DNA from: an uncultured Actinomycetes bacterium
GTDB lineage: Bacteria > Actinomycetota > Thermoleophilia > UBA2241
Assembly (NCBI GenBank): GCA_963767005.1
Contig: CAVYCN010000003.1
Coordinates: 384,001 to 448,000 of the forward strand
Reading direction: 5' to 3'
Length of the DNA: 64,000 nucleotides
The position numbers and the translations under genes were made by a program. Below, in pieces: positions 1-64,000 of the stretch (the first letter of the stretch is position 1; every line of letters begins with the position of its first letter). The notes under the pieces are model-generated. The model was not told the origin of the DNA. It was given only the letters and a program-made list of their open reading frames with translations, and did no database searches.

Positions 1-1
1 A

Positions 2-67
2 GTCGAGCGCGTGCTGAGCATCACCGACGACGTCATGCGCTTCCAGACGGTGCGCCTCAAGGACTAG
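2..67 (+). CDS. rpsF: 30S ribosomal protein S6, 3' end (partial)
   Basis: Reads VERVLSITDDVMRFQTVRLKD*, an S6-like C-terminus, directly upstream of ssb-rpsR-rplI (canonical order). Confidence 0.85.
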   Translation, partial: VERVLSITDDVMRFQTVRLKD

Positions 68-155
68 CACGATGCAGGTCCTGCTGAGCGGCCCCGGCAG
101 TCGTCAGAGTGCGACGGAGGGCCGGACGAGCGCCAACCGCTAAAGGAGCGAAGAC

Positions 156-581
156 ATGGCCGGATCCATCAACCGCGTCGTCCTGGTCGGCAACCTCACG
201 CGCGACCCCGAGACCCGCCAGGCGGGCGCTACCACCGTGTGCAGCCTGCGCGTCGCCGTGAACGACCGCGTCAAGAACCGCGACTCGGGCGCCTGGGAAG
301 ACTACGCCAACTACTTCACGGTGTCGGTCTTCGGCAATAACGGCGAACGCTGCGCCCAGTACCTGTCAAAGGGTCGTCAGGTCGCGATCGAGGGCCGGCT
401 GCGCTGGCGCCAGTGGGAATCCGCCGACGGCCAGAAGCGCGAAGCGGTCGAGGTCGTCGCCGACAACGTGCAGTTCATCGGGCCGCGCGAAGGCGGCGCG
501 CCGCGCGAGGCGACCGAGTTCTCGAGCGCACCCGAAGTCGCCGAAGGCGACTTCGCCGGTGACGACGACATCCCGTTCTAG
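156..581 (+). CDS. ssb: Single-stranded DNA-binding protein
   Basis: [16 protein letters not shown]-terminus, OB-fold motifs, acidic DDDIPF tail; AAGGAG SD upstream. Confidence 0.98.
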
Positions 582-658
582 AGCGCCGGCCGGCCGGGGG
601 ACGGTCCGCGAGGGCATCCCCCGGCCGGCCCCTCCGAGACCAGAAGCGAAAGGCCCAC

Positions 659-925
659 ATGCCAGCACCAAAGCGAACGCGTCGCGAGAAGCGCCCCAAG
701 GTCGGGCTGCTCGCCAGAGCGCGACGCCGCACCTGCTACTACTGTGACGAGAAGATCGACGACGTCGACTACAAGGCCGGCCCGGTCCTGCGGCGCTTCG
801 TCTCCGACAAGGGCAAGATCCGCTCGCGGCGCGCCACCGGCGCCTGCCGGCGTCACCAGCGTCAGGTCGCCGTAGCCGTCAAGCGCTCCCGCGAGATGGC
901 CCTGCTGCCCTACGCCGACCGTTAG
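659..925 (+). CDS. rpsR: 30S ribosomal protein S18 (zinc-binding C+ form)
   Basis: CYYC...IDDVDYK...[34 protein letters not shown]. Confidence 0.97.
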
Positions 926-934
926 GAGGCCCCG

Positions 935-1381
935 ATGGAGATCATCCTGCTCGAAGACGTCGAGGGCGTGGGCCAGAAGGGCGACCTTGCCAACGTCTCG
1001 GCCGGCTACGCCCGCAACTACCTGCTGCCCAAGCGCCTCGCCGAGATCGCGAGCCCCGGCCGGCTCGACGAGGTCCGGCGCCTCATGGAAGAACGCCGGG
1101 CGCGCGAGGTGCGCAGCTCCGACCACGCCGTCGAGGTCGCGGCCACGCTCAACAAGACCGTCCTCACGATCGGCGCCCACGCCGGCGAGGCCGAACGCCT
1201 GTATGGCTCCGTGACCTCGGGTGACATCGCCGACGCCATCTGGGACGCCCGCAAAGTCAAGATCGACCGTCACAAGATCCACCTCGACGAACCCATCAAG
1301 AGCCTGGGCACGTTCATGGTCGACCTCGACGTCTTCGAGGGCGTCGAGGCCACCGTCAAGGTCATCGTCGTCGCCGAGTAA
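935..1381 (+). CDS. rplI: 50S ribosomal protein L9
   Basis: MEIILLEDVEGVG...GYARNYLLP, LYGSVT, PIKSLG; AGGAGG SD. Confidence 0.98.
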   Translation: MEIILLEDVEGVGQKGDLANVSAGYARNYLLPKRLAEIASPGRLDEVRRLMEERRAREVRSSDHAVEVAATLNKTVLTIGAHAGEAERLYGSVTSGDIADAIWDARKVKIDRHKIHLDEPIKSLGTFMVDLDVFEGVEATVKVIVVAE

Positions 1382-1415
1382 GCGCGGCGCGGACGCCGCG
1401 GGGGAGGGCAGCATC

Positions 1416-2774
1416 GTGGCCACCGGCACGGTCGCAACAGACGGTCGTCACATGCAGCCGCATGACCTGGACGCCGAAGAATCGCTCCTCGGCGCCATGG
1501 TCGTGAGCCCCAACGCCATCCCGATCGCCACCGAGCTCGTCGCCGACGACGACTTCTACCGCGACACGCATCGCCTCGTCTTTCGCGTCATCCGCGACAT
1601 GTACGCGCAGGGCAAAGAGGTCGATGCCGTGACGCTGTCGGCCGCGCTCGAGCAGCAGGGCGTGCTCGAGCGGGTCGGCGGCAAGGCCTTCGTCCACACC
1701 CTCGTCGAGATCGTGCCGGCCGCGGCCAACGTGCGCCAGTACGCCGAGATCGTGCGCGAGACCAGCGTCCTGCGCCAGCTCATCAGGGTCGGCAACGAGA
1801 TCGCCGAGCTCGGCTACGATCACCCGGGCGAGGCGCGCGAGCTGCTCGACTCCTGCGAGCAGAAGGTCTTCGCCATCTCGCAGCATCGTCTGACCACCGA
1901 CTTCGACCCCATGAGCGACATGATCAAGGCGACCTTCGAGCGCATCGACATGATCCGCGAGGGCCAGCAGATCTCGGGCGTACCGACGGGCTTCGCCGAC
2001 ATCGACCGCATGACGGGCGGCTTCCAGCCGTCGAACCTGATCGTGCTGGCCGCGCGTCCCGGCGTCGGCAAGACGTCGCTGGCACTCAACATCGCCCACA
2101 ACATCGGCATCACCGGCACGACCTCGGTCGCGGTCTTCAGCCTCGAGATGAGCAAGCAGGAGATCAGCGAGCGCATGCTGTGCTCGGCCGCGCGCGTCGC
2201 CTCGCACCGGCTGCGCTCGGGCCAGACGCTGCCCAACGACGACTACTACAAGCTCGTGACCGTCGCCGGCGAGCTCGAGAAGGCGCCCATCTACGTCGAC
2301 GACACGGCCGGCATCAACGTCTTCGAGCTGCGCGCCAAGGCGCGCCGCCTGGCGAGCCGCGTCGACCCGCCGCTCGGCCTCGTCATCATCGACTACCTCC
2401 AGCTCATGATGGGCGACGGGAGGGCCGACAACCGCCAGCAGGAGGTCGCCAACATCTCGCGCTCGCTCAAGCAGCTCGCCCGCGAGCTCAACGTCCCCGT
2501 GCTCGCCGTCTCGCAGCTCAACCGCGACGTCGAGACCCGCGCCGAGAAAAAGCCGCAGCTCTCCGACCTGCGCGAGTCGGGTGCGATCGAGCAGGACGCC
2601 GACCTCGTCGTCTTCATCTACGAGCCACGCGACGAGAACAGCAAGGGCGTCGTGGCCGTCGACATCGCCAAGCACCGCAACGGGCCGACCGGGATCGCCC
2701 GCCTGGGCTTCGTGCGCGACTACACCAAGTTCCGCACGCTCAAGGCCGACGAGGCCAGCCGCTATGACTTCTGA
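1416..2774 (+). CDS. dnaB: Replicative DNA helicase
   Basis: PHDLDAEESLLG, Walker A AARPGVGKT, IDYLQL, LSDLRESGAIEQDAD, AKHRNGPTG; GTG start at 1416 after GGAGG; no intein. Confidence 0.97.
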   Translation: MATGTVATDGRHMQPHDLDAEESLLGAMVVSPNAIPIATELVADDDFYRDTHRLVFRVIRDMYAQGKEVDAVTLSAALEQQGVLERVGGKAFVHTLVEIVPAAANVRQYAEIVRETSVLRQLIRVGNEIAELGYDHPGEARELLDSCEQKVFAISQHRLTTDFDPMSDMIKATFERIDMIREGQQISGVPTGFADIDRMTGGFQPSNLIVLAARPGVGKTSLALNIAHNIGITGTTSVAVFSLEMSKQEISERMLCSAARVASHRLRSGQTLPNDDYYKLVTVAGELEKAPIYVDDTAGINVFELRAKARRLASRVDPPLGLVIIDYLQLMMGDGRADNRQQEVANISRSLKQLARELNVPVLAVSQLNRDVETRAEKKPQLSDLRESGAIEQDADLVVFIYEPRDENSKGVVAVDIAKHRNGPTGIARLGFVRDYTKFRTLKADEASRYDF

Positions 2775-3633
2775 TCCGCACGAGGGCGCCGGCTGGCAGG
2801 CCGGCGAGCGCCTGATCAGCCTGAACGGCCGGCTCGTCGACGAGCGCGAGGCCTTCGTGCCGGCCCTCGACCGCGCCGTCACGCACGGTATCGGTCTGTA
2901 CGAGACGCTCAAGCTCGCCGGCGGCGTGCCGGTGTTCTTCGCCGCGCACATGGACCGCCTGCAGGCCGGCCTCGCCGTGCTCGAGATCGCCGTGCCGTGG
3001 GACCGCGTCACCATCGCCCGCGCCATCGTCGAGCTCGCCGCCGCCGGCGGCGTCACCGACGGCGGCTGCCGGGTGCTCGTCACCGCCGGCCCCGCCTGGG
3101 GCGGCCCCTCCCTGCTCATCCGCCACGATGTGCGCGAGCGCCCCGGCGCGCCGCTGCGGGTGATCACCCACCGCGGCATCAGGGTGAGCGGCGCCCTCAA
3201 GGCCATGACGTTCATGCAGTCGCACCTCGCCCAGCGCGCGGCCGCCGCGGCCGGCGCTGACGACGCCATCTTCGTCGACGACGAGGGGCGCATGTTCGAG
3301 GGCGCCACGTCCAACATCTTCCTCGCGCGCGGCGGCGGCCTCGTCACGACGCCGGCCGAGGGCGCCATCCTGCCGGGCGTCATGCGCGCCGCCATCGAGC
3401 GTGTCGCCGAGGCCGACGGCATCACCGTCGTCGAAGCCTACGGCCGGGTCGCCGACCTCCGACCCGACGACGCCATGTTCCTCACGAGCAGCGTGCGCGG
3501 CATCGCCGCCGTCGCCTCGGTCGACGACCGCCCACTGCGCGTCGATCGCGCCATGCTCGAGCGCCTCGAGCAGCTCGTCGCCGACGCCGAGCGCGCCGCG
3601 ACCGACGCTTTCCGCGCCGAGTACCTCGCCTAG
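2764..3633 (+). CDS. Class IV PLP enzyme (branched-chain/D-amino acid aminotransferase or 4-amino-4-deoxychorismate lyase family)
   Basis: DRAVTHGIGLYET, HMDRL, catalytic Lys in ALKAM, EGATSNIF, ILPGVMR, FLTSSVRGI; overlaps the dnaB 3' end. Confidence 0.88.
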   Translation: MTSDPHEGAGWQAGERLISLNGRLVDEREAFVPALDRAVTHGIGLYETLKLAGGVPVFFAAHMDRLQAGLAVLEIAVPWDRVTIARAIVELAAAGGVTDGGCRVLVTAGPAWGGPSLLIRHDVRERPGAPLRVITHRGIRVSGALKAMTFMQSHLAQRAAAAAGADDAIFVDDEGRMFEGATSNIFLARGGGLVTTPAEGAILPGVMRAAIERVAEADGITVVEAYGRVADLRPDDAMFLTSSVRGIAAVASVDDRPLRVDRAMLERLEQLVADAERAATDAFRAEYLA

Positions 3634-3744
3634 CCGAGCCGTCCGGCACCCGGGCCGCCGCGGGCGCCCGGCGCGGCGACGCTTACACCGGGGCGCTTGC
3701 GGGCAGGCTGCGCCCGACGACTCCCCGACAGCGTGAGGTAGACC

Positions 3745-4917
3745 ATGAGTGCTCGCCGCCTGATCCTTCTCGTTCTGGTCGGCCTGGTGGCGGCAGCCGT
3801 CGCCGTCACGGCCGTCCTGGTCTCGACCGGCGGCCGCGACAGCGCGGCGGCCCAGGGGACCGGTGCTGCGGTGCCGGCCGCTGCCACGGCCGCGACGAAG
3901 CTGCCGGCGGTCAAGCTCAAGCTCGTGGCGAGCGGCCTGTCGCTGCCGGTCGGGCTCACGGCGCCGCCCGGCGACACCCACCGCCTGTTCGTCGTCGAGA
4001 AGACCGGCAAGATCGCCGTGATCGTGAACGGCAAGCGGCTGGCCACGCCGTTCCTGAACCTGAGCAGCCGGGTGTCGAAGGGCAGCGAGCAGGGTCTGCT
4101 CGGCCTCGCGTTCGACCCCCAGTTCGCCAGCAACGGGCGCTTCTACGTCTTCTACACGAACACCGCCGGCGACATAAAGATCGTGCGCTACACGGTGAGC
4201 TCGTCGAACCGCAACCGGGCCGACGCCTCGTCGGCCACGGTGCTGTGGACGGTCGCCCACCACGCCCACGCCAACCACAACGGCGGCCAGCTCGCGTTCG
4301 GCCCCGACGGCCTGCTGTACATCGGCGTCGGCGACGGCGGCAGCGAGGGCGACCCTAACCTGTACGGCCAGAACGTGAACGTGCCGTACGCCAAGATCTG
4401 GCGGCTCGACGTGAGCTCGGCGAGCGCCAAGCCCGTCCTGTACGCCTACGGCCTGCGCAACCCCTGGCGGTTCTCGTTCGACCGCAAGACGGGCGCCTTG
4501 TGGATCGGCGACGTCGGCCAGGACAAGTGGGAGGAGATCGACTACTTGAAGGCCGGCACGGCGCCCGGCACCAACTTCGGCTGGAGCTACTACGAGGGCG
4601 ACCATATCTACAAGGTGCAGTCCATCGTGCGCACCCGCCTCGTGTTCCCGGTCGCCGAGTACTCGCACGCGGTCGGCGACGCCGTGATCGGCGGCTACGT
4701 GTACCGCGGCAGCGCGATCCCCGGCCTGCGCGGCTACTACCTCTTCGCCGACTACGGCACGGCGCGGGTGTGGGCCAAGGCCGGCCCCAAGGGCGGCGTC
4801 CACATCCTGACCGGCGTCTCGCAGAAGCTGCCGAGCATCAGCTCGTTCGGCCAGAACGCGGCCGGCGAGCTCTACCTGACGAGCCTGAACGGGCGGGTCT
4901 ACAAGATCGTGCCGTGA
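3745..4917 (+). CDS. Secreted PQQ-dependent sugar dehydrogenase (GSDH family)
   Basis: N-terminal TM/signal; EQGLLGLAFDP, NHNGGQLAFGPDGLLYIGVGDGG, YGLRNPWRFSFD, GDVGQDKWEEID. Confidence 0.9.
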   Translation: MSARRLILLVLVGLVAAAVAVTAVLVSTGGRDSAAAQGTGAAVPAAATAATKLPAVKLKLVASGLSLPVGLTAPPGDTHRLFVVEKTGKIAVIVNGKRLATPFLNLSSRVSKGSEQGLLGLAFDPQFASNGRFYVFYTNTAGDIKIVRYTVSSSNRNRADASSATVLWTVAHHAHANHNGGQLAFGPDGLLYIGVGDGGSEGDPNLYGQNVNVPYAKIWRLDVSSASAKPVLYAYGLRNPWRFSFDRKTGALWIGDVGQDKWEEIDYLKAGTAPGTNFGWSYYEGDHIYKVQSIVRTRLVFPVAEYSHAVGDAVIGGYVYRGSAIPGLRGYYLFADYGTARVWAKAGPKGGVHILTGVSQKLPSISSFGQNAAGELYLTSLNGRVYKIVP

Positions 4918-5008
4918 CGACGCGCGCGGCCGCTCGGGGTGGACGACCGACGAGGGCCGACGCAGCCACGCCAGGCTGAGCGGCGACGAGGCACCCCGAT
5001 CGCCCGCA

Positions 5009-5680
5009 CTACCCGGCGCGGCCGACGAGCACCCAGCTGACGTGCCGGTGGGGCTCGCCGCCGGGGCGTTCCTCGCGATAGGCGATCTCGTCGAGACGCT
5101 CGACATCGAGGTACGCGAAGGCGGCGGCGAGCTCTTCGCGGCTCGACAGGTGCACGTAGGTGCGCTCGACGAACGAGCCGGCGTCGCCGGCCACGGGCCG
5201 CCCCCGGCCGCCGTGCTGCGGGTCGCTCGTCGACAGGGTGCTCAGCAGCAGCAGGCCGCCGGCCGCCAGGCGGTCGCCCACGACCATCGCGAGCGCCGCC
5301 CGGTCGTCCGGTCCGAGCACCTGCCACAGGTTGGCGCAATAGACGGCGTCGAAGCGCTCGGGCAGTCCGTCCAGTGGGTCGCCGGCGGCCTGGTCGTCGC
5401 GCGTCCGGGCGCGGTCGCGCCCAAGGTCGCGCAAGCCGGCTCGCCGGTACTCGATGGTCGCGTCGTGGGGGCGGGCGGCGCGCAGCGTCCGCAGGCGGTC
5501 GATCGCCACGGCGGCGAGCTCCCCGGGCTCGTCGCCCCAGACGCGACCGGCCCGACGGAACTCCTCGTCCCAGAACGCGGCGTCGCCGCGGCCGCCGGTG
5601 CCGGCGTCGCCGCGGCCGTCACGCAACGCGCCCGGCCGATCGGCGTCGGCGCTGGAGCCGGCCGGTCCGCCCGCCGTCAC
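5009..5680 (-). CDS. Class I SAM-dependent methyltransferase-like protein, apparently lacking motif I (possibly degenerate)
   Basis: FWDEEF...VWGDEP N-terminus and FDAVYC...LAAGGLLLLS...HxHVSW C-terminal half, but no D/ExGxGxG loop. Confidence 0.6.
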   Translation of the reverse strand: MTAGGPAGSSADADRPGALRDGRGDAGTGGRGDAAFWDEEFRRAGRVWGDEPGELAAVAIDRLRTLRAARPHDATIEYRRAGLRDLGRDRARTRDDQAAGDPLDGLPERFDAVYCANLWQVLGPDDRAALAMVVGDRLAAGGLLLLSTLSTSDPQHGGRGRPVAGDAGSFVERTYVHLSSREELAAAFAYLDVERLDEIAYREERPGGEPHRHVSWVLVGRAG

Positions 5681-6084
5681 GCGCCGGCGGTCTCGAGCTC
5701 AGACGTGCACTGCGGGCAGCGCCGCGCGCCGATCGGGATCTCGCTCAGGCACTCCGGGCACTGCTTGGTGGTCGGGTCCTGGCCCTTGGCGCGACGCGCC
5801 GCCATGTGGTTCATGGGCACCACGATGATGAAGTAGATGGCGGCGGCGATCAGCACGAACGACACGACGGCATTGATGAACGAGCCGTACTTGAACGTGC
5901 TGTGGTTAATCGTGAATGTGAGACTCGAGAAGTCCGACTTGCCGGCAAGGGCGGCGATCAGCGGCGTGATGATGTCGCCGACGAAGGCTGTGACGACGGC
6001 TCCGAACGCCGCGCCGATGACCACGGCAACGGCGAGATCGACGACGTTGCCTCGCAGGATGAAATCCTTGAACCCCTTCAGCAT
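5677..6084 (-). CDS. mscL: Large-conductance mechanosensitive channel with C-terminal zinc-ribbon extension
   Basis: MLKGFKDFILRGNVVDLAVAVVIGAAFG, YGSFINAVVSF; tail CPEC...CPQC; GAGGAGG SD. Confidence 0.95.
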   Translation of the reverse strand: MLKGFKDFILRGNVVDLAVAVVIGAAFGAVVTAFVGDIITPLIAALAGKSDFSSLTFTINHSTFKYGSFINAVVSFVLIAAAIYFIIVVPMNHMAARRAKGQDPTTKQCPECLSEIPIGARRCPQCTSELETAGA

Positions 6085-6166
6085 GAGACCCTCCTCGGTC
6101 GTGATCGGCGCCGGGGCGGCCTTGAGCGCGACCGCTGGACGCACCCACCCGGGCTCTGGCCAGGAG

Positions 6167-6195
6167 ACTCTAACCCGACATAAACACGCCGTAAA
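6167..6195 (-). promoter_or_regulatory. Putative sigma70-type promoter of mscL
   Basis: Minus strand TTTACG-N17-TAGAGT in an AT-richer intergenic patch. Confidence 0.5.
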
Positions 6196-6270
6196 GAGTG
6201 GTAACCGTTCGTCGCCGGCGCTTCCCGGCGACGCGGCCATCACTACGTGGCCGTCGTCACGCCGCCGTCG

Positions 6271-6780
6271 CTACGTGCCGGACGGAGGAGAACCCGAGGC
6301 CGTGGGCGACGGGCTGGAAGCCCCCGGAGTGAGCGGATGCACGCGGCCCACGCCCGTGTCGAGGCCGTCGCGCACGCCGCGCACGTACCAGAGGAACGCC
6401 TGGTTCAACTGCAGCCCGACGGGCGGCGTCGCGTGACCGTCGGCGTAGACCCAGCTCGCCGCCGCGTGCCCGTCGGCGATGGAGAGCCGCAGCGCCGGCC
6501 CGTCGGAGCGCAGGACCGTCACCTCGGCCGTCGCGGGCTGCGACGTGTCGAGCGTCTCCTTCTCCATGCCGCTGATCCAGGCAGCGAGCTCAGAGGGCGG
6601 GTGGGACACGACGCCCGAGACGACCTGCCCGGCCGTGACCGAGCGGAACGCGAGGCCAGTGATCTCGGTCGAGGTGAGCTGGAACGGGTAGTCGTCGCGC
6701 ACGTAGTACCAGATGCCGATCGCCACCAGCGCGACGGTGAGCGCGACGCCCACCCACACCACCGCCTGCCGCAGTCTCAT
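6271..6780 (-). CDS. Hypothetical protein with N-terminal TM anchor
   Basis: Hydrophobic N-terminus (AVVWVGVALTVALVAIGIWYYV), GC3-biased codons, Ser/Pro tail. Confidence 0.65.
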   Translation of the reverse strand: MRLRQAVVWVGVALTVALVAIGIWYYVRDDYPFQLTSTEITGLAFRSVTAGQVVSGVVSHPPSELAAWISGMEKETLDTSQPATAEVTVLRSDGPALRLSIADGHAAASWVYADGHATPPVGLQLNQAFLWYVRGVRDGLDTGVGRVHPLTPGASSPSPTASGSPPSGT

Positions 6781-6819
6781 GCCGCGCGCGCTCCCGCCGG
6801 CTCCGCACCCGCGGCCCGG

Positions 6820-7695
6820 CTAGCCCCGGCCGGTGAGTCGGCGACGCGCATCGGCGTACTTGGCGGCCGTCTTTTCGACGATCTCGTCGGGCAGCGCCGG
6901 CCCCGGTGCCTTCTTGTTCCAGTCGAGGGTCTCGAGGTAGTCGCGCACGAACTGCTTGTCGAAGCTCGGCTGGGCCTGGCCAGGCGTGTAGCCGTCGACC
7001 GGCCAGAACCGCGACGAGTCGGGGGTCATGGCCTCGTCGATCAGCAGCAACTCGCCGCTGCGCACGCCGAACTCGAACTTGGTGTCGGCGATGATGATGC
7101 CGTGCTCCAGGGCGTAGGCCGCGCCGAGCTCGTACAGGGCGATGGCCGCGTCGCGCACGCGTCCGGCGAGGTCGGCGCCGATCAGGCCGGCCACGTCGTC
7201 GAACGAGATGTTCTCGTCGTGGGTGCCCACGGCGGCCTTGGTCGAGGGCGCGAAGATGGTCCGCGGCAGCCGGCTGCCGTCGACGAGACCGGCCGGCAGC
7301 TCGATGCCGCAGACACTGCCGCTGCGCTCGTAGTCCTTCAGGCCGGAGCCGGTGAGGTAGCCGCGCACGATAGCCTCGACCGGCAGCGGCTCACAGCGCC
7401 GCACGGCGACCGAGCGTCCCTGCAGGTGCGCCTTCTCCGGGCGATTCGCGAACGGCTCGGGGTCGACCACGTGGTTGGGGATGATGTCCGCCGTCCGCTC
7501 GAACCAGAAGTTCGAGAGCTGGGTGAGGACCTCGCCCTTGCCGGGGATGGGGGTCGGCAGGATCACGTCGAACGCCGAGATACGGTCGGTCGCGACGATC
7601 ACGAGCGTGTCGTCGCCGACGGCGTAGATGTCGCGCACCTTGCCACGGCTCACGAGCCGCAGATCGGTCTCGCTGGTCTCAAAGAGCGCCTTCAC
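6820..7695 (-). CDS. purC: SAICAR synthetase
   Basis: RGKVRDIY, TDRISAFDV, EAIVRGYLTGSG, ADTKFEFG, DEAMTPDSSRFW, SFDKQFVRDYL; GTG start after AGGGGGAG. Confidence 0.97.
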   Translation of the reverse strand: MKALFETSETDLRLVSRGKVRDIYAVGDDTLVIVATDRISAFDVILPTPIPGKGEVLTQLSNFWFERTADIIPNHVVDPEPFANRPEKAHLQGRSVAVRRCEPLPVEAIVRGYLTGSGLKDYERSGSVCGIELPAGLVDGSRLPRTIFAPSTKAAVGTHDENISFDDVAGLIGADLAGRVRDAAIALYELGAAYALEHGIIIADTKFEFGVRSGELLLIDEAMTPDSSRFWPVDGYTPGQAQPSFDKQFVRDYLETLDWNKKAPGPALPDEIVEKTAAKYADARRRLTGRG

Positions 7696-7838
7696 GTGCC
7701 GTCTCCCCCTTCTCACCGTTGTCGGGCGGTCGGTCGCGAGCGGGCGCGCGCGGCGCGGCGCCCGGCTCGTGAGCAGACCCTACCACGCGCTCGCCGGGCG
7801 GCGATCACGGACGCCGCGGCGCGCCGGACGCGCGGCGG

Positions 7839-8753
7839 TCACAGCATGCGTTCGAGGAGCGGCAGCAGCGCGACGCCCAGCACGACCGCCGGGTACAGGC
7901 TGGCGCTGTCGAAGTAGGCGGCCGCCGCGGCGACGTCGGGCCGGTGCCAGAGCCGCGCCCCCGGCCAGGCCACCACGAGCACGCCCGCGACGACGGCCAG
8001 GTCGTTCACCATGACGCCGCCGGTGGGCAGCGGGATGGTCGCGATCAAGGCCGCGAAGCCCAGGGCCCCGGCGGCGCGCGCGACGGCGACCGGTCCGTGG
8101 ACGGCGGCGAGGCTGCGCGCCGGCCACCCCGCTGCCTCGTGTCGCGCCAGGCCGTCGGCGATGTCACAGCAGCCGACGGCCCAGATCACGAGGAACGCGA
8201 CGACGGTCAGGGCCCGAGGCGAGAGCGACGCCACGGCCGACCAGCCGGCCAGGCCGGCCGCCCCGGCGGCCAGGCCCGTGGCCGCCGTCCGCCGTTCGGG
8301 AGCGAGCGACGGCAGGCAGCCGAGCACCTCGAGGCCGGCGGCGACGGCGTAGAACGCCAGGCAGAGCGGCGACAGCGTCAGGGCGAGCAGCCCGCCGAGC
8401 GTCGCCAGCGCGGTCAGGCCCGCGAGCGGCGCGGCCGGCGGCCGGCCGCGGCGCGCGTCCCACACGAGTACCGCGTGCGGCGCGCCGGCGACGCGCGGTG
8501 CGGCCGCGACGGCCGCGCGCCGCAGCAGGCGCTCGCGCAACGAGAAGACCGCATACGACCCGGCGAGCGCCGCGAGCAGGCCGACGAGCGCGACGCGCGC
8601 GCTCGGCAGGTCGCCGCGGGCCAGCACCGCCGCGAGGGCGGGCGGCGTCGTGGCGAGTAGCGCCTTGCGCGCCGGCGAGACGCGCAACCGCGCGACCCGG
8701 CCGCGCAGGTCGCCGGGGTCGCTCGAGAGCGCCGCTGCCGGCTGTCGACTTAT
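7839..8753 (-). CDS. UbiA-family prenyltransferase-like membrane protein with degenerate Asp-rich motifs
   Basis: Multi-TM; GLLAALAGSYAVFSL and final YFDSASLYP resemble UbiA/MqnP-like proteins. Start uncertain: ATA at 8753 after GAGGAGGT, or TTG at 8687. Confidence 0.6.
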   Translation of the reverse strand: MSRQPAAALSSDPGDLRGRVARLRVSPARKALLATTPPALAAVLARGDLPSARVALVGLLAALAGSYAVFSLRERLLRRAAVAAAPRVAGAPHAVLVWDARRGRPPAAPLAGLTALATLGGLLALTLSPLCLAFYAVAAGLEVLGCLPSLAPERRTAATGLAAGAAGLAGWSAVASLSPRALTVVAFLVIWAVGCCDIADGLARHEAAGWPARSLAAVHGPVAVARAAGALGFAALIATIPLPTGGVMVNDLAVVAGVLVVAWPGARLWHRPDVAAAAAYFDSASLYPAVVLGVALLPLLERML

Positions 8754-8823
8754 CCCGACCTCCTCGTCGTCACTTACGAGGGAGCGTTCCCCGTCGCGCC
8801 CCCCGCGGGGCGCGTTTGGGCGA

Positions 8824-8856
8824 GGCGGGCGGCGGGCGTCCCGCCCGCCGCCCGCC
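8824..8856 (-). terminator. GC-rich stem-loop after sod
   Basis: GGCGGGCGGCGGGCG-TCC-CGCCCGCCGCCCGCC, 15-bp stem right after the stop codon; no U tract. Confidence 0.5.
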
Positions 8857-8863
8857 CGCCCGC

Positions 8864-9457
8864 TCAGGCGCCCAGGTTGCGCGCCGCGAAGTCCCAGTCG
8901 ACGAGACTGTCGCAGAAGGCCTGAACGAAGTCGGGCCGGCGGTTCTGGAAGTCGAGGTAGTAGGCGTGCTCCCACACGTCGCAGGTGAGGAGCGGCTTGA
9001 CCGGCGGCACCGGCATCTCGGCGTTGGGGGTCGTCACGATCTTCAGGGCGCCGGCGTCGTCGACGAGCCACGCCCAGCCGCTGCCGAAGCGCCCCACGGC
9101 GGCCACCTTGAACTGCTCGACGAAGGCGGCGAGGCCGCCGAACGTCGCGTCGATGCGCTCCGCCAGCGCGCCGCTGGGGGCGCCGCCGCCGCCCGGCTTC
9201 ATCGAGCTCCAGAAGAAGGTGTGGTTCCAGACCTGGGCCGCGTTGTTGAAGACGCCGGCCTTGCCGGGGTCGCCGGCGACCGCCGCGATCACCTCCTCGA
9301 GGGTCTGACCCTCGAGATCGGTGCCGGCGACCAGCTTGTTCAGGTTGTCGACGTAGGCGCGATGGTGCTTGCCGTAGTGAAAGCCGATCGTACGCGCCGA
9401 AGTGACCGGTTCGAGCGCGTCCTCGGGCCACGGCAGGGGCGGCAGTTCGAAAGCCAT
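8864..9457 (-). CDS. sodB: Fe/Mn superoxide dismutase (Fe-type signature)
   Basis: FHYGKHH, NNAAQVWNHTFFW, FGSGWAWL, DVWEHAYYLD; AAQ pattern typical of Fe-SOD. Confidence 0.95.
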   Translation of the reverse strand: MAFELPPLPWPEDALEPVTSARTIGFHYGKHHRAYVDNLNKLVAGTDLEGQTLEEVIAAVAGDPGKAGVFNNAAQVWNHTFFWSSMKPGGGGAPSGALAERIDATFGGLAAFVEQFKVAAVGRFGSGWAWLVDDAGALKIVTTPNAEMPVPPVKPLLTCDVWEHAYYLDFQNRRPDFVQAFCDSLVDWDFAARNLGA

Positions 9458-9549
9458 GAGTTCCCTCCTTGTCGTTCTCAGTTGGTCGTAAGCGGATCCG
9501 GCCCGAACGACACGCCGGCCTGAGCGCCGACGACGCCGCCGTTCGGCGC

Positions 9550-9936
9550 CTAGACGTCGACTTCGACGGCGCCGTCGATCACGCGCACCGGCCAGGTGGC
9601 GAGGCCTTCGACGCGGATCTTGCGCTGCAGGCGGTCCTCGACCGCGAGCGGGCGTCGCACCGCCGCCGGCAGGGGCTCGTCACCGAAGTCGCGGTCGAGC
9701 GGGTAGGCGAGCACCGAGCCGTCGCGCACGTCGAACTGCGCGTAGTGCAGCGGGCACGTCAGCACGTGACCGGCGAGCGAGCCCTGGTCGAGCGGGGCGT
9801 TCATGTGGCCGCAGCGGCGGGCGACCGCGTGGAACGTGCCGTCGCAGTTGGCGAGGGTGGCCTGCACACCGCCGAGCTTGACGAACTTGAGGCCGCCGAC
9901 GGCGACATCGGCGGCACGGGCGACCTCAGTCCACAC
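9550..9936 (-). CDS. Rieske [2Fe-2S] ferredoxin with C-terminal insertion
   Basis: CGH...CPLH Rieske motif. Confidence 0.88.
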   Translation of the reverse strand: MWTEVARAADVAVGGLKFVKLGGVQATLANCDGTFHAVARRCGHMNAPLDQGSLAGHVLTCPLHYAQFDVRDGSVLAYPLDRDFGDEPLPAAVRRPLAVEDRLQRKIRVEGLATWPVRVIDGAVEVDV

Positions 9937-9942
9937 CGCCGC

Positions 9943-10281
9943 TCACCCCTCGAGGCCGAGCTCGCTCGCAGGGATCTGCGGCAGCGAGCTCGGGTCGTCG
10001 ACGTCGACGTGCACGAACAGGCCGCACCAGCAGCGCCGCATGGCGTCGAAGTGGGCCCGGTGGTACGGGATACAGGGACAGACGATGCGCATGTCGTGGT
10101 CGCGCCGGCGCGTGCGACCCTGGCACGGGCAGTAGGGCGCGCCCTTGTTCTCCTCGAGCACGGCCTCCTGCTCGAGCAGAAAGTCGGCGAGCTCGGTGTC
10201 GGGCGTGAACTTGTAGCCGAGCGCCGCGACGAGCGGCGTGAAGAACCCGCGCAGGGCGGTCACGCGGGCGTCGTGGGTCAT
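9943..10281 (-). CDS. Ferredoxin-thioredoxin reductase catalytic subunit-like protein
   Basis: PYCPC...IVCPC...CWCGLF motif of FTR catalytic chains. Confidence 0.92.
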   Translation of the reverse strand: MTHDARVTALRGFFTPLVAALGYKFTPDTELADFLLEQEAVLEENKGAPYCPCQGRTRRRDHDMRIVCPCIPYHRAHFDAMRRCWCGLFVHVDVDDPSSLPQIPASELGLEG

Positions 10282-10538
10282 CAGGAGGCGTCCTTCAGGA
10301 GCTGGTCGTAGCGCTCCGGCGCGTAGCCGACGACCACCTCGGCGCCGATCTTCACCACCGGATAGGCGCGCGACCCCGACAGGTCGAACGCCTCGTCGGC
10401 CAGGCGGTCGCTCTCGTCGTCGGGCAGCAGATCGACATCGACCGCCTCGAAGGCGACGCCGCTGTCCTCAAAGTACTGCTTGGCCTTGCGGCACCAGGGG
10501 CACGTGCTCAGGGCGTAGACGAAGACGCCGTCGTTCAC
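10281..10538 (-). CDS. Glutaredoxin/NrdH-like redoxin
   Basis: YALSTCPWCRKAK...YPVVKIG...VVGY; GTG start after GAGG; TGATG overlap with the FTR gene. Confidence 0.9.
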   Translation of the reverse strand: MNDGVFVYALSTCPWCRKAKQYFEDSGVAFEAVDVDLLPDDESDRLADEAFDLSGSRAYPVVKIGAEVVVGYAPERYDQLLKDAS

Positions 10539-10542
10539 GGTC

Positions 10543-10863
10543 TCACACCTCGCTTGGAAGCTCGACGAAGACCTCGCCGCCGGCGAGGCGCACAGGGTAG
10601 GTCGGGATGGCGATCTCGGGGGCCTCGATGAACGCCCCCGTGCGCAGGTCGAAGCGCCAGTCGTGGCACGGGCAGGTGAGGACGAACCCCTCGCAGCCGC
10701 CGGCTTCGAGCGGGCAGGCCATGTGAGCGCAGCGGTTGGCCACCGCGAAGACCCCGCCGTCGACCTTGGCGAGCAGCAGACCCAGCCCGCGCGGGTAGAC
10801 GGCGAGCAGCCCACCCTCGCGTAGCGCGGCCTCGTCGGCCACCTTGATCCAGCTGTCGGCCAC
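10543..10863 (-). CDS. Rieske [2Fe-2S] ferredoxin
   Basis: NRCAH...CPCHDWRFDLRTG. Confidence 0.9.
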   Translation of the reverse strand: MADSWIKVADEAALREGGLLAVYPRGLGLLLAKVDGGVFAVANRCAHMACPLEAGGCEGFVLTCPCHDWRFDLRTGAFIEAPEIAIPTYPVRLAGGEVFVELPSEV

Positions 10864-11027
10864 TGCCCTCCCGGTCTTATTCGAGCACGCCGATGGCGCC
10901 CTCGATCGTGCACGACCTTACCATGCGAAAACGGGGGTCCGCGCCGTTCGCCGCCGCCCGGATGCCGGCTCGCCACCGCGGCCGGCGCGCACAGCGGCAC
11001 GGCGCGCTCGAACGCCGCTCGCCGCGC

Positions 11028-11531
11028 CTACCAGCACTCGCGGTGCACGTGCTCGGCGCGGTAGCGGTCGGCCGGCCGCTTGCCTTCGGCCGGCCGGCCG
11101 ACGGCGACCACGGCGAACGGGGTGACCCCGTCGGGCACGCCGAGCAGGGCGCGCAGGCCGGCGACTCGTTCCTCGAGCGGATGCACGCCGAGCCAGACGG
11201 CGCCCAGGCCGATCGTCTCGGCCTCGACCAGCAGGTTCTCGACGGCCGCCGCGCAGTCCTGCTCCCAGAACCGCGGCCAGCGCAGCCCTTCGGTGGCGCC
11301 GCACACCACGATGGCGAGGGGCGCCCGCTCGAGCATGCTCGCGTACGGGTGGAACGTGGTGACGGCACGCAGGGTGGCCGGGTCGGTGACGAGGACGAAG
11401 CGCCAGGGCTGCTGGTTGCCGGCCGAGGGCGCGGCCATGGCGGCTCGCAGGAGCCGCTCGACCTGATCGTCGGGCACCGCGTCGCCGGTGTAGGCGCGGA
11501 TGCTGCGACGGGTCAGGATGGGGTCGTCCAC
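11028..11531 (-). CDS. Nitroreductase family protein
   Basis: ILTRRSIRAY, AAPSAGNQQPWRF, QDCAAAVENLL, GLGAVWLG; GTG start after GAGGAGG. Confidence 0.93.
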   Translation of the reverse strand: MDDPILTRRSIRAYTGDAVPDDQVERLLRAAMAAPSAGNQQPWRFVLVTDPATLRAVTTFHPYASMLERAPLAIVVCGATEGLRWPRFWEQDCAAAVENLLVEAETIGLGAVWLGVHPLEERVAGLRALLGVPDGVTPFAVVAVGRPAEGKRPADRYRAEHVHRECW

Positions 11532-11655
11532 GGGACTGCCTCCTCGGCTGGCCGGCTCTGCTTTGTAGCAGCGCATCGTATCAGCTCGCTTCGGCCGGCA
11601 GTGCCGACGAACGACTCGCCGTCGCTCAGGCGGCGTGACTTCGGCGCGCGCCTAG

Positions 11656-14421
<2,766 letters not shown>

Positions 14422-14600
14422 ACCAGCTCGTCGACCGACCCCGCCGTCGCCGCTCAAGGCCGGCACGGCGCCGTCGCGTGCGCCGCGGTCACAGCCGTTC
14501 CACAGCGCTCTCCATCCACTCTCTCATCGAACGCGCCCACAATCGCGCGTGTGAGAGCCCACGCCCTCACCGTTCGTGCAGCAACGAGGAGGCATCGCGC

Positions 14601-15170
14601 ATGAGCCGCAAGACCGTCACCTGGATCGCCGTCGGAGCGCTCGCGGTCGCCGCGGTGATCGTCGCCGCCATCGTCGCCTACCATGTCGGCGCCAACCACA
14701 GCTCCGGTCGCGTCGCCGTGGGCCCGTTCCGCCGCTCGCTCGGCACGCCGGTGCTCCTGCGGACCACCCGCTCGTTCCCGACCGCCGAGGCCCTCGTGCT
14801 GCTACTGATCGGCGGCGGCGTCGGCGTCGCGATCGCCGTGCTCGCCCGGCCCGGCGGCGCGCTTGCCGGCCACCCGGCGCCGACCCCGCCGGTCGACCCG
14901 CGCTGGCGCGAGCTCGACGACTGGCACCGCTGGGCCCACGGATCGCCGGTCCCGCCCGCGAACGACCAGAGCGCGCCGCCGGCCGCCGCGGCGACGCCCG
15001 CCGCGGCCGCTCCGCCCGCTCCACCGGCGCCCTCAGCCGTGCCGCAGACCGAGCCGACCGCGCCGCCCGCCGAGCCGACCGCGCCGCCGGCTCCTTCGGC
15101 ACCGCCCGCCAACCCTGCCGCCGGGGCCGAGGGGTCGACACCGCCGGCCCCGCCCACCGAGCCGGCCTGA
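14601..15170 (+). CDS. Hypothetical two-TM protein with Pro/Ala-rich tail
   Basis: GAGGAGG SD; two hydrophobic segments; LDDWHRWAH motif; PTAPPAE repeats. Confidence 0.75.
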   Translation: MSRKTVTWIAVGALAVAAVIVAAIVAYHVGANHSSGRVAVGPFRRSLGTPVLLRTTRSFPTAEALVLLLIGGGVGVAIAVLARPGGALAGHPAPTPPVDPRWRELDDWHRWAHGSPVPPANDQSAPPAAAATPAAAAPPAPPAPSAVPQTEPTAPPAEPTAPPAPSAPPANPAAGAEGSTPPAPPTEPA

Positions 15171-15200
15171 GGTGGTCGATCACGCGGATCGCCGGCGATC

Positions 15201-15217
15201 TCTCAGCACATTCTCAG
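15201..15217 (+). promoter_or_regulatory. OmpR/MprA-type direct-repeat box
   Basis: TCTCAG-CACAT-TCTCAG upstream of the 15294 gene. Confidence 0.5.
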
Positions 15218-15293
15218 CCTGGTTCACACGCCGTTCCTGCACGGCGGGAACGATCGTCACGATCGGCTCGTCGGTCGGACACCGGAGGACATC

Positions 15294-15614
15294 ATGCGTA
15301 GCGATCCGCACCCAACGCGCGGGCATCGGCTCCCGCTGGCCCTGGCAGGCCTCGCCGCGCTGGCCGTCGCCGCGGGGCTTGCGCTGCGCGCCGGCGTCGC
15401 TTTCGGCGCCACGCACGCCGCGCTCGGCGACCCGCTCGACGGCGGGTTCACCACGGGCCACGGCCTCTCGCCCACGATCGCCCTCATCGTCGTCCTCGCC
15501 CTGGCAGCTGCCGGCCTGGTGAGCGCGACGGCCTGGTACCTGTCCCACGGGCGTCGCGCAGCGGCGCGCGTGACCGTGCGTGACGCACGCGGCGCACGCG
15601 ACCCGCGCGCCTGA
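15294..15614 (+). CDS. Hypothetical small membrane protein
   Basis: GGAGG SD; two hydrophobic helices. Confidence 0.65.
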   Translation: MRSDPHPTRGHRLPLALAGLAALAVAAGLALRAGVAFGATHAALGDPLDGGFTTGHGLSPTIALIVVLALAAAGLVSATAWYLSHGRRAAARVTVRDARGARDPRA

Positions 15615-15740
15615 CCCGTCGGACGGCGCCTGCGCACACCAAAGTCGCCGGCGCCGTTCCCTGGCCGGTCGGCCGCGCAACGGCCGGTAGTACACTGGCG
15701 ACGACCACGGGGGCACCAACGAGGCGAGGAAGGATCCGAC

Positions 15741-16601
15741 GTGGGTCGCGCCCGGCACCTCTCGATCGGCAGGTTCGCGGGACTGACCGGCATCTCGGCC
15801 AACACGCTGCGCCGCTACGACGAGTGTGGCCTGCTCTCGCCCGCCTTCACCGACCCGCTCACCGGCTACCGCCTGTACTCGATCGAGCAGCTCGACACGG
15901 GGATCGCCATCAGGCTGCTGCGCGACCTCGACGTGCCGCTCGACGACCTGCGCGGGCTGCTGTCGGGCGACCACCCCGACGACGTCCGCGCCCTCCTCGC
16001 CCACCACCGCGAGCGCATCGTCGAGCGGCGTGCCGACCTCGAGCACATCCTGGCCCGCATCGACGCCGTGCTCCACGAGGACCACGGACTGCTGCCCTAC
16101 GAGCTCGAGATCGTCGACCTGGCGCCCGCGTGGGTGGTCAGCCGCCGCCTCACCACGCCCCGGGCCGGCCTCGACCCGGCGATCGAACGCGCCCTGGCGG
16201 AGCTCGAGGATGAGCTCGCGGCCGGCGGCCTGAAGGCCGCCGGCCGCGAGCTCATCCTCTACGCCAACCCCCTGCAGTGGTACCAGGGCCTCGATGTCGA
16301 GGTGTGCCTGCCCGTCGCCGAGCCGGCGGCCGCGACCTGCGGCGCGCGGCAGCTCGCCGGCGGCCGCGCGGCGCGTGCCCTCTACCGCGGGCCGTGGGAC
16401 GACATCTGGCAGGCCTACGCGGCGCTGCTCGCGCAGATCGCGCGGCGCGGCCTCGACGTGTGTGGCCCGGTGCGCGAGTCGTACCTGGTCGACGAGCGCG
16501 ACACCGACGATCCGGCGCTCTACCTGACCGAGATCGCCTGGCCGGTGCGGCCCCGGGCGGCCGCCGATGCGGCGGCCGCCGCATCGTCCGCGCCACCGTG
16601 A
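15741..16601 (+). CDS. MerR-family regulator with GyrI-like effector domain (BmrR type)
   Basis: LSIGRFAGLTGISANTLRRYD...DPLTGYRLYS; C-terminal YRGPWDDI...GPVRESYL...TEIAWPV. Confidence 0.93.
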   Translation: MGRARHLSIGRFAGLTGISANTLRRYDECGLLSPAFTDPLTGYRLYSIEQLDTGIAIRLLRDLDVPLDDLRGLLSGDHPDDVRALLAHHRERIVERRADLEHILARIDAVLHEDHGLLPYELEIVDLAPAWVVSRRLTTPRAGLDPAIERALAELEDELAAGGLKAAGRELILYANPLQWYQGLDVEVCLPVAEPAAATCGARQLAGGRAARALYRGPWDDIWQAYAALLAQIARRGLDVCGPVRESYLVDERDTDDPALYLTEIAWPVRPRAAADAAAAASSAPP

Positions 16602-16603
16602 CC

Positions 16604-16634
16604 TTGACCCTATCGCTGGGCTAAGGTTGACACT
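16604..16634 (+). promoter_or_regulatory. MerR-type promoter/operator for the amidase operon
   Basis: TTGACC-N19-GACACT with imperfect dyad ACCCTATCGCTGGGCTAAGGT spanning the spacer. Confidence 0.7.
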
Positions 16635-16743
16635 GTCGCCGTCGGGGGCAGGAGCGACCGGCATGCCGGTCGAGGGTCTCGCGGTCCCGACGGTCCGATC
16701 AGGCCGACGGACGGCGTGCGCGCCGCCCGCACGAGGGGGGCAC

Positions 16744-18195
16744 ATGACGGAGACAGACCTGCACGCGCACACCGACCTGCGCGCGCGATCCGACCTGCAC
16801 TACCTGACGGCCACCGGCGCGCTCGCGGCTTTTGCGGCCCGCACGCTCTCGCCGGTCGAGCTCATGGAGGCGACGATCGCCCGCGTCGAGGACGTCGACG
16901 GCGTCGTGAACGCGCTGCCCATCCGCTTGTTCGACGAAGCCCTCGTCGCGGCCCGCGCGGCAGAGGAGCGCTACGCCGGCCGGCACGGCGGCCCGCGCCC
17001 GCTCGAGGGCCTGCCGATCGCGGTCAAGGACGAGGTCGAGGTGGCCGGCCAGCCCTGCACCGCCGGCTCGCTCGTCTTCAAGGACGAGGTGCCCGACGTG
17101 ACCGCCGCCAGCGTGCAGCGCGTGATCGACGCCGGCGCTATCATCCACGCACGCTCGGCCACCCCGGAGTTCTGCTGCGCCGCCGTGACCGAGTCGCGCC
17201 TCTGGGGCATCACGCGCAACCCCTGGAACCCGGACTACAGCCCCGGCGGCTCGTCGGGCGGCTCCGGCGCCGCGCTTGCGGCCGGCATGGCGAGCCTCGC
17301 CACCGGCTCCGACATCGGCGGCTCGATCCGCATCCCCGCGGCGTTCTGCGGCGTCGTGGGCTTCAAGCCGCCATACGGCCGGATCCCGCAGATGCCGCCC
17401 TTCAACCTCGACACCTACTGTCACGAAGGGCCGATGGCGCGCACCGTCGAGGACTGCCGCCTGCTCGAGAACGTCATGGCCGGGCCACACCCCGAGGACA
17501 TCGTCTCGCTGCGCCCCAAGCTGACCATCCCCGCCGAGCTGCCGCCCGTGTCGGGGCTGAAGATCGCCTGCAGCATCGACCTCGGTGGCTTCGACGTCGG
17601 CGCCGAGGTCGTCGCCGCCGTGCGCGCGGCGGCCGAGACGTTCCGCTCGCTGGGCGCGACCGTCGACGACGTCACGCCGGGCTGGTCGCTCGACGACATG
17701 CGCGAGGGCGCCCGCGCCCACCTGGGCGCGATCTTCGGTAGCTGGATCGGCGAGGTCGTCGCCGAGTACCGCGACCTGCTGACCGACTACGCGCTCGCCT
17801 TCGCCGACGACGCGGTCAACCGGCCGACCGTCTCGTGGCTGCGCTCGCTCGAGATCGAGGGCGACGCCTACGACCACCTGGCGCCCATCCTGGAGACCCA
17901 CGATCTGCTGATCTGCCCGACGTTCGTCGAGCCGGCGCTCAGGGCGGGCGTGCCCCACGGCGTCGATGACCTCTTCACCGAGTCGCTGACGTTCCCGTTC
18001 AACATGCTGAGCCGCTGCCCGGTGCTGGTCGTGCCGGCCGGGCGCGCGGCCAACGACGTGCCGATCGGCCTGCAGATCGTGGGCCGCACCTACGACGACA
18101 CCACCGTGTTCGCCGCGGCGGCCGCCTTCGAGCGGGCTCACCCCTGGTACGAGACGATCGCGGACCGGCCCGAGTGGCCGAGGAGGACGTCATGA
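16744..18195 (+). CDS. Amidase (amidase-signature family)
   Basis: GLPIAVKD, PGGSSGGS, GSDIGGSIRIPA, PIGLQIVG. Confidence 0.93.
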   Translation: MTETDLHAHTDLRARSDLHYLTATGALAAFAARTLSPVELMEATIARVEDVDGVVNALPIRLFDEALVAARAAEERYAGRHGGPRPLEGLPIAVKDEVEVAGQPCTAGSLVFKDEVPDVTAASVQRVIDAGAIIHARSATPEFCCAAVTESRLWGITRNPWNPDYSPGGSSGGSGAALAAGMASLATGSDIGGSIRIPAAFCGVVGFKPPYGRIPQMPPFNLDTYCHEGPMARTVEDCRLLENVMAGPHPEDIVSLRPKLTIPAELPPVSGLKIACSIDLGGFDVGAEVVAAVRAAAETFRSLGATVDDVTPGWSLDDMREGARAHLGAIFGSWIGEVVAEYRDLLTDYALAFADDAVNRPTVSWLRSLEIEGDAYDHLAPILETHDLLICPTFVEPALRAGVPHGVDDLFTESLTFPFNMLSRCPVLVVPAGRAANDVPIGLQIVGRTYDDTTVFAAAAAFERAHPWYETIADRPEWPRRTS

Positions 18196-20039
18196 AACGC
18201 ATGCCCACCACCCGCCGGCTCCTGCTCACCGTCGCCCTGCTGCTCGCGGCCGGCCTGGTCTGGGGCCTCGCCGGCGCCCTGGCGTCGAGCTCGTCGCCCT
18301 CGCCCGCATCGCACAAGGTGGTCCTTCGCCTGGGCTGGATCGCGGAGCCTGACAACCTGAACCCGTTCGTCGGCTGGGCCACCACGACCTACGAGATCTG
18401 GACCGTGAACTACAACTTCCTGTTCGGCTTCGACAGCCAGAGCATGAAGCCGACACTCAGCCTCGCCGCGCAGTTCCCGACCAAGGCCAACGGCGGCATC
18501 TCGGCCGACGGCAAGGTCTGGACGATCCACATCCGCCCCAACGTCAAGTGGTCCGACGGCCAGCCCCTCACGGCGGCCGACGTCGCCTTCACCTACAACT
18601 ACATCGTCAAGAACCACATGGCCAACATGGCGCTCACGACGACGGGCATCGCGAGCGCCAAGGAGATCGACCCGACCACCGTGCAGATCGTCTGCTCGGA
18701 GCCCAAGGCCAACATGGAGGCGATCTTCCTGCCGATCCTGCCCAAGCACGTCTGGGAGCACGTGTCGCCGCAGGCGGCCGGCACCACCTACTCCGAGATG
18801 CCGATCGTCGGCAGCGGTCCCTTCTACACCGTAGCCTTCAAGAAGGGCTCCTACGTCGAGATGAAGCGCAACCCCTACTACTGGGGCACCCGGCCGACCG
18901 TCGACGAGATCTACTTCGAGATGTACCAGGACCCCGCCACCATGGTGCAGGACCTGAAGTCGGGCGCGATCGACGGCGCCTGGGGCATCCCGGAGGCGCA
19001 GTTCAAGCAGCTCCAGGCCGGGTCCCCGAGCACGTCGGGCATCCACACGCTCGCCTACAACTTCTTCAACTGGGACTACCTCGACTGCAACTGCTCGACG
19101 TCGTCCGCCTCGACCGGCAACCCAGTGCTGCGTGACGCGCGGTTCCGCCAGGCCCTGAACTACGCGATCGACCGCAGCAAGCTCTGCGCCGTCGCCTACG
19201 ACGGCCTGGCCGCGCCGGCCACGACCATCATGCCGCCCGACACGTGGTCCGACCCCGACTACCACTGGCAGCCGCCGGCCGACCAGGCCTACACCTTCGA
19301 CCAAGCCAAGGCGAACCAGCTGCTCGACGCCGCCGGCTACAAACGCGGCGCGAACGGTCTGCGGCTCTACAAGGGCAAGCCGATCGTCCTGCGCCTGGCC
19401 ACGACGACCGACTTCCCCGAGGGCCAGACCGAGGCCAAGCTCATCGCCGGCTGGTTCGACAAGCTCGGCCTCAAGGCCAACATCTCGGTGCTCGACACCG
19501 GCGCCCTGCTGGCCCGCGTGTTCAACTTCAAGGGCGCCACGTTCGCGCCCGACTTCGACTTCTACCTCTCCGACTGGGCCGGCTACGGCGATCCCGGCGA
19601 GACCCTCACGTCGTTCACGGCGGCCGAGATCGGCGCCACCAACGAGCCGGCCTGGTCCGACCCGGCGTTCGACAAGCTGAACGCGCAACAGTCGGCCGCG
19701 CTCGACCCGACCACGCGTCAGCAGCTCATCTGGCGGATGCAGCAGATCTTCTACCAGCAGTCGCCGCAGATCGTGCTCGTCTACCCCGAGTACCTCGAGG
19801 CCTACAACACGTCGCGCTGGACCGGCTGGACGCCGATGTTCCACGGCCGCGGTCCGGCCTGGATGACGACCGCGACCACCGAGTCGTACGTCAACCTCAA
19901 GCCGGTCACGGGCAAGGCCGGTAGCAGCGGGAGCGGCACCAGGACGATCCTCATCGTCGTGGTGGCCGCCGTCGTCGTCGCCATCCTGGCGATCGTCGCC
20001 CTGACGCGCCGTCGCCGCACCCAGGAGGTCGAGGCCTGA
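18192..20039 (+). CDS. ABC transporter solute-binding protein, family 5, with C-terminal TM anchor
   Basis: SADGKVWTIHIRPNVKWSDGQPLTAADVAFTY, GSGPF, RQALNYAIDR; C-terminal hydrophobic helix plus RRRR. Confidence 0.92.
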   Translation: MKRMPTTRRLLLTVALLLAAGLVWGLAGALASSSSPSPASHKVVLRLGWIAEPDNLNPFVGWATTTYEIWTVNYNFLFGFDSQSMKPTLSLAAQFPTKANGGISADGKVWTIHIRPNVKWSDGQPLTAADVAFTYNYIVKNHMANMALTTTGIASAKEIDPTTVQIVCSEPKANMEAIFLPILPKHVWEHVSPQAAGTTYSEMPIVGSGPFYTVAFKKGSYVEMKRNPYYWGTRPTVDEIYFEMYQDPATMVQDLKSGAIDGAWGIPEAQFKQLQAGSPSTSGIHTLAYNFFNWDYLDCNCSTSSASTGNPVLRDARFRQALNYAIDRSKLCAVAYDGLAAPATTIMPPDTWSDPDYHWQPPADQAYTFDQAKANQLLDAAGYKRGANGLRLYKGKPIVLRLATTTDFPEGQTEAKLIAGWFDKLGLKANISVLDTGALLARVFNFKGATFAPDFDFYLSDWAGYGDPGETLTSFTAAEIGATNEPAWSDPAFDKLNAQQSAALDPTTRQQLIWRMQQIFYQQSPQIVLVYPEYLEAYNTSRWTGWTPMFHGRGPAWMTTATTESYVNLKPVTGKAGSSGSGTRTILIVVVAAVVVAILAIVALTRRRRTQEVEA

Positions 20040-20306
20040 TCGTCTGACGGCCTGACCCGGGCGGAAAGCCGCGGCGCGGGGCCGGCGCCTGGTGGCGCCG
20101 GCCCCGCGCCGCGCCCGTTTCGGCCTGCCTTCTCGCCGGACGGCGCGACAGGGGCGTGCGTCACGGGAGCGGCCCCGCCTCCCTTCCCTCGCCCCCGGCG
20201 GCGCGCGTAGACTGCGGGGCGACAGTCCGACGCGCCCGCCGCCGGCGTGCCCCCGCTCCGACAGCACGCCGCCGGTACCCGCGTCTTCGACCCGCAAGGA
20301 GGCTAC

Positions 20307-21623
20307 ATGCGCGTACTGGTTGTCGGCGGCGGCGGTCGCGAGCACGCCCTGGTCCACGCTTTCTGCGCCTCGCCGCTGGCCACGCAGGTGTTCTGCGCCC
20401 CGGGCAACGCCGGCATCGACCAGGAGGCCGACCCCGTCGCGCTCGACGGTGGCGACCTCGAGGGCCTGCTCGCCTTCGCCCGGCGCGAGAAGATCGACCT
20501 GACGGTCGTCGGGCCCGAGGCGCCGCTCGTCGCCGGCATCGCCGACCTGTTCGCCGAGCACGGCCTGCTCGTCTTTGGCCCCACCCGCGAGGCGGCGCGC
20601 CTCGAGGGCAGCAAGGTCTTCGCCAAAGAGGTCATGGCCGACGCCGGCGTGGCCAGCGGCCGCTACCGCCGCCACGACGACCTGAGCGCCGCCCTGCGCG
20701 ACGTCGCCTCGCAGGACGTCTGGCCGCTCGTGGTCAAAGCCGACGGCCTGGCCGCCGGCAAGGGCGTGATCATCTGCAACGATTGCGGAGAGGCCGAGGC
20801 GGCCGTGCGGCTCTGCCTGGCCGAACGCGCCTTCGGCGAGGCCGGCGACGCCGTGCTGCTCGAGGAGCACCTGAGCGGCCCCGAGGTCTCGCTGCTCGCC
20901 CTCTGCGACGGCACCAGCGTGGTGCCGATGGCGCCGGCCCAGGACTACAAGCGCATCTTCGCCGGCGACCAGGGACCCAACACCGGCGGCATGGGCAGCT
21001 ACTGTCCCGTGCCCGGCTTCACGCCCGACGTGGCCGAGACGGTGGCCGAGGACCTCTTCCGGCCGGTGCTCGAGGCGCTCAAGCGACGCGGCGTCGACTA
21101 TCGCGGCGTGCTCTACGGCGGCCTGATCGTGACCGACCACGGCGTCAAGCTGCTCGAGTTCAACTGTCGCTTCGGCGACCCCGAGACGCAGGCGATCCTG
21201 CCGCGGCTCGAATCCGACCTGCTCGAAGCCTGCCTGGCGACCGCCCGCGGCGAGCTCGACCCGGCGATGCTGCGTTTCAGGCCGGAAGCGTGCGTGTCGA
21301 TCGTCATGGCCTCGCGCGGCTACCCGGCCTCGAGCTCGAAGGGCGACGTCATCACCGGCCTCTCCGAAGCGGCGGCGCTGCCCGACGTGACGATCTACCA
21401 CGCGGCTACCGCGGTGCGCGGCAACGACATCGTCACCGCGGGGGGTCGCGTGCTGGCCGTGAGCGGCCTGGGCGAGCACTTCGCCGCGGCGCGCGAGCGC
21501 GCCTACGGCGCGCTCGCGCGCATCTCGTTCGCGGGCATGCAGTCGCGTCGCGACATCGCCGAGCGGGCCGTGCGCGCCGAGGCCGGCGAGATCGCGCTCT
21601 TCCCGGCGACGTGGGCTCGCTGA
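20307..21623 (+). CDS. purD: Phosphoribosylamine-glycine ligase
   Basis: VVGGGGREHAL, APGNAG, VVKADGLAAGKGV, QDYKR, GPNTGGMG, EFNCRFGDPE. Confidence 0.98.
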   Translation: MRVLVVGGGGREHALVHAFCASPLATQVFCAPGNAGIDQEADPVALDGGDLEGLLAFARREKIDLTVVGPEAPLVAGIADLFAEHGLLVFGPTREAARLEGSKVFAKEVMADAGVASGRYRRHDDLSAALRDVASQDVWPLVVKADGLAAGKGVIICNDCGEAEAAVRLCLAERAFGEAGDAVLLEEHLSGPEVSLLALCDGTSVVPMAPAQDYKRIFAGDQGPNTGGMGSYCPVPGFTPDVAETVAEDLFRPVLEALKRRGVDYRGVLYGGLIVTDHGVKLLEFNCRFGDPETQAILPRLESDLLEACLATARGELDPAMLRFRPEACVSIVMASRGYPASSSKGDVITGLSEAAALPDVTIYHAATAVRGNDIVTAGGRVLAVSGLGEHFAAARERAYGALARISFAGMQSRRDIAERAVRAEAGEIALFPATWAR

Positions 21624-21766
21624 CGCCGGCCCGACGCGCGCGACTCGCGGTGCGGGCCCGGCCGGAGGGTTCTGGTCGGCGGGTCCTCGCTGGGGGTAAG
21701 CTTCGCCGCAGGTCCGCCCGCACACCCTGACACCCGCACAGCCTGAACGGCCCGAAGGGAGAGGCA

Positions 21767-22216
21767 GTGGAAAAGACGAGTACCGAGGTCGAGACGCTGC
21801 TGGTCGGCATCGAGTTCGAGCCGGTGCTCGTCGGCATCGTCATGGGCAGCGAGTCGGACCGCGAGGTGATGGAGGCGGCCGGGCGCGAGCTCGACGACCG
21901 GCGCATCCGCCACGAGATCAACGTCATGTCCGCGCATCGCGACCCCGAGAAGGTGGCGCACTACGCCCGCACCGCCCAGGCCCGCGGCCTCAAGGTGCTG
22001 ATCGCCGGCGCCGGCAAGGCGGCCGCGCTGCCCGGGGTGATCGCCTCGTACACCAACCTGCCGGTGATCGGCGTGCCCATCAAGACGAGCGACCTCGGCG
22101 GCCTCGATTCGCTGCTCTCGATCGTGCAGATGCCGCCCGGCGTGCCGGTCGCCTGCGTGGCGATCAACGGCGCCCGCAATGCCGCGATCCTGGCCGCCCG
22201 CATCCTCGACGTCTGA
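21767..22216 (+). CDS. purE: AIR carboxylase / N5-CAIR mutase
   Basis: [41 protein letters not shown]. Confidence 0.96.
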
Positions 22217-22231
22217 AGGGCAGGTCGCCGC

Positions 22232-22378
22232 GTGACACCCGACGACAGGGAGCCCGGCCGCCGCAGGCCGTCCATGCCGCCCGACCAGGGCCGCCAGGTC
22301 CTGGTCCTGGCGATCAGCGGCCTCAGCATCGTGGTCGCGCTCGCGTTGATCGCGCTGCTGCTGCACTTCGCCGGCTGA
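22232..22378 (+). CDS. Small single-TM protein (48 aa)
   Basis: GTG...TGA: TPDDREPGRRRPSMPPDQGRQVLVLAISGLSIVVALALIALLLHFAG; GC3-biased; below the ORF-track cutoff. Confidence 0.55.
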   Translation: MTPDDREPGRRRPSMPPDQGRQVLVLAISGLSIVVALALIALLLHFAG

Positions 22379-22414
22379 CGCCGGGCGACCCCCCCCGAGT
22401 CAAGGAGCCCCGAG

Positions 22415-22795
22415 ATGATCAAGCAGACCGTGTCGTCGCCGGCCGCGGCCCCGGCGATCGGCCCCTACTCGCCGGCCGTGCAGACCGAGACGCTCGTGTT
22501 CTTCTCGGGCCAGGTGCCGTTCGACGCGACCGGCGCGGTCGTCGGCGAGACGGCCGCCGAGCAGGCCCGCCAGGCGCTCACCAACCTGGGGCACCTCCTC
22601 GAGGCCGCCGCCATGACGAGCCACGCGATCGTCAAGACGACCATCTTCCTCACCGACATGAACGACTTCGCCGCCGTCAACGACGTCTATGCCGAGTTCT
22701 TCGAGAAGCCGTATCCGGCGCGCTCGACCGTGGCCGTCGCCGCCCTGCCCAAGGGCGTGCGCGTCGAGATCGAAGCGGTGGCGATGCGGGAGTGA
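22415..22795 (+). CDS. ridA: RidA/YjgF enamine deaminase
   Basis: AIGPYS, SGQVP, VKTTIFLTDMNDFAAVNDVY, PARSTVAVAALPKG, VEIE. Confidence 0.93.
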   Translation: MIKQTVSSPAAAPAIGPYSPAVQTETLVFFSGQVPFDATGAVVGETAAEQARQALTNLGHLLEAAAMTSHAIVKTTIFLTDMNDFAAVNDVYAEFFEKPYPARSTVAVAALPKGVRVEIEAVAMRE

Positions 22796-22802
22796 CCGCG
22801 TC

Positions 22803-23318
22803 GTGAGCGAACGCCGTCCGGCTCGCACGATCTACCGCTCGGCGGCGGGCGCGGCCGCCGGCGCGCCCGCCGCCGGCGCTCCCGCCGCCAAGCGCAGCCG
22901 CGGTCGGCTGCGCGACGCCTGGTGGCTCGCCCCCGCCCTCGCGCTGCTCGCCCTAGCGGCGGTCTTCGTCACGATCGCGTTCTTCCTGCTGGGCGGCGTC
23001 GGGCTGCTCGAGTACGTCGGCATCACGACGTCGGGCCGCACGTACGTCGGCACCTGGGGGTCGTCCGACCCGACTCTGAGCACCGCCGCGGTGCAGATCG
23101 CCAGGAGCGGCGACGCGTACACGATCAGCGGCCTTCGCGAGACCGGCGCCCAGACGGTCAGCGGCCGCGTGAGCGACGACGCGCTGGTGGCCACCGGCAC
23201 GAGCGGCGACGTGTCGTGGCGGCTGTCCCTCTCGTTCGCCAATCGCGATCAGCTGCACGCCGACCTCACCTGGAGCGATGGGCGCACGCCCCTCGCGGCG
23301 CTGCTGACCCGGCGCTGA
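22803..23318 (+). CDS. Hypothetical membrane-anchored protein
   Basis: TM segment followed by a beta-rich YVGTWGS domain; start inferred. Confidence 0.6.
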   Translation: MSERRPARTIYRSAAGAAAGAPAAGAPAAKRSRGRLRDAWWLAPALALLALAAVFVTIAFFLLGGVGLLEYVGITTSGRTYVGTWGSSDPTLSTAAVQIARSGDAYTISGLRETGAQTVSGRVSDDALVATGTSGDVSWRLSLSFANRDQLHADLTWSDGRTPLAALLTRR

Positions 23319-23387
23319 CCTCGCCGGGGGCTGCCCGTTTCTGAGAGAATCTGACCGTCTTCGACGGCCGCGACGGAGGGGCTCCCC

Positions 23388-24689
23388 ATGATCGACCGCT
23401 ACACCCTGCCCGAGATGGGCGCCATCTGGACGGAGCAGGCCAAGCTCCAGACCTGGCTCGAGGTCGAGCTGGCCGCCGTACGCGCCTGGAACCGCCTGGG
23501 CAAGGTGCCCGACGAGGCCGTGGCCGAGATCGAGGCCAAGGCCGCCTTCGACGCGGCCCGGGTGGCCGAGATCGAGCAGACCACCAACCACGACGTCATC
23601 GCCTTCCTGACCAACGTGGCCGAGTACGTCGGCGACGCCTCGAAGTACATCCACTACGGCATGACGAGCTCCGACATGCTCGACACCGGCCTCGCCCTGC
23701 AGATCAAGCGCGCCGGCGAGCTCCTGCAGCGCGACCTCGTCGCCCTCGGCGAGGTGCTCAAGCGACGCGCTTTCGAGTTTCGCGACACGGTGCAGGTGGG
23801 CCGCACGCACGGCGTCCACGCCGAGCCCATCACCTTCGGCATGAAGCTCGGCATGTGGGCCTTCGAGGTGGCGCGCCACCTCGACCGCCTGCGGCGCGTC
23901 ACCGACGGCGCCGCCGTGGGCAAGCTGAGCGGCGCCGTCGGCGCCTACAACAACATCGACCCGCGCGTCGAGGAGCTCGTCTGCGCCGAGCTCGGCCTCG
24001 GCTTCGAGCCGATCGCCAACCAGGTGGTGCAGCGCGACCGTCACGCCGCCTTCCTCGCGGCCCTGGCCATCGTCGGCTCATCGATCGAGAAGTTCACGGT
24101 CGAGGTGCGGCACCTGCAGCGCACCGAGGTGCGCGAGGCCGAGGAGGCGTTCGGCAAGGGCCAGAAGGGCTCGTCGGCCATGCCCCACAAACGCAACCCG
24201 ATCCTCTCCGAGCGCATGGCCGGCTGCGCCCGCGTGTTGCGGGGCAACGCCGTCGTGGGCATGGAGGACGTAGCGCTGTGGCACGAACGTGATATCTCGC
24301 ACAGCTCGGCGGAGCGGATCGTCTTTCCCGACTCGTGCATCCTGCTCGACTACATGCTGCGCAAGACGACGAAGCTGCTCGACACCCTGGTGGTCGACGA
24401 GGCCCGCATGCTGGCCAACCTCTCGGCCTCGCAGCGCCTCGTGTTCAGCGGGGCGGTGCTGCTCGCGCTCGTCGACCGCGGCATGCTGCGCGACGACGCC
24501 TACCGGGTCGTGCAGGACGCGGCCATGCGCGCCTGGCGCGAGGACGTCGACTTCGGCGACCTGATCAAGACCTCGCCCGAAGCCGCGGCCGTGCTGTCGC
24601 CGGCCGAGGTCGACGCGGCGATGGACCCCGACCAGTACCGGGCCGGGCGCGACGTGATCTTCGCCCGGCTCGAGGCCCTTTCGTTCTGA
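23388..24689 (+). CDS. purB: Adenylosuccinate lyase
   Basis: MIDRY, HDVIAF, GRTHGVHAEP, GSSAMPHKRNP, LWHERDISHSSAER. Confidence 0.98.
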   Translation: MIDRYTLPEMGAIWTEQAKLQTWLEVELAAVRAWNRLGKVPDEAVAEIEAKAAFDAARVAEIEQTTNHDVIAFLTNVAEYVGDASKYIHYGMTSSDMLDTGLALQIKRAGELLQRDLVALGEVLKRRAFEFRDTVQVGRTHGVHAEPITFGMKLGMWAFEVARHLDRLRRVTDGAAVGKLSGAVGAYNNIDPRVEELVCAELGLGFEPIANQVVQRDRHAAFLAALAIVGSSIEKFTVEVRHLQRTEVREAEEAFGKGQKGSSAMPHKRNPILSERMAGCARVLRGNAVVGMEDVALWHERDISHSSAERIVFPDSCILLDYMLRKTTKLLDTLVVDEARMLANLSASQRLVFSGAVLLALVDRGMLRDDAYRVVQDAAMRAWREDVDFGDLIKTSPEAAAVLSPAEVDAAMDPDQYRAGRDVIFARLEALSF

Positions 24690-25654
24690 TGCGGGCGGTC
24701 CGCGTCCACGCCTTCGGCGGGCCCGAGGAGCTGCGGCTCGACGAGGTCCCCGACCCCCGCCCGCCGGCGCCGGGCGAGGTGCTGGTGCGGCTGCGAGCCG
24801 CCGGCGTGAACCCGGTCGAGACCTACGTGCGTGCCGGCCAGTACGCGCGCCTACCCGATCTGCCCTACACACCGGGCACCGACGGCGCCGGCCTGGTCGA
24901 GGCCGTCGGCGACCCGGCGAGCACGCTGCGGCCGGGCGACCGCGTCTACACGTCGGGCTCGGTCAGCGGCACGTACGCCGAGGCGGCGCTGTGCCCCGCC
25001 GGCCACGTGCACCCGCTGCCGGACGGGGCCGGCTTCTCCGCGGGCGCCGCGCTCGGCGTGCCGTACGCGACGGCGTACCGGGCGCTGTTCCAGCGCGGCG
25101 ACTTGCGCGCGGGCGAGCTTGTGCTGGTGCAGGGCGCGAGCGGCGGCGTCGGCCTGGCCGCCGTGCAGCTCGCCGCCGCCGCCGGCCACGACGTGCACGG
25201 GACGGCCGGCTCGGAGGCGGGCCTGCGACTCGTCGCCGCGCAGGGCGCGCGGCTCGTCGTCGACCATCGCGCGGCGGGCCACGTCGACGAGCTGCGCGCG
25301 GCGACGGGCGGCCGCGGCTACGACCTGATCGTCGAGATGGCCGCCCACGCCGCGCTGCCCGCCGACCTCGGGCTGCTCGCCGCACACGGCCGCGTGATCG
25401 TCGTCGGCAGCCGTGGACCGGTCGAGATCGCGCCTCGTGACCTCATGAGCCGCGACGCCGACCTGCGCGGCCTGCTGCTCTGGAACGTCGCCCCCGACGA
25501 GCTCGCCGAGATCCACGCGGCGCTATACGAGGGGCTGGCCGCGGGTCGTCTGCGGCCGGTCGTAGCCCGCGAGCTGCCCCTCGCCGAGGCGCCCGAAGCC
25601 CACCGGGCGATCATCGCGGGCCCGGCGGCCGGCAAGATCGTGCTGCTGCCCTGA
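24689..25654 (+). CDS. NADPH:quinone reductase (zeta-crystallin-like MDR)
   Basis: AAGVNPVE, PYTPGTDGAG, PYATAYRAL, GASGGVG, GKIVL. Confidence 0.93.
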   Translation: MRAVRVHAFGGPEELRLDEVPDPRPPAPGEVLVRLRAAGVNPVETYVRAGQYARLPDLPYTPGTDGAGLVEAVGDPASTLRPGDRVYTSGSVSGTYAEAALCPAGHVHPLPDGAGFSAGAALGVPYATAYRALFQRGDLRAGELVLVQGASGGVGLAAVQLAAAAGHDVHGTAGSEAGLRLVAAQGARLVVDHRAAGHVDELRAATGGRGYDLIVEMAAHAALPADLGLLAAHGRVIVVGSRGPVEIAPRDLMSRDADLRGLLLWNVAPDELAEIHAALYEGLAAGRLRPVVARELPLAEAPEAHRAIIAGPAAGKIVLLP

Positions 25655-25724
25655 ACGGCAGCGCCTGTGAGCGGCGCCGAGCCTTGGTCGCCGCTTCAGG
25701 CTTGCGCGACGACGTCGTGCGCGC

Positions 25725-25892
25725 TTACTCCTCGTCGAGCGGCTCGAACATGTCGACGCCCGCGCCACAGTCGGGGCAGATCCAGTCGTCGGGCAGGTCC
25801 TCGAACGCCGTGCCCGGCGCAACGCCGTTGTCGGGATCGCCGACCGCGGGATCGTAGACCCAATCGCATAGCGTGCAGACGTACTTCTGCAT
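25725..25892 (-). CDS. Rubredoxin
   Basis: [55 protein letters not shown]; AAGGAG SD; absent from the ORF track. Confidence 0.96.
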
Positions 25893-26099
25893 GGGGTTGA
25901 CTCCTTCGCAGCGGTTCGCGGCGACCCGCGACGCGCCGGTCGATGGCCGGCGACGGGCGCGGATCGTCTCGCCTCTCGAGAGCTAGTACAGCGGGTGGAG
26001 ATGCGGCCCGTCAAGGCCGGCCGCGCGCCGGCGCCGCGGCCGATCGCGACGGTGTGCCGCGCTGATCGTCCGGGCGGGCGGCGACGCGAGGCGGGCGGG

Positions 26100-26133
26100 G
26101 CGGGCGGGGCGGCCGGCCGGCCGCCCCGCCCGC
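26100..26133. terminator. Perfect 34-bp palindrome downstream of the APC permease
   Basis: GCGGGCGGGGCGGCCGG|CCGGCCGCCCCGCCCGC. Confidence 0.5.
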
Positions 26134-26152
26134 CTGTCTCGCCGGCCGTACG

Positions 26153-27802
26153 CTAGCTGCTGAACCCGCCGGGCCCGTCCGGGCCCTGCGGACCGCTCAT
26201 CTCGGAGACGCCGGACGCGGCGCCGGCGTCACCCGCCGCGGCGAACTCCGCCCCGGCAACAGCCGGGGCCAGCTCGATCTCGTGGATGCTCGCCGAGAGG
26301 TCGATGCCGCGGGCCCGCTGGATCGAATACACGACGACGCCCGCGACCACGACGACGCCGAGCGACAGCATCACGATGTAGGTGTCGAGCCAGGTCGTGG
26401 ATTGCCGCGGCCAGCCGAGGTTGACGATCATGAAGACGCCGTACACGAAGGCGATGATGTTGACCGGCCAGCCCCACCTGCCCAGGTTGAAGTAGGCCTT
26501 GTCCTTGGGCCAGCCCTTGGAGCGCTTCACGAGGCCGCCGAAGACCACCATCTGGTAGGCGATGTAAGTGCCGGCCGTCGCCCAGGCGGTGACGCGGGCG
26601 ATCTGGACGAACGGGTCGCCGCCGCCGATGGTGACGTAGAGCAGCACCGCGATGGCGGCCACGCCGACAAAGAGCGCCGACGTGAGCGGCGTCCTGGTCC
26701 TGGGGTGGACGAACCCGAAGAACTTGTGACCGGGGATCATCTTGTCGCGACCGTAGGCGAACAATAGCCGCGTGGTGGCAGCCTGGATCGCCAGGCAGCA
26801 GACGAAGATGGCGGCGCACACCGACACCAGGAAGGCGTTCGTCACCCAGTTCGGGAAGTGCGCGTGGAAGATGTAGGCGATGGCGCCCGTGCTCTGCGCC
26901 TGCGTCTTGGCGACGTTGGGGATGGCCAGCACCATGGCGACCAGCCAGAAGGCCGAGATGGCCGCCGTAATGCCCACGGCGAAGAGCATCGCGCGCGGCA
27001 CCTCGCGCGTCGGGTTGACCGTCTCTTCGGCCAGACCGCCGGCGGCGTCGAAGCCGTACATCACCCAGGCGCCGGTCAGCATGGCGGCGAGGAAGACGCT
27101 GCCGTACCCGAAGACGGCGCCCTTTGCGGCGCCCGGCGTGGTGTTGAACAGCACGCCGAGGCCCTGATGCGAGCCGTGGCCGGTGATCACCGCGATGTAC
27201 AGGGCGGCGCCGATGACCACGAGGCCGATCATCTCGGTGACCGTCCCGATGTTGTTGAAGAAGGCGGTCACCTTGACGCTGTAGATGTTGAGCAGCATCG
27301 GTCCGACGGTGAAGCAGATGGCGATCCACAGCAGGGTGGTGTGCGTCGTCTGCCAGCCCATCAGCGAGCAGACGATCGGCGTCACACCGAAGGCCACGGC
27401 GGCGACCGTCACGACCAGCGCCACGGCGAACATCCAGGCCGTCCACCAGCCGTAGGTGCCCCCCATGAAGCGCTTGGCCCACTGGTAGACGCCGCCGGCC
27501 AGCGGGTAGTGCGACGCCGCCTCGGCGAACACCAGGGCGACCATGAACTGGCCGAAGACGATGATCGGCCACTGCCAGATCAGGCCGGCCGGGCCGCCCA
27601 CGTCGAGACCGTAGTAGAAGAGCGCATAGAAGCCGTTGGTCGCCGAGATGAAGCTGAAGGCGATCGCGAACGTCGAGAAGAAGCCCAGCGAGCGCCGCAG
27701 CTCCTGCTGGTAGCCGAACTTGGCGAGCAGCTCCTGGTCGCGCCGATGCTGGGCGTCGGCGCTGTCGTGGAACATGTGGTGGTGCTCGGTCTCCGGTGAC
27801 AC
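26153..27802 (-). CDS. APC-family amino acid/amine/polyamine permease
   Basis: LAKFGYQQELRRSLGFFSTFAIAFSFIS, HYPLAGGVYQW, YGFDAAGGLAEET, about 12 TMs. Confidence 0.93.
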   Translation of the reverse strand: MSPETEHHHMFHDSADAQHRRDQELLAKFGYQQELRRSLGFFSTFAIAFSFISATNGFYALFYYGLDVGGPAGLIWQWPIIVFGQFMVALVFAEAASHYPLAGGVYQWAKRFMGGTYGWWTAWMFAVALVVTVAAVAFGVTPIVCSLMGWQTTHTTLLWIAICFTVGPMLLNIYSVKVTAFFNNIGTVTEMIGLVVIGAALYIAVITGHGSHQGLGVLFNTTPGAAKGAVFGYGSVFLAAMLTGAWVMYGFDAAGGLAEETVNPTREVPRAMLFAVGITAAISAFWLVAMVLAIPNVAKTQAQSTGAIAYIFHAHFPNWVTNAFLVSVCAAIFVCCLAIQAATTRLLFAYGRDKMIPGHKFFGFVHPRTRTPLTSALFVGVAAIAVLLYVTIGGGDPFVQIARVTAWATAGTYIAYQMVVFGGLVKRSKGWPKDKAYFNLGRWGWPVNIIAFVYGVFMIVNLGWPRQSTTWLDTYIVMLSLGVVVVAGVVVYSIQRARGIDLSASIHEIELAPAVAGAEFAAAGDAGAASGVSEMSGPQGPDGPGGFSS

Positions 27803-27816
27803 GTGCCCCCCTCCCC

Positions 27817-28164
27817 TTACCGCCAGTGCGGATAGGTCACGTAGAAGAATTTGCCGTACGAGTCGGTGCTGAAGTAGACCAGCAGGCCCTTCTTCCGCGG
27901 GATGTAGACGACGTCGCCCGGCAGGAACGTGCGGGTGTCGCCGTCCTGCGCCAAGGTCAGCTCGCCCTCCACCATGAAGCAGACGGCCGCGTCGTCGTCG
28001 TAGTCGAAGTCGACCGGCGAGCCTGGAAACACCTCGCAGATGCCGGCGGAAAAGGGAGCGCCTTGGGTTCGATCGATCACGTCGACCAGGCTGAGCTTGC
28101 TGTCCGGGCCGACCTCGAAGGGCGCTGTCCTGATGTCGTCGGCGGCCACCAGATGGAACTCCAT
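27817..28164 (-). CDS. EutQ-like cupin
   Basis: APFSAGI, DFDYDDD, EGELT, PGDVVYIP, FFYVTYPHW. Confidence 0.8.
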   Translation of the reverse strand: MEFHLVAADDIRTAPFEVGPDSKLSLVDVIDRTQGAPFSAGICEVFPGSPVDFDYDDDAAVCFMVEGELTLAQDGDTRTFLPGDVVYIPRKKGLLVYFSTDSYGKFFYVTYPHWR

Positions 28165-28291
28165 ACCGTGCCTCCCCCGTGTGTGGCATGGTCGGGTCAC
28201 GGGCGACCGGGCGGTCGCTCGTTGCGGCTCTCCCGATGGCGCCCCCTTCCCGGCCGGCGGCCTGTCGCTGGGCCACAATGGCCCCCCACCA

Positions 28292-28320
28292 TTGACGCAC
28301 TTCGACGTTACCGACAGAAT
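28292..28320 (+). promoter_or_regulatory. Putative sigma70-type promoter of the PAS-LuxR gene
   Basis: TTGACG-N17-CAGAAT. Confidence 0.55.
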
Positions 28321-28363
28321 CCGGCTCGGCAAGGCCAGTCTTTTGTGAGGTTAGTGCGAGGGT

Positions 28364-29359
28364 ATGCCTAGCAGACGCATCCCATCCACGCTCGCGACGG
28401 CGTTCCGCCATGACGGCCGGCAGGTGCTGTTCGTGTCTCCCGAGGGCGCCGGCACGACGCCGCCGCCCCTCACCTACAGCGATCCTCGCCTGCGCGCCTT
28501 CCTGAGCGTGACCTTCGACATCCTCTACGACTGGAACATGCGCACCGGCGCCATCTACTTCGGCGAGCAGCTCGACGCGGCACTCGGGCAGCGGCCCGGG
28601 GCCTTCCCGCGCGACATCAGCGGCTGGTTCGACCGGCTGCACCCGGACGACGGCGACCGCGTGGCCGAGGCGATCGGCGAAAGCATCACGCGCCAAACGC
28701 CGTTCCGCTGCGAGTACCGTCTGCGCCATGACGACGGTTCGTACCGACTGATGAGCGACCACGGCGTGATCCTCACCGACGAGGCGGGGGACCCGGCCAG
28801 CATGATCGGCGTCATGCGCGATGTGACCGACGAGCGCGCGGCCGAGCTTGCGGCCCACGAGGCGCGCCGCGTCATGCAGGACGAGCTCGAGCGCACGGCG
28901 CGCGCCCTGCGCCGCCAGACGACGATCCTCGACGAGCGCAACGCCGCCCTGCGCGTGCTGCTCGAGCAGCGCGAGCAGGACCGCCGCGAGCTCGAGCAGC
29001 GCGTCGTGCTGAACGTCGAGCGTCTCATCGACCCGTCACTCGACCGGCTCAGCCACGCCCTGCGCCACCGGCCCGAACGGCTCGAGATCGAGGCCGTGCG
29101 GCACAACCTGCGCGAGGTCGTGTCGCCCTTCGCCGCGCGACTCGGCGCCCTGTACGGCAGCGCCACGCCGCTCACCCGGCGTGAGACCGAGGTGGCCAAC
29201 CTCGTGCGCTTCGGCAAGACGAGCGCCGAGATCGCCGAGGCACTCCACATCTCGACCTCGTCGGTGGCCTTTCACCGCGCCAACGTGCGTCGCAAGCTCG
29301 GCCTGCCCAAGGGCGGGCCGCGCCTCGAGACGCACCTGGCGTCGCTGGCGCGAGACTAG
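28364..29359 (+). CDS. PAS-domain LuxR-family transcriptional regulator
   Basis: DWN...LHPDD...EYRLRHDDGSYR...DVT PAS/PAC; LTRRETEVANLVRFGKTSAEIA...HRANVRRKLG HTH. Confidence 0.92.
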   Translation: MPSRRIPSTLATAFRHDGRQVLFVSPEGAGTTPPPLTYSDPRLRAFLSVTFDILYDWNMRTGAIYFGEQLDAALGQRPGAFPRDISGWFDRLHPDDGDRVAEAIGESITRQTPFRCEYRLRHDDGSYRLMSDHGVILTDEAGDPASMIGVMRDVTDERAAELAAHEARRVMQDELERTARALRRQTTILDERNAALRVLLEQREQDRRELEQRVVLNVERLIDPSLDRLSHALRHRPERLEIEAVRHNLREVVSPFAARLGALYGSATPLTRRETEVANLVRFGKTSAEIAEALHISTSSVAFHRANVRRKLGLPKGGPRLETHLASLARD

Positions 29360-29448
29360 ACACACCGTCACCCCCGACGTGAAAGCGGACAGCGCGTCGG
29401 CGGTCCTATCAGGTGCTCGACCCGTCGGCGCCTGACCGAGGAGACGTG

Positions 29449-30735
29449 ATGCGGCGCATCGTGTGGACTTCGCTTTCCTGCCTGCTCGTCGCGGTCGCGG
29501 TGGCCGCCTGCGGCGCAGGCTCTGGAGCTCGCCCGACCGACGAGGCGTCACCATCGTCGGCTGCCTCGGCGCGCCCTGCAACCGCCTCCGACGGCTCGGC
29601 CGCGACCTCACCTGGCCGGGCCACCCGACCATTCGGTCTGCTCCGTCTGCCGGACTCGGCCCAGGTCGCCTTCACGCGCGACGGCATCGTCTGGCGACTT
29701 CCGCCGCAGGAGGCCTCGCAGGCCGGTCCCGTGCCGCTCACACCGTTCTTTCGCTTCGACGTGTCCACGGGATCGATCGGCCCGGATCCCTGGCTCACGG
29801 CTCTCCTTGGACACCGCCGCTTCGATCGATGGATCCTCGCGGGCGACGCGGTGGCCTGGGTCGACAGTACACGACGCGTGAGCGGAGCGAACGGGGTCGT
29901 CATGAGCGCGGCGCAGGTGCAGACGGCCCGCCGACCCTCGACGACGGGCCGCCCCCTCATGCGGACGAGCTGGCGGCTGGTAGACCAGAGCGGAGGCGAC
30001 TACGACGCCGGCACCCGCCTCTCGGCCTTCGACGGTCGGCTCTGCGCCTTCTGGAGCCTCGACTCACCACGGACCGGCTCGTGGACCACGAAGCACTCCG
30101 GGCCGTGTCGAGGCCTCTGGCTCGTCGATCTCGAGACGGGCGCGCGGCGGCGGCTGGTGCGGGACGGCCGGTCTGGAGCCGACGTGCTCGCCATGGCGGG
30201 CGCGACGGCCTTCTGGGCGCCGAACCAGGAGTCGGCGAGCAACGGCGGCAGCCGCGTGTTCCACGTGAGCTCGACCGTGGCCTCGGAGGCTGCGGGCACG
30301 TTCCTGGCGCCCGTGCGCGTCGCCGGACCCGCCGCCGCCGACCAGGGGACGTTTGCCTTCAACGCGCTCCCGCCCGATTCGACGGACTGGGTCGGCGTCC
30401 ACGTCTGGGCCTACGCCTATGGCAACGGCAAGTTCTGGCAGCTTAGCGACGCACCCGAGGGACAGATGGTCGAAGCGGTCGCCGACGACTTCGTCGTCTG
30501 GATCGACTATCGCCGCTGGACGCCGGGCCATCCCGTGGTCGAGCTGCGCGGTACCGACATGCGCAGCTCTCGCCGACCGTTCACCATCACCTCGTATCGC
30601 GGCGACTTCGCGGACGTGGCGATGACCGGCGACGAGGTCTTCTGGACGGTCGAGGGCAGCAAAGCGAAGACCGTCTGCGGCACTCGACTCGTCAGGGCCG
30701 ACGACGGTACGCGGGTCCGCGTCGAGCCCCTTTAG
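29449..30735 (+). CDS. Hypothetical lipoprotein
   Basis: GAGGAG SD; signal with lipobox VAAC; beta-rich body with VWxD motifs. Confidence 0.7.
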   Translation: MRRIVWTSLSCLLVAVAVAACGAGSGARPTDEASPSSAASARPATASDGSAATSPGRATRPFGLLRLPDSAQVAFTRDGIVWRLPPQEASQAGPVPLTPFFRFDVSTGSIGPDPWLTALLGHRRFDRWILAGDAVAWVDSTRRVSGANGVVMSAAQVQTARRPSTTGRPLMRTSWRLVDQSGGDYDAGTRLSAFDGRLCAFWSLDSPRTGSWTTKHSGPCRGLWLVDLETGARRRLVRDGRSGADVLAMAGATAFWAPNQESASNGGSRVFHVSSTVASEAAGTFLAPVRVAGPAAADQGTFAFNALPPDSTDWVGVHVWAYAYGNGKFWQLSDAPEGQMVEAVADDFVVWIDYRRWTPGHPVVELRGTDMRSSRRPFTITSYRGDFADVAMTGDEVFWTVEGSKAKTVCGTRLVRADDGTRVRVEPL

Positions 30736-30738
30736 GCG

Positions 30739-31452
30739 CTACTGGTTCTCGAGCAGCTCCTCGGCCGCCACGTCGCGCACGACGCGCGCCGGCACGCCCA
30801 TGAGCACCTTGCCGGCCGGCGCGTCGCTCGTGACGACCGCGCCGGCCGCGATGAAGGCCTCGGCGCCGATCTCGATGCCGGGGCAGAGCACGACGCCGCC
30901 GCCGACACGGGCGCCGCGGCGGATGGTGGCACCCTTGATCAGGTCGTGGCGCTGCTCGGTGCGGCCCATGAAGTTGTCGTTCGTGGTCTGCACGCAGGGC
31001 GCGACGAAGACGTGGTCCTCGATCGTCATGTAGGCCGTGATGTAGGCGTTGGACTGGATCCTGGTGAAGTCGCCGATCGTCGTGTCGTTCTCGACGCAGG
31101 TGCCGCGCCCGACCACGACGCGCTCGCCGAGCACGCAGCGCTCGCGCACGCTGGCGAGGTCGCCGATCACGCAGCCGGGACCGGCCGTGACCCCGCGGTA
31201 GACGATGGCGCCGGTCGACACGACGCAGCCCGGCCCGAGACGCAAGGGGGCGAGCTCGCCGCGCTTCGCCGTGGACGAAGGCGACAGCGAGGGCACCTTG
31301 CCCAGCACGGCGCCGTCCTGGATGAAGCAGCCGTCGCCGATCTCGCTGTCGTCGTAGACGACGACGTTGGCGCCGAACACGACGCCGTCGCCCACCGACA
31401 CGTCGGCGCCGAGCAGCAGGTTGTGACCGAGGTCGGACGAGTGCAGCGCCAT
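30739..31452 (-). CDS. Hexapeptide-repeat N-acetyltransferase (WbpD/WlbB-like)
   Basis: Left-handed beta-helix repeats, IEDHVFVAP...TTND, GAVVTSD, GVPAR. Confidence 0.88.
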   Translation of the reverse strand: MALHSSDLGHNLLLGADVSVGDGVVFGANVVVYDDSEIGDGCFIQDGAVLGKVPSLSPSSTAKRGELAPLRLGPGCVVSTGAIVYRGVTAGPGCVIGDLASVRERCVLGERVVVGRGTCVENDTTIGDFTRIQSNAYITAYMTIEDHVFVAPCVQTTNDNFMGRTEQRHDLIKGATIRRGARVGGGVVLCPGIEIGAEAFIAAGAVVTSDAPAGKVLMGVPARVVRDVAAEELLENQ

Positions 31453-31456
31453 GCCG

Positions 31457-32488
31457 CTAGCCGACCGTGAGGTCGGCCGTCCTGACCGGCCGGCCGCCGT
31501 CGCGCAGCGAGCGCTCCATGGCTTCGAGCACCCGCACCACGTTGAGCCCGTCGCGACCGTCCGACAGCGGCTTGCGACCCTCGCGCACGCACTCGACGAA
31601 GTGCTCGACCTCGAGCTTGAGGGGCTCGTCGTTGGCGATCCGCGGGATGTGGATGTCGCCGAAGCGCAGCGTGACGTACTCGCCGTACGACTGGTAGGCC
31701 GGCACCACCGCCGCCTTGTCGTAGACGGTGACCTTGCGATCGGCGTCCATGTCGTCGAAGACGGCCATCTTGTCGGAACCGACCACCGTGATCTTGCGCG
31801 TCTTGTGCGGATCGAGCCAGCTCACGTGAAGGTGGCCGATCATGCCCGACGGGTAGCGGATGTAGCCGAACACGACGTCCTCGACGCCGGGCTGCAGGTA
31901 GCACTCGCCGCGCGCCGAGACCTCTTCGGGCTCCTCGCCGGTCAGGTAGTTGATGACCGAGATGTCGTGCGGCCCCAGGCTCCACAGGGCGTTCTCGTCG
32001 GGCCGCACCTTGCCCAGGTTCAGGCGGTTCGCGTACACGTAGAAGATGTGGCCGAGCTCGCCGGCGTCGAGCAGCTCCTTCACCTTGCGCACAGCCGGGT
32101 GGTACTCGAGCAGATGGCCGACCATGAGCAGGCGACCGCACGCCTCGGCGATGCGCACGAGGTCTTCGGCGTCGGCCGCCGTGACCGCCATCGGCTTCTC
32201 GATGAAGGCGTGCTTGCCGGCCTCGAGCACGCGCTTGCCGAGCGCGTAATGCGTCGGCACCGAGGTGGCCAGCACGACGGCGTCGACCGTCGGATCGGCG
32301 AGCACGTCGTCGAGCTCGCCCGTCGCCGCCGCGTCGGGGAACTGGGCCTTCGCCCGGGCGAGGACCTTGTCGTCGGCGTCGCAGCACCAGGCGAGCTCGG
32401 CGCCGGCCAGACGGTCTACGTTGCGCGCCAGGTTGGGCCCCCAGTAGTTGAGGCCCACCACGCCGATCCGCACGGGGTCAGCACTCAT
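31457..32488 (-). CDS. Gfo/Idh/MocA oxidoreductase (WbpB-like)
   Basis: IGVVGLNYWG, GKHAFIEKP, MVGHLLEYHP, PHD, SWLDPHK. Confidence 0.9.
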   Translation of the reverse strand: MSADPVRIGVVGLNYWGPNLARNVDRLAGAELAWCCDADDKVLARAKAQFPDAAATGELDDVLADPTVDAVVLATSVPTHYALGKRVLEAGKHAFIEKPMAVTAADAEDLVRIAEACGRLLMVGHLLEYHPAVRKVKELLDAGELGHIFYVYANRLNLGKVRPDENALWSLGPHDISVINYLTGEEPEEVSARGECYLQPGVEDVVFGYIRYPSGMIGHLHVSWLDPHKTRKITVVGSDKMAVFDDMDADRKVTVYDKAAVVPAYQSYGEYVTLRFGDIHIPRIANDEPLKLEVEHFVECVREGRKPLSDGRDGLNVVRVLEAMERSLRDGGRPVRTADLTVG

Positions 32489-32532
32489 GGGGCGTCACCA
32501 TCCTTTGTCGCGGACGGGCCCGCCGTCTCGCG

Positions 32533-33798
32533 TCAGAGCTTCCAGACCTTGCCGGCGCCGTCGAGGCCGGCGGTGGCGTTGCGCAGGTCGACTACGAGCC
32601 GCGCCTTGCCGACCACGTCGGCGTAGTCGATCTTCGTGTGGGCCGTCACCACGATCACGACGTCGTAGGCGCCGAGGCCATCGCCGCCGTCGAGGTCGAC
32701 GGAGCGCAGGTCGAACGCCGGCAGCTCGGCCACGAAGGGGTCGTGATAGTCGACCGCCGCGCCCTGGCTGCGCAACTGGCGGATGATCTTGAGGGCGGGC
32801 GACTCGCGCAGGTCGTCGATGTCGGCCTTGTAGGCCACGCCCAGCACGAGCACCCTGGCGCCGTGCAGCGCCTTGCCCTGAGAGTTCAGGGCGCGCGTCA
32901 CCTTGGCCACGCAGAAGTACGGCATGTTCTCGTTGACCTTGCCGGCCAGCTCGATGAACTCGGTCCAGAAGTCGACCTCACGTGCCTTCCAGGACAGGTA
33001 GAAGGGGTCGATCGGGATGCAGTGGCCGCCCAGACCGGGTCCGGGCAGGAACTTCATGAAGCCGAACGGCTTGCTGCCGGCGGCCTCGATGACCTCCCAG
33101 ATGTCGATCCCTAGACGGTCGCAGAGCATGGCGAGCTCGTTGACGAGAGCGATGTTGACGCTGCGGAAGATGTTCTCGAGCAGCTTCGTCATCTCGGCCA
33201 CCTCGGGGGTGGTGACCGGCACGAGCGTGTCGAGCGCCTGGCCGTAGACCTCGAGCACCTTGGCCGTGCAGGCCGGCGTGAGGCCGCCGACGACCTTGGG
33301 CGTGGTCTTGGTCGTGTAGTCGGTGCGGCCGGGGTCGACCCGCTCCGGCGAGAAGGCGAGATGGAAGTCGACGCCGGCCTTGAGGCCCGACCCCTCCTCG
33401 AGCAGCGGGGCGAGCTCGTCGCGCGTGGTGCCCGGGTAGGTCGTGCTCTCGAGGCAGACGAGCTGGCCGGGGCGCACGTGCCCGGAGAGCATGGCGGTGG
33501 CCTGCTTGACGAGCGTCAGGTCGGGCTCGCGGTTGGCGTTGAGCGGCGTCGGCAGACAGATGATGTCGGCCGCGCAGCCTTCGGTCGCGGCGTAGTCGGT
33601 CGTCGCCCGCAGAATGCCGCGCGAGACGACCGCCCGCAGCGCCTCGTCGGACACGTCGACGATGTACGAGTCGCCGCGGTTGACCGCGGCGCAGCGCCCG
33701 GCGTCGGCTTCGATGCCGACGACCTCGACACCCGCTTCGGCGAAGGTGACCGCCAGAGGCAGGCCGACGTAGCCCATGCCGATGACTGCGATCTTCAC
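32533..33798 (-). CDS. UDP-N-acetylhexosamine 6-dehydrogenase (WbpA/WecC-like)
   Basis: IGMGYVGLPLA, ESTTYPGTT, SPERVDPG, KLLENIFR, GLGGHCIPIDP, AYKADIDDLRESP. Confidence 0.94.
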   Translation of the reverse strand: MKIAVIGMGYVGLPLAVTFAEAGVEVVGIEADAGRCAAVNRGDSYIVDVSDEALRAVVSRGILRATTDYAATEGCAADIICLPTPLNANREPDLTLVKQATAMLSGHVRPGQLVCLESTTYPGTTRDELAPLLEEGSGLKAGVDFHLAFSPERVDPGRTDYTTKTTPKVVGGLTPACTAKVLEVYGQALDTLVPVTTPEVAEMTKLLENIFRSVNIALVNELAMLCDRLGIDIWEVIEAAGSKPFGFMKFLPGPGLGGHCIPIDPFYLSWKAREVDFWTEFIELAGKVNENMPYFCVAKVTRALNSQGKALHGARVLVLGVAYKADIDDLRESPALKIIRQLRSQGAAVDYHDPFVAELPAFDLRSVDLDGGDGLGAYDVVIVVTAHTKIDYADVVGKARLVVDLRNATAGLDGAGKVWKL

Positions 33799-33913
33799 TG
33801 TCCGCTCCCGTTCGAGGTGCCGGTCGAGGCCCGGTCGCGGTGCGGCCGGGATGTCAGATTCTATCCCATCGGTCGGAGGCTGGTCGGTGACGCCGCCCAC
33901 GTCTCGCGGCGCG

Positions 33914-35005
33914 TCACCGCAGCGAATACCGGCGCCGCTCGTTCTCGCAGGGCGGTCCGGCACAGACGTCGACGGTCAGGGCCTGCGGGTCCCAGATCAT
34001 GCTGGCCGTGGTCATGTCGCGCTCGCCGGGCGGCACGCTCGGATCGGGGTGACCGCAGATCGAGGTCGCGTCGGCGACGCCGTCGTGGTCGCTCATGATG
34101 GCGCACAGCAGCTCGTGCGGATCGTCGCCGCGGGCGAGGCCGGCGTCGAGCAGGGCGCCGGCGCGCTCCAGGCGGCGGCGGGTCCCCGCCGAGGTCGAGG
34201 TGTCGTGGGCCACCATGTCGGGGTGCACGTAATGGTTGGTGTGGACGAGGCGATCGTCGCCCTCGATCGTGGCGGCCGCCGTGGCCGAGGTCTCGACGTC
34301 GAGCAGCCGGCCGGCGGCGTCGATCAGGAGGGCGTTGGAGCCCCGCGCCCGCGTCGGCAGCAAGAGGCGCTCGCGGGCGTCGTCGAGCGAGCGCGCCTCG
34401 AGCAGGTGGCGGCGTATCAGATTGTTGGGCACGCCGATGCGCTGGTCGTCGGCGTAGACCGTGTTGCCGCCCGTCGCCACGCCGTGCGAGTTGAGGCCGG
34501 TCGGCGGCAGCAGGCAGGCCGAGGCCATGGCCAGGATGCTCGTGCCGTCGTCGGTCGTGATGCGCAGCAGCACGTTCTTGTCGACGTCGCCGGCCCACCA
34601 GTCCTCGTTGTGGGCGAGCAGGCAGCGGCCGCCGGCGCGCAGCCCCACCGACGTGCAGTGCGCGCCGTGGCCCGGGCGCTGCGGCTCGGCGGCCGCGCCC
34701 GGGTCGCTGTTGCAGGTCAGCTCCTCGCCGAGGTTGGGAACGAGCAGCCGCGAAAGCGGCACGCCCGCCCCCTCGGCCATGCCCTCGAGCTCCTCGACCA
34801 CACCGGGCAGGGCGTCGCGCGCGGCCGTCAGGTAGGCCAGGCTTTCGCGCTCGGCGAGGGCGAAGCTGATGCCCCCCATGGCCTCGTGATACTCCTCGTA
34901 GTAGGCGAGGCCGGCAACGATCAGGTCGCGCGCCGCCTCGCCGATCTGGCGCCCGATCTCATGATGGCTGCCGCTGGCTTCGACCTCGATGAAGGGGATG
35001 CTCAC
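33914..35005 (-). CDS. C45-family autoproteolytic acyltransferase/peptidase (Ntn hydrolase)
   Basis: EELEGMAEGAG, H|CTS processing site, AHNED, GLNSHG, HTNHY. Confidence 0.88.
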   Translation of the reverse strand: MSIPFIEVEASGSHHEIGRQIGEAARDLIVAGLAYYEEYHEAMGGISFALAERESLAYLTAARDALPGVVEELEGMAEGAGVPLSRLLVPNLGEELTCNSDPGAAAEPQRPGHGAHCTSVGLRAGGRCLLAHNEDWWAGDVDKNVLLRITTDDGTSILAMASACLLPPTGLNSHGVATGGNTVYADDQRIGVPNNLIRRHLLEARSLDDARERLLLPTRARGSNALLIDAAGRLLDVETSATAAATIEGDDRLVHTNHYVHPDMVAHDTSTSAGTRRRLERAGALLDAGLARGDDPHELLCAIMSDHDGVADATSICGHPDPSVPPGERDMTTASMIWDPQALTVDVCAGPPCENERRRYSLR

Positions 35006-36153
35006 GTAAGACCGTCCTTGCCGTGCTTGCCCATGTTCTCGCCGGCGGCGACGCTCCCTGCCTCGCCGCCGCCGTCCGTGCACTCGAGCCAGACACCCAG
35101 CGCGGCCGCGATGCGATCGCCGGCGTCGCCTGTGCCGTAGAAGTCGGGGTGTGCGGGGCCCCTGGGCGGGTCGAGCAGGGCGGCCGCGACGGCGTCGCGG
35201 TCCGTGCCGGCCAGCACGTTCCAGCCGCTCGTCACCGTCTCGACCCACTCGCTCGTGTCGCGCAGGGTCACGCAGGGCACCGCGAAGAAGTATGCCTCCT
35301 TCTGCAGGCCGCCGGAATCGGTCGCCACCACGCGGGCGTTGCGGGCGAGGGCGAGCGCTTCGGCGTGGCCGACCGGGTCGACCAGCCGCAGACCCGGACC
35401 CGCCACGTGGTCGAGGCCGAAGCGGGCGATGCTCGCCGCCGTGCGCGGGTGCAGCGGCAGCACGACGGTCTCGCCGCTGTCGCTCAGCGCCTCGATCACC
35501 GCGCGCAAGGCCGCCGGGTCGTCGGCCGTGGCCGGCCGGTGCACGGTCGCCAGCACGTACCGGCCGGGCTCGAGGCCGAACCGTGCGAGCGCCGCGCGCT
35601 CGCGGTCGGGCGTGAGGCTCGTCATCGCCAGATCGAACATGACGTCGCCGGTCTCGACCACCCCGTCGACGATGCCCTCGCGCCCGAGGTTGGCGACGGC
35701 GGTGTCGGTCGGGCAGAACAGCAGGCTCGACAGGTGGTCGGTCAGGACGCGGTTGACCTCTTCGGGCATGCGCCGGTCGTAGGAGCGAAGCCCGGCTTCG
35801 ACGTGGGCGACCGGCACGTTCAGCTTGGCGGCGGCGAGGGCGCCGGCGAGCGTCGAGTTGGTGTCACCGTACACGAGCACGAGCGCCGGCCGCAGGTCGA
35901 CGATCGCGTCGGCAACGCCGGTGAGCATGGCGGCCGTCTGGGCGGCGTGGCTCCCGGAGCCGACGCCGAGCTCGATGTCGGCGCGCGGCAGGTCGAGCTC
36001 CTCGTAGAAGGCACCCGCCAGCAGGTGGTCGTAGTGCTGCCCGGTGTCGAGCAGCACCTCGCGCGCCACCGCACGCACGGCGCGCGACACCACGGCCGCC
36101 TTGATGTACTGCGGCCGGTTGCCGACCACCGAGAGGACCACGCGACGCGTCAC
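35002..36153 (-). CDS. wecB: UDP-N-acetylglucosamine 2-epimerase (non-hydrolysing; WecB/WbpI-like)
   Basis: VGNRPQYIKAA, TGQHYD, YGDTNSTLA, HVEAGLRS, PEEVNR, TDSGGLQKEA. Confidence 0.94.
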   Translation of the reverse strand: MTRRVVLSVVGNRPQYIKAAVVSRAVRAVAREVLLDTGQHYDHLLAGAFYEELDLPRADIELGVGSGSHAAQTAAMLTGVADAIVDLRPALVLVYGDTNSTLAGALAAAKLNVPVAHVEAGLRSYDRRMPEEVNRVLTDHLSSLLFCPTDTAVANLGREGIVDGVVETGDVMFDLAMTSLTPDRERAALARFGLEPGRYVLATVHRPATADDPAALRAVIEALSDSGETVVLPLHPRTAASIARFGLDHVAGPGLRLVDPVGHAEALALARNARVVATDSGGLQKEAYFFAVPCVTLRDTSEWVETVTSGWNVLAGTDRDAVAAALLDPPRGPAHPDFYGTGDAGDRIAAALGVWLECTDGGGEAGSVAAGENMGKHGKDGLT

Positions 36154-36305
36154 ACCCTGCTCCCTTCGCATCCGCTGCCGGTCAAGTCTAACCCGGACCG
36201 GGCCCCGCCCGCGCGGCCCCTCGGCTCCGCATGCGCCGCGCCGGCGCCCTCCGGCGACGGCGCGGCAAACCCCCGGCGCTCCTCCCGCAGGGGTACAATC
36301 TGGTG

Positions 36306-36848
36306 ATGAACGAGCGTCCCGACCACGTCGTCGAAGGGCTGCCGAGCGACCTCGACCGGTTCCTGCGCGACTTCTTTCCCCGCAAGCGCTGGCAGGCGCG
36401 CGTGCAGTACGACCACCGCGCGCGGCGCTTCTTTCTGGACGTCACGGTGAGCGACGACGGCCTCGCCGGCGACGATCGCTTTCTCTCGCTGCTCGCCTAC
36501 TACTGGCGCGGCCAGCGTGCCCTGCTCGAACAGAACCTCGGCCTCGAGCTGCAGTGCCGCCTGTACTCGGGAGAGGGCGCCGACCTCACCCAGCGCCTGC
36601 GCACCGCCGAGTCGAGTTACCTAGACGACGGCCAGCGCAACTCGGCCATGAGCCGCGAGCTCGCCTGGCTCGGCTTTCGCCGGCGCTTCGTGCGCGACCT
36701 CGTGCCGCGCACGCTCCTGTGGGCCGCCGCGATCGCGCTCATCGTGCTGGTCCTGGGCCTCGACCTGTGGACCGCGCTGCTGCTCTGCATCGTCGCGCTG
36801 GTCGTGCAGGTCACGCTCAGCTCGGTCCTGCCGGGCCGCGCCACCTGA
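36306..36848 (+). CDS. Hypothetical protein with two C-terminal TM helices
   Basis: GC3-biased ORF; ATG shortly after a TACAAT -10-like box. Confidence 0.7.
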   Translation: MNERPDHVVEGLPSDLDRFLRDFFPRKRWQARVQYDHRARRFFLDVTVSDDGLAGDDRFLSLLAYYWRGQRALLEQNLGLELQCRLYSGEGADLTQRLRTAESSYLDDGQRNSAMSRELAWLGFRRRFVRDLVPRTLLWAAAIALIVLVLGLDLWTALLLCIVALVVQVTLSSVLPGRAT

Positions 36849-36913
36849 GAGGGTCAGCGGCCCTGGCTCGGGCGCGCGGCCGCCGGGCGCCGGTCCCGGG
36901 GCCATCGAGTAAG

Positions 36914-38257
36914 ATGAGCGGCGTGATGGAGCTGCTCCCTCGCCTCACCGCCCGTTCCGTGGCGGGTGCCGTGCGCCTGGCCGGCGCCGGCCAGGCGAGC
37001 AGCATGCCCGGCAAGGTCGTGAACCGCCTGTTCCCCGGCTACCTCGCGGCCCACGCGCGCCACCTGACCAAGGGTTTCGCCGTGGTGACCGGCACGAACG
37101 GCAAGACCACGACCGCCAACATGGCGGCCCGTGCGCTGGCCGACGCCGGCCGCGACATCGTGCACAACAGCGAAGGCGCCAACCTGCTGTCGGGCATCGC
37201 CACCGCCTTCGCCCGCCGGCCCGACGCCCGGTTCGCGCTGCTCGAGATCGACGAGGCGATCGTGCCGGCCGCGCTCGACGCCCTCGGCCGGCCGCGGGTG
37301 GTCGTGCTCTCCAACCTCTTCCGCGACCAGCTCGACCGCTACGGCGAGGTCGACCGCCTCGCGGCCGGCTGGCTGACCGCCCTGCGGCCGCTCACCGGGA
37401 CCGTGCTCGTGGCCAACGCCGACGACCCGATCGTCGCCTGGGTGGCACGCGAGTCGGGCTGCCTCACCCTGTACTTCGGCGTCGACGTGCGCGACGGCCG
37501 CGCCGAGCGCGAGGTGAGCGACGTCGCCATCTGCCCGCGCTGCTCGACCATGCTCGAGTACACGTCGCGCTGGCTGTCGCAGCTCGGCGACTACCGCTGC
37601 CCGTCGTGCGGTTTCGCGCGACCGCCGCGCGACCTCGAGGCGCGCGGCCTGCGCACGGTCGGTGGGCACGCGGAGGCGGAGCTCGCCGGCCTCGCGGCCG
37701 GCGAGCTCCGCCTCCGCGTGCCCGGCCTCTACAACGTCTACAACGCCCTCGCCGCCCTCGCTCTCACTCAGCGGCTCGGCGTCGCGCCGGCGTCGGCGCT
37801 CGCCTCGTTCGCCGCCTACCAGCCGGTGTTCGGGCGCTGGAGCCGGGTGCGGCGCGACGGTCTCACCGTCCAGGTCAACCTCGTCAAGAACCCGGCCGGC
37901 ATGAACCAGACGCTCCGCGCCCTGGCCGAGGTCGAGGGCGCCAAGACGCTCGTCTTCGTGCTCAACGACAACATCGCCGACGGTCGCGACATCTCGTGGA
38001 TCTGGGACGCCGACATGGAGGAGCTCCTGCCGGCCGCCGATCTCGTCGTCACGACCGGCACGCGCCGCGGCGAGATGGCGCTCCGGCTGAACTACGCCGG
38101 CGTGCCCGACGAACGGCTCGAGACGGTCTCGTCGCTCGCCGACGCGCTGCGCCTGGCCGCCGCGCGCGGCGCGACCGACGTCTACCTGCTGCCCACCTAC
38201 ACGGCCCTGAAAGAGGTCCGCGCGAGCCTCGCCGGCTGGGAGGTGGTGCGCCAGTGA
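36914..38257 (+). CDS. murT: Lipid II isoglutaminyl synthase, ligase subunit
   Basis: VTGTNGKTTT, GANL, EIDE, NLFRDQLDRYGE, CPRC/CPSC zinc motif, LVKNPAG, DGRDISWIWD. Confidence 0.93.
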   Translation: MSGVMELLPRLTARSVAGAVRLAGAGQASSMPGKVVNRLFPGYLAAHARHLTKGFAVVTGTNGKTTTANMAARALADAGRDIVHNSEGANLLSGIATAFARRPDARFALLEIDEAIVPAALDALGRPRVVVLSNLFRDQLDRYGEVDRLAAGWLTALRPLTGTVLVANADDPIVAWVARESGCLTLYFGVDVRDGRAEREVSDVAICPRCSTMLEYTSRWLSQLGDYRCPSCGFARPPRDLEARGLRTVGGHAEAELAGLAAGELRLRVPGLYNVYNALAALALTQRLGVAPASALASFAAYQPVFGRWSRVRRDGLTVQVNLVKNPAGMNQTLRALAEVEGAKTLVFVLNDNIADGRDISWIWDADMEELLPAADLVVTTGTRRGEMALRLNYAGVPDERLETVSSLADALRLAAARGATDVYLLPTYTALKEVRASLAGWEVVRQ

Positions 38258-39129
38258 CCGGTACCCCGGCGGCGCCGGGCCGTCCGGCGCCGGGCCACGA
38301 CGCCCTGATCACGGCCGTCCACCTGTTCCCGACCACCATGAACACCTACGGCGATCGCGGCAACGTGGCCGCCCTCACCCGGCGCGCCGACCTGCGCGAC
38401 CTCGGCCTGCGCTGGCAGGCGGTCGAGCTCGGCGACGAGCCCCCCGCCCGCTGCGACCTCGTCTTCATGGGCGGCGGCCAGGACCGCGTGCAGCACGCGG
38501 CCGCCGCCGACCTCGCCCGCCTGCGGCCCTGGCTCGCCGGTGTGATCGACGACGGCGGCGTGGTCTTTGCCGTGTGCGCCGGCCTGCAGCTTCTCGGCCG
38601 CCGCTACGTGGCGGCCGACGGCAGCGAGCTCACCGGCCTCGGTCTGCTCGACCTCGAGACGCTCGCGGCCAAGCCCGGCGAGTGGCGCCTGATCGGCAAC
38701 GTCGTGGCCGAGGTGCCGGCGCCGGCGAGCGTCGCCGGCAGCGGACCGGGCGAGGCCCACCTGCTGGTCGGTTTCGAGAACCACGGCGGGCGCACGTTCC
38801 TGGGAGACGAGCGGCCGCTCGGGCGGGTGCGTTGCGGCTACGGCAACAACGGTCGCGACGGCGGCGAGGGGGTCGACGCCGGGCGCGTGATCGCCACCTA
38901 CCTGCACGGCCCCGTGCTGCCCAAGAACGCGTGGCTCACCGACCACCTGCTGGCCCTGGCCCTGGACCACGCCGGCGGGGGCGCGCTCGCGCCGCTCGCC
39001 TGTGAGCGCGAGGACGCCGCCCAGCGCGAAGCCGTGCGGGTCGCCGAGCGCGACGCCGGTCGACGCCACACCGGACGCGGCGCGCTGGCCCGCCTGCGGG
39101 CCGCGTTCTCGCGAAGGCCGGCCCGGTGA
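38254..39129 (+). CDS. gatD: Lipid II isoglutaminyl synthase, glutaminase subunit
   Basis: MNTYGDRGN, GGGQD, AVCAGLQLLG, GFENHGG, GYGNNG, TYLHGPVLPKN. Confidence 0.93.
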   Translation: MTGTPAAPGRPAPGHDALITAVHLFPTTMNTYGDRGNVAALTRRADLRDLGLRWQAVELGDEPPARCDLVFMGGGQDRVQHAAAADLARLRPWLAGVIDDGGVVFAVCAGLQLLGRRYVAADGSELTGLGLLDLETLAAKPGEWRLIGNVVAEVPAPASVAGSGPGEAHLLVGFENHGGRTFLGDERPLGRVRCGYGNNGRDGGEGVDAGRVIATYLHGPVLPKNAWLTDHLLALALDHAGGGALAPLACEREDAAQREAVRVAERDAGRRHTGRGALARLRAAFSRRPAR

Positions 39130-39983
39130 GCGACCGGCTGCCGCCGCCCACGGCGGACTGTGGCGACGCGCGTCCCGGCGACGGCGCGACGCCGGTCGAC
39201 GCCGGGGTCCGCCGCCTGCTGTCGGACTTTCGCAGCCTGCTCGGCCCCGGACCGCGGCCGCGCATCGACGGTCTCGAGGTCGAGTGCCTCTATCGCACGC
39301 GCGGCGACGACGACCGCTCGGAGCTGCCCGAGATCGAGGGTTTCGGCGGCGACTTCGTCGACTTCTTCCGGCCGGGCTCGCTCGCCCAGCTCGTCGTCAC
39401 CATGGGTGACGTGCGCGGCAAGGGCGTCGGCGCCGCCGCTCGCGCGATCGCCGTCAAGTACGTGACGCGCGCGCTCCTGGCCGTGCAGCGCTGGCCGCTC
39501 ATGCCGGGCGAGGCCCTGCGCGACGTCCACAACGCCCTGCTCGCCGTGCCCCACGAGCCGCACGACTTCGTCACGCTGTGCATCGCCTCGATCGACGCGC
39601 GCAGCGGCAGCGTCGGCCTCGCCACCGCCGGCCACCCGGCGCCCATCGTCCTGCGCGCCCACGGCCTCGAGCGCCCCCTGCTGCTCGCCAACCCCGCGAT
39701 CGGCGTGACCGAGGAAGCCGAGCTGCAGGCCCTCTCGACCGACTACGTCGAGCTCGCTCCGGGCGACGCCCTGCTCCTCTACACCGACGGGCTGTCCGAC
39801 GCGCGCGACGCCGAGGGCCGCTACTACGAGGACGCCCGCCTCGAAGAGGCTCTCGAGGAGCTGCGCGGCCTGCCGGCGGCGCAGCTCCTCGAGAGCCTCT
39901 TCGCCGACGCCGCCCGCTTCGCCGGACACGCGCCCGCCGACGACGTCGCCCTCGTGCTGATCAGACGGACCGGCGGCGACTGA
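39126..39983 (+). CDS. Stand-alone PP2C/SpoIIE-family protein phosphatase
   Basis: GGDFVD, GDVRGKG, AGHP, YTDGLSDA, DDVAL. Confidence 0.92.
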   Translation: MSDRLPPPTADCGDARPGDGATPVDAGVRRLLSDFRSLLGPGPRPRIDGLEVECLYRTRGDDDRSELPEIEGFGGDFVDFFRPGSLAQLVVTMGDVRGKGVGAAARAIAVKYVTRALLAVQRWPLMPGEALRDVHNALLAVPHEPHDFVTLCIASIDARSGSVGLATAGHPAPIVLRAHGLERPLLLANPAIGVTEEAELQALSTDYVELAPGDALLLYTDGLSDARDAEGRYYEDARLEEALEELRGLPAAQLLESLFADAARFAGHAPADDVALVLIRRTGGD

Positions 39984-40151
39984 GCGCCGCGGCGCGAGAA
40001 GACGCCGGCGTCAGCCGCGGCGCAGACCACAAAAGGGCTTTAGTGCCGCCGGGATCGGCCGATACACGGGAGCAACACGGCTGAGGAGCAGGCGACGGAC
40101 GGACCAAGGCAAGGCGCGGGGCTTTCGCGCTGGCGACAACAGGATGGCTTC

Positions 40152-40541
40152 GTGCGCGAAGCCGTGCAGATCGCCGCGGTCATCGTCATCCTGGCCGTGC
40201 TCGTGCTCGACGGCGTCGCGGTCGTGCAGACCTCGCTCGGCGTCCGCCAGAACGCCACCGACGCCGCCAACCAGGCTCTCTCGACCTACGTACAGACCGA
40301 GAGCACCGACATGGCCATGCAGAGCGCCTCGACCTTCCTCAAGCTCCACGACGCTGTGCTGCTGCGCAGCGAGAGCACCCTGGACAAGAACAACGACCCG
40401 TCACAGTCGAGGGTCACGATCACGGCCGCCAAGACGCCCCACACCTACGTCTTCCACTACTTCCAGGCGCTGCCCTGGGGCATCGGGCCCTGGTTCCACA
40501 AGATCCTCCACCCCCAGGCCACCGAGACCAACGCGAGCTGA
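40152..40541 (+). CDS. Hypothetical membrane-anchored protein, possibly TadE/pilin-like; real start may be upstream (ACG 40095)
   Basis: Hydrophobic N-terminal helix then ATDAANQA; the upstream frame reads RWRQQDG|F. Confidence 0.6.
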   Translation: MREAVQIAAVIVILAVLVLDGVAVVQTSLGVRQNATDAANQALSTYVQTESTDMAMQSASTFLKLHDAVLLRSESTLDKNNDPSQSRVTITAAKTPHTYVFHYFQALPWGIGPWFHKILHPQATETNAS

Positions 40542-40551
40542 CGCGGCCGGC

Positions 40552-41025
40552 CTACCAGTCGTCGTCCTCGACGGCCGGCGGCCGCGAGCCCCCCTCGAGA
40601 TAGCCGCGCACCTCGGCACGCACCAGCAGATCGAGGAAGCCGTCGACCTGGCGCATCTCGTCCATGGTCTCGCCGAACGCCGGCAGATCGCCCATGACGA
40701 GCGCGTCGACCAGGACCTTCCAGATCGCGTCGCGGATCTGCTGCAGCCCGGCCAGCACGTCGCCGAGGTCGAACCCGAGGGCGCCGCGGCGCGCGGCGTC
40801 GGCGGCGACCTCGCTCTCGATGCGGCGGATGACCGACGGCACCTCGTAGGCCTCGGCCTGCGAGAGGGCGACCAGATCGTCGACGATGTGGCGCACGAGC
40901 CGCACCCCCAGGGGGCTCGACAGCACGTCGAGGTACTCCGGCCCGACGACATCCCTGAGAGCGACGACCCAGTTGCCGTGCAACTCGTCGCGGCGGTCGC
41001 GCAGGAGCAGGGCGAGCTGTCTCAC
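40552..41025 (-). CDS. Stand-alone RsbRD-N-like helical domain protein
   Basis: LRDRRDELHGNW...AARRGALGFDLGDVL...IRDAIW pattern; GTGA overlap with larB. Confidence 0.6.
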   Translation of the reverse strand: MRQLALLLRDRRDELHGNWVVALRDVVGPEYLDVLSSPLGVRLVRHIVDDLVALSQAEAYEVPSVIRRIESEVAADAARRGALGFDLGDVLAGLQQIRDAIWKVLVDALVMGDLPAFGETMDEMRQVDGFLDLLVRAEVRGYLEGGSRPPAVEDDDW

Positions 41026-41813
41026 GGTGTCCTCCGGGCGATCAGGGCGGCGGTCACACCGGCGCCGACGCCGTTGTCGATGTTGACGACGGAGAGGCCC
41101 GGCGAGCAGCTCTGCAGCATGCCGAGCAGGGCGGCCTCGCCGCGGCCGCCGAAGCCGTAGCCGGTCGACACCGGCAGGCCGATCACCGGCACGTCGACGA
41201 GCCCGCAGACGACCGAGGGCAGCGCGCCCTCCATGCCGGCCGCGACGACGAAGGCGCCGACCCCGGCCGCCGCCATGTCGCGCAGGGGGCGCGCCAGGCG
41301 ATGCACGCCGGCCACACCGACGTCGTAGGCGGTCAGCACCTCGACGCCCATCTCGCGGCACACGATGGCGGCCTCGTCGGCGATGCCGACGTCGCTTGTG
41401 CCGCCGGCCAGCACACCCACCACGCCGCTCGGCTCGGGCGCCCGCCAGTCCGGGCGGCGCACCACGAGCACGCTCGCCCGCTTGTGCCACTCGAGCGTGC
41501 CGCCCGGCGGCGCGGCGACGGCGGCCGCCTGCTCGGGCGACACCTTGCTCGCCACCACGGCCGGCGCGGCAGCCGCGAAGGAGGCGACGATGGCGGCGAA
41601 CTGGTCGACCGTCTTGCCGGCACCGAAGACGATCTCGGGGACGCCCTTGCGCTGGGCGCGGCCGACGTCGAGGCAGGCGAAGTCGTCGATCGTCGCGACG
41701 CCGAGCGCGGCGAGGCCGGCGGCGGCGGCGTCGACGCTCGTGCGTCCGGCCGCCACGTCGGCCAGCAGGGCCCGCAGGTCGTCGGCTGGAGTCAGAGGTC
41801 CGTTCACGGTCAC
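41022..41813 (-). CDS. larB: Nickel-pincer cofactor biosynthesis protein LarB (PurE-related)
   Basis: RKGVPEIVFGAGKT, GGTSD, DVGVAGVHRL, AGMEGALPSVV, PVSTGYG, CSPGLSVVNIDNG. Confidence 0.93.
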   Translation of the reverse strand: MTVNGPLTPADDLRALLADVAAGRTSVDAAAAGLAALGVATIDDFACLDVGRAQRKGVPEIVFGAGKTVDQFAAIVASFAAAAPAVVASKVSPEQAAAVAAPPGGTLEWHKRASVLVVRRPDWRAPEPSGVVGVLAGGTSDVGIADEAAIVCREMGVEVLTAYDVGVAGVHRLARPLRDMAAAGVGAFVVAAGMEGALPSVVCGLVDVPVIGLPVSTGYGFGGRGEAALLGMLQSCSPGLSVVNIDNGVGAGVTAALIARRTP

Positions 41814-41951
41814 GCCCACTCCCTTACGAAGACCAAGCATACCCTGCCGCGCCGCGCCCCCGCACGCAAACGGACGAAGGTCTTCGAAAGGCTCCCGTGA
41901 TTCCTGTATCCTTCGTCATTACCCACCAGACGGAAGAGCCCGAGGACCGCC

Positions 41952-43454
41952 ATCTCGCTCGCAGCGCATCATCGCACCTGGATCGTCGCGATCGTCGCGC
42001 TGGCCGTCGTCGCCACCTTCGTCGCCTTCGACCTCGTCAGGGCGCCGCGCATCGCCGCGGTCACGCCCGGCCCCGGCTCGAGCCAGCCACGCGACTCGCT
42101 GCTCGTCACCGTCGTCCTGCCCGGCGCGCAGCACCTGCACGACCTGACGGTGCGACTCGACGGTCGCGACGTGACGGGCGGCGTCGAGAGCCAGTCGGAC
42201 AGGCTCTACTTCTCGACCGGCCGCCTCGCGCAGGGCGCCCACACCGTGAGCCTCACGGCGCACACGTCCGACCTGCTGCGGCCGAGCGTGTCCAAGACCT
42301 GGCGGTTCAGCGTCGATACGATCGCCCCGATCCTCGAACTGACCTCGGTGCGCAGCGGGGCGATCGTCACCTCGCGGCCGGCGCGCTTCGCCGGCACGAC
42401 CGAGCCCGGAGCCACGGTCGTGGCCCGCTGCGGCGCCCTGACGGCCCGCACGCGCGCTCCGGCGAGCGGCGCGTTCAGCCTCGACCTCGCGCTGCCCGAC
42501 GGCCATGCCCGCGTCGTGGTCACGGCCACCGACCGGGCGGGCAACGCGACCGACGTGTGGCGCGCCGTGCTGGTCGACGCCACCGCGCCCAGCCTGGTCG
42601 TGAGCGGCATCGAGAAGGTCGAGACCGACGACACGCCGAAGGCCGTGGTGCTCGCCAGCGACGCGGCCGGCACGCCGCACGTCGTGATGGTCCTGGACGG
42701 TCATCGCATCGTGAGTCAGCAGACGTCGAGCCGCATCGCCATCCCCTTCGACAAGCTGCCCGAGGGGCTGCACACGCTGGTCGTCACGGCGACCGATCCG
42801 GGCCGCCACGTGACGACCTACCGCTCCCGGTTCCTCGTGAACAGCACCGAGAAGCTGGGCAAGGCGACACTCGTCTACGGCGCGCGCGGCCGCGACGTCA
42901 AGCAGCTCCAGCATCGCCTGCGCAGTCAGGGTTACTACCGCGGCCGCCTCACCGGCGTGCTCGACCACCGCACGGTCGCGGCCGTCGAGCGTTTCCAGAG
43001 GGCCATCGGCATCGCGGCCGACGGCATCGTCGGGCCGCAGATGATCGGCGGCCTGTCCGGGCGCATCGTCGTGGTCCAGCACGAGCATCGCCTGTACTTC
43101 TACCTGAACGGCAAGCTCAAGAAGTCGTATCCCGTGGCGACCGGCCAGCCGGCCTACCCGACCCCGAACGGCACGACGTTCGTGACCTGGATGACCAAGG
43201 ACCCGACCTGGACGCCGCCCGACTCGCCCTGGGCGGCCGGCGCCAAGCCCGTCGCGCCGGGCCCCGACAACCCGGTCGGCATGCGCTGGATCGGCACCGG
43301 GTTCAACGGCGTCGGCATCCACGGCGTCTCGGCCTCCGAGGACTACTCGATCGGCAGCTACGCGTCGCACGGCTGCATCCGCATGTACGAGTGGGATGTC
43401 GAGCAGCTCTACGACTGGGTGAGCGTCGGCATGCCGATCATCGTCAAGCCGTAG
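41952..43454 (+). CDS. L,D-transpeptidase with N-terminal TM, Ig-like domains and peptidoglycan-binding domain
   Basis: DVKQLQHRL...FQ...ADGIVG PG-binding domain; YPVATG, PTP, GIHG, SHGCIRM; the frame extends upstream of GTG 42150 to ATC 41952. Confidence 0.88.
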   Translation: MSLAAHHRTWIVAIVALAVVATFVAFDLVRAPRIAAVTPGPGSSQPRDSLLVTVVLPGAQHLHDLTVRLDGRDVTGGVESQSDRLYFSTGRLAQGAHTVSLTAHTSDLLRPSVSKTWRFSVDTIAPILELTSVRSGAIVTSRPARFAGTTEPGATVVARCGALTARTRAPASGAFSLDLALPDGHARVVVTATDRAGNATDVWRAVLVDATAPSLVVSGIEKVETDDTPKAVVLASDAAGTPHVVMVLDGHRIVSQQTSSRIAIPFDKLPEGLHTLVVTATDPGRHVTTYRSRFLVNSTEKLGKATLVYGARGRDVKQLQHRLRSQGYYRGRLTGVLDHRTVAAVERFQRAIGIAADGIVGPQMIGGLSGRIVVVQHEHRLYFYLNGKLKKSYPVATGQPAYPTPNGTTFVTWMTKDPTWTPPDSPWAAGAKPVAPGPDNPVGMRWIGTGFNGVGIHGVSASEDYSIGSYASHGCIRMYEWDVEQLYDWVSVGMPIIVKP

Positions 43455-43469
43455 CGGAGATGGTGACGC

Positions 43470-44759
43470 GTGGCTGACATCCGGCCCTTCTCCGGCCTGC
43501 GGTACGACCCGGCACGCGTGCCCCTGGCCGACGTCGCCTGCCCGCCCTACGACGTGATCGCGCCCGCCGCCGCCGACGCGCTACGCCGGCGCAGCCCCTA
43601 CAACGCCGTGCACCTCGAGCTGCCGCAGGCGCCGGCCGGCGGGTCGGCCGACCGCTACCGCGCCGCCGCCGACCTTCTCGCGGCCTGGCGCGCCGACGGT
43701 GTGCTGCGTGCCGACGGCGAGCCGGCCCTGTACCTCGTCGACCAGACCTTCACCGGCCCCGACAGCTGCGAGCGCACCCGGCGCGGCTTCGTCTGCCTGC
43801 TGCGCCTCGAAGACTTCGGCGCGCGCGTCGTGCTGCCGCACGAACGCACGCACGCCGGCCCCAAAGTCGACCGTCTCGAGCTCCTGCGCGCCACTCACGC
43901 CAACCTGAGCCAGGTCTTCATGCTCTACCCGGACCCGGAGCACGACGTCGGGCGGGCGCTGGCGGCGGCGGCGCCGCCGCCCTCGCCCGCCCTCGAGGCG
44001 CTCGACGACGACGGCAACCTCTGCCGGCTGCGCCCGGTCACGGGCCCGGTGACCGCGCAGGTCCCGGCCCTGCTCGCCGACCGGCGACTGCTGATCGCCG
44101 ACGGCCACCACCGCTACGAGACGGCGCTCGCCTACCGCGACGAGCGCCGCGCCGCCGGCGACGCCAGCGCGGACTGGGTCATGGTGTGCCTGTCGAGCAT
44201 GGACGACCCCGGCCTCGCCATCTTCCCGACTCACCGGCTGATCAAGGGCGTGACCCTGCCGCCCACCGCCGAGCTCGTCGCCGGGCTGCGGGCCGGGTTC
44301 GACGTCACCGAGCAGCCCGGCGGCGGCGCCCTCGCCTGCGCCCCGGCCATGGAGCGGGTCAGCCGCTCCGCGGGCCCCCGCAAGGAGCTCGGTCTGTACC
44401 TGCCGGGCGAAGGCCGTTGTCTTACGCTCACGCAGCGCGCGGGAGCCGTGGAACGGCTGACCGCGCGCGGCCTCTCCCCGGCGCTCGCGCGCCTGTCGGT
44501 CACGCTCCTTGCCGAGCTCGTCTTCCGCGACGCGCTCGGCCTCGACCCCGACCGGCTCGAGGGCCGTCTCGACTTCGCCAAGAGCGTCGACGACGCCGCC
44601 GCCGCGCTCGCCGGCGGCGACTACGTGCTGGCGGCGTTCCTCGGCGCCACGCCCATGGACGAGGTCCGCGCCATCGCCGAGCGCGGCGAGACCATGCCCC
44701 AGAAGTCGACGTACTTCTACCCGAAGCTGCTGACCGGCCTGGTCTTCAACGCCCTCTAG
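43470..44759 (+). CDS. DUF1015 family protein
   Basis: PPYDVI, LPHERT, IADGHHRYETA, PTHRL, MPQKSTYFYPKLLTGL. Confidence 0.92.
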   Translation: MADIRPFSGLRYDPARVPLADVACPPYDVIAPAAADALRRRSPYNAVHLELPQAPAGGSADRYRAAADLLAAWRADGVLRADGEPALYLVDQTFTGPDSCERTRRGFVCLLRLEDFGARVVLPHERTHAGPKVDRLELLRATHANLSQVFMLYPDPEHDVGRALAAAAPPPSPALEALDDDGNLCRLRPVTGPVTAQVPALLADRRLLIADGHHRYETALAYRDERRAAGDASADWVMVCLSSMDDPGLAIFPTHRLIKGVTLPPTAELVAGLRAGFDVTEQPGGGALACAPAMERVSRSAGPRKELGLYLPGEGRCLTLTQRAGAVERLTARGLSPALARLSVTLLAELVFRDALGLDPDRLEGRLDFAKSVDDAAAALAGGDYVLAAFLGATPMDEVRAIAERGETMPQKSTYFYPKLLTGLVFNAL

Positions 44760-44774
44760 CGGGTCCGACGCGCC

Positions 44775-45413
44775 GTGGCCCTGCTCCTCATGTTCCTGTC
44801 GTCACTGCTCATCGCCTACTCGGGCGCGCTCATGCCGGGGCCCATGCTCACCGTGGTGGTCACCGAGACGCCGCGCCAGGGGGCCCGCGCCGGTCCGCTC
44901 GTCGTGCTCGGCCACGCGATCCTCGAGCTGACGCTTCTCGTGCTGCTCGTGATCGGCCTCGGCCCGCTGCTCAAGCACCACACCGTGCAGGCGGTCCTGC
45001 AGATCGCGGGCGGTGCCATGCTCATCTGGACCGCCCTCTCGATGATCGTCGCGCTCGCGCGCCGGCAGGTGAGCATCGACTGGGAGGGGCGGTCGAGCGG
45101 CGGCAGGGCGCGGGCCGTGTTGATGGGCATCCTCTCGAGCCTGGCCAATCCCTACTGGGCGCTGTGGTGGGCGACGATCGGCCTGGGGCTGCTGACCAAG
45201 GCGTACGCGCTCGGCTTCGCCGGTCTCGTGGCCTTCTACCTGGGCCACATCACCGGCGACCTCACGTGGTACTCGCTGATCAGCGGCGCCATCGCCGCCG
45301 GCAAGCGCTTCATCACCGCCCGGGTCTACGCCACGATGCTGTCGGTGGCGGCGGCGTTCCTGCTGGCCCTCGCGGCCTGGTTTCTCACTTCGGGTCTGCG
45401 GATGGCACTCTAG
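44775..45413 (+). CDS. LysE-family translocator
   Basis: SGALMPGPML, GHAILE, SLANPYW..WW.T.G, GHITGD. Confidence 0.88.
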   Translation: MALLLMFLSSLLIAYSGALMPGPMLTVVVTETPRQGARAGPLVVLGHAILELTLLVLLVIGLGPLLKHHTVQAVLQIAGGAMLIWTALSMIVALARRQVSIDWEGRSSGGRARAVLMGILSSLANPYWALWWATIGLGLLTKAYALGFAGLVAFYLGHITGDLTWYSLISGAIAAGKRFITARVYATMLSVAAAFLLALAAWFLTSGLRMAL

Positions 45414-45423
45414 GCGGGCGGTC

Positions 45424-45495
45424 GGCGGCGCGAGGCGAGGGGTGTGGGCTTGAGGGTCGTAGACCCCTCGCCCACACCCCTCGCCTCGCGCCGCC
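45424..45495. repeat. Perfect 26-bp inverted repeat with inner stem
   Basis: GGCGGCGCGAGGCGAGGGGTGTGGGC (45424-45449) pairs with 45470-45495; the loop has an additional GAGGGTC/GACCCCTC stem. Confidence 0.85.
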
Positions 45496-45759
45496 TCCGC
45501 GACTAGGCATCCTGGGGCCACTGCGCTCTCCACCGCAGCCTCGCCACGCCACGCGCGCGTCCTGCTGTGGGGATCGTCTCCGCCCTTGGCGAGAGGGCCG
45601 CTCAGGGATGGACCGCGGCGTCGGGAGCGGCGGCGCGGGCTCGTTCCCACGCCGCCGACTCCCGAACGCCTTTCGCTCGGCCACTCGCGTATGGGGCACG
45701 CGAAGGCGCGAGGGCGACGTTCGCGGTGTGGGGTCGTCGCTTCGCTAGGGCCGCAGGCC

Positions 45760-47220
45760 CTAGCGAAGCTCAGCGTCGGCGGCGGCGAGGATGCGCGTGA
45801 GCTCCTTCCGCACAGCGTCGGGCAGCGGCTCGGGCACGTGTTTGGCGTCGATCCAGGCGGCGCGCTCGCGAGCCACCTCGAGGGCGTCGCGAAAACCGCC
45901 GCTGGGCGCGGCCTGGTGGGTGATCGCTGGCACGAACGAGCTGCGCAGGTGCCGGCGTGTGTGCTTGGCGCCCAGGTAATGGCCACCCGGGCCGACCTCG
46001 CGCACGGTCTCGAGGGCGAGGGACTCGTCGCCGAGATCGAGGTCCATGACGGCGTAGCGGGCGCGGTGGTAGATGTCGTCGGCCAGCATGAGGTCGGCCG
46101 GGTCGAAGGTGGTGTACACGTTCAGCAGGCCGATGCTCGGCATGAGGTCGCTGCCCTCCCAGGCGGCCTGCACGAGGTCCATCGCGTCCTCGACGCCGGA
46201 CTGCCAGGTGCCGGCGACCTTGGCGTCAGTGCCGCAGGCGGCGGCTTCGGAGGGCACGCCCCAGTGATGGGCGAGCTCGGTGGCGAGGTAGCGGCAACGG
46301 CCGTCGAGCGGGAAGCTCACCATGGCGCCGGTGCGCGGGTCGGCGTAGCTCTGCATGATCGAGTGGGCCACCGGGGCGCCGGGGTAGGCGAGCTGCACCA
46401 GCACGGTGGCGCTCACGAGCTCGGCGGCGCCGACGGCGAAGGCGCCGGCGCGCGTCGCCGGTGCCGTGGTGCCGAGCGTCGGCATGGTGACGAACGTCAC
46501 CGGCACGCCGGCCGCCGCATAGACGAGCGCGGCCTCGATGCCGCCTTCGTCCTGCACGAGCGGTGAGACGGTGCCGATGAGGGTCGACAGGAGCGGCCGC
46601 CGGCGCAGCGTCTCGGCGCTGCCGGCCACGACGGTCGCCATCTCGACGGCGTAGCGCGCCTCGCGCTCGCCCTGGACAAAGCCCTGCAGGTGCTTGACGG
46701 TGTTGTTCCAGCCGGCGTCGAGCTCGTGGAGCTGGGCCGTCTCGCCGCAGTCGCCGGCCGAAATCGTGGGCCACCAGAAGGCCATCGACGACAGGTAGTC
46801 GAGCATGCGCGTCACACGGGCGAGGTCGGCCTTGGTCGTAGACCGCGTCACGCCGGTCTCGAAGTCGACGATCTCGGTGCCGCAGCCGTCGCTCGTGCAC
46901 CAGGTGGTGTCGTCGCTGATCGAGAAGTCGCAGGCCGGGTCGCGCGCGCCCAGGTCGAAGTAGCGCGGCGCCCTGGCCATAGCGGACAGCACGACGTCGG
47001 GCGGGAAGGTGACGACCTGGCGCTCGCGGTCGACCGGGCAGCCGTGCTCGGCGAGGATGTCGAGCGCCTTCGGCGACGGGAACCGCACGCCGACGGTCTC
47101 GAGGATGTCGAGCGTGGCCTGCTTGAGCCGGTCGAGCTCGGCGCTGCCGTGGAAGCGCGGCGTGAAGGCGCGCCTGATGGGCTCGATCGGCGGGCGCGGT
47201 TGAGTGTCGGCGTCGTCCAT
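45760..47220 (-). CDS. Trimethylamine methyltransferase (MttB) superfamily protein, non-pyrrolysine
   Basis: ILETVGVRF, AP..F.L.ARDP, SPL, GTTAPATRAG, QLAYPGAPV, TDAK, VGPGGHYL; no in-frame TAG. Confidence 0.9.
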   Translation of the reverse strand: MDDADTQPRPPIEPIRRAFTPRFHGSAELDRLKQATLDILETVGVRFPSPKALDILAEHGCPVDRERQVVTFPPDVVLSAMARAPRYFDLGARDPACDFSISDDTTWCTSDGCGTEIVDFETGVTRSTTKADLARVTRMLDYLSSMAFWWPTISAGDCGETAQLHELDAGWNNTVKHLQGFVQGEREARYAVEMATVVAGSAETLRRRPLLSTLIGTVSPLVQDEGGIEAALVYAAAGVPVTFVTMPTLGTTAPATRAGAFAVGAAELVSATVLVQLAYPGAPVAHSIMQSYADPRTGAMVSFPLDGRCRYLATELAHHWGVPSEAAACGTDAKVAGTWQSGVEDAMDLVQAAWEGSDLMPSIGLLNVYTTFDPADLMLADDIYHRARYAVMDLDLGDESLALETVREVGPGGHYLGAKHTRRHLRSSFVPAITHQAAPSGGFRDALEVARERAAWIDAKHVPEPLPDAVRKELTRILAAADAELR

Positions 47221-47827
47221 GCCCGCGATTATCCCGTACGCGCGAGTCGCGGTCCACGCTCCGTTCTTCGCCAAACTTCGCCTCGGGTGCTCCGACCGGC
47301 GCGATCCTATGACCCTCGAGCCGACACTCCGCGCCCGCGCGACCGGGCGCAGACCAAGCGCAAGGTCTCGTCCAGGGGTGGGCCGGCGTCCGGGGGGAGA
47401 CGGACGCCGGCCCGGGTCGGGGGTGGGTGGTGCGGGGGCCTTGGAGACGAGGGAAGGCGGCGGAGCGCCGTACGCCTTGACCGTCCGCCGGGGCGCCGGG
47501 AGGGGCGCGGGGACCGGCGGTCGTCGTGGCACGGTCAGGCTACGCCGGAGCGGCGCCCGTGTCGTCGGCCCCAGGGCCGAGCTCGCGGTCGCCGGCCGCC
47601 GGCGCGCGGGCGAACGTCATCCGCCTACGGGTGGAGATCGCGGCGTGGCGGACGGCAGCGCCGGCACGAGCGGCAGCGCCGCGAGAAGCGCTCGCGTCCG
47701 CCGGTCCCGCCCGCGGTCTAGCTGGAATCAGCGGGCTCGGAGCCGATAGGGTAGAGAGCGAGCGCCTGCCCCCGAAGCGCACGGGCGACGCGATGCGAGC
47801 GACCGGCACCGACCCGAGGGGGCCTGC

Positions 47828-49633
47828 ATGACACCTGCGCTGATCGAGCGACTGGCGGCCGTGCCCGAGGTCTTCGTCGACGCCCGCTCCTGGTCTTTCT
47901 CGCCCGACGGGCGCACACTGGCCTTCACCTGGCGGCGCGACGGCAACTGGCACGTCTATCTCGCCGACCTGCCCGACGGGGAGCCGCGCCGGATCGAGTC
48001 GTTCGACGACGCCTGCGTGAGCCCGCTCTTCTCAGCCGACGGGCAGTGGCTGTACTTCGCGCGCGACGACCGCGGCACCGAGTGTCTCGACGTCTACCGC
48101 TACGGCCTGGCCGACGGCAGCCTGGTCAACCTGCTGCCCGACACTCCCTCGCTCGCCCCGGCGCCCGACTTCGGCCTGTCGCCGGACGGCCGCACGCTGG
48201 CCCTGTCGATCAACCACGGCCAGAGCCAGACGGCGGCCGTCATGCCGGTCGACGGCGGCGCCGCCGGTCTGCGCCTGCTGACCGACCACTGGTACAACGA
48301 CTGGTCGCCGAGCTTCTCGCCCGACGGCCGCCTGCTCGCCTTCGCGAGCGACACGCACGGCCAGGACTCGGCCGTGTTCATCACCGGCCTCGACGGCGGC
48401 GAGCTGCAGGCGATCGGCGGCGAGAGCGCCATGCTGCAGGCCCGCGAACCGGCCTGGTCGCCGGACGGACGCCTGCTCGCCTTCTGCGGCGGGCCGGGCG
48501 AGCACGAGGCGATCGGCCTCTTCGACGTCGCCGCCGGCCTCACGAGGTGGGTCTGGAGCGGCGAGGGCAACGCCCACGCCGCGGTCTGGTCGCCCGACGG
48601 GCGGGCGCTCGTGTTCGTGGTCGACGAGGGCCCCGAGAGCTCGCTGCGCCACCTCGTCGTGGCGGACGGCGCCGTGCGCACCATCGACATCGGTCCCGGC
48701 AATCACTACCGGCCGGGCTTCACGCCCGACGGCACCGGCCTGATCTGCGCCCACAGCGGCCCCGGCAGTCCGACCGACCTCTTCCTCATCGACCTCGCCT
48801 CGGGCGCCGCCCGCCGCCTCACCGACTCGCTGCCGGCCGACCTGCACGAGCACCGCTTCGTCTCGGGCGTCCCGGCCGTCTGGACGAGCCGTGACCGGCT
48901 GGCCGAGGTGCCGGGGCTCTTCTGCGCGGCGCCGCGGCCGAGCGGCGCCGGGGTCGTGATCATCCACGGCGGGCCGACCTGGCACCACAGCAACGAGTGG
49001 GATCCACTGCGCCAGGCGCTGCTCGACGCCGGCTGTCACGTCGTGCACCCCAACTACCGCGGCAGCGACGGCTACACGAGGCGCTGGCAGCTCGCCAACC
49101 GCTACCTGCTCGGCCAGGGTGAGGCGCAGGACTGCGCCGCCGCCGTCGACTTTCTCGTCGCCCGCGGCTGCGACCCCGCGCGCATCGCCGTGACCGGCCG
49201 CAGCCACGGCGGCTACCTGACCATGCACATGATCACGCAGTTCCCCGAGCTCTGGGCCTGCGGCGTGGCCGGCGTGCCGTTCTTCGACCACATCGATGCC
49301 CAGGTCGATCCGGCCGTCCGCGACGACCTGGTCTGGTGGGACGTCGAGAACTGCGGCGACATCGTCGCCGACCGCGCCCGGCTCGAGTACTTCTCGCCGA
49401 TCAACCACCTCGACCGGGTCAAGGCGCCGCTCCTGATCCTGGCCGCCGCCTGCGACCCGCGCTGCCCCACCCGGCAGGTCGACACTGTGGTCGAGCGCGT
49501 GCGCGCCGCCGGCGCGCCGTGCGAGGCCGTCATCTATCCCGACGAGGGTCACGAGATCAGCGGCCTCGAGCATCGCATCGACTACGAGCGGCGCACCGTC
49601 GGCTTCATTCTCGACCACGTCGGACGCGCCTAG
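47828..49633 (+). CDS. S9-family peptidase with TolB/PD40 beta-propeller
   Basis: Repeated SPDGR..AF motifs; IHGGP, PNYRGS, GRSHGG nucleophile, DPRC, EGH. Confidence 0.92.
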   Translation: MTPALIERLAAVPEVFVDARSWSFSPDGRTLAFTWRRDGNWHVYLADLPDGEPRRIESFDDACVSPLFSADGQWLYFARDDRGTECLDVYRYGLADGSLVNLLPDTPSLAPAPDFGLSPDGRTLALSINHGQSQTAAVMPVDGGAAGLRLLTDHWYNDWSPSFSPDGRLLAFASDTHGQDSAVFITGLDGGELQAIGGESAMLQAREPAWSPDGRLLAFCGGPGEHEAIGLFDVAAGLTRWVWSGEGNAHAAVWSPDGRALVFVVDEGPESSLRHLVVADGAVRTIDIGPGNHYRPGFTPDGTGLICAHSGPGSPTDLFLIDLASGAARRLTDSLPADLHEHRFVSGVPAVWTSRDRLAEVPGLFCAAPRPSGAGVVIIHGGPTWHHSNEWDPLRQALLDAGCHVVHPNYRGSDGYTRRWQLANRYLLGQGEAQDCAAAVDFLVARGCDPARIAVTGRSHGGYLTMHMITQFPELWACGVAGVPFFDHIDAQVDPAVRDDLVWWDVENCGDIVADRARLEYFSPINHLDRVKAPLLILAAACDPRCPTRQVDTVVERVRAAGAPCEAVIYPDEGHEISGLEHRIDYERRTVGFILDHVGRA

Positions 49634-49845
49634 TCCGTCGATCGACTTCGTCGTCGCCGCTCAGGCTGGCGTGACTGCGTCGCGCGGCTAGTCGGAACGC
49701 CTGACGGCGCGCGACGGCCGCGCCGCCGGGCGAGCCGCAGCCGCCCGGCAAACACCGTTAGGCCGGGCCACCCCGGGAACATGCCCAAGGGTCAGCTGGG
49801 CGCGCCGCGGCGCGCCCCGTGATCCAGACGTCCGGGAGGTCGACC

Positions 49846-50253
49846 ATGAGTCGTTCGGACACAGAGAGCGAGATCCGCGAAGCGCTCGGTCGGGTGCCGT
49901 CGTTCTTCGCGAGCATGCCGGACTCGACGCTCGAGAACGAGTGGAACGAGTTCAAGGTGTTCCAGATGACGGACACCGAGCTCACCGTACGCGAGAAGCA
50001 GCTCATCGGCTACGCCGTGGCCGCCGCCATCCACTGCCCCTATTGCACCTATTTCCACGAGAGCGTGACCAGGATGTTCGGCGCGAGCGACGCGCAGCTC
50101 GAGGAGGCCAACCGCATGGCCGCCGAGACCTCGAAGTACAGCTCCTACCTGCACGGCCTGCAGATCCCGCTCGACGAGTTCAAGCGCGAGTCCGACGAGA
50201 TCGGCCGCTACGCCCAGGAGCACATGCCGCAGAGCGAGAGCAAGGCGGCCTGA
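49846..50253 (+). CDS. Carboxymuconolactone decarboxylase / AhpD-like protein
   Basis: REKQLIGYAVAAAIHCPYCTYFH...GAS; GGGAGG SD. Confidence 0.9.
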   Translation: MSRSDTESEIREALGRVPSFFASMPDSTLENEWNEFKVFQMTDTELTVREKQLIGYAVAAAIHCPYCTYFHESVTRMFGASDAQLEEANRMAAETSKYSSYLHGLQIPLDEFKRESDEIGRYAQEHMPQSESKAA

Positions 50254-50294
50254 CCGCCCGCTCCCGACCTCGCGGGCCGCGGCCCGGGCAAGCG

Positions 50295-50333
50295 GCGGCG
50301 GGGGCGGCGCGCGCAGCGCGCCGCCCCCGCCGC
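50295..50333 (+). terminator. GC-rich stem-loop after the AhpD-like gene
   Basis: 18-bp stem GCGGCGGGGGCGGCGCGC-GCA-GCGCGCCGCCCCCGCCGC. Confidence 0.5.
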
Positions 50334-50462
50334 GCCGTTCGAGGCGCTCACGCCAGAGACGCTCCTCGTCTGGGCGACGTCGCGCTCACCGATGAGCCTT
50401 GCCGCCAAACTGGCGCTGCAGTGCCGGCCGAAGACCATCCGACGTTTGCGGTCTCCGCGGTA

Positions 50463-50494
50463 TGACGTACACTTGTGATGACCACTGTACGTCA
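50463..50494 (+). promoter_or_regulatory. Palindromic operator upstream of the TA operon
   Basis: TGACGTACA-N14-TGTACGTCA immediately before the AGGAGG SD. Confidence 0.65.
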
Positions 50495-50505
50495 GGAGGC
50501 GGGGC

Positions 50506-50748
50506 ATGAACACCAAGCTGACCCTGCGTCTCGACGACGAGCTCATTCACGGGGCCAAGCGCTACGCGCATGAGTCCGGCAAGTCGCTATCACAACTCGT
50601 CGCCGACTACTTCGCCGTCATCGCCGCCGGCAAGCCAGGAACGACATCCGAGATGGGCCCTCGCGTCCGTTCGCTCGCGGGAGCGCTCAAGGGGGCGACG
50701 CTGAGCGAAGACGACTACCGTCGCCACCTCGAAGAGAAGTACCGGTGA
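50506..50748 (+). CDS. RHH-type antitoxin (DUF6364-like)
   Basis: MNTKLTLRLD...AKRYA...GKSLSQLV.DYF...HLEEKY. Confidence 0.88.
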   Translation: MNTKLTLRLDDELIHGAKRYAHESGKSLSQLVADYFAVIAAGKPGTTSEMGPRVRSLAGALKGATLSEDDYRRHLEEKYR

Positions 50749-51167
50749 ACGTGCTCTTCGATACCAACGTGGTGCTCGACGTGCTCATCGGTCGCGAGCC
50801 CCACTTCGAGACCGGCGTCCGCCTGTTCGCCGCCGTCGACCAGGGCCGGCTCAACGGAACGATCTGCGCGACCACCGCCACGACTGTCCACTACATCGCC
50901 GCCAAGACGCTTGGTGCCAAGCAAGCGAAGACGCTGGTACGCGAACTGCTCGCGCTGTTCGGCGTCGCGCCCGTCGACGCCGAGGTGCTCCGGCGCGCGC
51001 TCGGCTTCGCCTTCGCCGAGTTCGAAGACGCCGTCGTCCACGAAGCGGCGCGGGCGGGCGGCATGAGCGCCATCGTCACCCGCGATACCAAGGGCTTCGC
51101 TCGGGCCAGCCTTCCGGTCTACGAGCCCGGCGAGCTGCTCGCCGCGCTCGAGGCCACAGGCGCATAG
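50745..51167 (+). CDS. PIN-domain toxin (VapC-like)
   Basis: VLFDTNVVLD, FEDAV, IVTRD; GTGA overlap with the antitoxin. Confidence 0.9.
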   Translation: MNVLFDTNVVLDVLIGREPHFETGVRLFAAVDQGRLNGTICATTATTVHYIAAKTLGAKQAKTLVRELLALFGVAPVDAEVLRRALGFAFAEFEDAVVHEAARAGGMSAIVTRDTKGFARASLPVYEPGELLAALEATGA

Positions 51168-51300
51168 AGCCACTCGTCCGCGCGCCCCCGCTTCAATCCC
51201 GATCACGACCACCCGCCCAGAGCGATCGGAGGGCTCGTCGAGCCAAAATCCGTTGGACTCCCCGACGCGGTTCAGGTAGCGTTATCACGTGAGCAGGTCC

Positions 51301-51555
51301 ATGGACGTCCGTGTCTACATCACCCCCAAGCAGGGCATCCTCGACCCCCAGGGCGTGGCCATCGAGCGGTCGCTGCCGGCCCTCGGGTTCGATGGCGTGA
51401 GCGGCGTCCGCGTGGGCAAGTTCATCGAGCTGCAGGTGGTGTTGCCCGACGCTACCTCGGTCGACGCGGGGCGCGCCGAGGTCGACGAGATGTGCCGCAA
51501 GCTGCTCGCCAACCCGATCATCGAGGATTACACCTTCACCGTCGACGAAGCGTGA
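51301..51555 (+). CDS. purS: FGAM synthase subunit PurS
   Basis: K.GILDPQG, VRVGKFIEL, MCRKLLANPIIEDY; alternative GTG start at 51289. Confidence 0.96.
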   Translation: MDVRVYITPKQGILDPQGVAIERSLPALGFDGVSGVRVGKFIELQVVLPDATSVDAGRAEVDEMCRKLLANPIIEDYTFTVDEA

Positions 51556-51604
51556 ACCCCGCCGCCTCGTCCCCCGTCCCCGGCCCTCGCGCCAGAGCCC
51601 TATC

Positions 51605-52357
51605 GTGAGCGCCGCTCGTCCCGTGCGCGTCGGGGTCATCGTCTTTCCCGGTATCAACACCGACCACGACACCTGGCACGCCGTCACCACCTTCGCCGGG
51701 GCCGAGCCGGTCTGGCTGTGGCACAAGGATACCGACCTGCACGACGTCGACGCCGTCATCATCCCGGGCGGCTTCTCCTACGGCGACTACCTGCGCTGCG
51801 GGGCGATCGCGCGCTTCAGCCCGATCATGGCCGCGATCGCCGACTTCGCCGCCGCCGGCGGCTACGTCATGGGCATCTGCAACGGCTTCCAGATCCTGAC
51901 CGAGGCCCATCTGTTGCCCGGCGCGCTCATCCGCAACATCGGCCTCAAGTTCGTCTGCCGCTACGTCGACCTGCGCGTCGAGAACGCCGGCACGCCCTTC
52001 ACCCAGGCGGCCGACCCCGGCGACGTTCTGCGCGTCGTCGTCAAGCACAACGAGGGCAACTACCGGGTCGACCCCGCCACGCTCGCGCGCATGCGCGACA
52101 ACGGTCAGGTCGTGCTGCGCTACTGCCGGCCCGACGGCACCGAGGCCGGTGCGGCGGCGGCCGGCACGATCGGCGGCTCGAGCCCCAACGGCGCGCTCGA
52201 CGACATCGCCGGCGTCTGCAACGAGGACTTCAACGTGTTCGGTCTCATGCCCCATCCCGAGAACTCGGTCGAGGCCGGCCTCGCCGGCGGCACCGACGGC
52301 CGCGTGTTCTTCCGCTCGATCGTCGACAGCGTGCGCGACCGGCTGGTGCTCCGATGA
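51605..52357 (+). CDS. purQ: FGAM synthase glutaminase subunit
   Basis: FPG, PGGFSYGDYLR, GICNGFQIL, PNG, MPHPE. Confidence 0.97.
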   Translation: MSAARPVRVGVIVFPGINTDHDTWHAVTTFAGAEPVWLWHKDTDLHDVDAVIIPGGFSYGDYLRCGAIARFSPIMAAIADFAAAGGYVMGICNGFQILTEAHLLPGALIRNIGLKFVCRYVDLRVENAGTPFTQAADPGDVLRVVVKHNEGNYRVDPATLARMRDNGQVVLRYCRPDGTEAGAAAAGTIGGSSPNGALDDIAGVCNEDFNVFGLMPHPENSVEAGLAGGTDGRVFFRSIVDSVRDRLVLR

Positions 52358-54630
52358 CCGCGGTCGAGCAGCGCCGGGCAAGCGTCGAGGCGGCCGTCAA
52401 GCTCGGCCTCACGCCCGACGAGTTCGACCATATCTGTCGCATCCAGGAGCGCGAGCCGACCTACGTCGAGCTCGCCATCTACTCGCTCATGTGGAGCGAG
52501 CACTGCAGCTACAAGCACTCGCGGCCGATCCTCGGCCGTTTCCCCACGAGCAGTCCCCGCATCCTGCAGGGGCCCGGCGAGAACGCCGGCATCATCGACG
52601 TCGGCGACGGCTGGGCCGTGGCCATGAAGGTCGAGAGCCACAACCACCCGAGCGCGGTCGAACCGTTCCAGGGCGCGGCCACCGGCGTCGGCGGCATCGT
52701 GCGCGACATCTTCACCATGGGCGCCCGGCCCTGCGTGTCGCTCGACTCGCTGCGCTTCGGCGAGATCGACGGCGCCGAGAACGCCCGGCAGCGCTTCCTG
52801 TTCGACGGCGTCGTCGGCGGCATCGGCTTCTACGGCAACTGCCTCGGCATCCCCACGGTGGGCGGCGAGGTCTACTTCGAGGACACCTACGCCGGCAACT
52901 GCCTGGTCAACGCCATGTCGGCCGGCCTGCTGCGCACCGACCAGATCGTGCGCGCCATCGCGAGCGGTCCCGGCAACCACGTCGTGCTGATCGGCTCCAG
53001 GACCGGCCGCGACGGCATCGGCGGCGCCTCGGTGCTCGCTAGCCAGGAGTTCGACGAGACCCTCGAAGAGAAGCGCCCGAGCGTCCAGGTCGGCGACCCG
53101 TTCACCGAGAAGAAGCTGATCGAGGCCTGCCTCGAGCTGCTCCACCGCGGTCTCGTCGTGAGCATGCAGGACCTCGGCGCCGCCGGTCTCACCTCGTCGT
53201 CGTCCGAGATGGCCAGCAAGGGCCACGTGGGGCTCGACATCCATGCCGACCGCGTGCCGCTGCGCGAGGCCGACATGGAGCCCTGGGAGATCATGATCTC
53301 CGAGAGCCAGGAGCGCATGCTGTCGATCGTCGACCCCGTCCGCCTGCCCGACGTGCGCGAGGTCTGCGAGCGCTGGGACCTCGACTGCACGGTGATCGGC
53401 GAGGTCACCGACTCGAAGATGCTGCGCATCTACTGGCACGGCAAGCGCGTCGCCGACATCCCGGCGCGCCGCCTGGCCGACGAGTCGCCCGTCATCCGCA
53501 CGCCCTCGTTCAAGCCGGCCTACCTCGCCTCCGAGCCGCTCGCCGTCACCGACGCCGCCTACCCGGCGCCGGCCGACCTCGGCGCCGCGCTGCTCGAGCT
53601 GCTGGCCGCGCCCAACATCGCCAGCAAGCGCTGCGCCTACGAGCAGTACGACTACATCGTGCAGGCCAACACCGTGCAGATCCCGGGCTCCGACGCGGCG
53701 GTGCTGCGCATCAAGGGCACCTCCCGCGGCATCGCCTTCGTCAACGACTGCAACGGGCGTCACTGCTACCTCGACCCGTACCGCGGCGCCAAGGCCGCCG
53801 TGGCCGAAGCCGCGCGCAACCTGAGCTGCGTGGGCGCCCTGCCGGTGGCCGTCACCGACTGCCTCAACTTCGGCAACCCCGAAAAGGGCGACATCTACTG
53901 GACCTTCGAGCAGGCGGTCGAGGGCATGGCCGAAGCCTGCGAGGCGCTCGACACGCCGGTCGTGTCGGGCAACGTGAGCTTCTACAACGAGAGCTTCGGC
54001 AACGCCATCTACCCCACGCCCATGGTCGGCATGCTCGGCCTGTTCGACGACGTCACGCGCCACTGCGACGGCCGCTTCAAAGCGGCCGGGGACCTCGTCT
54101 ATCTGCTCGGCCCGACCGCCGGCGGCTGGCTCGACGGTTCCGAATTCCAGAAGGTCCACTACGGCCGCGTCGAAGGCCGCGTGCCCGACGTCGATCTCGA
54201 GCTCGAAAAGGAGCTCCAGCACGTGCTGCGCGAGGGCATCGCCCAGGGCCTCATTCACAGCGCCCACGACTGCGCCGAGGGCGGCCTGGCCGTCGCCCTG
54301 GCCGAGTGCTGCATCGCCAGCGGCGTCGAGGGCGGCGCGCTGACGGCGGCTCCGCCGCCGGCGCTCGGCGCCGCCCTCGCCCTGCCGGCCGGCGCGCCGC
54401 GTCCCGACCTCGCCCTGTTCGGCGAGGGGCCGTCGCGGGTCGTGGTCACCTGCGCCGCGGCCGACGCCGCCGCGCTCGCCGGCCTCGCCGGCGGGCTGCC
54501 GCTCACGGCGCTCGGCACGGTCGGCGGCGACCGCCTGCGCATCGACTCAGACGGCGGCGACGCGGCCATCGACCTGCCGGTCGCCGACCTGCACAAGGCC
54601 TACGAGTCGCTCCCCGAGCGACTCGCCTGA
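52354..54630 (+). CDS. purL: FGAM synthase subunit PurL (small form)
   Basis: MWSEHCSYK, KVESHNHPS, GAATGVGGI, QDLGAAG, SESQERM, CLNFGNP, VSGNVSFYN. Confidence 0.98.
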   Translation: MTAVEQRRASVEAAVKLGLTPDEFDHICRIQEREPTYVELAIYSLMWSEHCSYKHSRPILGRFPTSSPRILQGPGENAGIIDVGDGWAVAMKVESHNHPSAVEPFQGAATGVGGIVRDIFTMGARPCVSLDSLRFGEIDGAENARQRFLFDGVVGGIGFYGNCLGIPTVGGEVYFEDTYAGNCLVNAMSAGLLRTDQIVRAIASGPGNHVVLIGSRTGRDGIGGASVLASQEFDETLEEKRPSVQVGDPFTEKKLIEACLELLHRGLVVSMQDLGAAGLTSSSSEMASKGHVGLDIHADRVPLREADMEPWEIMISESQERMLSIVDPVRLPDVREVCERWDLDCTVIGEVTDSKMLRIYWHGKRVADIPARRLADESPVIRTPSFKPAYLASEPLAVTDAAYPAPADLGAALLELLAAPNIASKRCAYEQYDYIVQANTVQIPGSDAAVLRIKGTSRGIAFVNDCNGRHCYLDPYRGAKAAVAEAARNLSCVGALPVAVTDCLNFGNPEKGDIYWTFEQAVEGMAEACEALDTPVVSGNVSFYNESFGNAIYPTPMVGMLGLFDDVTRHCDGRFKAAGDLVYLLGPTAGGWLDGSEFQKVHYGRVEGRVPDVDLELEKELQHVLREGIAQGLIHSAHDCAEGGLAVALAECCIASGVEGGALTAAPPPALGAALALPAGAPRPDLALFGEGPSRVVVTCAAADAAALAGLAGGLPLTALGTVGGDRLRIDSDGGDAAIDLPVADLHKAYESLPERLA

Positions 54631-54637
54631 GCCCCCC

Positions 54638-56086
54638 GTGCGCGCCGATCGACCGCGCGATTGCTGTGGTGTCTTCGGCATCTTCGCGCCCGGCCGCGAC
54701 GTCGCCCGTCTCACCTTCTTCGGCCTGTACGCCCTGCAGCACCGCGGCCAGGAGAGCGCCGGCATCGCCGTCGCCGACGAAGGCCAGATCACGGTCGTCA
54801 AGGACATGGGCCTCGTCTCGCAGGTCTTCGACGAGAAGGTCCTGGCCGGCCTGACCGGCTCGCACGCGATCGGCCACGTGCGCTACTCCACGACCGGCGC
54901 CACCGCCTGGCAGAACTCGCAACCGCTCACCCGCTCGCGTGGCGAGCACACGATCGCGCTGGCCCACAACGGCAACCTCGTGAACACGACCGAGCTCCGC
55001 GACGAGCTCCACGGCCAGGGCATCGACTTTCGCTCCGGCACCGACACCGAGGTGATCACGGCACTCATCGCCCAGCACGCCTCGAACGACCTGCTGGGCT
55101 CCGTCCGCGAGGCGGTGAGCCGCATCCGCGGGGCCTTCTCCGCGGCCGTGCTCACCGGCAAGAAGGTCGTCGGCTTTCGCGATCCTTACGGCGTAAGGCC
55201 GCTCTGCCTGGGCGACTTCGAGGGCAACCCCGTGATCTCGAGCGAGTCCTGCGCCCTCGACATCATCGGCGCCGAGTTCGTGCGCGAGATCGAGCCCGGC
55301 GAGATCGTCTGGACCCAGGGCGACGGCCAGGTGCGCAGCACCCGCGTCGAGCTGCCCGGCGCCCGGCCGGCCATGTGCATCTTCGAGTTCATCTACTTCG
55401 CGCGGCCCGACTCGCGCCTCTACGGCCGCACGCTGGCCGACTGCCGCTTCGAGATGGGGCGCCACCTCGCCATGGAGGCGCCGGTCGAAGCCGACTACGT
55501 CATCCCCGTGCCCGACACCGGCATCTCGGCGGCCATCGGCTACGCACGCGAGAGCGGCATCCCCTACTCCGAGGGGCTCATGAAGAACCGCTACGTGCAC
55601 CGCACGTTCATCCAGCCCGACGACCACCTGCGCCAGCTCGGCATCCGCATGAAGCTCAACCCGATCCGCGCCGTCATCGAGGGCAAGCGCCTCGTCGTGG
55701 TCGACGACTCGATCGTGCGCGGCAACACCACCCGCAAGCTCGTCGAGATGCTCTACCACGCCGGCGCCCGCGAGGTGCACCTGCGCATCAGCTCGCCGCC
55801 CATCCGGTTCCCCTGCTTCTACGGCATCGACATGGCGACGCGCGACGAGCTGATCGCCGCTCGCCAGAGCGTCGACGGCGTGCGCGACCACGTCCGCGCG
55901 ACCTCATTGCACTACCTCACCCTCGAGGGCCTGCAGGAGTCGACCGGCCTGCCGCGCGAGCGCTTCTGCCGGGCCTGCTTCGACGGCGACTACCCGATCG
56001 CGGTGCCCGAGGAGCTCGCCATGTGCAAGATGCGCTTCGAGGGCGGCGGCAACTGTCACCCCTCGGCGCCCGGCCCCGAAGGCTGA
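54638..56086 (+). CDS. purF: Amidophosphoribosyltransferase (propeptide and Fe-S type)
   Basis: |CGVFG, LQHRGQESAG, GHVRYST, CIFEFIYFARPDS, VDDSIVRGNT, PCFYGID, CRACF. Confidence 0.98.
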   Translation: MRADRPRDCCGVFGIFAPGRDVARLTFFGLYALQHRGQESAGIAVADEGQITVVKDMGLVSQVFDEKVLAGLTGSHAIGHVRYSTTGATAWQNSQPLTRSRGEHTIALAHNGNLVNTTELRDELHGQGIDFRSGTDTEVITALIAQHASNDLLGSVREAVSRIRGAFSAAVLTGKKVVGFRDPYGVRPLCLGDFEGNPVISSESCALDIIGAEFVREIEPGEIVWTQGDGQVRSTRVELPGARPAMCIFEFIYFARPDSRLYGRTLADCRFEMGRHLAMEAPVEADYVIPVPDTGISAAIGYARESGIPYSEGLMKNRYVHRTFIQPDDHLRQLGIRMKLNPIRAVIEGKRLVVVDDSIVRGNTTRKLVEMLYHAGAREVHLRISSPPIRFPCFYGIDMATRDELIAARQSVDGVRDHVRATSLHYLTLEGLQESTGLPRERFCRACFDGDYPIAVPEELAMCKMRFEGGGNCHPSAPGPEG

Positions 56087-56120
56087 CGGGTCGGCGTAGC
56101 GGACAACCAGGGACGCGATC

Positions 56121-56480
56121 GTGCAACCCCCGCCCCCAGACACCGACCGGGGCGGCAAGGCTGCGTACTGGCTCACCGCTCAGCGATCGCCCATCCGCAC
56201 GGAGTTCGGACCCATCGTCGCGACAGGAGTCGTGACGCTCGCGGCCGGCGCCGTCGCGTTTCTCGCCCTCGCCACCCGCCACGGCTCGGGCGCCCTGCTG
56301 ATCATCGAGTTCGTCGCCGCCTTCGTCTGCCTCGGCGCCGCCATCGGTCTGTTCGGTTTCGGTATCGCCGCGACGCTCCGCCGCGGCGCCTGGCTCATCC
56401 TCGCTCTCGGCGTCGTCTTCACGCCGCTCGTCTACTTCGTGTGGGCGCTCTACCGCCTGCGCACCGACGCACGGGAGTGA
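56121..56480 (+). CDS. Hypothetical three-TM membrane protein
   Basis: Three hydrophobic segments; GC3 bias. Confidence 0.55.
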   Translation: MQPPPPDTDRGGKAAYWLTAQRSPIRTEFGPIVATGVVTLAAGAVAFLALATRHGSGALLIIEFVAAFVCLGAAIGLFGFGIAATLRRGAWLILALGVVFTPLVYFVWALYRLRTDARE

Positions 56481-56487
56481 GGAGAGA

Positions 56488-57348
56488 CTAGACGACGGCG
56501 CGGTGGCCCTCGACGCGCAGCCGCTTGCGACGCTCGCGCCAGTCGGGCAGCACCGCTTCGACGCGGCGCCAGAAGGCCGGTCGGTGATTGAGCTCGCGCA
56601 GATGGCAGAGCTCGTGGACGACGACGTAGTCGAGCAGCGCCGGGTCGAGCAGCACGAGGCCCCAGTGGAGGCTCACCCGGCCCTTCGCCGAGCAACTCCC
56701 CCAGCGGCTGCGCATGTCCTTGACGGTGAACGGCGGCGGCGCGACACCGACGACCGCCGCGAAGTGCGCGACGCGCGCTCCCAGTACGGCCCCGGCGCGC
56801 CGCCGATACCAGACGCGGAAGTGCTCGGCGGCGTCGGCGCGCGCGCCCTCGAGCAACTCGAAGCGACCATCCCGCAGACGGAGCGGCTCGTCCGTGCCCC
56901 CGTCGCCGTGGTCGACGGCCGTACCGTCCCGCTCGACGGCCGTACCGTCCCGCTCGACGGCCGCCACGTCGAACGCAAGCTGGCCGTCGTCGCGCGCGCC
57001 CACGGAGGCCGAGCCCGGGACGCCCGTCGGCACGAGATGCGCCTCCCCGACGACGACGAGCTCGTGCTCGACCCCCAGGTAGGGGAACCGCTCGCCGGCC
57101 TCGTAGCGGTGCGGCGGAAGCTGGGCGAGCGCGCTGCGCTCGCCCAGCTTCCGCCGCACCCAGGCGAGCTTGCCGCGCACGGCGGCCTCGGCCGCGCGCC
57201 GCGAGCAGCGGGCCGGCAGGGCCACGACCGGCGGTCCCTCGCGCGGGATCGTGATGCCGATCGTGCGGCGCCGGGCGCTGCGGCGCAGAGCGAACGTCAC
57301 CTCGGCGACTGTCAGGGTGTCGCGGGTCTCACGGGGGGCGGGCATCAT
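56488..57348 (-). CDS. YgjP/DUF45-like M48 metal-dependent hydrolase
   Basis: RRSARRRTIG, GERFPYLG, MRSRWGSCS, DYVVVHELCHL...NH...FW. Confidence 0.9.
   Translation of the reverse strand: MMPAPRETRDTLTVAEVTFALRRSARRRTIGITIPREGPPVVALPARCSRRAAEAAVRGKLAWVRRKLGERSALAQLPPHRYEAGERFPYLGVEHELVVVGEAHLVPTGVPGSASVGARDDGQLAFDVAAVERDGTAVERDGTAVDHGDGGTDEPLRLRDGRFELLEGARADAAEHFRVWYRRRAGAVLGARVAHFAAVVGVAPPPFTVKDMRSRWGSCSAKGRVSLHWGLVLLDPALLDYVVVHELCHLRELNHRPAFWRRVEAVLPDWRERRKRLRVEGHRAVV
56912..56963. repeat. 21-bp in-frame tandem repeat (about 2.5 copies)
   Basis: TCGACGGCCGTACCGTCCCGC twice plus a partial copy; encodes AVERDGT repeats in the M48 gene. Confidence 0.85.
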
Positions 57349-57429
57349 CACTGTGCCGTAGAATAGCGGGCACGAGCGGCGCGGCACCATCCGCGACCTG
57401 CTCGTTCGGGGTCGACCAGGCGGAGGGTC

Positions 57430-58485
57430 ATGACAGAGGGCAGCGGTTTCACCTACCGGGAATCCGGCGTCGACGTGCAGGCCGGCAACGAGGCCGTCCG
57501 CCTGCTGCGCGAGCGCATCCGCACGGTCAAGCACCCTCTGGTCCTCGACGGCATCGGCGGCTTCGGCGGCATGATCCGCATGCCGCCGCTCAAGGACGCC
57601 GTGCTCGTGGCCGGCGCCGACGGCGCCGGCACCAAATCGATGATCGCCCGCGAGATGGGCGTGTTCGACACCGTCGGCATCGACGCCGTCGCGATGAACG
57701 TCAACGACGTGTCGGCCTGTGGCGCCGTGCCGTTCTTCGTGCTCGACTACCTCGTAGTGAGCAAGCTCGTCCCCGCGCGTGTGGCCGACATCGTGGCCGG
57801 CGTCGACGAAGGCTGCCGGCAGGCCGAGTGCGTGCTGCTCGGCGGCGAGACCGGCGAGCACCCCGGACACTTCCGCCACGACGACGACTTCGACATCGCC
57901 GCCTTTGCGGTCGGCATCGCCGCGCGCGACGAGCTCTGGACCGCGGCCGCCGTGGCGGCCGGCGACGCCATCGTGGGCCTGTCGTCGACCGGCGTGCACT
58001 CCAACGGCTTCAGCCTGGTGCGTCACGTGCTGGCGCGGCGTCACGTCGACCTACACGAGCCCTTCCCCGGCGCCGGCCGCTCGATCGGCGACGTCCTGCT
58101 CACGCCGACCGCCATCTACAGCCCGGTGCTGCACGACCTGGGCCACGCCTGCCGCGTGCACGCCGCGGCCCACATCACGGGCGGCGGCTTTCCCGACAAC
58201 GTCGGCCGGGCGCTACCCGGCGGCCTCACCGCCGTCCTCGACCTCGAGAGCTGGCGCCTGCCGGCCGTGTTCGCCTGGCTGCGCGAGGCCGGCGTCGACG
58301 ACGACGGCCTGCTCGCCACCTTCAACTGCGGCATCGGCATGGTCGTGGTGCTGCCCGCCGACGAGGTCGCGCGCGCGTTCGACGTCTGCGCCAAACGCGG
58401 CGTCGAGGCCCGCGTCGTCGGCGAGGTCGTGGCCCGCGCCGCGGGCGAGCCGGCGGTCGGCTACCGGGGGAAGCTGACGACGTGA
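57430..58485 (+). CDS. purM: AIR synthetase
   Basis: YRESGVD, GGFGG, DGAGTK, VAMNVND, GGET, STGVHSNGFSLVR, HITGGG, TFNCGIGMV. Confidence 0.97.
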   Translation: MTEGSGFTYRESGVDVQAGNEAVRLLRERIRTVKHPLVLDGIGGFGGMIRMPPLKDAVLVAGADGAGTKSMIAREMGVFDTVGIDAVAMNVNDVSACGAVPFFVLDYLVVSKLVPARVADIVAGVDEGCRQAECVLLGGETGEHPGHFRHDDDFDIAAFAVGIAARDELWTAAAVAAGDAIVGLSSTGVHSNGFSLVRHVLARRHVDLHEPFPGAGRSIGDVLLTPTAIYSPVLHDLGHACRVHAAAHITGGGFPDNVGRALPGGLTAVLDLESWRLPAVFAWLREAGVDDDGLLATFNCGIGMVVVLPADEVARAFDVCAKRGVEARVVGEVVARAAGEPAVGYRGKLTT

Positions 58486-59480
58486 GGACGTACGACCTGA
58501 TCGGCTGCGGGGCGCTCAACCTCGACCTCATCTACCGCCCGCCGGCCGACTCGCCGCTCTGGGGCGAGCTGCCGGCGCCCGGCGCCGAGCAGGCGGTCAC
58601 GCCCGACGTCCGCGACCGCCTGCTGCCTGCCCTGGCCGGCCTCGAGCCGGCGCGCAGCGGCGGCGGTCAGGCGGCCAACACGTCGTACGCCCTGGCGCGC
58701 ATGGGCTTCGCTGCGGCCATGCTCGGACGCGTCGGCGCCGACGACGCCGGGCGCTTCCTGGCCGACCAGCTCGCCCCGTGCGACGCGCGCTACCTCGCCC
58801 GGCAGGGCGAGTCGGGCTGCGTCTACGTGCTGCTCAACGACTCGGGCGAGCGCCGCAACCTGGTGTGGCCGGCGGCCAACGACGACTTCGCGCCGGCCGA
58901 CCTGCCGCGACGCCTGCCGCCGACCCGCTTCGCCTACTTCTCGTCGTTCGTCGGCGAGCGCGCCCTGCAGACGCAGCTCGCCCTGCTCGAACGGCTGCCC
59001 GGCGACGTCGAGATCGCCTTCGACCCGGGCGAGATCTACGCGCGCCTGGGCGTGAAGCGCTTCATGCCGTTCCTGCGGCGCGCCTCGTATGTCTTTGCCA
59101 CCGAGAGCGAGCTCGAGACGCTCTGCGGCCTGCCGGCCGACAAGGCGCTCGGCTTTCTGCTCGACGTCGGCGTCGGCCTCGTCGTGTGCAAGATGGGCGA
59201 CCGCGGCGCGCAGATCACCGGGCGCCGCCTCGACCTGTACGTGCCGCCGCACCCCGCCGAAGTGGTCGACGTCACCGGCGCCGGCGACCTGTTCGCGGCC
59301 GGCTTCTTCGGCGGCCTGCTCGAGGGCCTCGGCCTCGAGGCCGCCGGTCGCCTGGCCGCCTGGGCGGCCTCGCAGGGCATCGGCGGGCTCGGCCGCAGCA
59401 CGTACCCCAATGCCGCCGCCTTCCGCGAGCGCGTCGCCGAGGAACGCGAGCGCGCCGACCGCGTGACGCGCCTGCCATGA
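58482..59480 (+). CDS. PfkB/ribokinase-family kinase
   Basis: GALNLD, GGQAANT, GRVGADDAG, FDPG, VCKMGDRGA, VDVTGAGDLFAAGF; GTGA overlap with purM. Confidence 0.92.
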   Translation: MRTYDLIGCGALNLDLIYRPPADSPLWGELPAPGAEQAVTPDVRDRLLPALAGLEPARSGGGQAANTSYALARMGFAAAMLGRVGADDAGRFLADQLAPCDARYLARQGESGCVYVLLNDSGERRNLVWPAANDDFAPADLPRRLPPTRFAYFSSFVGERALQTQLALLERLPGDVEIAFDPGEIYARLGVKRFMPFLRRASYVFATESELETLCGLPADKALGFLLDVGVGLVVCKMGDRGAQITGRRLDLYVPPHPAEVVDVTGAGDLFAAGFFGGLLEGLGLEAAGRLAAWAASQGIGGLGRSTYPNAAAFRERVAEERERADRVTRLP

Positions 59481-59505
59481 CCCGCCCCACGGCGGCGCTT
59501 CCGTC

Positions 59506-60408
59506 ATGAGGATCGGCTGGCTGGCGACCGGCCGCGACCCGGCGGCCCGCACGCTGCTCTCCGAAGTTGTGCGCCGCGCCGGGCGCGACGGCGTCGACCT
59601 CGACATCGCCGTCGTGTTCTGCGATCGCGAGCGCGGCGAGCACGCCGAGAGCGACGCCTTTCTCGACCTCGCGGCCGCGCTCGGCCTCACCACCGTCACC
59701 AGGTCGAGCGCCGCGAGCTGGCGCGACTGGCTCCAGCATCGCGACGAGATGGAGCGCGTCGCGAGCAAGGCCGCCCTGCGCGAGGCCTGGCGCACTGCGT
59801 TCCACCGCGACGTGATCGAGATCCTCGCCGGCCACGGCGTCGATCTGCTCGTGCTGGCCGGCTACATGCTGATCACGAGCCCCGAGCTCTGCGCCCACTT
59901 TGCCATGCTCAACCTGCACCCGGCCCTGCCGGGCGGGCCTCAAGGCACCTGGCAGCAGGTCATCTGGAGCCTGCTGGCCGACGAGGCCCGTGAGACGGGC
60001 GCCATGATCCACCTGGCCACCGCCGACCTCGACCGGGGGCCGGTCGTGGCCTATTGCTCGTTCCCTATCGCCGGCCTGCGCTACGACCGGCTGTGGCATG
60101 CCTTTCGCCGCGGCCGCGAACGCCTCGGCCTCGAGGCCCTGGCGGCCGCCGAAGGCGAGGCGCAGCCGCTGTTCGCCGAGATCCGCCGCCAGGGTGAGCG
60201 CCGCGAGATCCCGCTGCTCTACCAGGCGGTGCGCGCCTTCGCCCAGGGGCAGCTTCTGGTGCGCGACGGCGCCGTGGTCGGCGTCGGCCTGCAGCCGCCC
60301 CTCGACCTCACCGAGGCCGTCGAAGCCGAGCTCGCCGCCGACGCCGCGGCAAGCGCCGGCGACCAGGCCGCCGCCGCCGAGAGCGACGACACCGGGGGGC
60401 GGCCATGA
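59506..60408 (+). CDS. Atypical PurN-like formyltransferase
   Basis: LAGYMLI, NLHPALP, ETGAMIH, LDRGP retained; N-terminal WLATGRD replaces the canonical SGxGSN; two insertions (300 aa). Confidence 0.85.
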   Translation: MRIGWLATGRDPAARTLLSEVVRRAGRDGVDLDIAVVFCDRERGEHAESDAFLDLAAALGLTTVTRSSAASWRDWLQHRDEMERVASKAALREAWRTAFHRDVIEILAGHGVDLLVLAGYMLITSPELCAHFAMLNLHPALPGGPQGTWQQVIWSLLADEARETGAMIHLATADLDRGPVVAYCSFPIAGLRYDRLWHAFRRGRERLGLEALAAAEGEAQPLFAEIRRQGERREIPLLYQAVRAFAQGQLLVRDGAVVGVGLQPPLDLTEAVEAELAADAAASAGDQAAAAESDDTGGRP

Positions 60409-61442
60409 CCGCGACGCCGCGTCTGTTCGTGACCGACTGTGAGGGTCCCCTCACGCGCAACGACAACGCCATGGAGGTCTGCGCCGCCTACCTGCCCGAC
60501 GGGGCCGAGCTGTACGCCCGCCTGTCGCGCTACGACGACTTCCTCGCCGACATCGTCCACCGGCCCGGCTACAACGCCGGCGACACGCTGCGACTGATCG
60601 TACCGTTCCTGCTCGCCTACGGCGTGACCGACCGCGACATCGAGGACTACAGCGCCGACACCGTGCTCGTCGTGCCGGGCGCCCGCGACCTGCTGGCCGA
60701 CGTCGCCGCGGCGCTGCCCGCCTACATCATCTCGACCTCGTATTCGCCCTACATCAGGGCGCTCTGCCGCGTCACCGGCTTTCCGTTCGCGCAGTGCCGC
60801 TGCACGACGATCGATCTCGACGCCTGGCACCTCACCCGCGACGAGTGCGAGTGGCTGCGCGACCGCGCCGAATCCGTCCTCGAGCACCCGGTGATCGAGC
60901 TGCCCGACGAGGCCCGGTCGGTCGACGACCTGTCGCCCGCCGACCGCGCCGCCGTCGCCGAGCTCGACCGGCTCTTCTGGGTCGACATGGCCGCGGCCGG
61001 CCGGCGCAGCGCCGACGTCGTCGCCGCGGTGCGGCCGGTCGGCGGCGGCCTCAAGCTCGAGGCGCTCAGCGCCATCGCGGCCGGCCGCCGCGTCGAGCTG
61101 GCCGACGTCATGTACGTCGGCGACTCGATCACCGACGTGCCGCCCTTCGCGGCCGTGCGCGCCGCCGGCGGCGTGGCCGTGAGCTTCAACGGCAACCGTT
61201 ACGCGCTGGCGGCGGCCGAGCTGGCGGTGGCCGCGGCCGACACGCGCCCCACCCGCGAGCTCGCGCTCGCCTTCGCCGCCGGGGGCCGACAGGCCGTGCT
61301 CGACGCCGTGCGACAGTGGCCGCCGACGAGCAAGCCGCTGCCGCGGGCCGGCCTGCTCTCGGAGTCGGCTGCGGCGCTCTCCCACGCCTCGGCCTACGCG
61401 CGTTCGCACGTGCGGGGCGAGCGCGTCGCTCGACTCGGCTGA
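60405..61442 (+). CDS. HAD-superfamily protein of the EhaR-like (COG4030-type) group
   Basis: FVTDCEGPLTRNDNA, SRYDD, YNAGDTL, ISTSY, YVGDSITD, SFNGNRYA; ATGA overlap with the formyltransferase. Confidence 0.8.
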   Translation: MTATPRLFVTDCEGPLTRNDNAMEVCAAYLPDGAELYARLSRYDDFLADIVHRPGYNAGDTLRLIVPFLLAYGVTDRDIEDYSADTVLVVPGARDLLADVAAALPAYIISTSYSPYIRALCRVTGFPFAQCRCTTIDLDAWHLTRDECEWLRDRAESVLEHPVIELPDEARSVDDLSPADRAAVAELDRLFWVDMAAAGRRSADVVAAVRPVGGGLKLEALSAIAAGRRVELADVMYVGDSITDVPPFAAVRAAGGVAVSFNGNRYALAAAELAVAAADTRPTRELALAFAAGGRQAVLDAVRQWPPTSKPLPRAGLLSESAAALSHASAYARSHVRGERVARLG

Positions 61443-61534
61443 CCGGCAGGCCGGCGGCCGGCGGCCTCGCCCAGACTCCCTGGTCGCGACCCTGCCACCG
61501 AATTCGGTCGTACGGCGCTTTCGCCAGCAGGCCG

Positions 61535-61563
61535 TTCACTTGCGAGGCGGCGCCCTATAGACT
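61535..61563 (+). promoter_or_regulatory. Putative sigma70-type promoter of purH
   Basis: TTCACT-N17-TAGACT, then AAGGAG SD. Confidence 0.5.
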
Positions 61564-61596
61564 GTCGGGAGCGACGAACGAGCAAGGAGTCGATAC

Positions 61597-63138
61597 GTGA
61601 AGGTTAAACGAGCTCTTCTCTCCGTCTTCAACAAAGCCGGTCTCCAAGAGTTCGCACGCGCGCTGGCCGACATGGGCGTCGAGATCGTCTCGACCGGGGG
61701 CACCGCCCGCCTGCTGGCCGACCAGGGTATCCCGGTCACCGAGGTCGCCGACGTCACGCAGTTTCCCGAGATGCTCGGCGGGCGCGTCAAGACCATGCAC
61801 CCGCGCATCCACGCCGGCATCCTCGCCCGGCGCGACGACCCCGACCACATGCGTACCCTCGCCGAGCACGACATCCAGCCCATCGACATGGTCGTGGTCA
61901 GCCTCTACCCGTTCGAAGAGGTCGCGGCCCAGCGCGGCGCCGACGAAGCGGCGGTGATCGAGATGATCGACATCGGCGGCCCCAGCATGATCCGGGCCGC
62001 CGCCAAGAACCACGAGAGCGTCGCGGTCGTGACCGAGCCCGACGACTACGCCGCCATCCTCGACGAGCTCAAGGCAAGCGGCGGCGAGCTCTCGCCCCTC
62101 ACCTGCCGCCACCTCGCCACGAAGGCCTTTCACAAGACGGCGCACTACGACTTCGTCATCGCCAACTGGTTCTCCGAGACCGAGGGCGACTTTCCGAGTC
62201 ACATCCTGCGCGACTACGAGAAGGTCATGGAGCTGTCCTACGGCGAGAACCCGCACCAGCGGGCGGCCTACTACGCCGAAAGCGGCGCGCGCCGCCACCT
62301 GCTGTCGCGCGTCACCCAGCTCCACGGCAAGAAGCTCTCGTTCAACAACCTCTACGACCTGCACGCCGCGCGCGCCCTCGCCAGCGAGTTCGCCCTGCCG
62401 GCCTGCGTCATCATCAAGCACAACAACCCCTGCGGCTCGGCGCTCGCCGAGACGCTCGAGCGCGCCTACGTCAAGGCGCTCGCCTGCGACCCGGTGTCGG
62501 CCTTTGGCTCCGTGATCGCGGTCAACCGCCCGGTCGACCTGGCCACCGCGCAGCGCATGTCCGAGCTGTTCGTCGAGGTCGTCTTCGCGCCGTCCTACGA
62601 CGACGACGCCCTCGAGCTGCTCGCCCGCAAGGCCGACATCCGCATCCTGGTCGACAACGAGCGCCGCAAGAACAACCCCGGCGAGATGGACTACAAGCGC
62701 GTGCTGGGCGGCGTGCTCGTGCAGGACCGCGACGCCGACCTCGAGGACCGCGAGTCCATGGAGGTCGTGAGCGAGCGTCACCCGACCGAGGCCGAGTGGG
62801 GCGACCTCATCTTCGCGAGCAGGGTGGCCAAGCACGTCAAGTCGAACGCCATCGTCATCGCCAAGGACCTCGCCACTCTGGGCGTCGGCGCCGGCCAGAT
62901 GAGCCGCGTCGACTCGACGCGCATCGCCCTCGAGAAGGCGCACGGCGACCTCAAGGGCGCGGTGATCGGCTCCGACGCGTTCTTCCCCTTCCCCGACGCC
63001 GTCGAGCTCGCCATCGACAACGGCATCACCGCCTTCATGCAGCCGGGCGGCTCCAAGCGCGACGACCTCGCGGTGAGGCTCTGCGACGAACGAGGCGCGG
63101 CGATGGTCTTCTCGCGCCGCCGCCACTTCCTTCATTAG
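61597..63138 (+). CDS. purH: Bifunctional AICAR transformylase/IMP cyclohydrolase
   Basis: RALLSV, STGGT, GGRVKTMHP, IDIGGPSMIRAAAKN, YGENPHQ, KHNNPCG, SDAFFPF, QPGGS, RHFLH. Confidence 0.98.
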   Translation: MKVKRALLSVFNKAGLQEFARALADMGVEIVSTGGTARLLADQGIPVTEVADVTQFPEMLGGRVKTMHPRIHAGILARRDDPDHMRTLAEHDIQPIDMVVVSLYPFEEVAAQRGADEAAVIEMIDIGGPSMIRAAAKNHESVAVVTEPDDYAAILDELKASGGELSPLTCRHLATKAFHKTAHYDFVIANWFSETEGDFPSHILRDYEKVMELSYGENPHQRAAYYAESGARRHLLSRVTQLHGKKLSFNNLYDLHAARALASEFALPACVIIKHNNPCGSALAETLERAYVKALACDPVSAFGSVIAVNRPVDLATAQRMSELFVEVVFAPSYDDDALELLARKADIRILVDNERRKNNPGEMDYKRVLGGVLVQDRDADLEDRESMEVVSERHPTEAEWGDLIFASRVAKHVKSNAIVIAKDLATLGVGAGQMSRVDSTRIALEKAHGDLKGAVIGSDAFFPFPDAVELAIDNGITAFMQPGGSKRDDLAVRLCDERGAAMVFSRRRHFLH

Positions 63139-63147
63139 CGGCGCCAG

Positions 63148-64000
63148 GTGAACCCGGCGTCCGGCGACGGCGCACGCCAGACCGGGCGGCCGGCCTACGA
63201 CCGCGTCGTCCTCGGCGACGACGCCCTGCGCCTGCGCCCCTGGCGGACCACCGAGGCGCCGGTCATGGCGGCGGCCTGCGCCGACCCCGACATCGCCCGC
63301 TTCTGCATGATGCCGGCCGGCTACACGGTCGCCCTCGCTCGCGACTTCATCGCCGACGCGCCACGGGCCTGGTCCGAGGACGGCTGGCTCCACCTGGCGC
63401 TGGCCAGCGGAGCCGACGACCGCGTGGTCGGCGCCGTCGGCCTGCTGAGCGGCCTGGCCGAGGATGCGAAGGCCGACCTGGGCTACTGGGTCGTGCCCGA
63501 CGCTCGCGGTCGCGGTCTGGCGCGCGCCGGCGTGGGGCTCATGACGGACTGGGCGTTCGCGTCGCTCGGCCTGCACCGCCTGGCGATCGGCACCATGGTC
63601 GGCAACGACCCCTCTCGGCGCGTCGCCCGCGGTCTCGGCTTTCGCCCCGAGGCGCTGCTACGCAGCGACCGGCCGCTCGACGGCAGGCGCACCGACTGCG
63701 TGCTCTACTCGCTGCTCGACGACGCGTGGCGCGCGGGTGCGGGCGGCGGCGAGGGCCGGCCGGCGGCCGCACTACCCGACGAGGCGCTCCTACCGGCCCT
63801 CGCCGCCGCCCGCACCGACTACCCCGCCGTCGCGCCGGCGCTGCCCGTCGCCCCGCCGCCCCTCGGCGACGGTGCCATCACCCTGCGGCCCTACCGCGAC
63901 GCTGATGTGCCCGACATGGTGCGCGCCTGCAGCGATCCCGAGACGCAGCGCTGGCTCCCGGTGCTGCCCACGCCCTACACCGACGCCGACGCGCGCGAGT
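63148..64000 (+). CDS. RimJ/RimL-type GNAT acetyltransferase with tandem domains (3' truncated)
   Basis: LRLRPW, ACADPDIARF, LGYWVVPDARGRGLA, NDPSRRVARGLGF; second domain starts ITLRPY...ACSDPETQRW; open to the window end. Confidence 0.88.
   Translation, partial: MNPASGDGARQTGRPAYDRVVLGDDALRLRPWRTTEAPVMAAACADPDIARFCMMPAGYTVALARDFIADAPRAWSEDGWLHLALASGADDRVVGAVGLLSGLAEDAKADLGYWVVPDARGRGLARAGVGLMTDWAFASLGLHRLAIGTMVGNDPSRRVARGLGFRPEALLRSDRPLDGRRTDCVLYSLLDDAWRAGAGGGEGRPAAALPDEALLPALAAARTDYPAVAPALPVAPPPLGDGAITLRPYRDADVPDMVRACSDPETQRWLPVLPTPYTDADARE

Follow-up and report, generated by a model that had tools for sequence, protein, structure and literature searches.

The third step of purine biosynthesis, the conversion of GAR to FGAR, is known from two enzymes: PurN (TIGR00639; PDB 1cde, 3gar, 3auf), in which the Gly11-Ser12-Asn13 loop binds the GAR phosphate and Glu173 is ribose-binding, and PurT (TIGR01142), a single ATP-grasp enzyme that has a phosphate-binding Arg-Arg motif and acts on GAR itself. 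Ftr, the formylmethanofuran:H4MPT formyltransferase (NF002554), has an uncharacterised paralogue, Ftr2. His108 and Asp144 of PurN have been named as catalytic in a paper that also listed seven archaea without purN or purT (PMC3261824). This gap at step 3 in several archaeal groups has been on record since at least 2011 (PMC3261824) and was restated for ANME-1, and in ANME-2a/2b Ftr2 was found together with PurN (PMC9012536). In the ehaA-T unit of Methanothermobacter, EhaS carries the annotation of an Ftr-type formyltransferase and EhaT that of a ribokinase; the two are co-transcribed with ehaA-R, and EhaR, EhaS and EhaT have been treated as hydrogenase subunits to which no function was assigned (PMC3087415). 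An earlier sequence-only reading of the locus described here had pointed out that EhaR lies beside a ribokinase-like gene in methanogen eha loci and that some archaea have no known GAR transformylase, and the published accounts bear out both points (PMC3087415 and PMC3261824, respectively).

The locus lies in what we call the window, the whole 64,000-nucleotide stretch analysed, where a kinase, a formyltransferase and a HAD-fold protein (the triad) are encoded in the slot between purM and purH that is also that of PurN:

57430..58485, + strand: purM, AIR synthetase, the upstream flank (TIGR00878, 357 bits against a cut-off of 236)
58482..59480, + strand: PfkB/ribokinase-family kinase, EhaT-like, 332 aa (PF00294, 121 bits)
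59277..59288, + strand: GAGD motif of the kinase, residues 266-269
59506..60408, + strand: long PurN-fold formyltransferase (FT), Asp-loop type, 300 aa (PF00551, 52.8 bits)
59524..59547, + strand: FT loop ATGRDPAA, residues 7-14, with Asp11, Ala13 and Ala14 (alignment with E. coli PurN)
59911..59919, + strand: FT N136-L-H138, equivalent to E. coli N106 and H108 (invariant, 120/120 rows)
60031..60033, + strand: FT D176, equivalent to E. coli D144 (invariant, 120/120 rows)
60405..61442, + strand: HAD-fold protein, AF1437/EhaR family, 345 aa (PDB 1y8a, E 4e-34)
60435..60437, + strand: HAD nucleophile Asp11, motif DCEGP (203 of the 206 distinct HADs from the loci have Asp here)
61597..63138, + strand: purH, folate-dependent AICAR transformylase/IMP cyclohydrolase, the downstream flank (TIGR00355, 624 bits against a cut-off of 528)

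The GTG start of the kinase gene overlaps the purM stop, 25 bases separate the kinase gene from the FT gene, and FT and HAD meet in an ATGA overlap, so that coordinates, overlaps and profile matches all agree with the tight coupling of three genes between purM and purH that had been read from the sequence. The order purM-kinase-FT-HAD is more than chance, since 16 of 17 actinobacterial loci show it and the remaining one is truncated at a contig end. In the profile scan, seven ORFs upstream of purS had no NCBIfam match.

The FT has the Formyl_trans_N fold and passes the PF00551 cut-off; its predicted model (pLDDT 94.7) found the PurN structures 3auf, 3gar, 3tqr and 1cde as top Foldseek matches, with E values from 1e-13 to 3e-11. 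It differs from PurN in being some 60-70 residues longer, in scoring 60.4 bits against the PurN equivalog TIGR00639 (cut-off 150.1) and in having Asp-x-Ala-Ala where PurN has its GAR-phosphate loop. Alignment with E. coli PurN upholds the earlier claim that the catalytic Asn, His and Asp are kept (in NLHP and LDRGP) and that ATGRD replaces the SGxGSN loop: ATGRDPAA is aligned on SGNGSN, and Asp11-Pro12-Ala13 stands in place of Gly11-Ser12-Asn13, the register of residues 12-13 differing among alignments and the match of Asp to Gly11 being stable. The likewise invariant E234 falls on PurN Glu173 in the HMMER alignment to 3auf and elsewhere in the MAFFT alignment. The odd bacterial FT is currently annotated as an ordinary PurN. 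For the FT of the triad we propose the role of a glycinamide riboside formyltransferase.

The kinase scores over the PF00294 cut-off and has the PfkB signatures N-x-D, GG-x-x-N and GAGD, the last presumably providing the anion hole and the catalytic base; these motifs, including the ribose-binding N-x-D, are common to E. coli RbsK. Residues N13, D15, G61, G62, N66 and G266-D269 are invariant in 55/55 aligned triad kinases, and GAGD occurs in 132 of the 133 distinct locus kinases where the motif was found, the exception coming from a decaying locus (L285). The predicted model (pLDDT 94.5) matched 4e3a, 4k8k and adenosine kinase 3ubo best in Foldseek, and TM-scores of 0.72-0.81 were obtained with PfkB ribokinases and nucleoside kinases (RbsK, 3ubo, and MJ0406, 2c49). 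Unlike RbsK and the named nucleoside kinases, the triad kinase is confined to triad genomes and lies under every equivalog cut-off (78.5 of 299.65 for TIGR02152, 92.5 of 330 for NF053626, 26.2 of 450 for NF041164), and its proposed function is that of a formylglycinamide riboside kinase.

The HAD protein matches AF1437 (PDB 1y8a) over residues 6-278 and is 32% identical to a protein of M. kandleri (E 2e-40); its relatives carry the JGI name 'energy-converting hydrogenase A subunit R'. HAD motifs I-IV are all present (D11, S110/T111, K217, D240, D244), and these residues, together with E13, are invariant in 22/22 rows. Motif I is D-x-E and not D-x-D, with E13 in 123 of the 132 rows that have a residue there. 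The three distinct locus HADs that have lost the nucleophile all come from genomes with another PurN type; one genome, G357, has a different PurN and yet has kept the Asp, and a search of it for the FT gave none. In the literature searched we found no published assay of phosphate-monoester hydrolysis for the AF1437/EhaR family, and GAR 5'-phosphatase is our proposed assignment for this HAD.

The sequence-only reading had noted that canonical purN and purT are missing from the window, and this holds for the whole source genome, the completeness of which is 100%. PF00551 has two matches genome-wide, the triad FT and an Fmt-like gene (the latter called by eye from its translation). With the PurT profile (TIGR01142) nothing in the genome exceeded the cut-off, the best score being 42 of 502 bits. 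Seven further queries (E. coli PurN, an actinobacterial PurN, two divergent PurN types, a divergent PurT, a Gly-type FT and Ftr) matched only the same two genes; the divergent PurT query had no match at all, and Ftr is absent. These searches thus found no purN or purT elsewhere in the genome. The AICAR step was rejected as the target of the triad, purH being intact and over the TIGR00355 cut-off.

It is very probably the triad, then, that carries out step 3. As to how, the HAD would take the 5'-phosphate off GAR to leave glycinamide riboside, the FT would use 10-formyl-THF to formylate this riboside, and the kinase, using ATP, would then rephosphorylate the product to FGAR. A detour of this kind through glycinamide riboside and its formyl derivative is likely; its substrates, the order of its steps and its formyl donor are all what we infer from the sequences. 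Formyl transfer is near equilibrium, and the extra ATP could pull it. The overall reaction and the cost of one ATP would be those of PurT, achieved with three genes rather than one enzyme. Neither this triad nor such a detour was found described in the literature searched.

If the three proteins serve one step, they should be found together and apart from the known transformylases, and the co-occurrence and exclusion that had been predicted on these lines were seen in three genome samples. The HAD was present in 23/141, 16/131 and 34/151 genomes, and PurN or PurT was over its cut-off in 0/73 of these HAD genomes; PurN was over its cut-off in 115, 37 and 71 genomes without the HAD. The 23 HAD genomes in the first sample all come from a single family, and Fisher tests were not relied on because kin are non-independent. 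PurT was also not found in 22 HAD-bearing relatives. All 80 of 80 GTDB HAD loci carry a formyltransferase, PurN-like in 18 and an Ftr paralogue in 62 and never both types, and the kinase is in 79 of them. In the 62 Ftr loci the paralogue occupies the same place between HAD and kinase as the FT does here, although its fold is unrelated; it follows purF-purD, and purD directly precedes HAD-Ftr in 59. In metagenome HAD loci, many of them short, an FT was nearby in 33/80 and Ftr in 0/80. Among 301 genomes of the archaeal phylum to which G144 belongs, two have the PurN-like FT, both with the HAD; L061, considered as an independent Chloroflexota sample, was rejected as such, its genome being from this same phylum. 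There are also fusions, of FT to HAD (P0305) and of a weakly PurT-like domain to HAD (P0325 and P0333, with a PurT match of only 33 bits), and one of the two PurT-like fusions appears to keep the Arg-Arg motif.

The constancy of the kinase bears on a variant in which the HAD would act as a phosphate relay, its phospho-Asp moving the phosphate from GAR to formylglycinamide riboside, and the kinase would serve to prime the cycle and recover leaked riboside. The D-x-E form of motif I is that of the phosphotransferase ThrH, the kinase is left out of the FT-HAD fusion, and in some groups HAD-FT adjacency is commoner than adjacency to the kinase. D-x-E is, however, equally the motif of MtnC, a plain phosphatase, and a kinase that nearly all GTDB loci have, as do 19 of 20 Asp-type loci in one class, and that is missing or decayed together with the HAD where it is lost, makes the relay unlikely.

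The proposed phosphatase, formyltransferase and kinase sequence could be tested on the FT family itself, in which the loop comes in two types, Asp11-x-Ala-Ala and Gly11-x-Gly-Ser. The former was found in 31/31 genomes that have both FT and HAD, and all five FT-only genomes have Gly-x-Gly-Ser. In one class (72 genomes, 26 FT loci) the Asp-type FT is beside the HAD in 18 of 20 loci and beside the kinase in the 19 already mentioned, and the Gly-type FT is beside either in 0/6. Searched genome-wide, the HAD was not found in 10/10 Gly-type genomes, nor was the triad kinase in any of the four in which it was sought (67-70 bits, where a control gave 223). On quick FT trees with the loop cut out, the Gly type needs two changes, and its monophyly was rejected (p-AU 1.7e-5); the sequences thus indicate that the switch happened at least twice, two events being those for which it is shown. 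As the FT groups were defined by the loop, position counts at residues 11, 13 and 14 are circular, and what we use as evidence is therefore only the linkage to HAD and kinase. Because the switch tracks the presence of these two genes, the order dephosphorylate-formylate-rephosphorylate put forward in the earlier reading gains independent support. There are exceptions: L252 has Thr in place of Asp11 beside HAD and kinase, and in L197 a canonical purN has HAD and kinase, both intact, next to it. In L285 an ordinary-type purN with a Gly loop has been inserted between FT and HAD, and there GAGD of the kinase has become GADE and the HAD nucleophile Asp has become Ala.

These patterns also weigh on the simpler explanation that the FT alone formylates GAR, with HAD and kinase as accessories that trim or recover purine intermediates (overflow control, riboside repair). 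Its fold and catalytic residues are those of PurN, it retains Arg10, which might still make contact with a phosphate, its close Gly-type relatives evidently function without HAD and kinase, and L197 would fit such a role. An accessory pair should nevertheless work with whichever GAR transformylase is present, but all those PurN genomes of the three samples lack it, as does every one of the ten Gly-type genomes; it decays where another purN arrives; and a phosphate-loop Asp that appears only with HAD and kinase is left unexplained. We consider this explanation quite unlikely, and the salvage or repair cycle for dephosphorylated intermediates offered earlier as an alternative is disfavoured too.

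The detour we favour would also have an archaeal form. HAD and kinase make up a frame that stays constant, while the formyltransferase within it can be exchanged, being of the PurN fold in this window and the Ftr paralogue in Bathyarchaeia, with formyl-methanofuran or formyl-H4MPT as the probable donor in the Ftr version. In five genomes compared by tblastn, the Ftr copy in the purine cluster and the genome's other Ftr share only 36-39% identity; nothing but these identities was used, an Ftr tree having included one of the five second copies. A. fulgidus and M. kandleri, both listed as lacking purN and purT (PMC3261824), hold the HAD. Methanogens probably use the Ftr version as EhaR/EhaS/EhaT; no recognisable Methanobacteriales eha locus was found in the metagenome scan, and the methanogen link therefore rests on PMC3087415 and the JGI names.

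That EhaR/S/T have been assigned to the eha transcription unit (PMC3087415) could suggest instead that the triad works outside step 3, in riboside salvage (AIR, AICA), on another formylated metabolite or as an Eha accessory, and that an unrecognised gene formylates GAR. Outside the actinobacterial set, many loci lack neighbouring pur genes, and unrecognised enzymes do exist: at the thresholds used, 36/151 and 43/131 genomes had neither the HAD nor a PurN/PurT match, and divergent PurN types were found in the examined genomes of this kind. Against this, divergent PurN and PurT types were sought in the present genome and not found, and for the AICAR step there is purH in this genome and a purP-like gene in L014. 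What accompanies the HAD resembles PurN, Ftr or, weakly, PurT, and GAR transformylases make up two of these three families. In the window the triad is flanked by purM and purH, not by hydrogenase genes, and most of the 80 GTDB loci likewise have pur genes as neighbours. A role outside step 3 is accordingly very unlikely.

On balance we judge it probable that the triad, read as the detour, is a third route through step 3, one via unphosphorylated ribosides; that the EhaR/EhaT frame takes three unrelated formyltransferase folds and is the missing GAR formyltransferase system of Archaeoglobi, Methanobacteriales, Methanopyrus and, probably, ANME-1; that EhaR/S/T are purine enzymes and not hydrogenase subunits; and that three loop residues switch a PurN-fold enzyme between riboside and nucleotide. 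The triad names candidates for the archaeal gap, would explain what Ftr2 and three supposed hydrogenase subunits do, and would extend the gap-filling system to bacteria. The version in this window is of the folate type, without archaeal cofactors, and the natural pair of Asp and Gly loops is a built-in control. If the proposal is true, core metabolism would gain a new element, a phosphate taken off and put back within a committed de novo pathway.

In the window, the purine genes run in the order purS, purQ, purL, purF, two unrelated open reading frames (ORFs), purM, kinase, formyltransferase, HAD and purH, and the gene coordinates and junctions bore out the sequence-only reading that the triad sits between purM and purH. 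Overlaps of 4 bases join purM to the kinase gene and the formyltransferase gene to that of the HAD, and a 25-base gap separates kinase from formyltransferase.

57430-58485, purM, upstream flank of the triad
58482-59480, PfkB kinase
59506-60408, formyltransferase, 300 aa
60405-61442, HAD-fold protein
61597-63138, purH, downstream flank of the triad
20313-21584, purD-like gene, in the same window apart from the purM-purH cluster

The two ORFs that split purF from purM (56121-57345) comprise a small membrane protein and a minus-strand ORF with a direct repeat of 7 residues and a HELCH motif, which we take to be metallopeptidase-like. By eye, the 80-aa and 140-aa ORFs just upstream of purS (50506-51167) resemble an antitoxin and PIN-domain toxin pair, and an ORF downstream of purH (63148-64000, continuing past the window end) a tandem GNAT acetyltransferase. 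The source genome (3.4 Mb, rated 100% complete and 4.9% contaminated) holds only two PF00551 matches, the formyltransferase and one Fmt-like gene, and genome-wide no PurT exceeded the cut-off; with seven additional queries (PurN, PurT and Ftr types) matching nothing else, the claimed lack of a canonical purN or purT extended to the whole genome.

The formyltransferase scored 60 bits against a PurN model cut-off of 150, and its structural model (pLDDT 94.7; top Foldseek matches 3auf, 3gar, 3tqr and 1cde) indicates a PurN-like fold. The variant loop beside retained catalytic Asn, His and Asp, previously noted from sequence, held up: N136, H138 and D176 were kept in 120/120 aligned rows, and Asp aligned with Gly11 of E. 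coli PurN, in the loop that presumably holds the GAR phosphate. The kinase residues N13-x-D15, G61-G62, N66 and GAGD were kept in 55/55 rows, and its model matched a Rhizobium sugar kinase and adenosine kinase (TM 0.81) slightly better than ribokinases (0.72-0.78), matches that would fit a riboside substrate. The HAD, which matched AF1437 (PDB 1y8a, E 4e-34), has all four HAD motifs, motif I being D-x-E. Its family numbers 775 representatives at 50% identity, and among the best 150 of these Asp11 was found in 118 of the 131 rows having a residue there; a small degenerate branch (P0329, P0352, P0361, P0384 and others) no longer has the catalytic Asp or motif IV. All distinct locus HADs except those of L145, L146 and L285 had the nucleophile Asp (203 of 206; 129 recognised by pattern and 74 by eye).

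We consider it highly probable that the triad carries out step 3 of purine synthesis, GAR to FGAR, and fairly likely that it does so by a plain detour in which every substrate is predicted: the HAD would take the 5'-phosphate off GAR, the formyltransferase would formylate the resulting glycinamide riboside with 10-formyl-THF, a donor suggested by purH in the same operon, and the kinase would rephosphorylate the product with ATP to give FGAR. The opposite assignment, with the HAD acting on FGAR and the kinase on the unformylated riboside, would drain the pathway. That the HAD instead relays the phosphate appears unlikely.

Among database homologues the formyltransferase loop is two-state, Asp11-x-Ala-Ala or Gly11-x-Gly-Ser. 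In the G143 phylum sample, where 36 genomes had the formyltransferase, 34 the HAD and 31 both, Asp11 occurred in 31/31 formyltransferases accompanied by the HAD, and Gly11-x-Gly13-Ser14 in all five formyltransferase-only genomes. Among 72 genomes of the G418 class, with neighbours scored within 1.5 kb, 20 of 26 formyltransferase loci were of Asp type, with the HAD beside 18 (the other two lay at contig ends) and the kinase beside 19; the six Gly-type loci adjoined neither. Genome-wide, the HAD was found in 0/10 Gly-type genomes, apart from one weak 64-residue match, one of these searches lacking a positive control, although the same query had detected the HAD in four genomes of that class; the triad kinase was found in 0/4 tested. 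With the loop excluded, a 32-row tree requires two changes for the Gly type, and a single origin was rejected (p-AU 1.7e-5) for a Gly group defined by motif, though an earlier tree had been inspected; the loop switch is documented for two events only, a point against the detour. Together with the decay described below, these data indicate that the form seemingly unable to bind phosphate has a phosphatase and kinase, and that the form seemingly able to do so needs neither; that the formyltransferase of the triad acts alone is thus quite unlikely. The stand-alone Gly-type long members (L140-L144, L275, L277-L279, L281 and L284) probably represent ordinary GAR transformylases of a distinct kind that has gone unrecognised; NCBI names one relative, P0549, a 'phosphoglycerate transporter'.

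Profiling of incomplete, mutually related genomes confirmed the expected exclusion, with no HAD genome of three samples giving a PurN match at the thresholds used. In the window's own class (n=141) the HAD occurred in 23 genomes, PurN over cut-off in 115, both in none and neither in three, and PurT was not found in the 27 genomes searched (22 with the HAD) or in the source genome. All 23 belong to one family, that of the window, two members of which bear PurN and lack the HAD; these (L082 in G002, L083 in G014) have smaller genomes, of 1.7-1.8 Mb, and no pur gene within 8 kb of purN. In the archaeal G144 phylum (n=131), 16 genomes had the HAD, 43 a PurN-like match (37 over cut-off) and 30 a PurT-like match (none over cut-off), neither overlapping with the HAD; 43 had none of the three. 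PurT-model matches of 206-329 bits, below cut-off, occurred in 19 genomes of this archaeal sample; one HAD-less archaeon encodes a divergent PurT-like protein of ~455 aa in a gene flanked by purD and purS (L180:4706-6061, G200), and L179 is another example. In the G143 phylum (n=151), 34 genomes had the HAD, 81 a PurN-like match (71 over cut-off), none both and 36 neither; PurT exceeded the cut-off in two, both without the HAD, and one HAD genome gave a 142-bit PurT-model match.

Among the best 80 of 83 confirmed GTDB HAD loci, a formyltransferase was present in all and the kinase in 79. Eighteen loci had a PurN-like formyltransferase (17 actinobacterial, one Syntrophobacterales) and the other 62 an Ftr-like one (58 of these titled Bathyarchaeia); no locus had both types. 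The commonest Ftr order was purF-purD-HAD-Ftr-kinase, often with purQ-purL-purS-purM next on the opposite strand; purD lay immediately upstream of the HAD in 59/62, the remaining three being cut short. Two Ftr proteins from these loci exceeded the NF002554 cut-off; a second, higher-scoring Ftr was present in all five genomes examined and shared only 36-39% identity with the copy in the purine cluster. The partner type changed at least twice on a quickly built tree of 40 HADs. Two loci titled Limnocylindrales and Acidoferrum (L061, L081) have the archaeal HAD-Ftr-kinase order; the titles look wrong, and the L061 genome groups with the archaeal phylum. P0305 (cluster of 2) is a natural fusion of an Asp-type formyltransferase with the HAD, and P0325 and P0333 (899 and 961 aa) join the HAD to a very divergent ATP-grasp domain, which matches PurT best but scores only 33 bits. 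In two archaea a PurN-like formyltransferase directly follows purD, with HAD and kinase elsewhere; in the archaeon G213 a CRISPR-Cas-like gene set (by eye; L175:8198-14679) lies between formyltransferase and HAD-kinase. Of 80 metagenome HAD loci kept from 419, 33 had the formyltransferase, 34 the kinase and none Ftr, and most G143 phylum HAD loci had no pur gene nearby. Linkage of the HAD to formyltransferase, kinase and pur genes is not universal. That the triad serves another pathway is very unlikely.

In the G143 phylum sample, the three genomes with the HAD but no formyltransferase of the triad type each carried another PurN type, whose loop is Gly-rich and which falls below the TIGR threshold; two of the three had lost the HAD nucleophile. 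Locus L285 (G635:C154:3816-6990) catches a replacement of the triad by purN: a Gly-loop purN of that other type is inserted between formyltransferase and HAD, the kinase motif reads GADE and the HAD nucleophile Asp is Ala. A PurN type of ~220 aa with a Gly-rich loop (L303-L307, L134), missed by TIGR00639 at E 1e-30, occurred in 6/10 examined genomes without a canonical PurN match; L135-L137 are other long variants.

Several results speak against the detour. L197 has an intact HAD and kinase alongside purH and canonical purN, the formyltransferase of L252 has Thr11 next to HAD and kinase, the G357 HAD retains its Asp with no formyltransferase detected in that genome, and no Methanobacteriales locus of the triad was seen directly. 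L197 is an archaeal-looking metagenome contig on which HAD and kinase lie together with purH, canonical purN and a gene that by eye resembles folC (7001-14678); a folate cassette may have entered the triad there. ANME-2a and 2b carry both PurN and the Ftr paralogue Ftr2, according to PMC9012536, which describes Ftr2 as uncharacterised and ANME-1 as lacking PurN and PurT.

The earlier point that some archaea have no known GAR transformylase proved sound: PMC3261824 lists purN and purT as both missing from two Archaeoglobi, from four Methanobacteria and from M. kandleri. We found the HAD in A. fulgidus and M. kandleri. No assignment of the triad to purine synthesis was found in the literature listings and abstract openings searched, which covered few subscription journals. 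The triad is very probably a real alternative to PurN and PurT, undescribed as far as searched, made of known folds and with predicted substrates, and with it a question open since 2011 becomes directly testable in E. coli.
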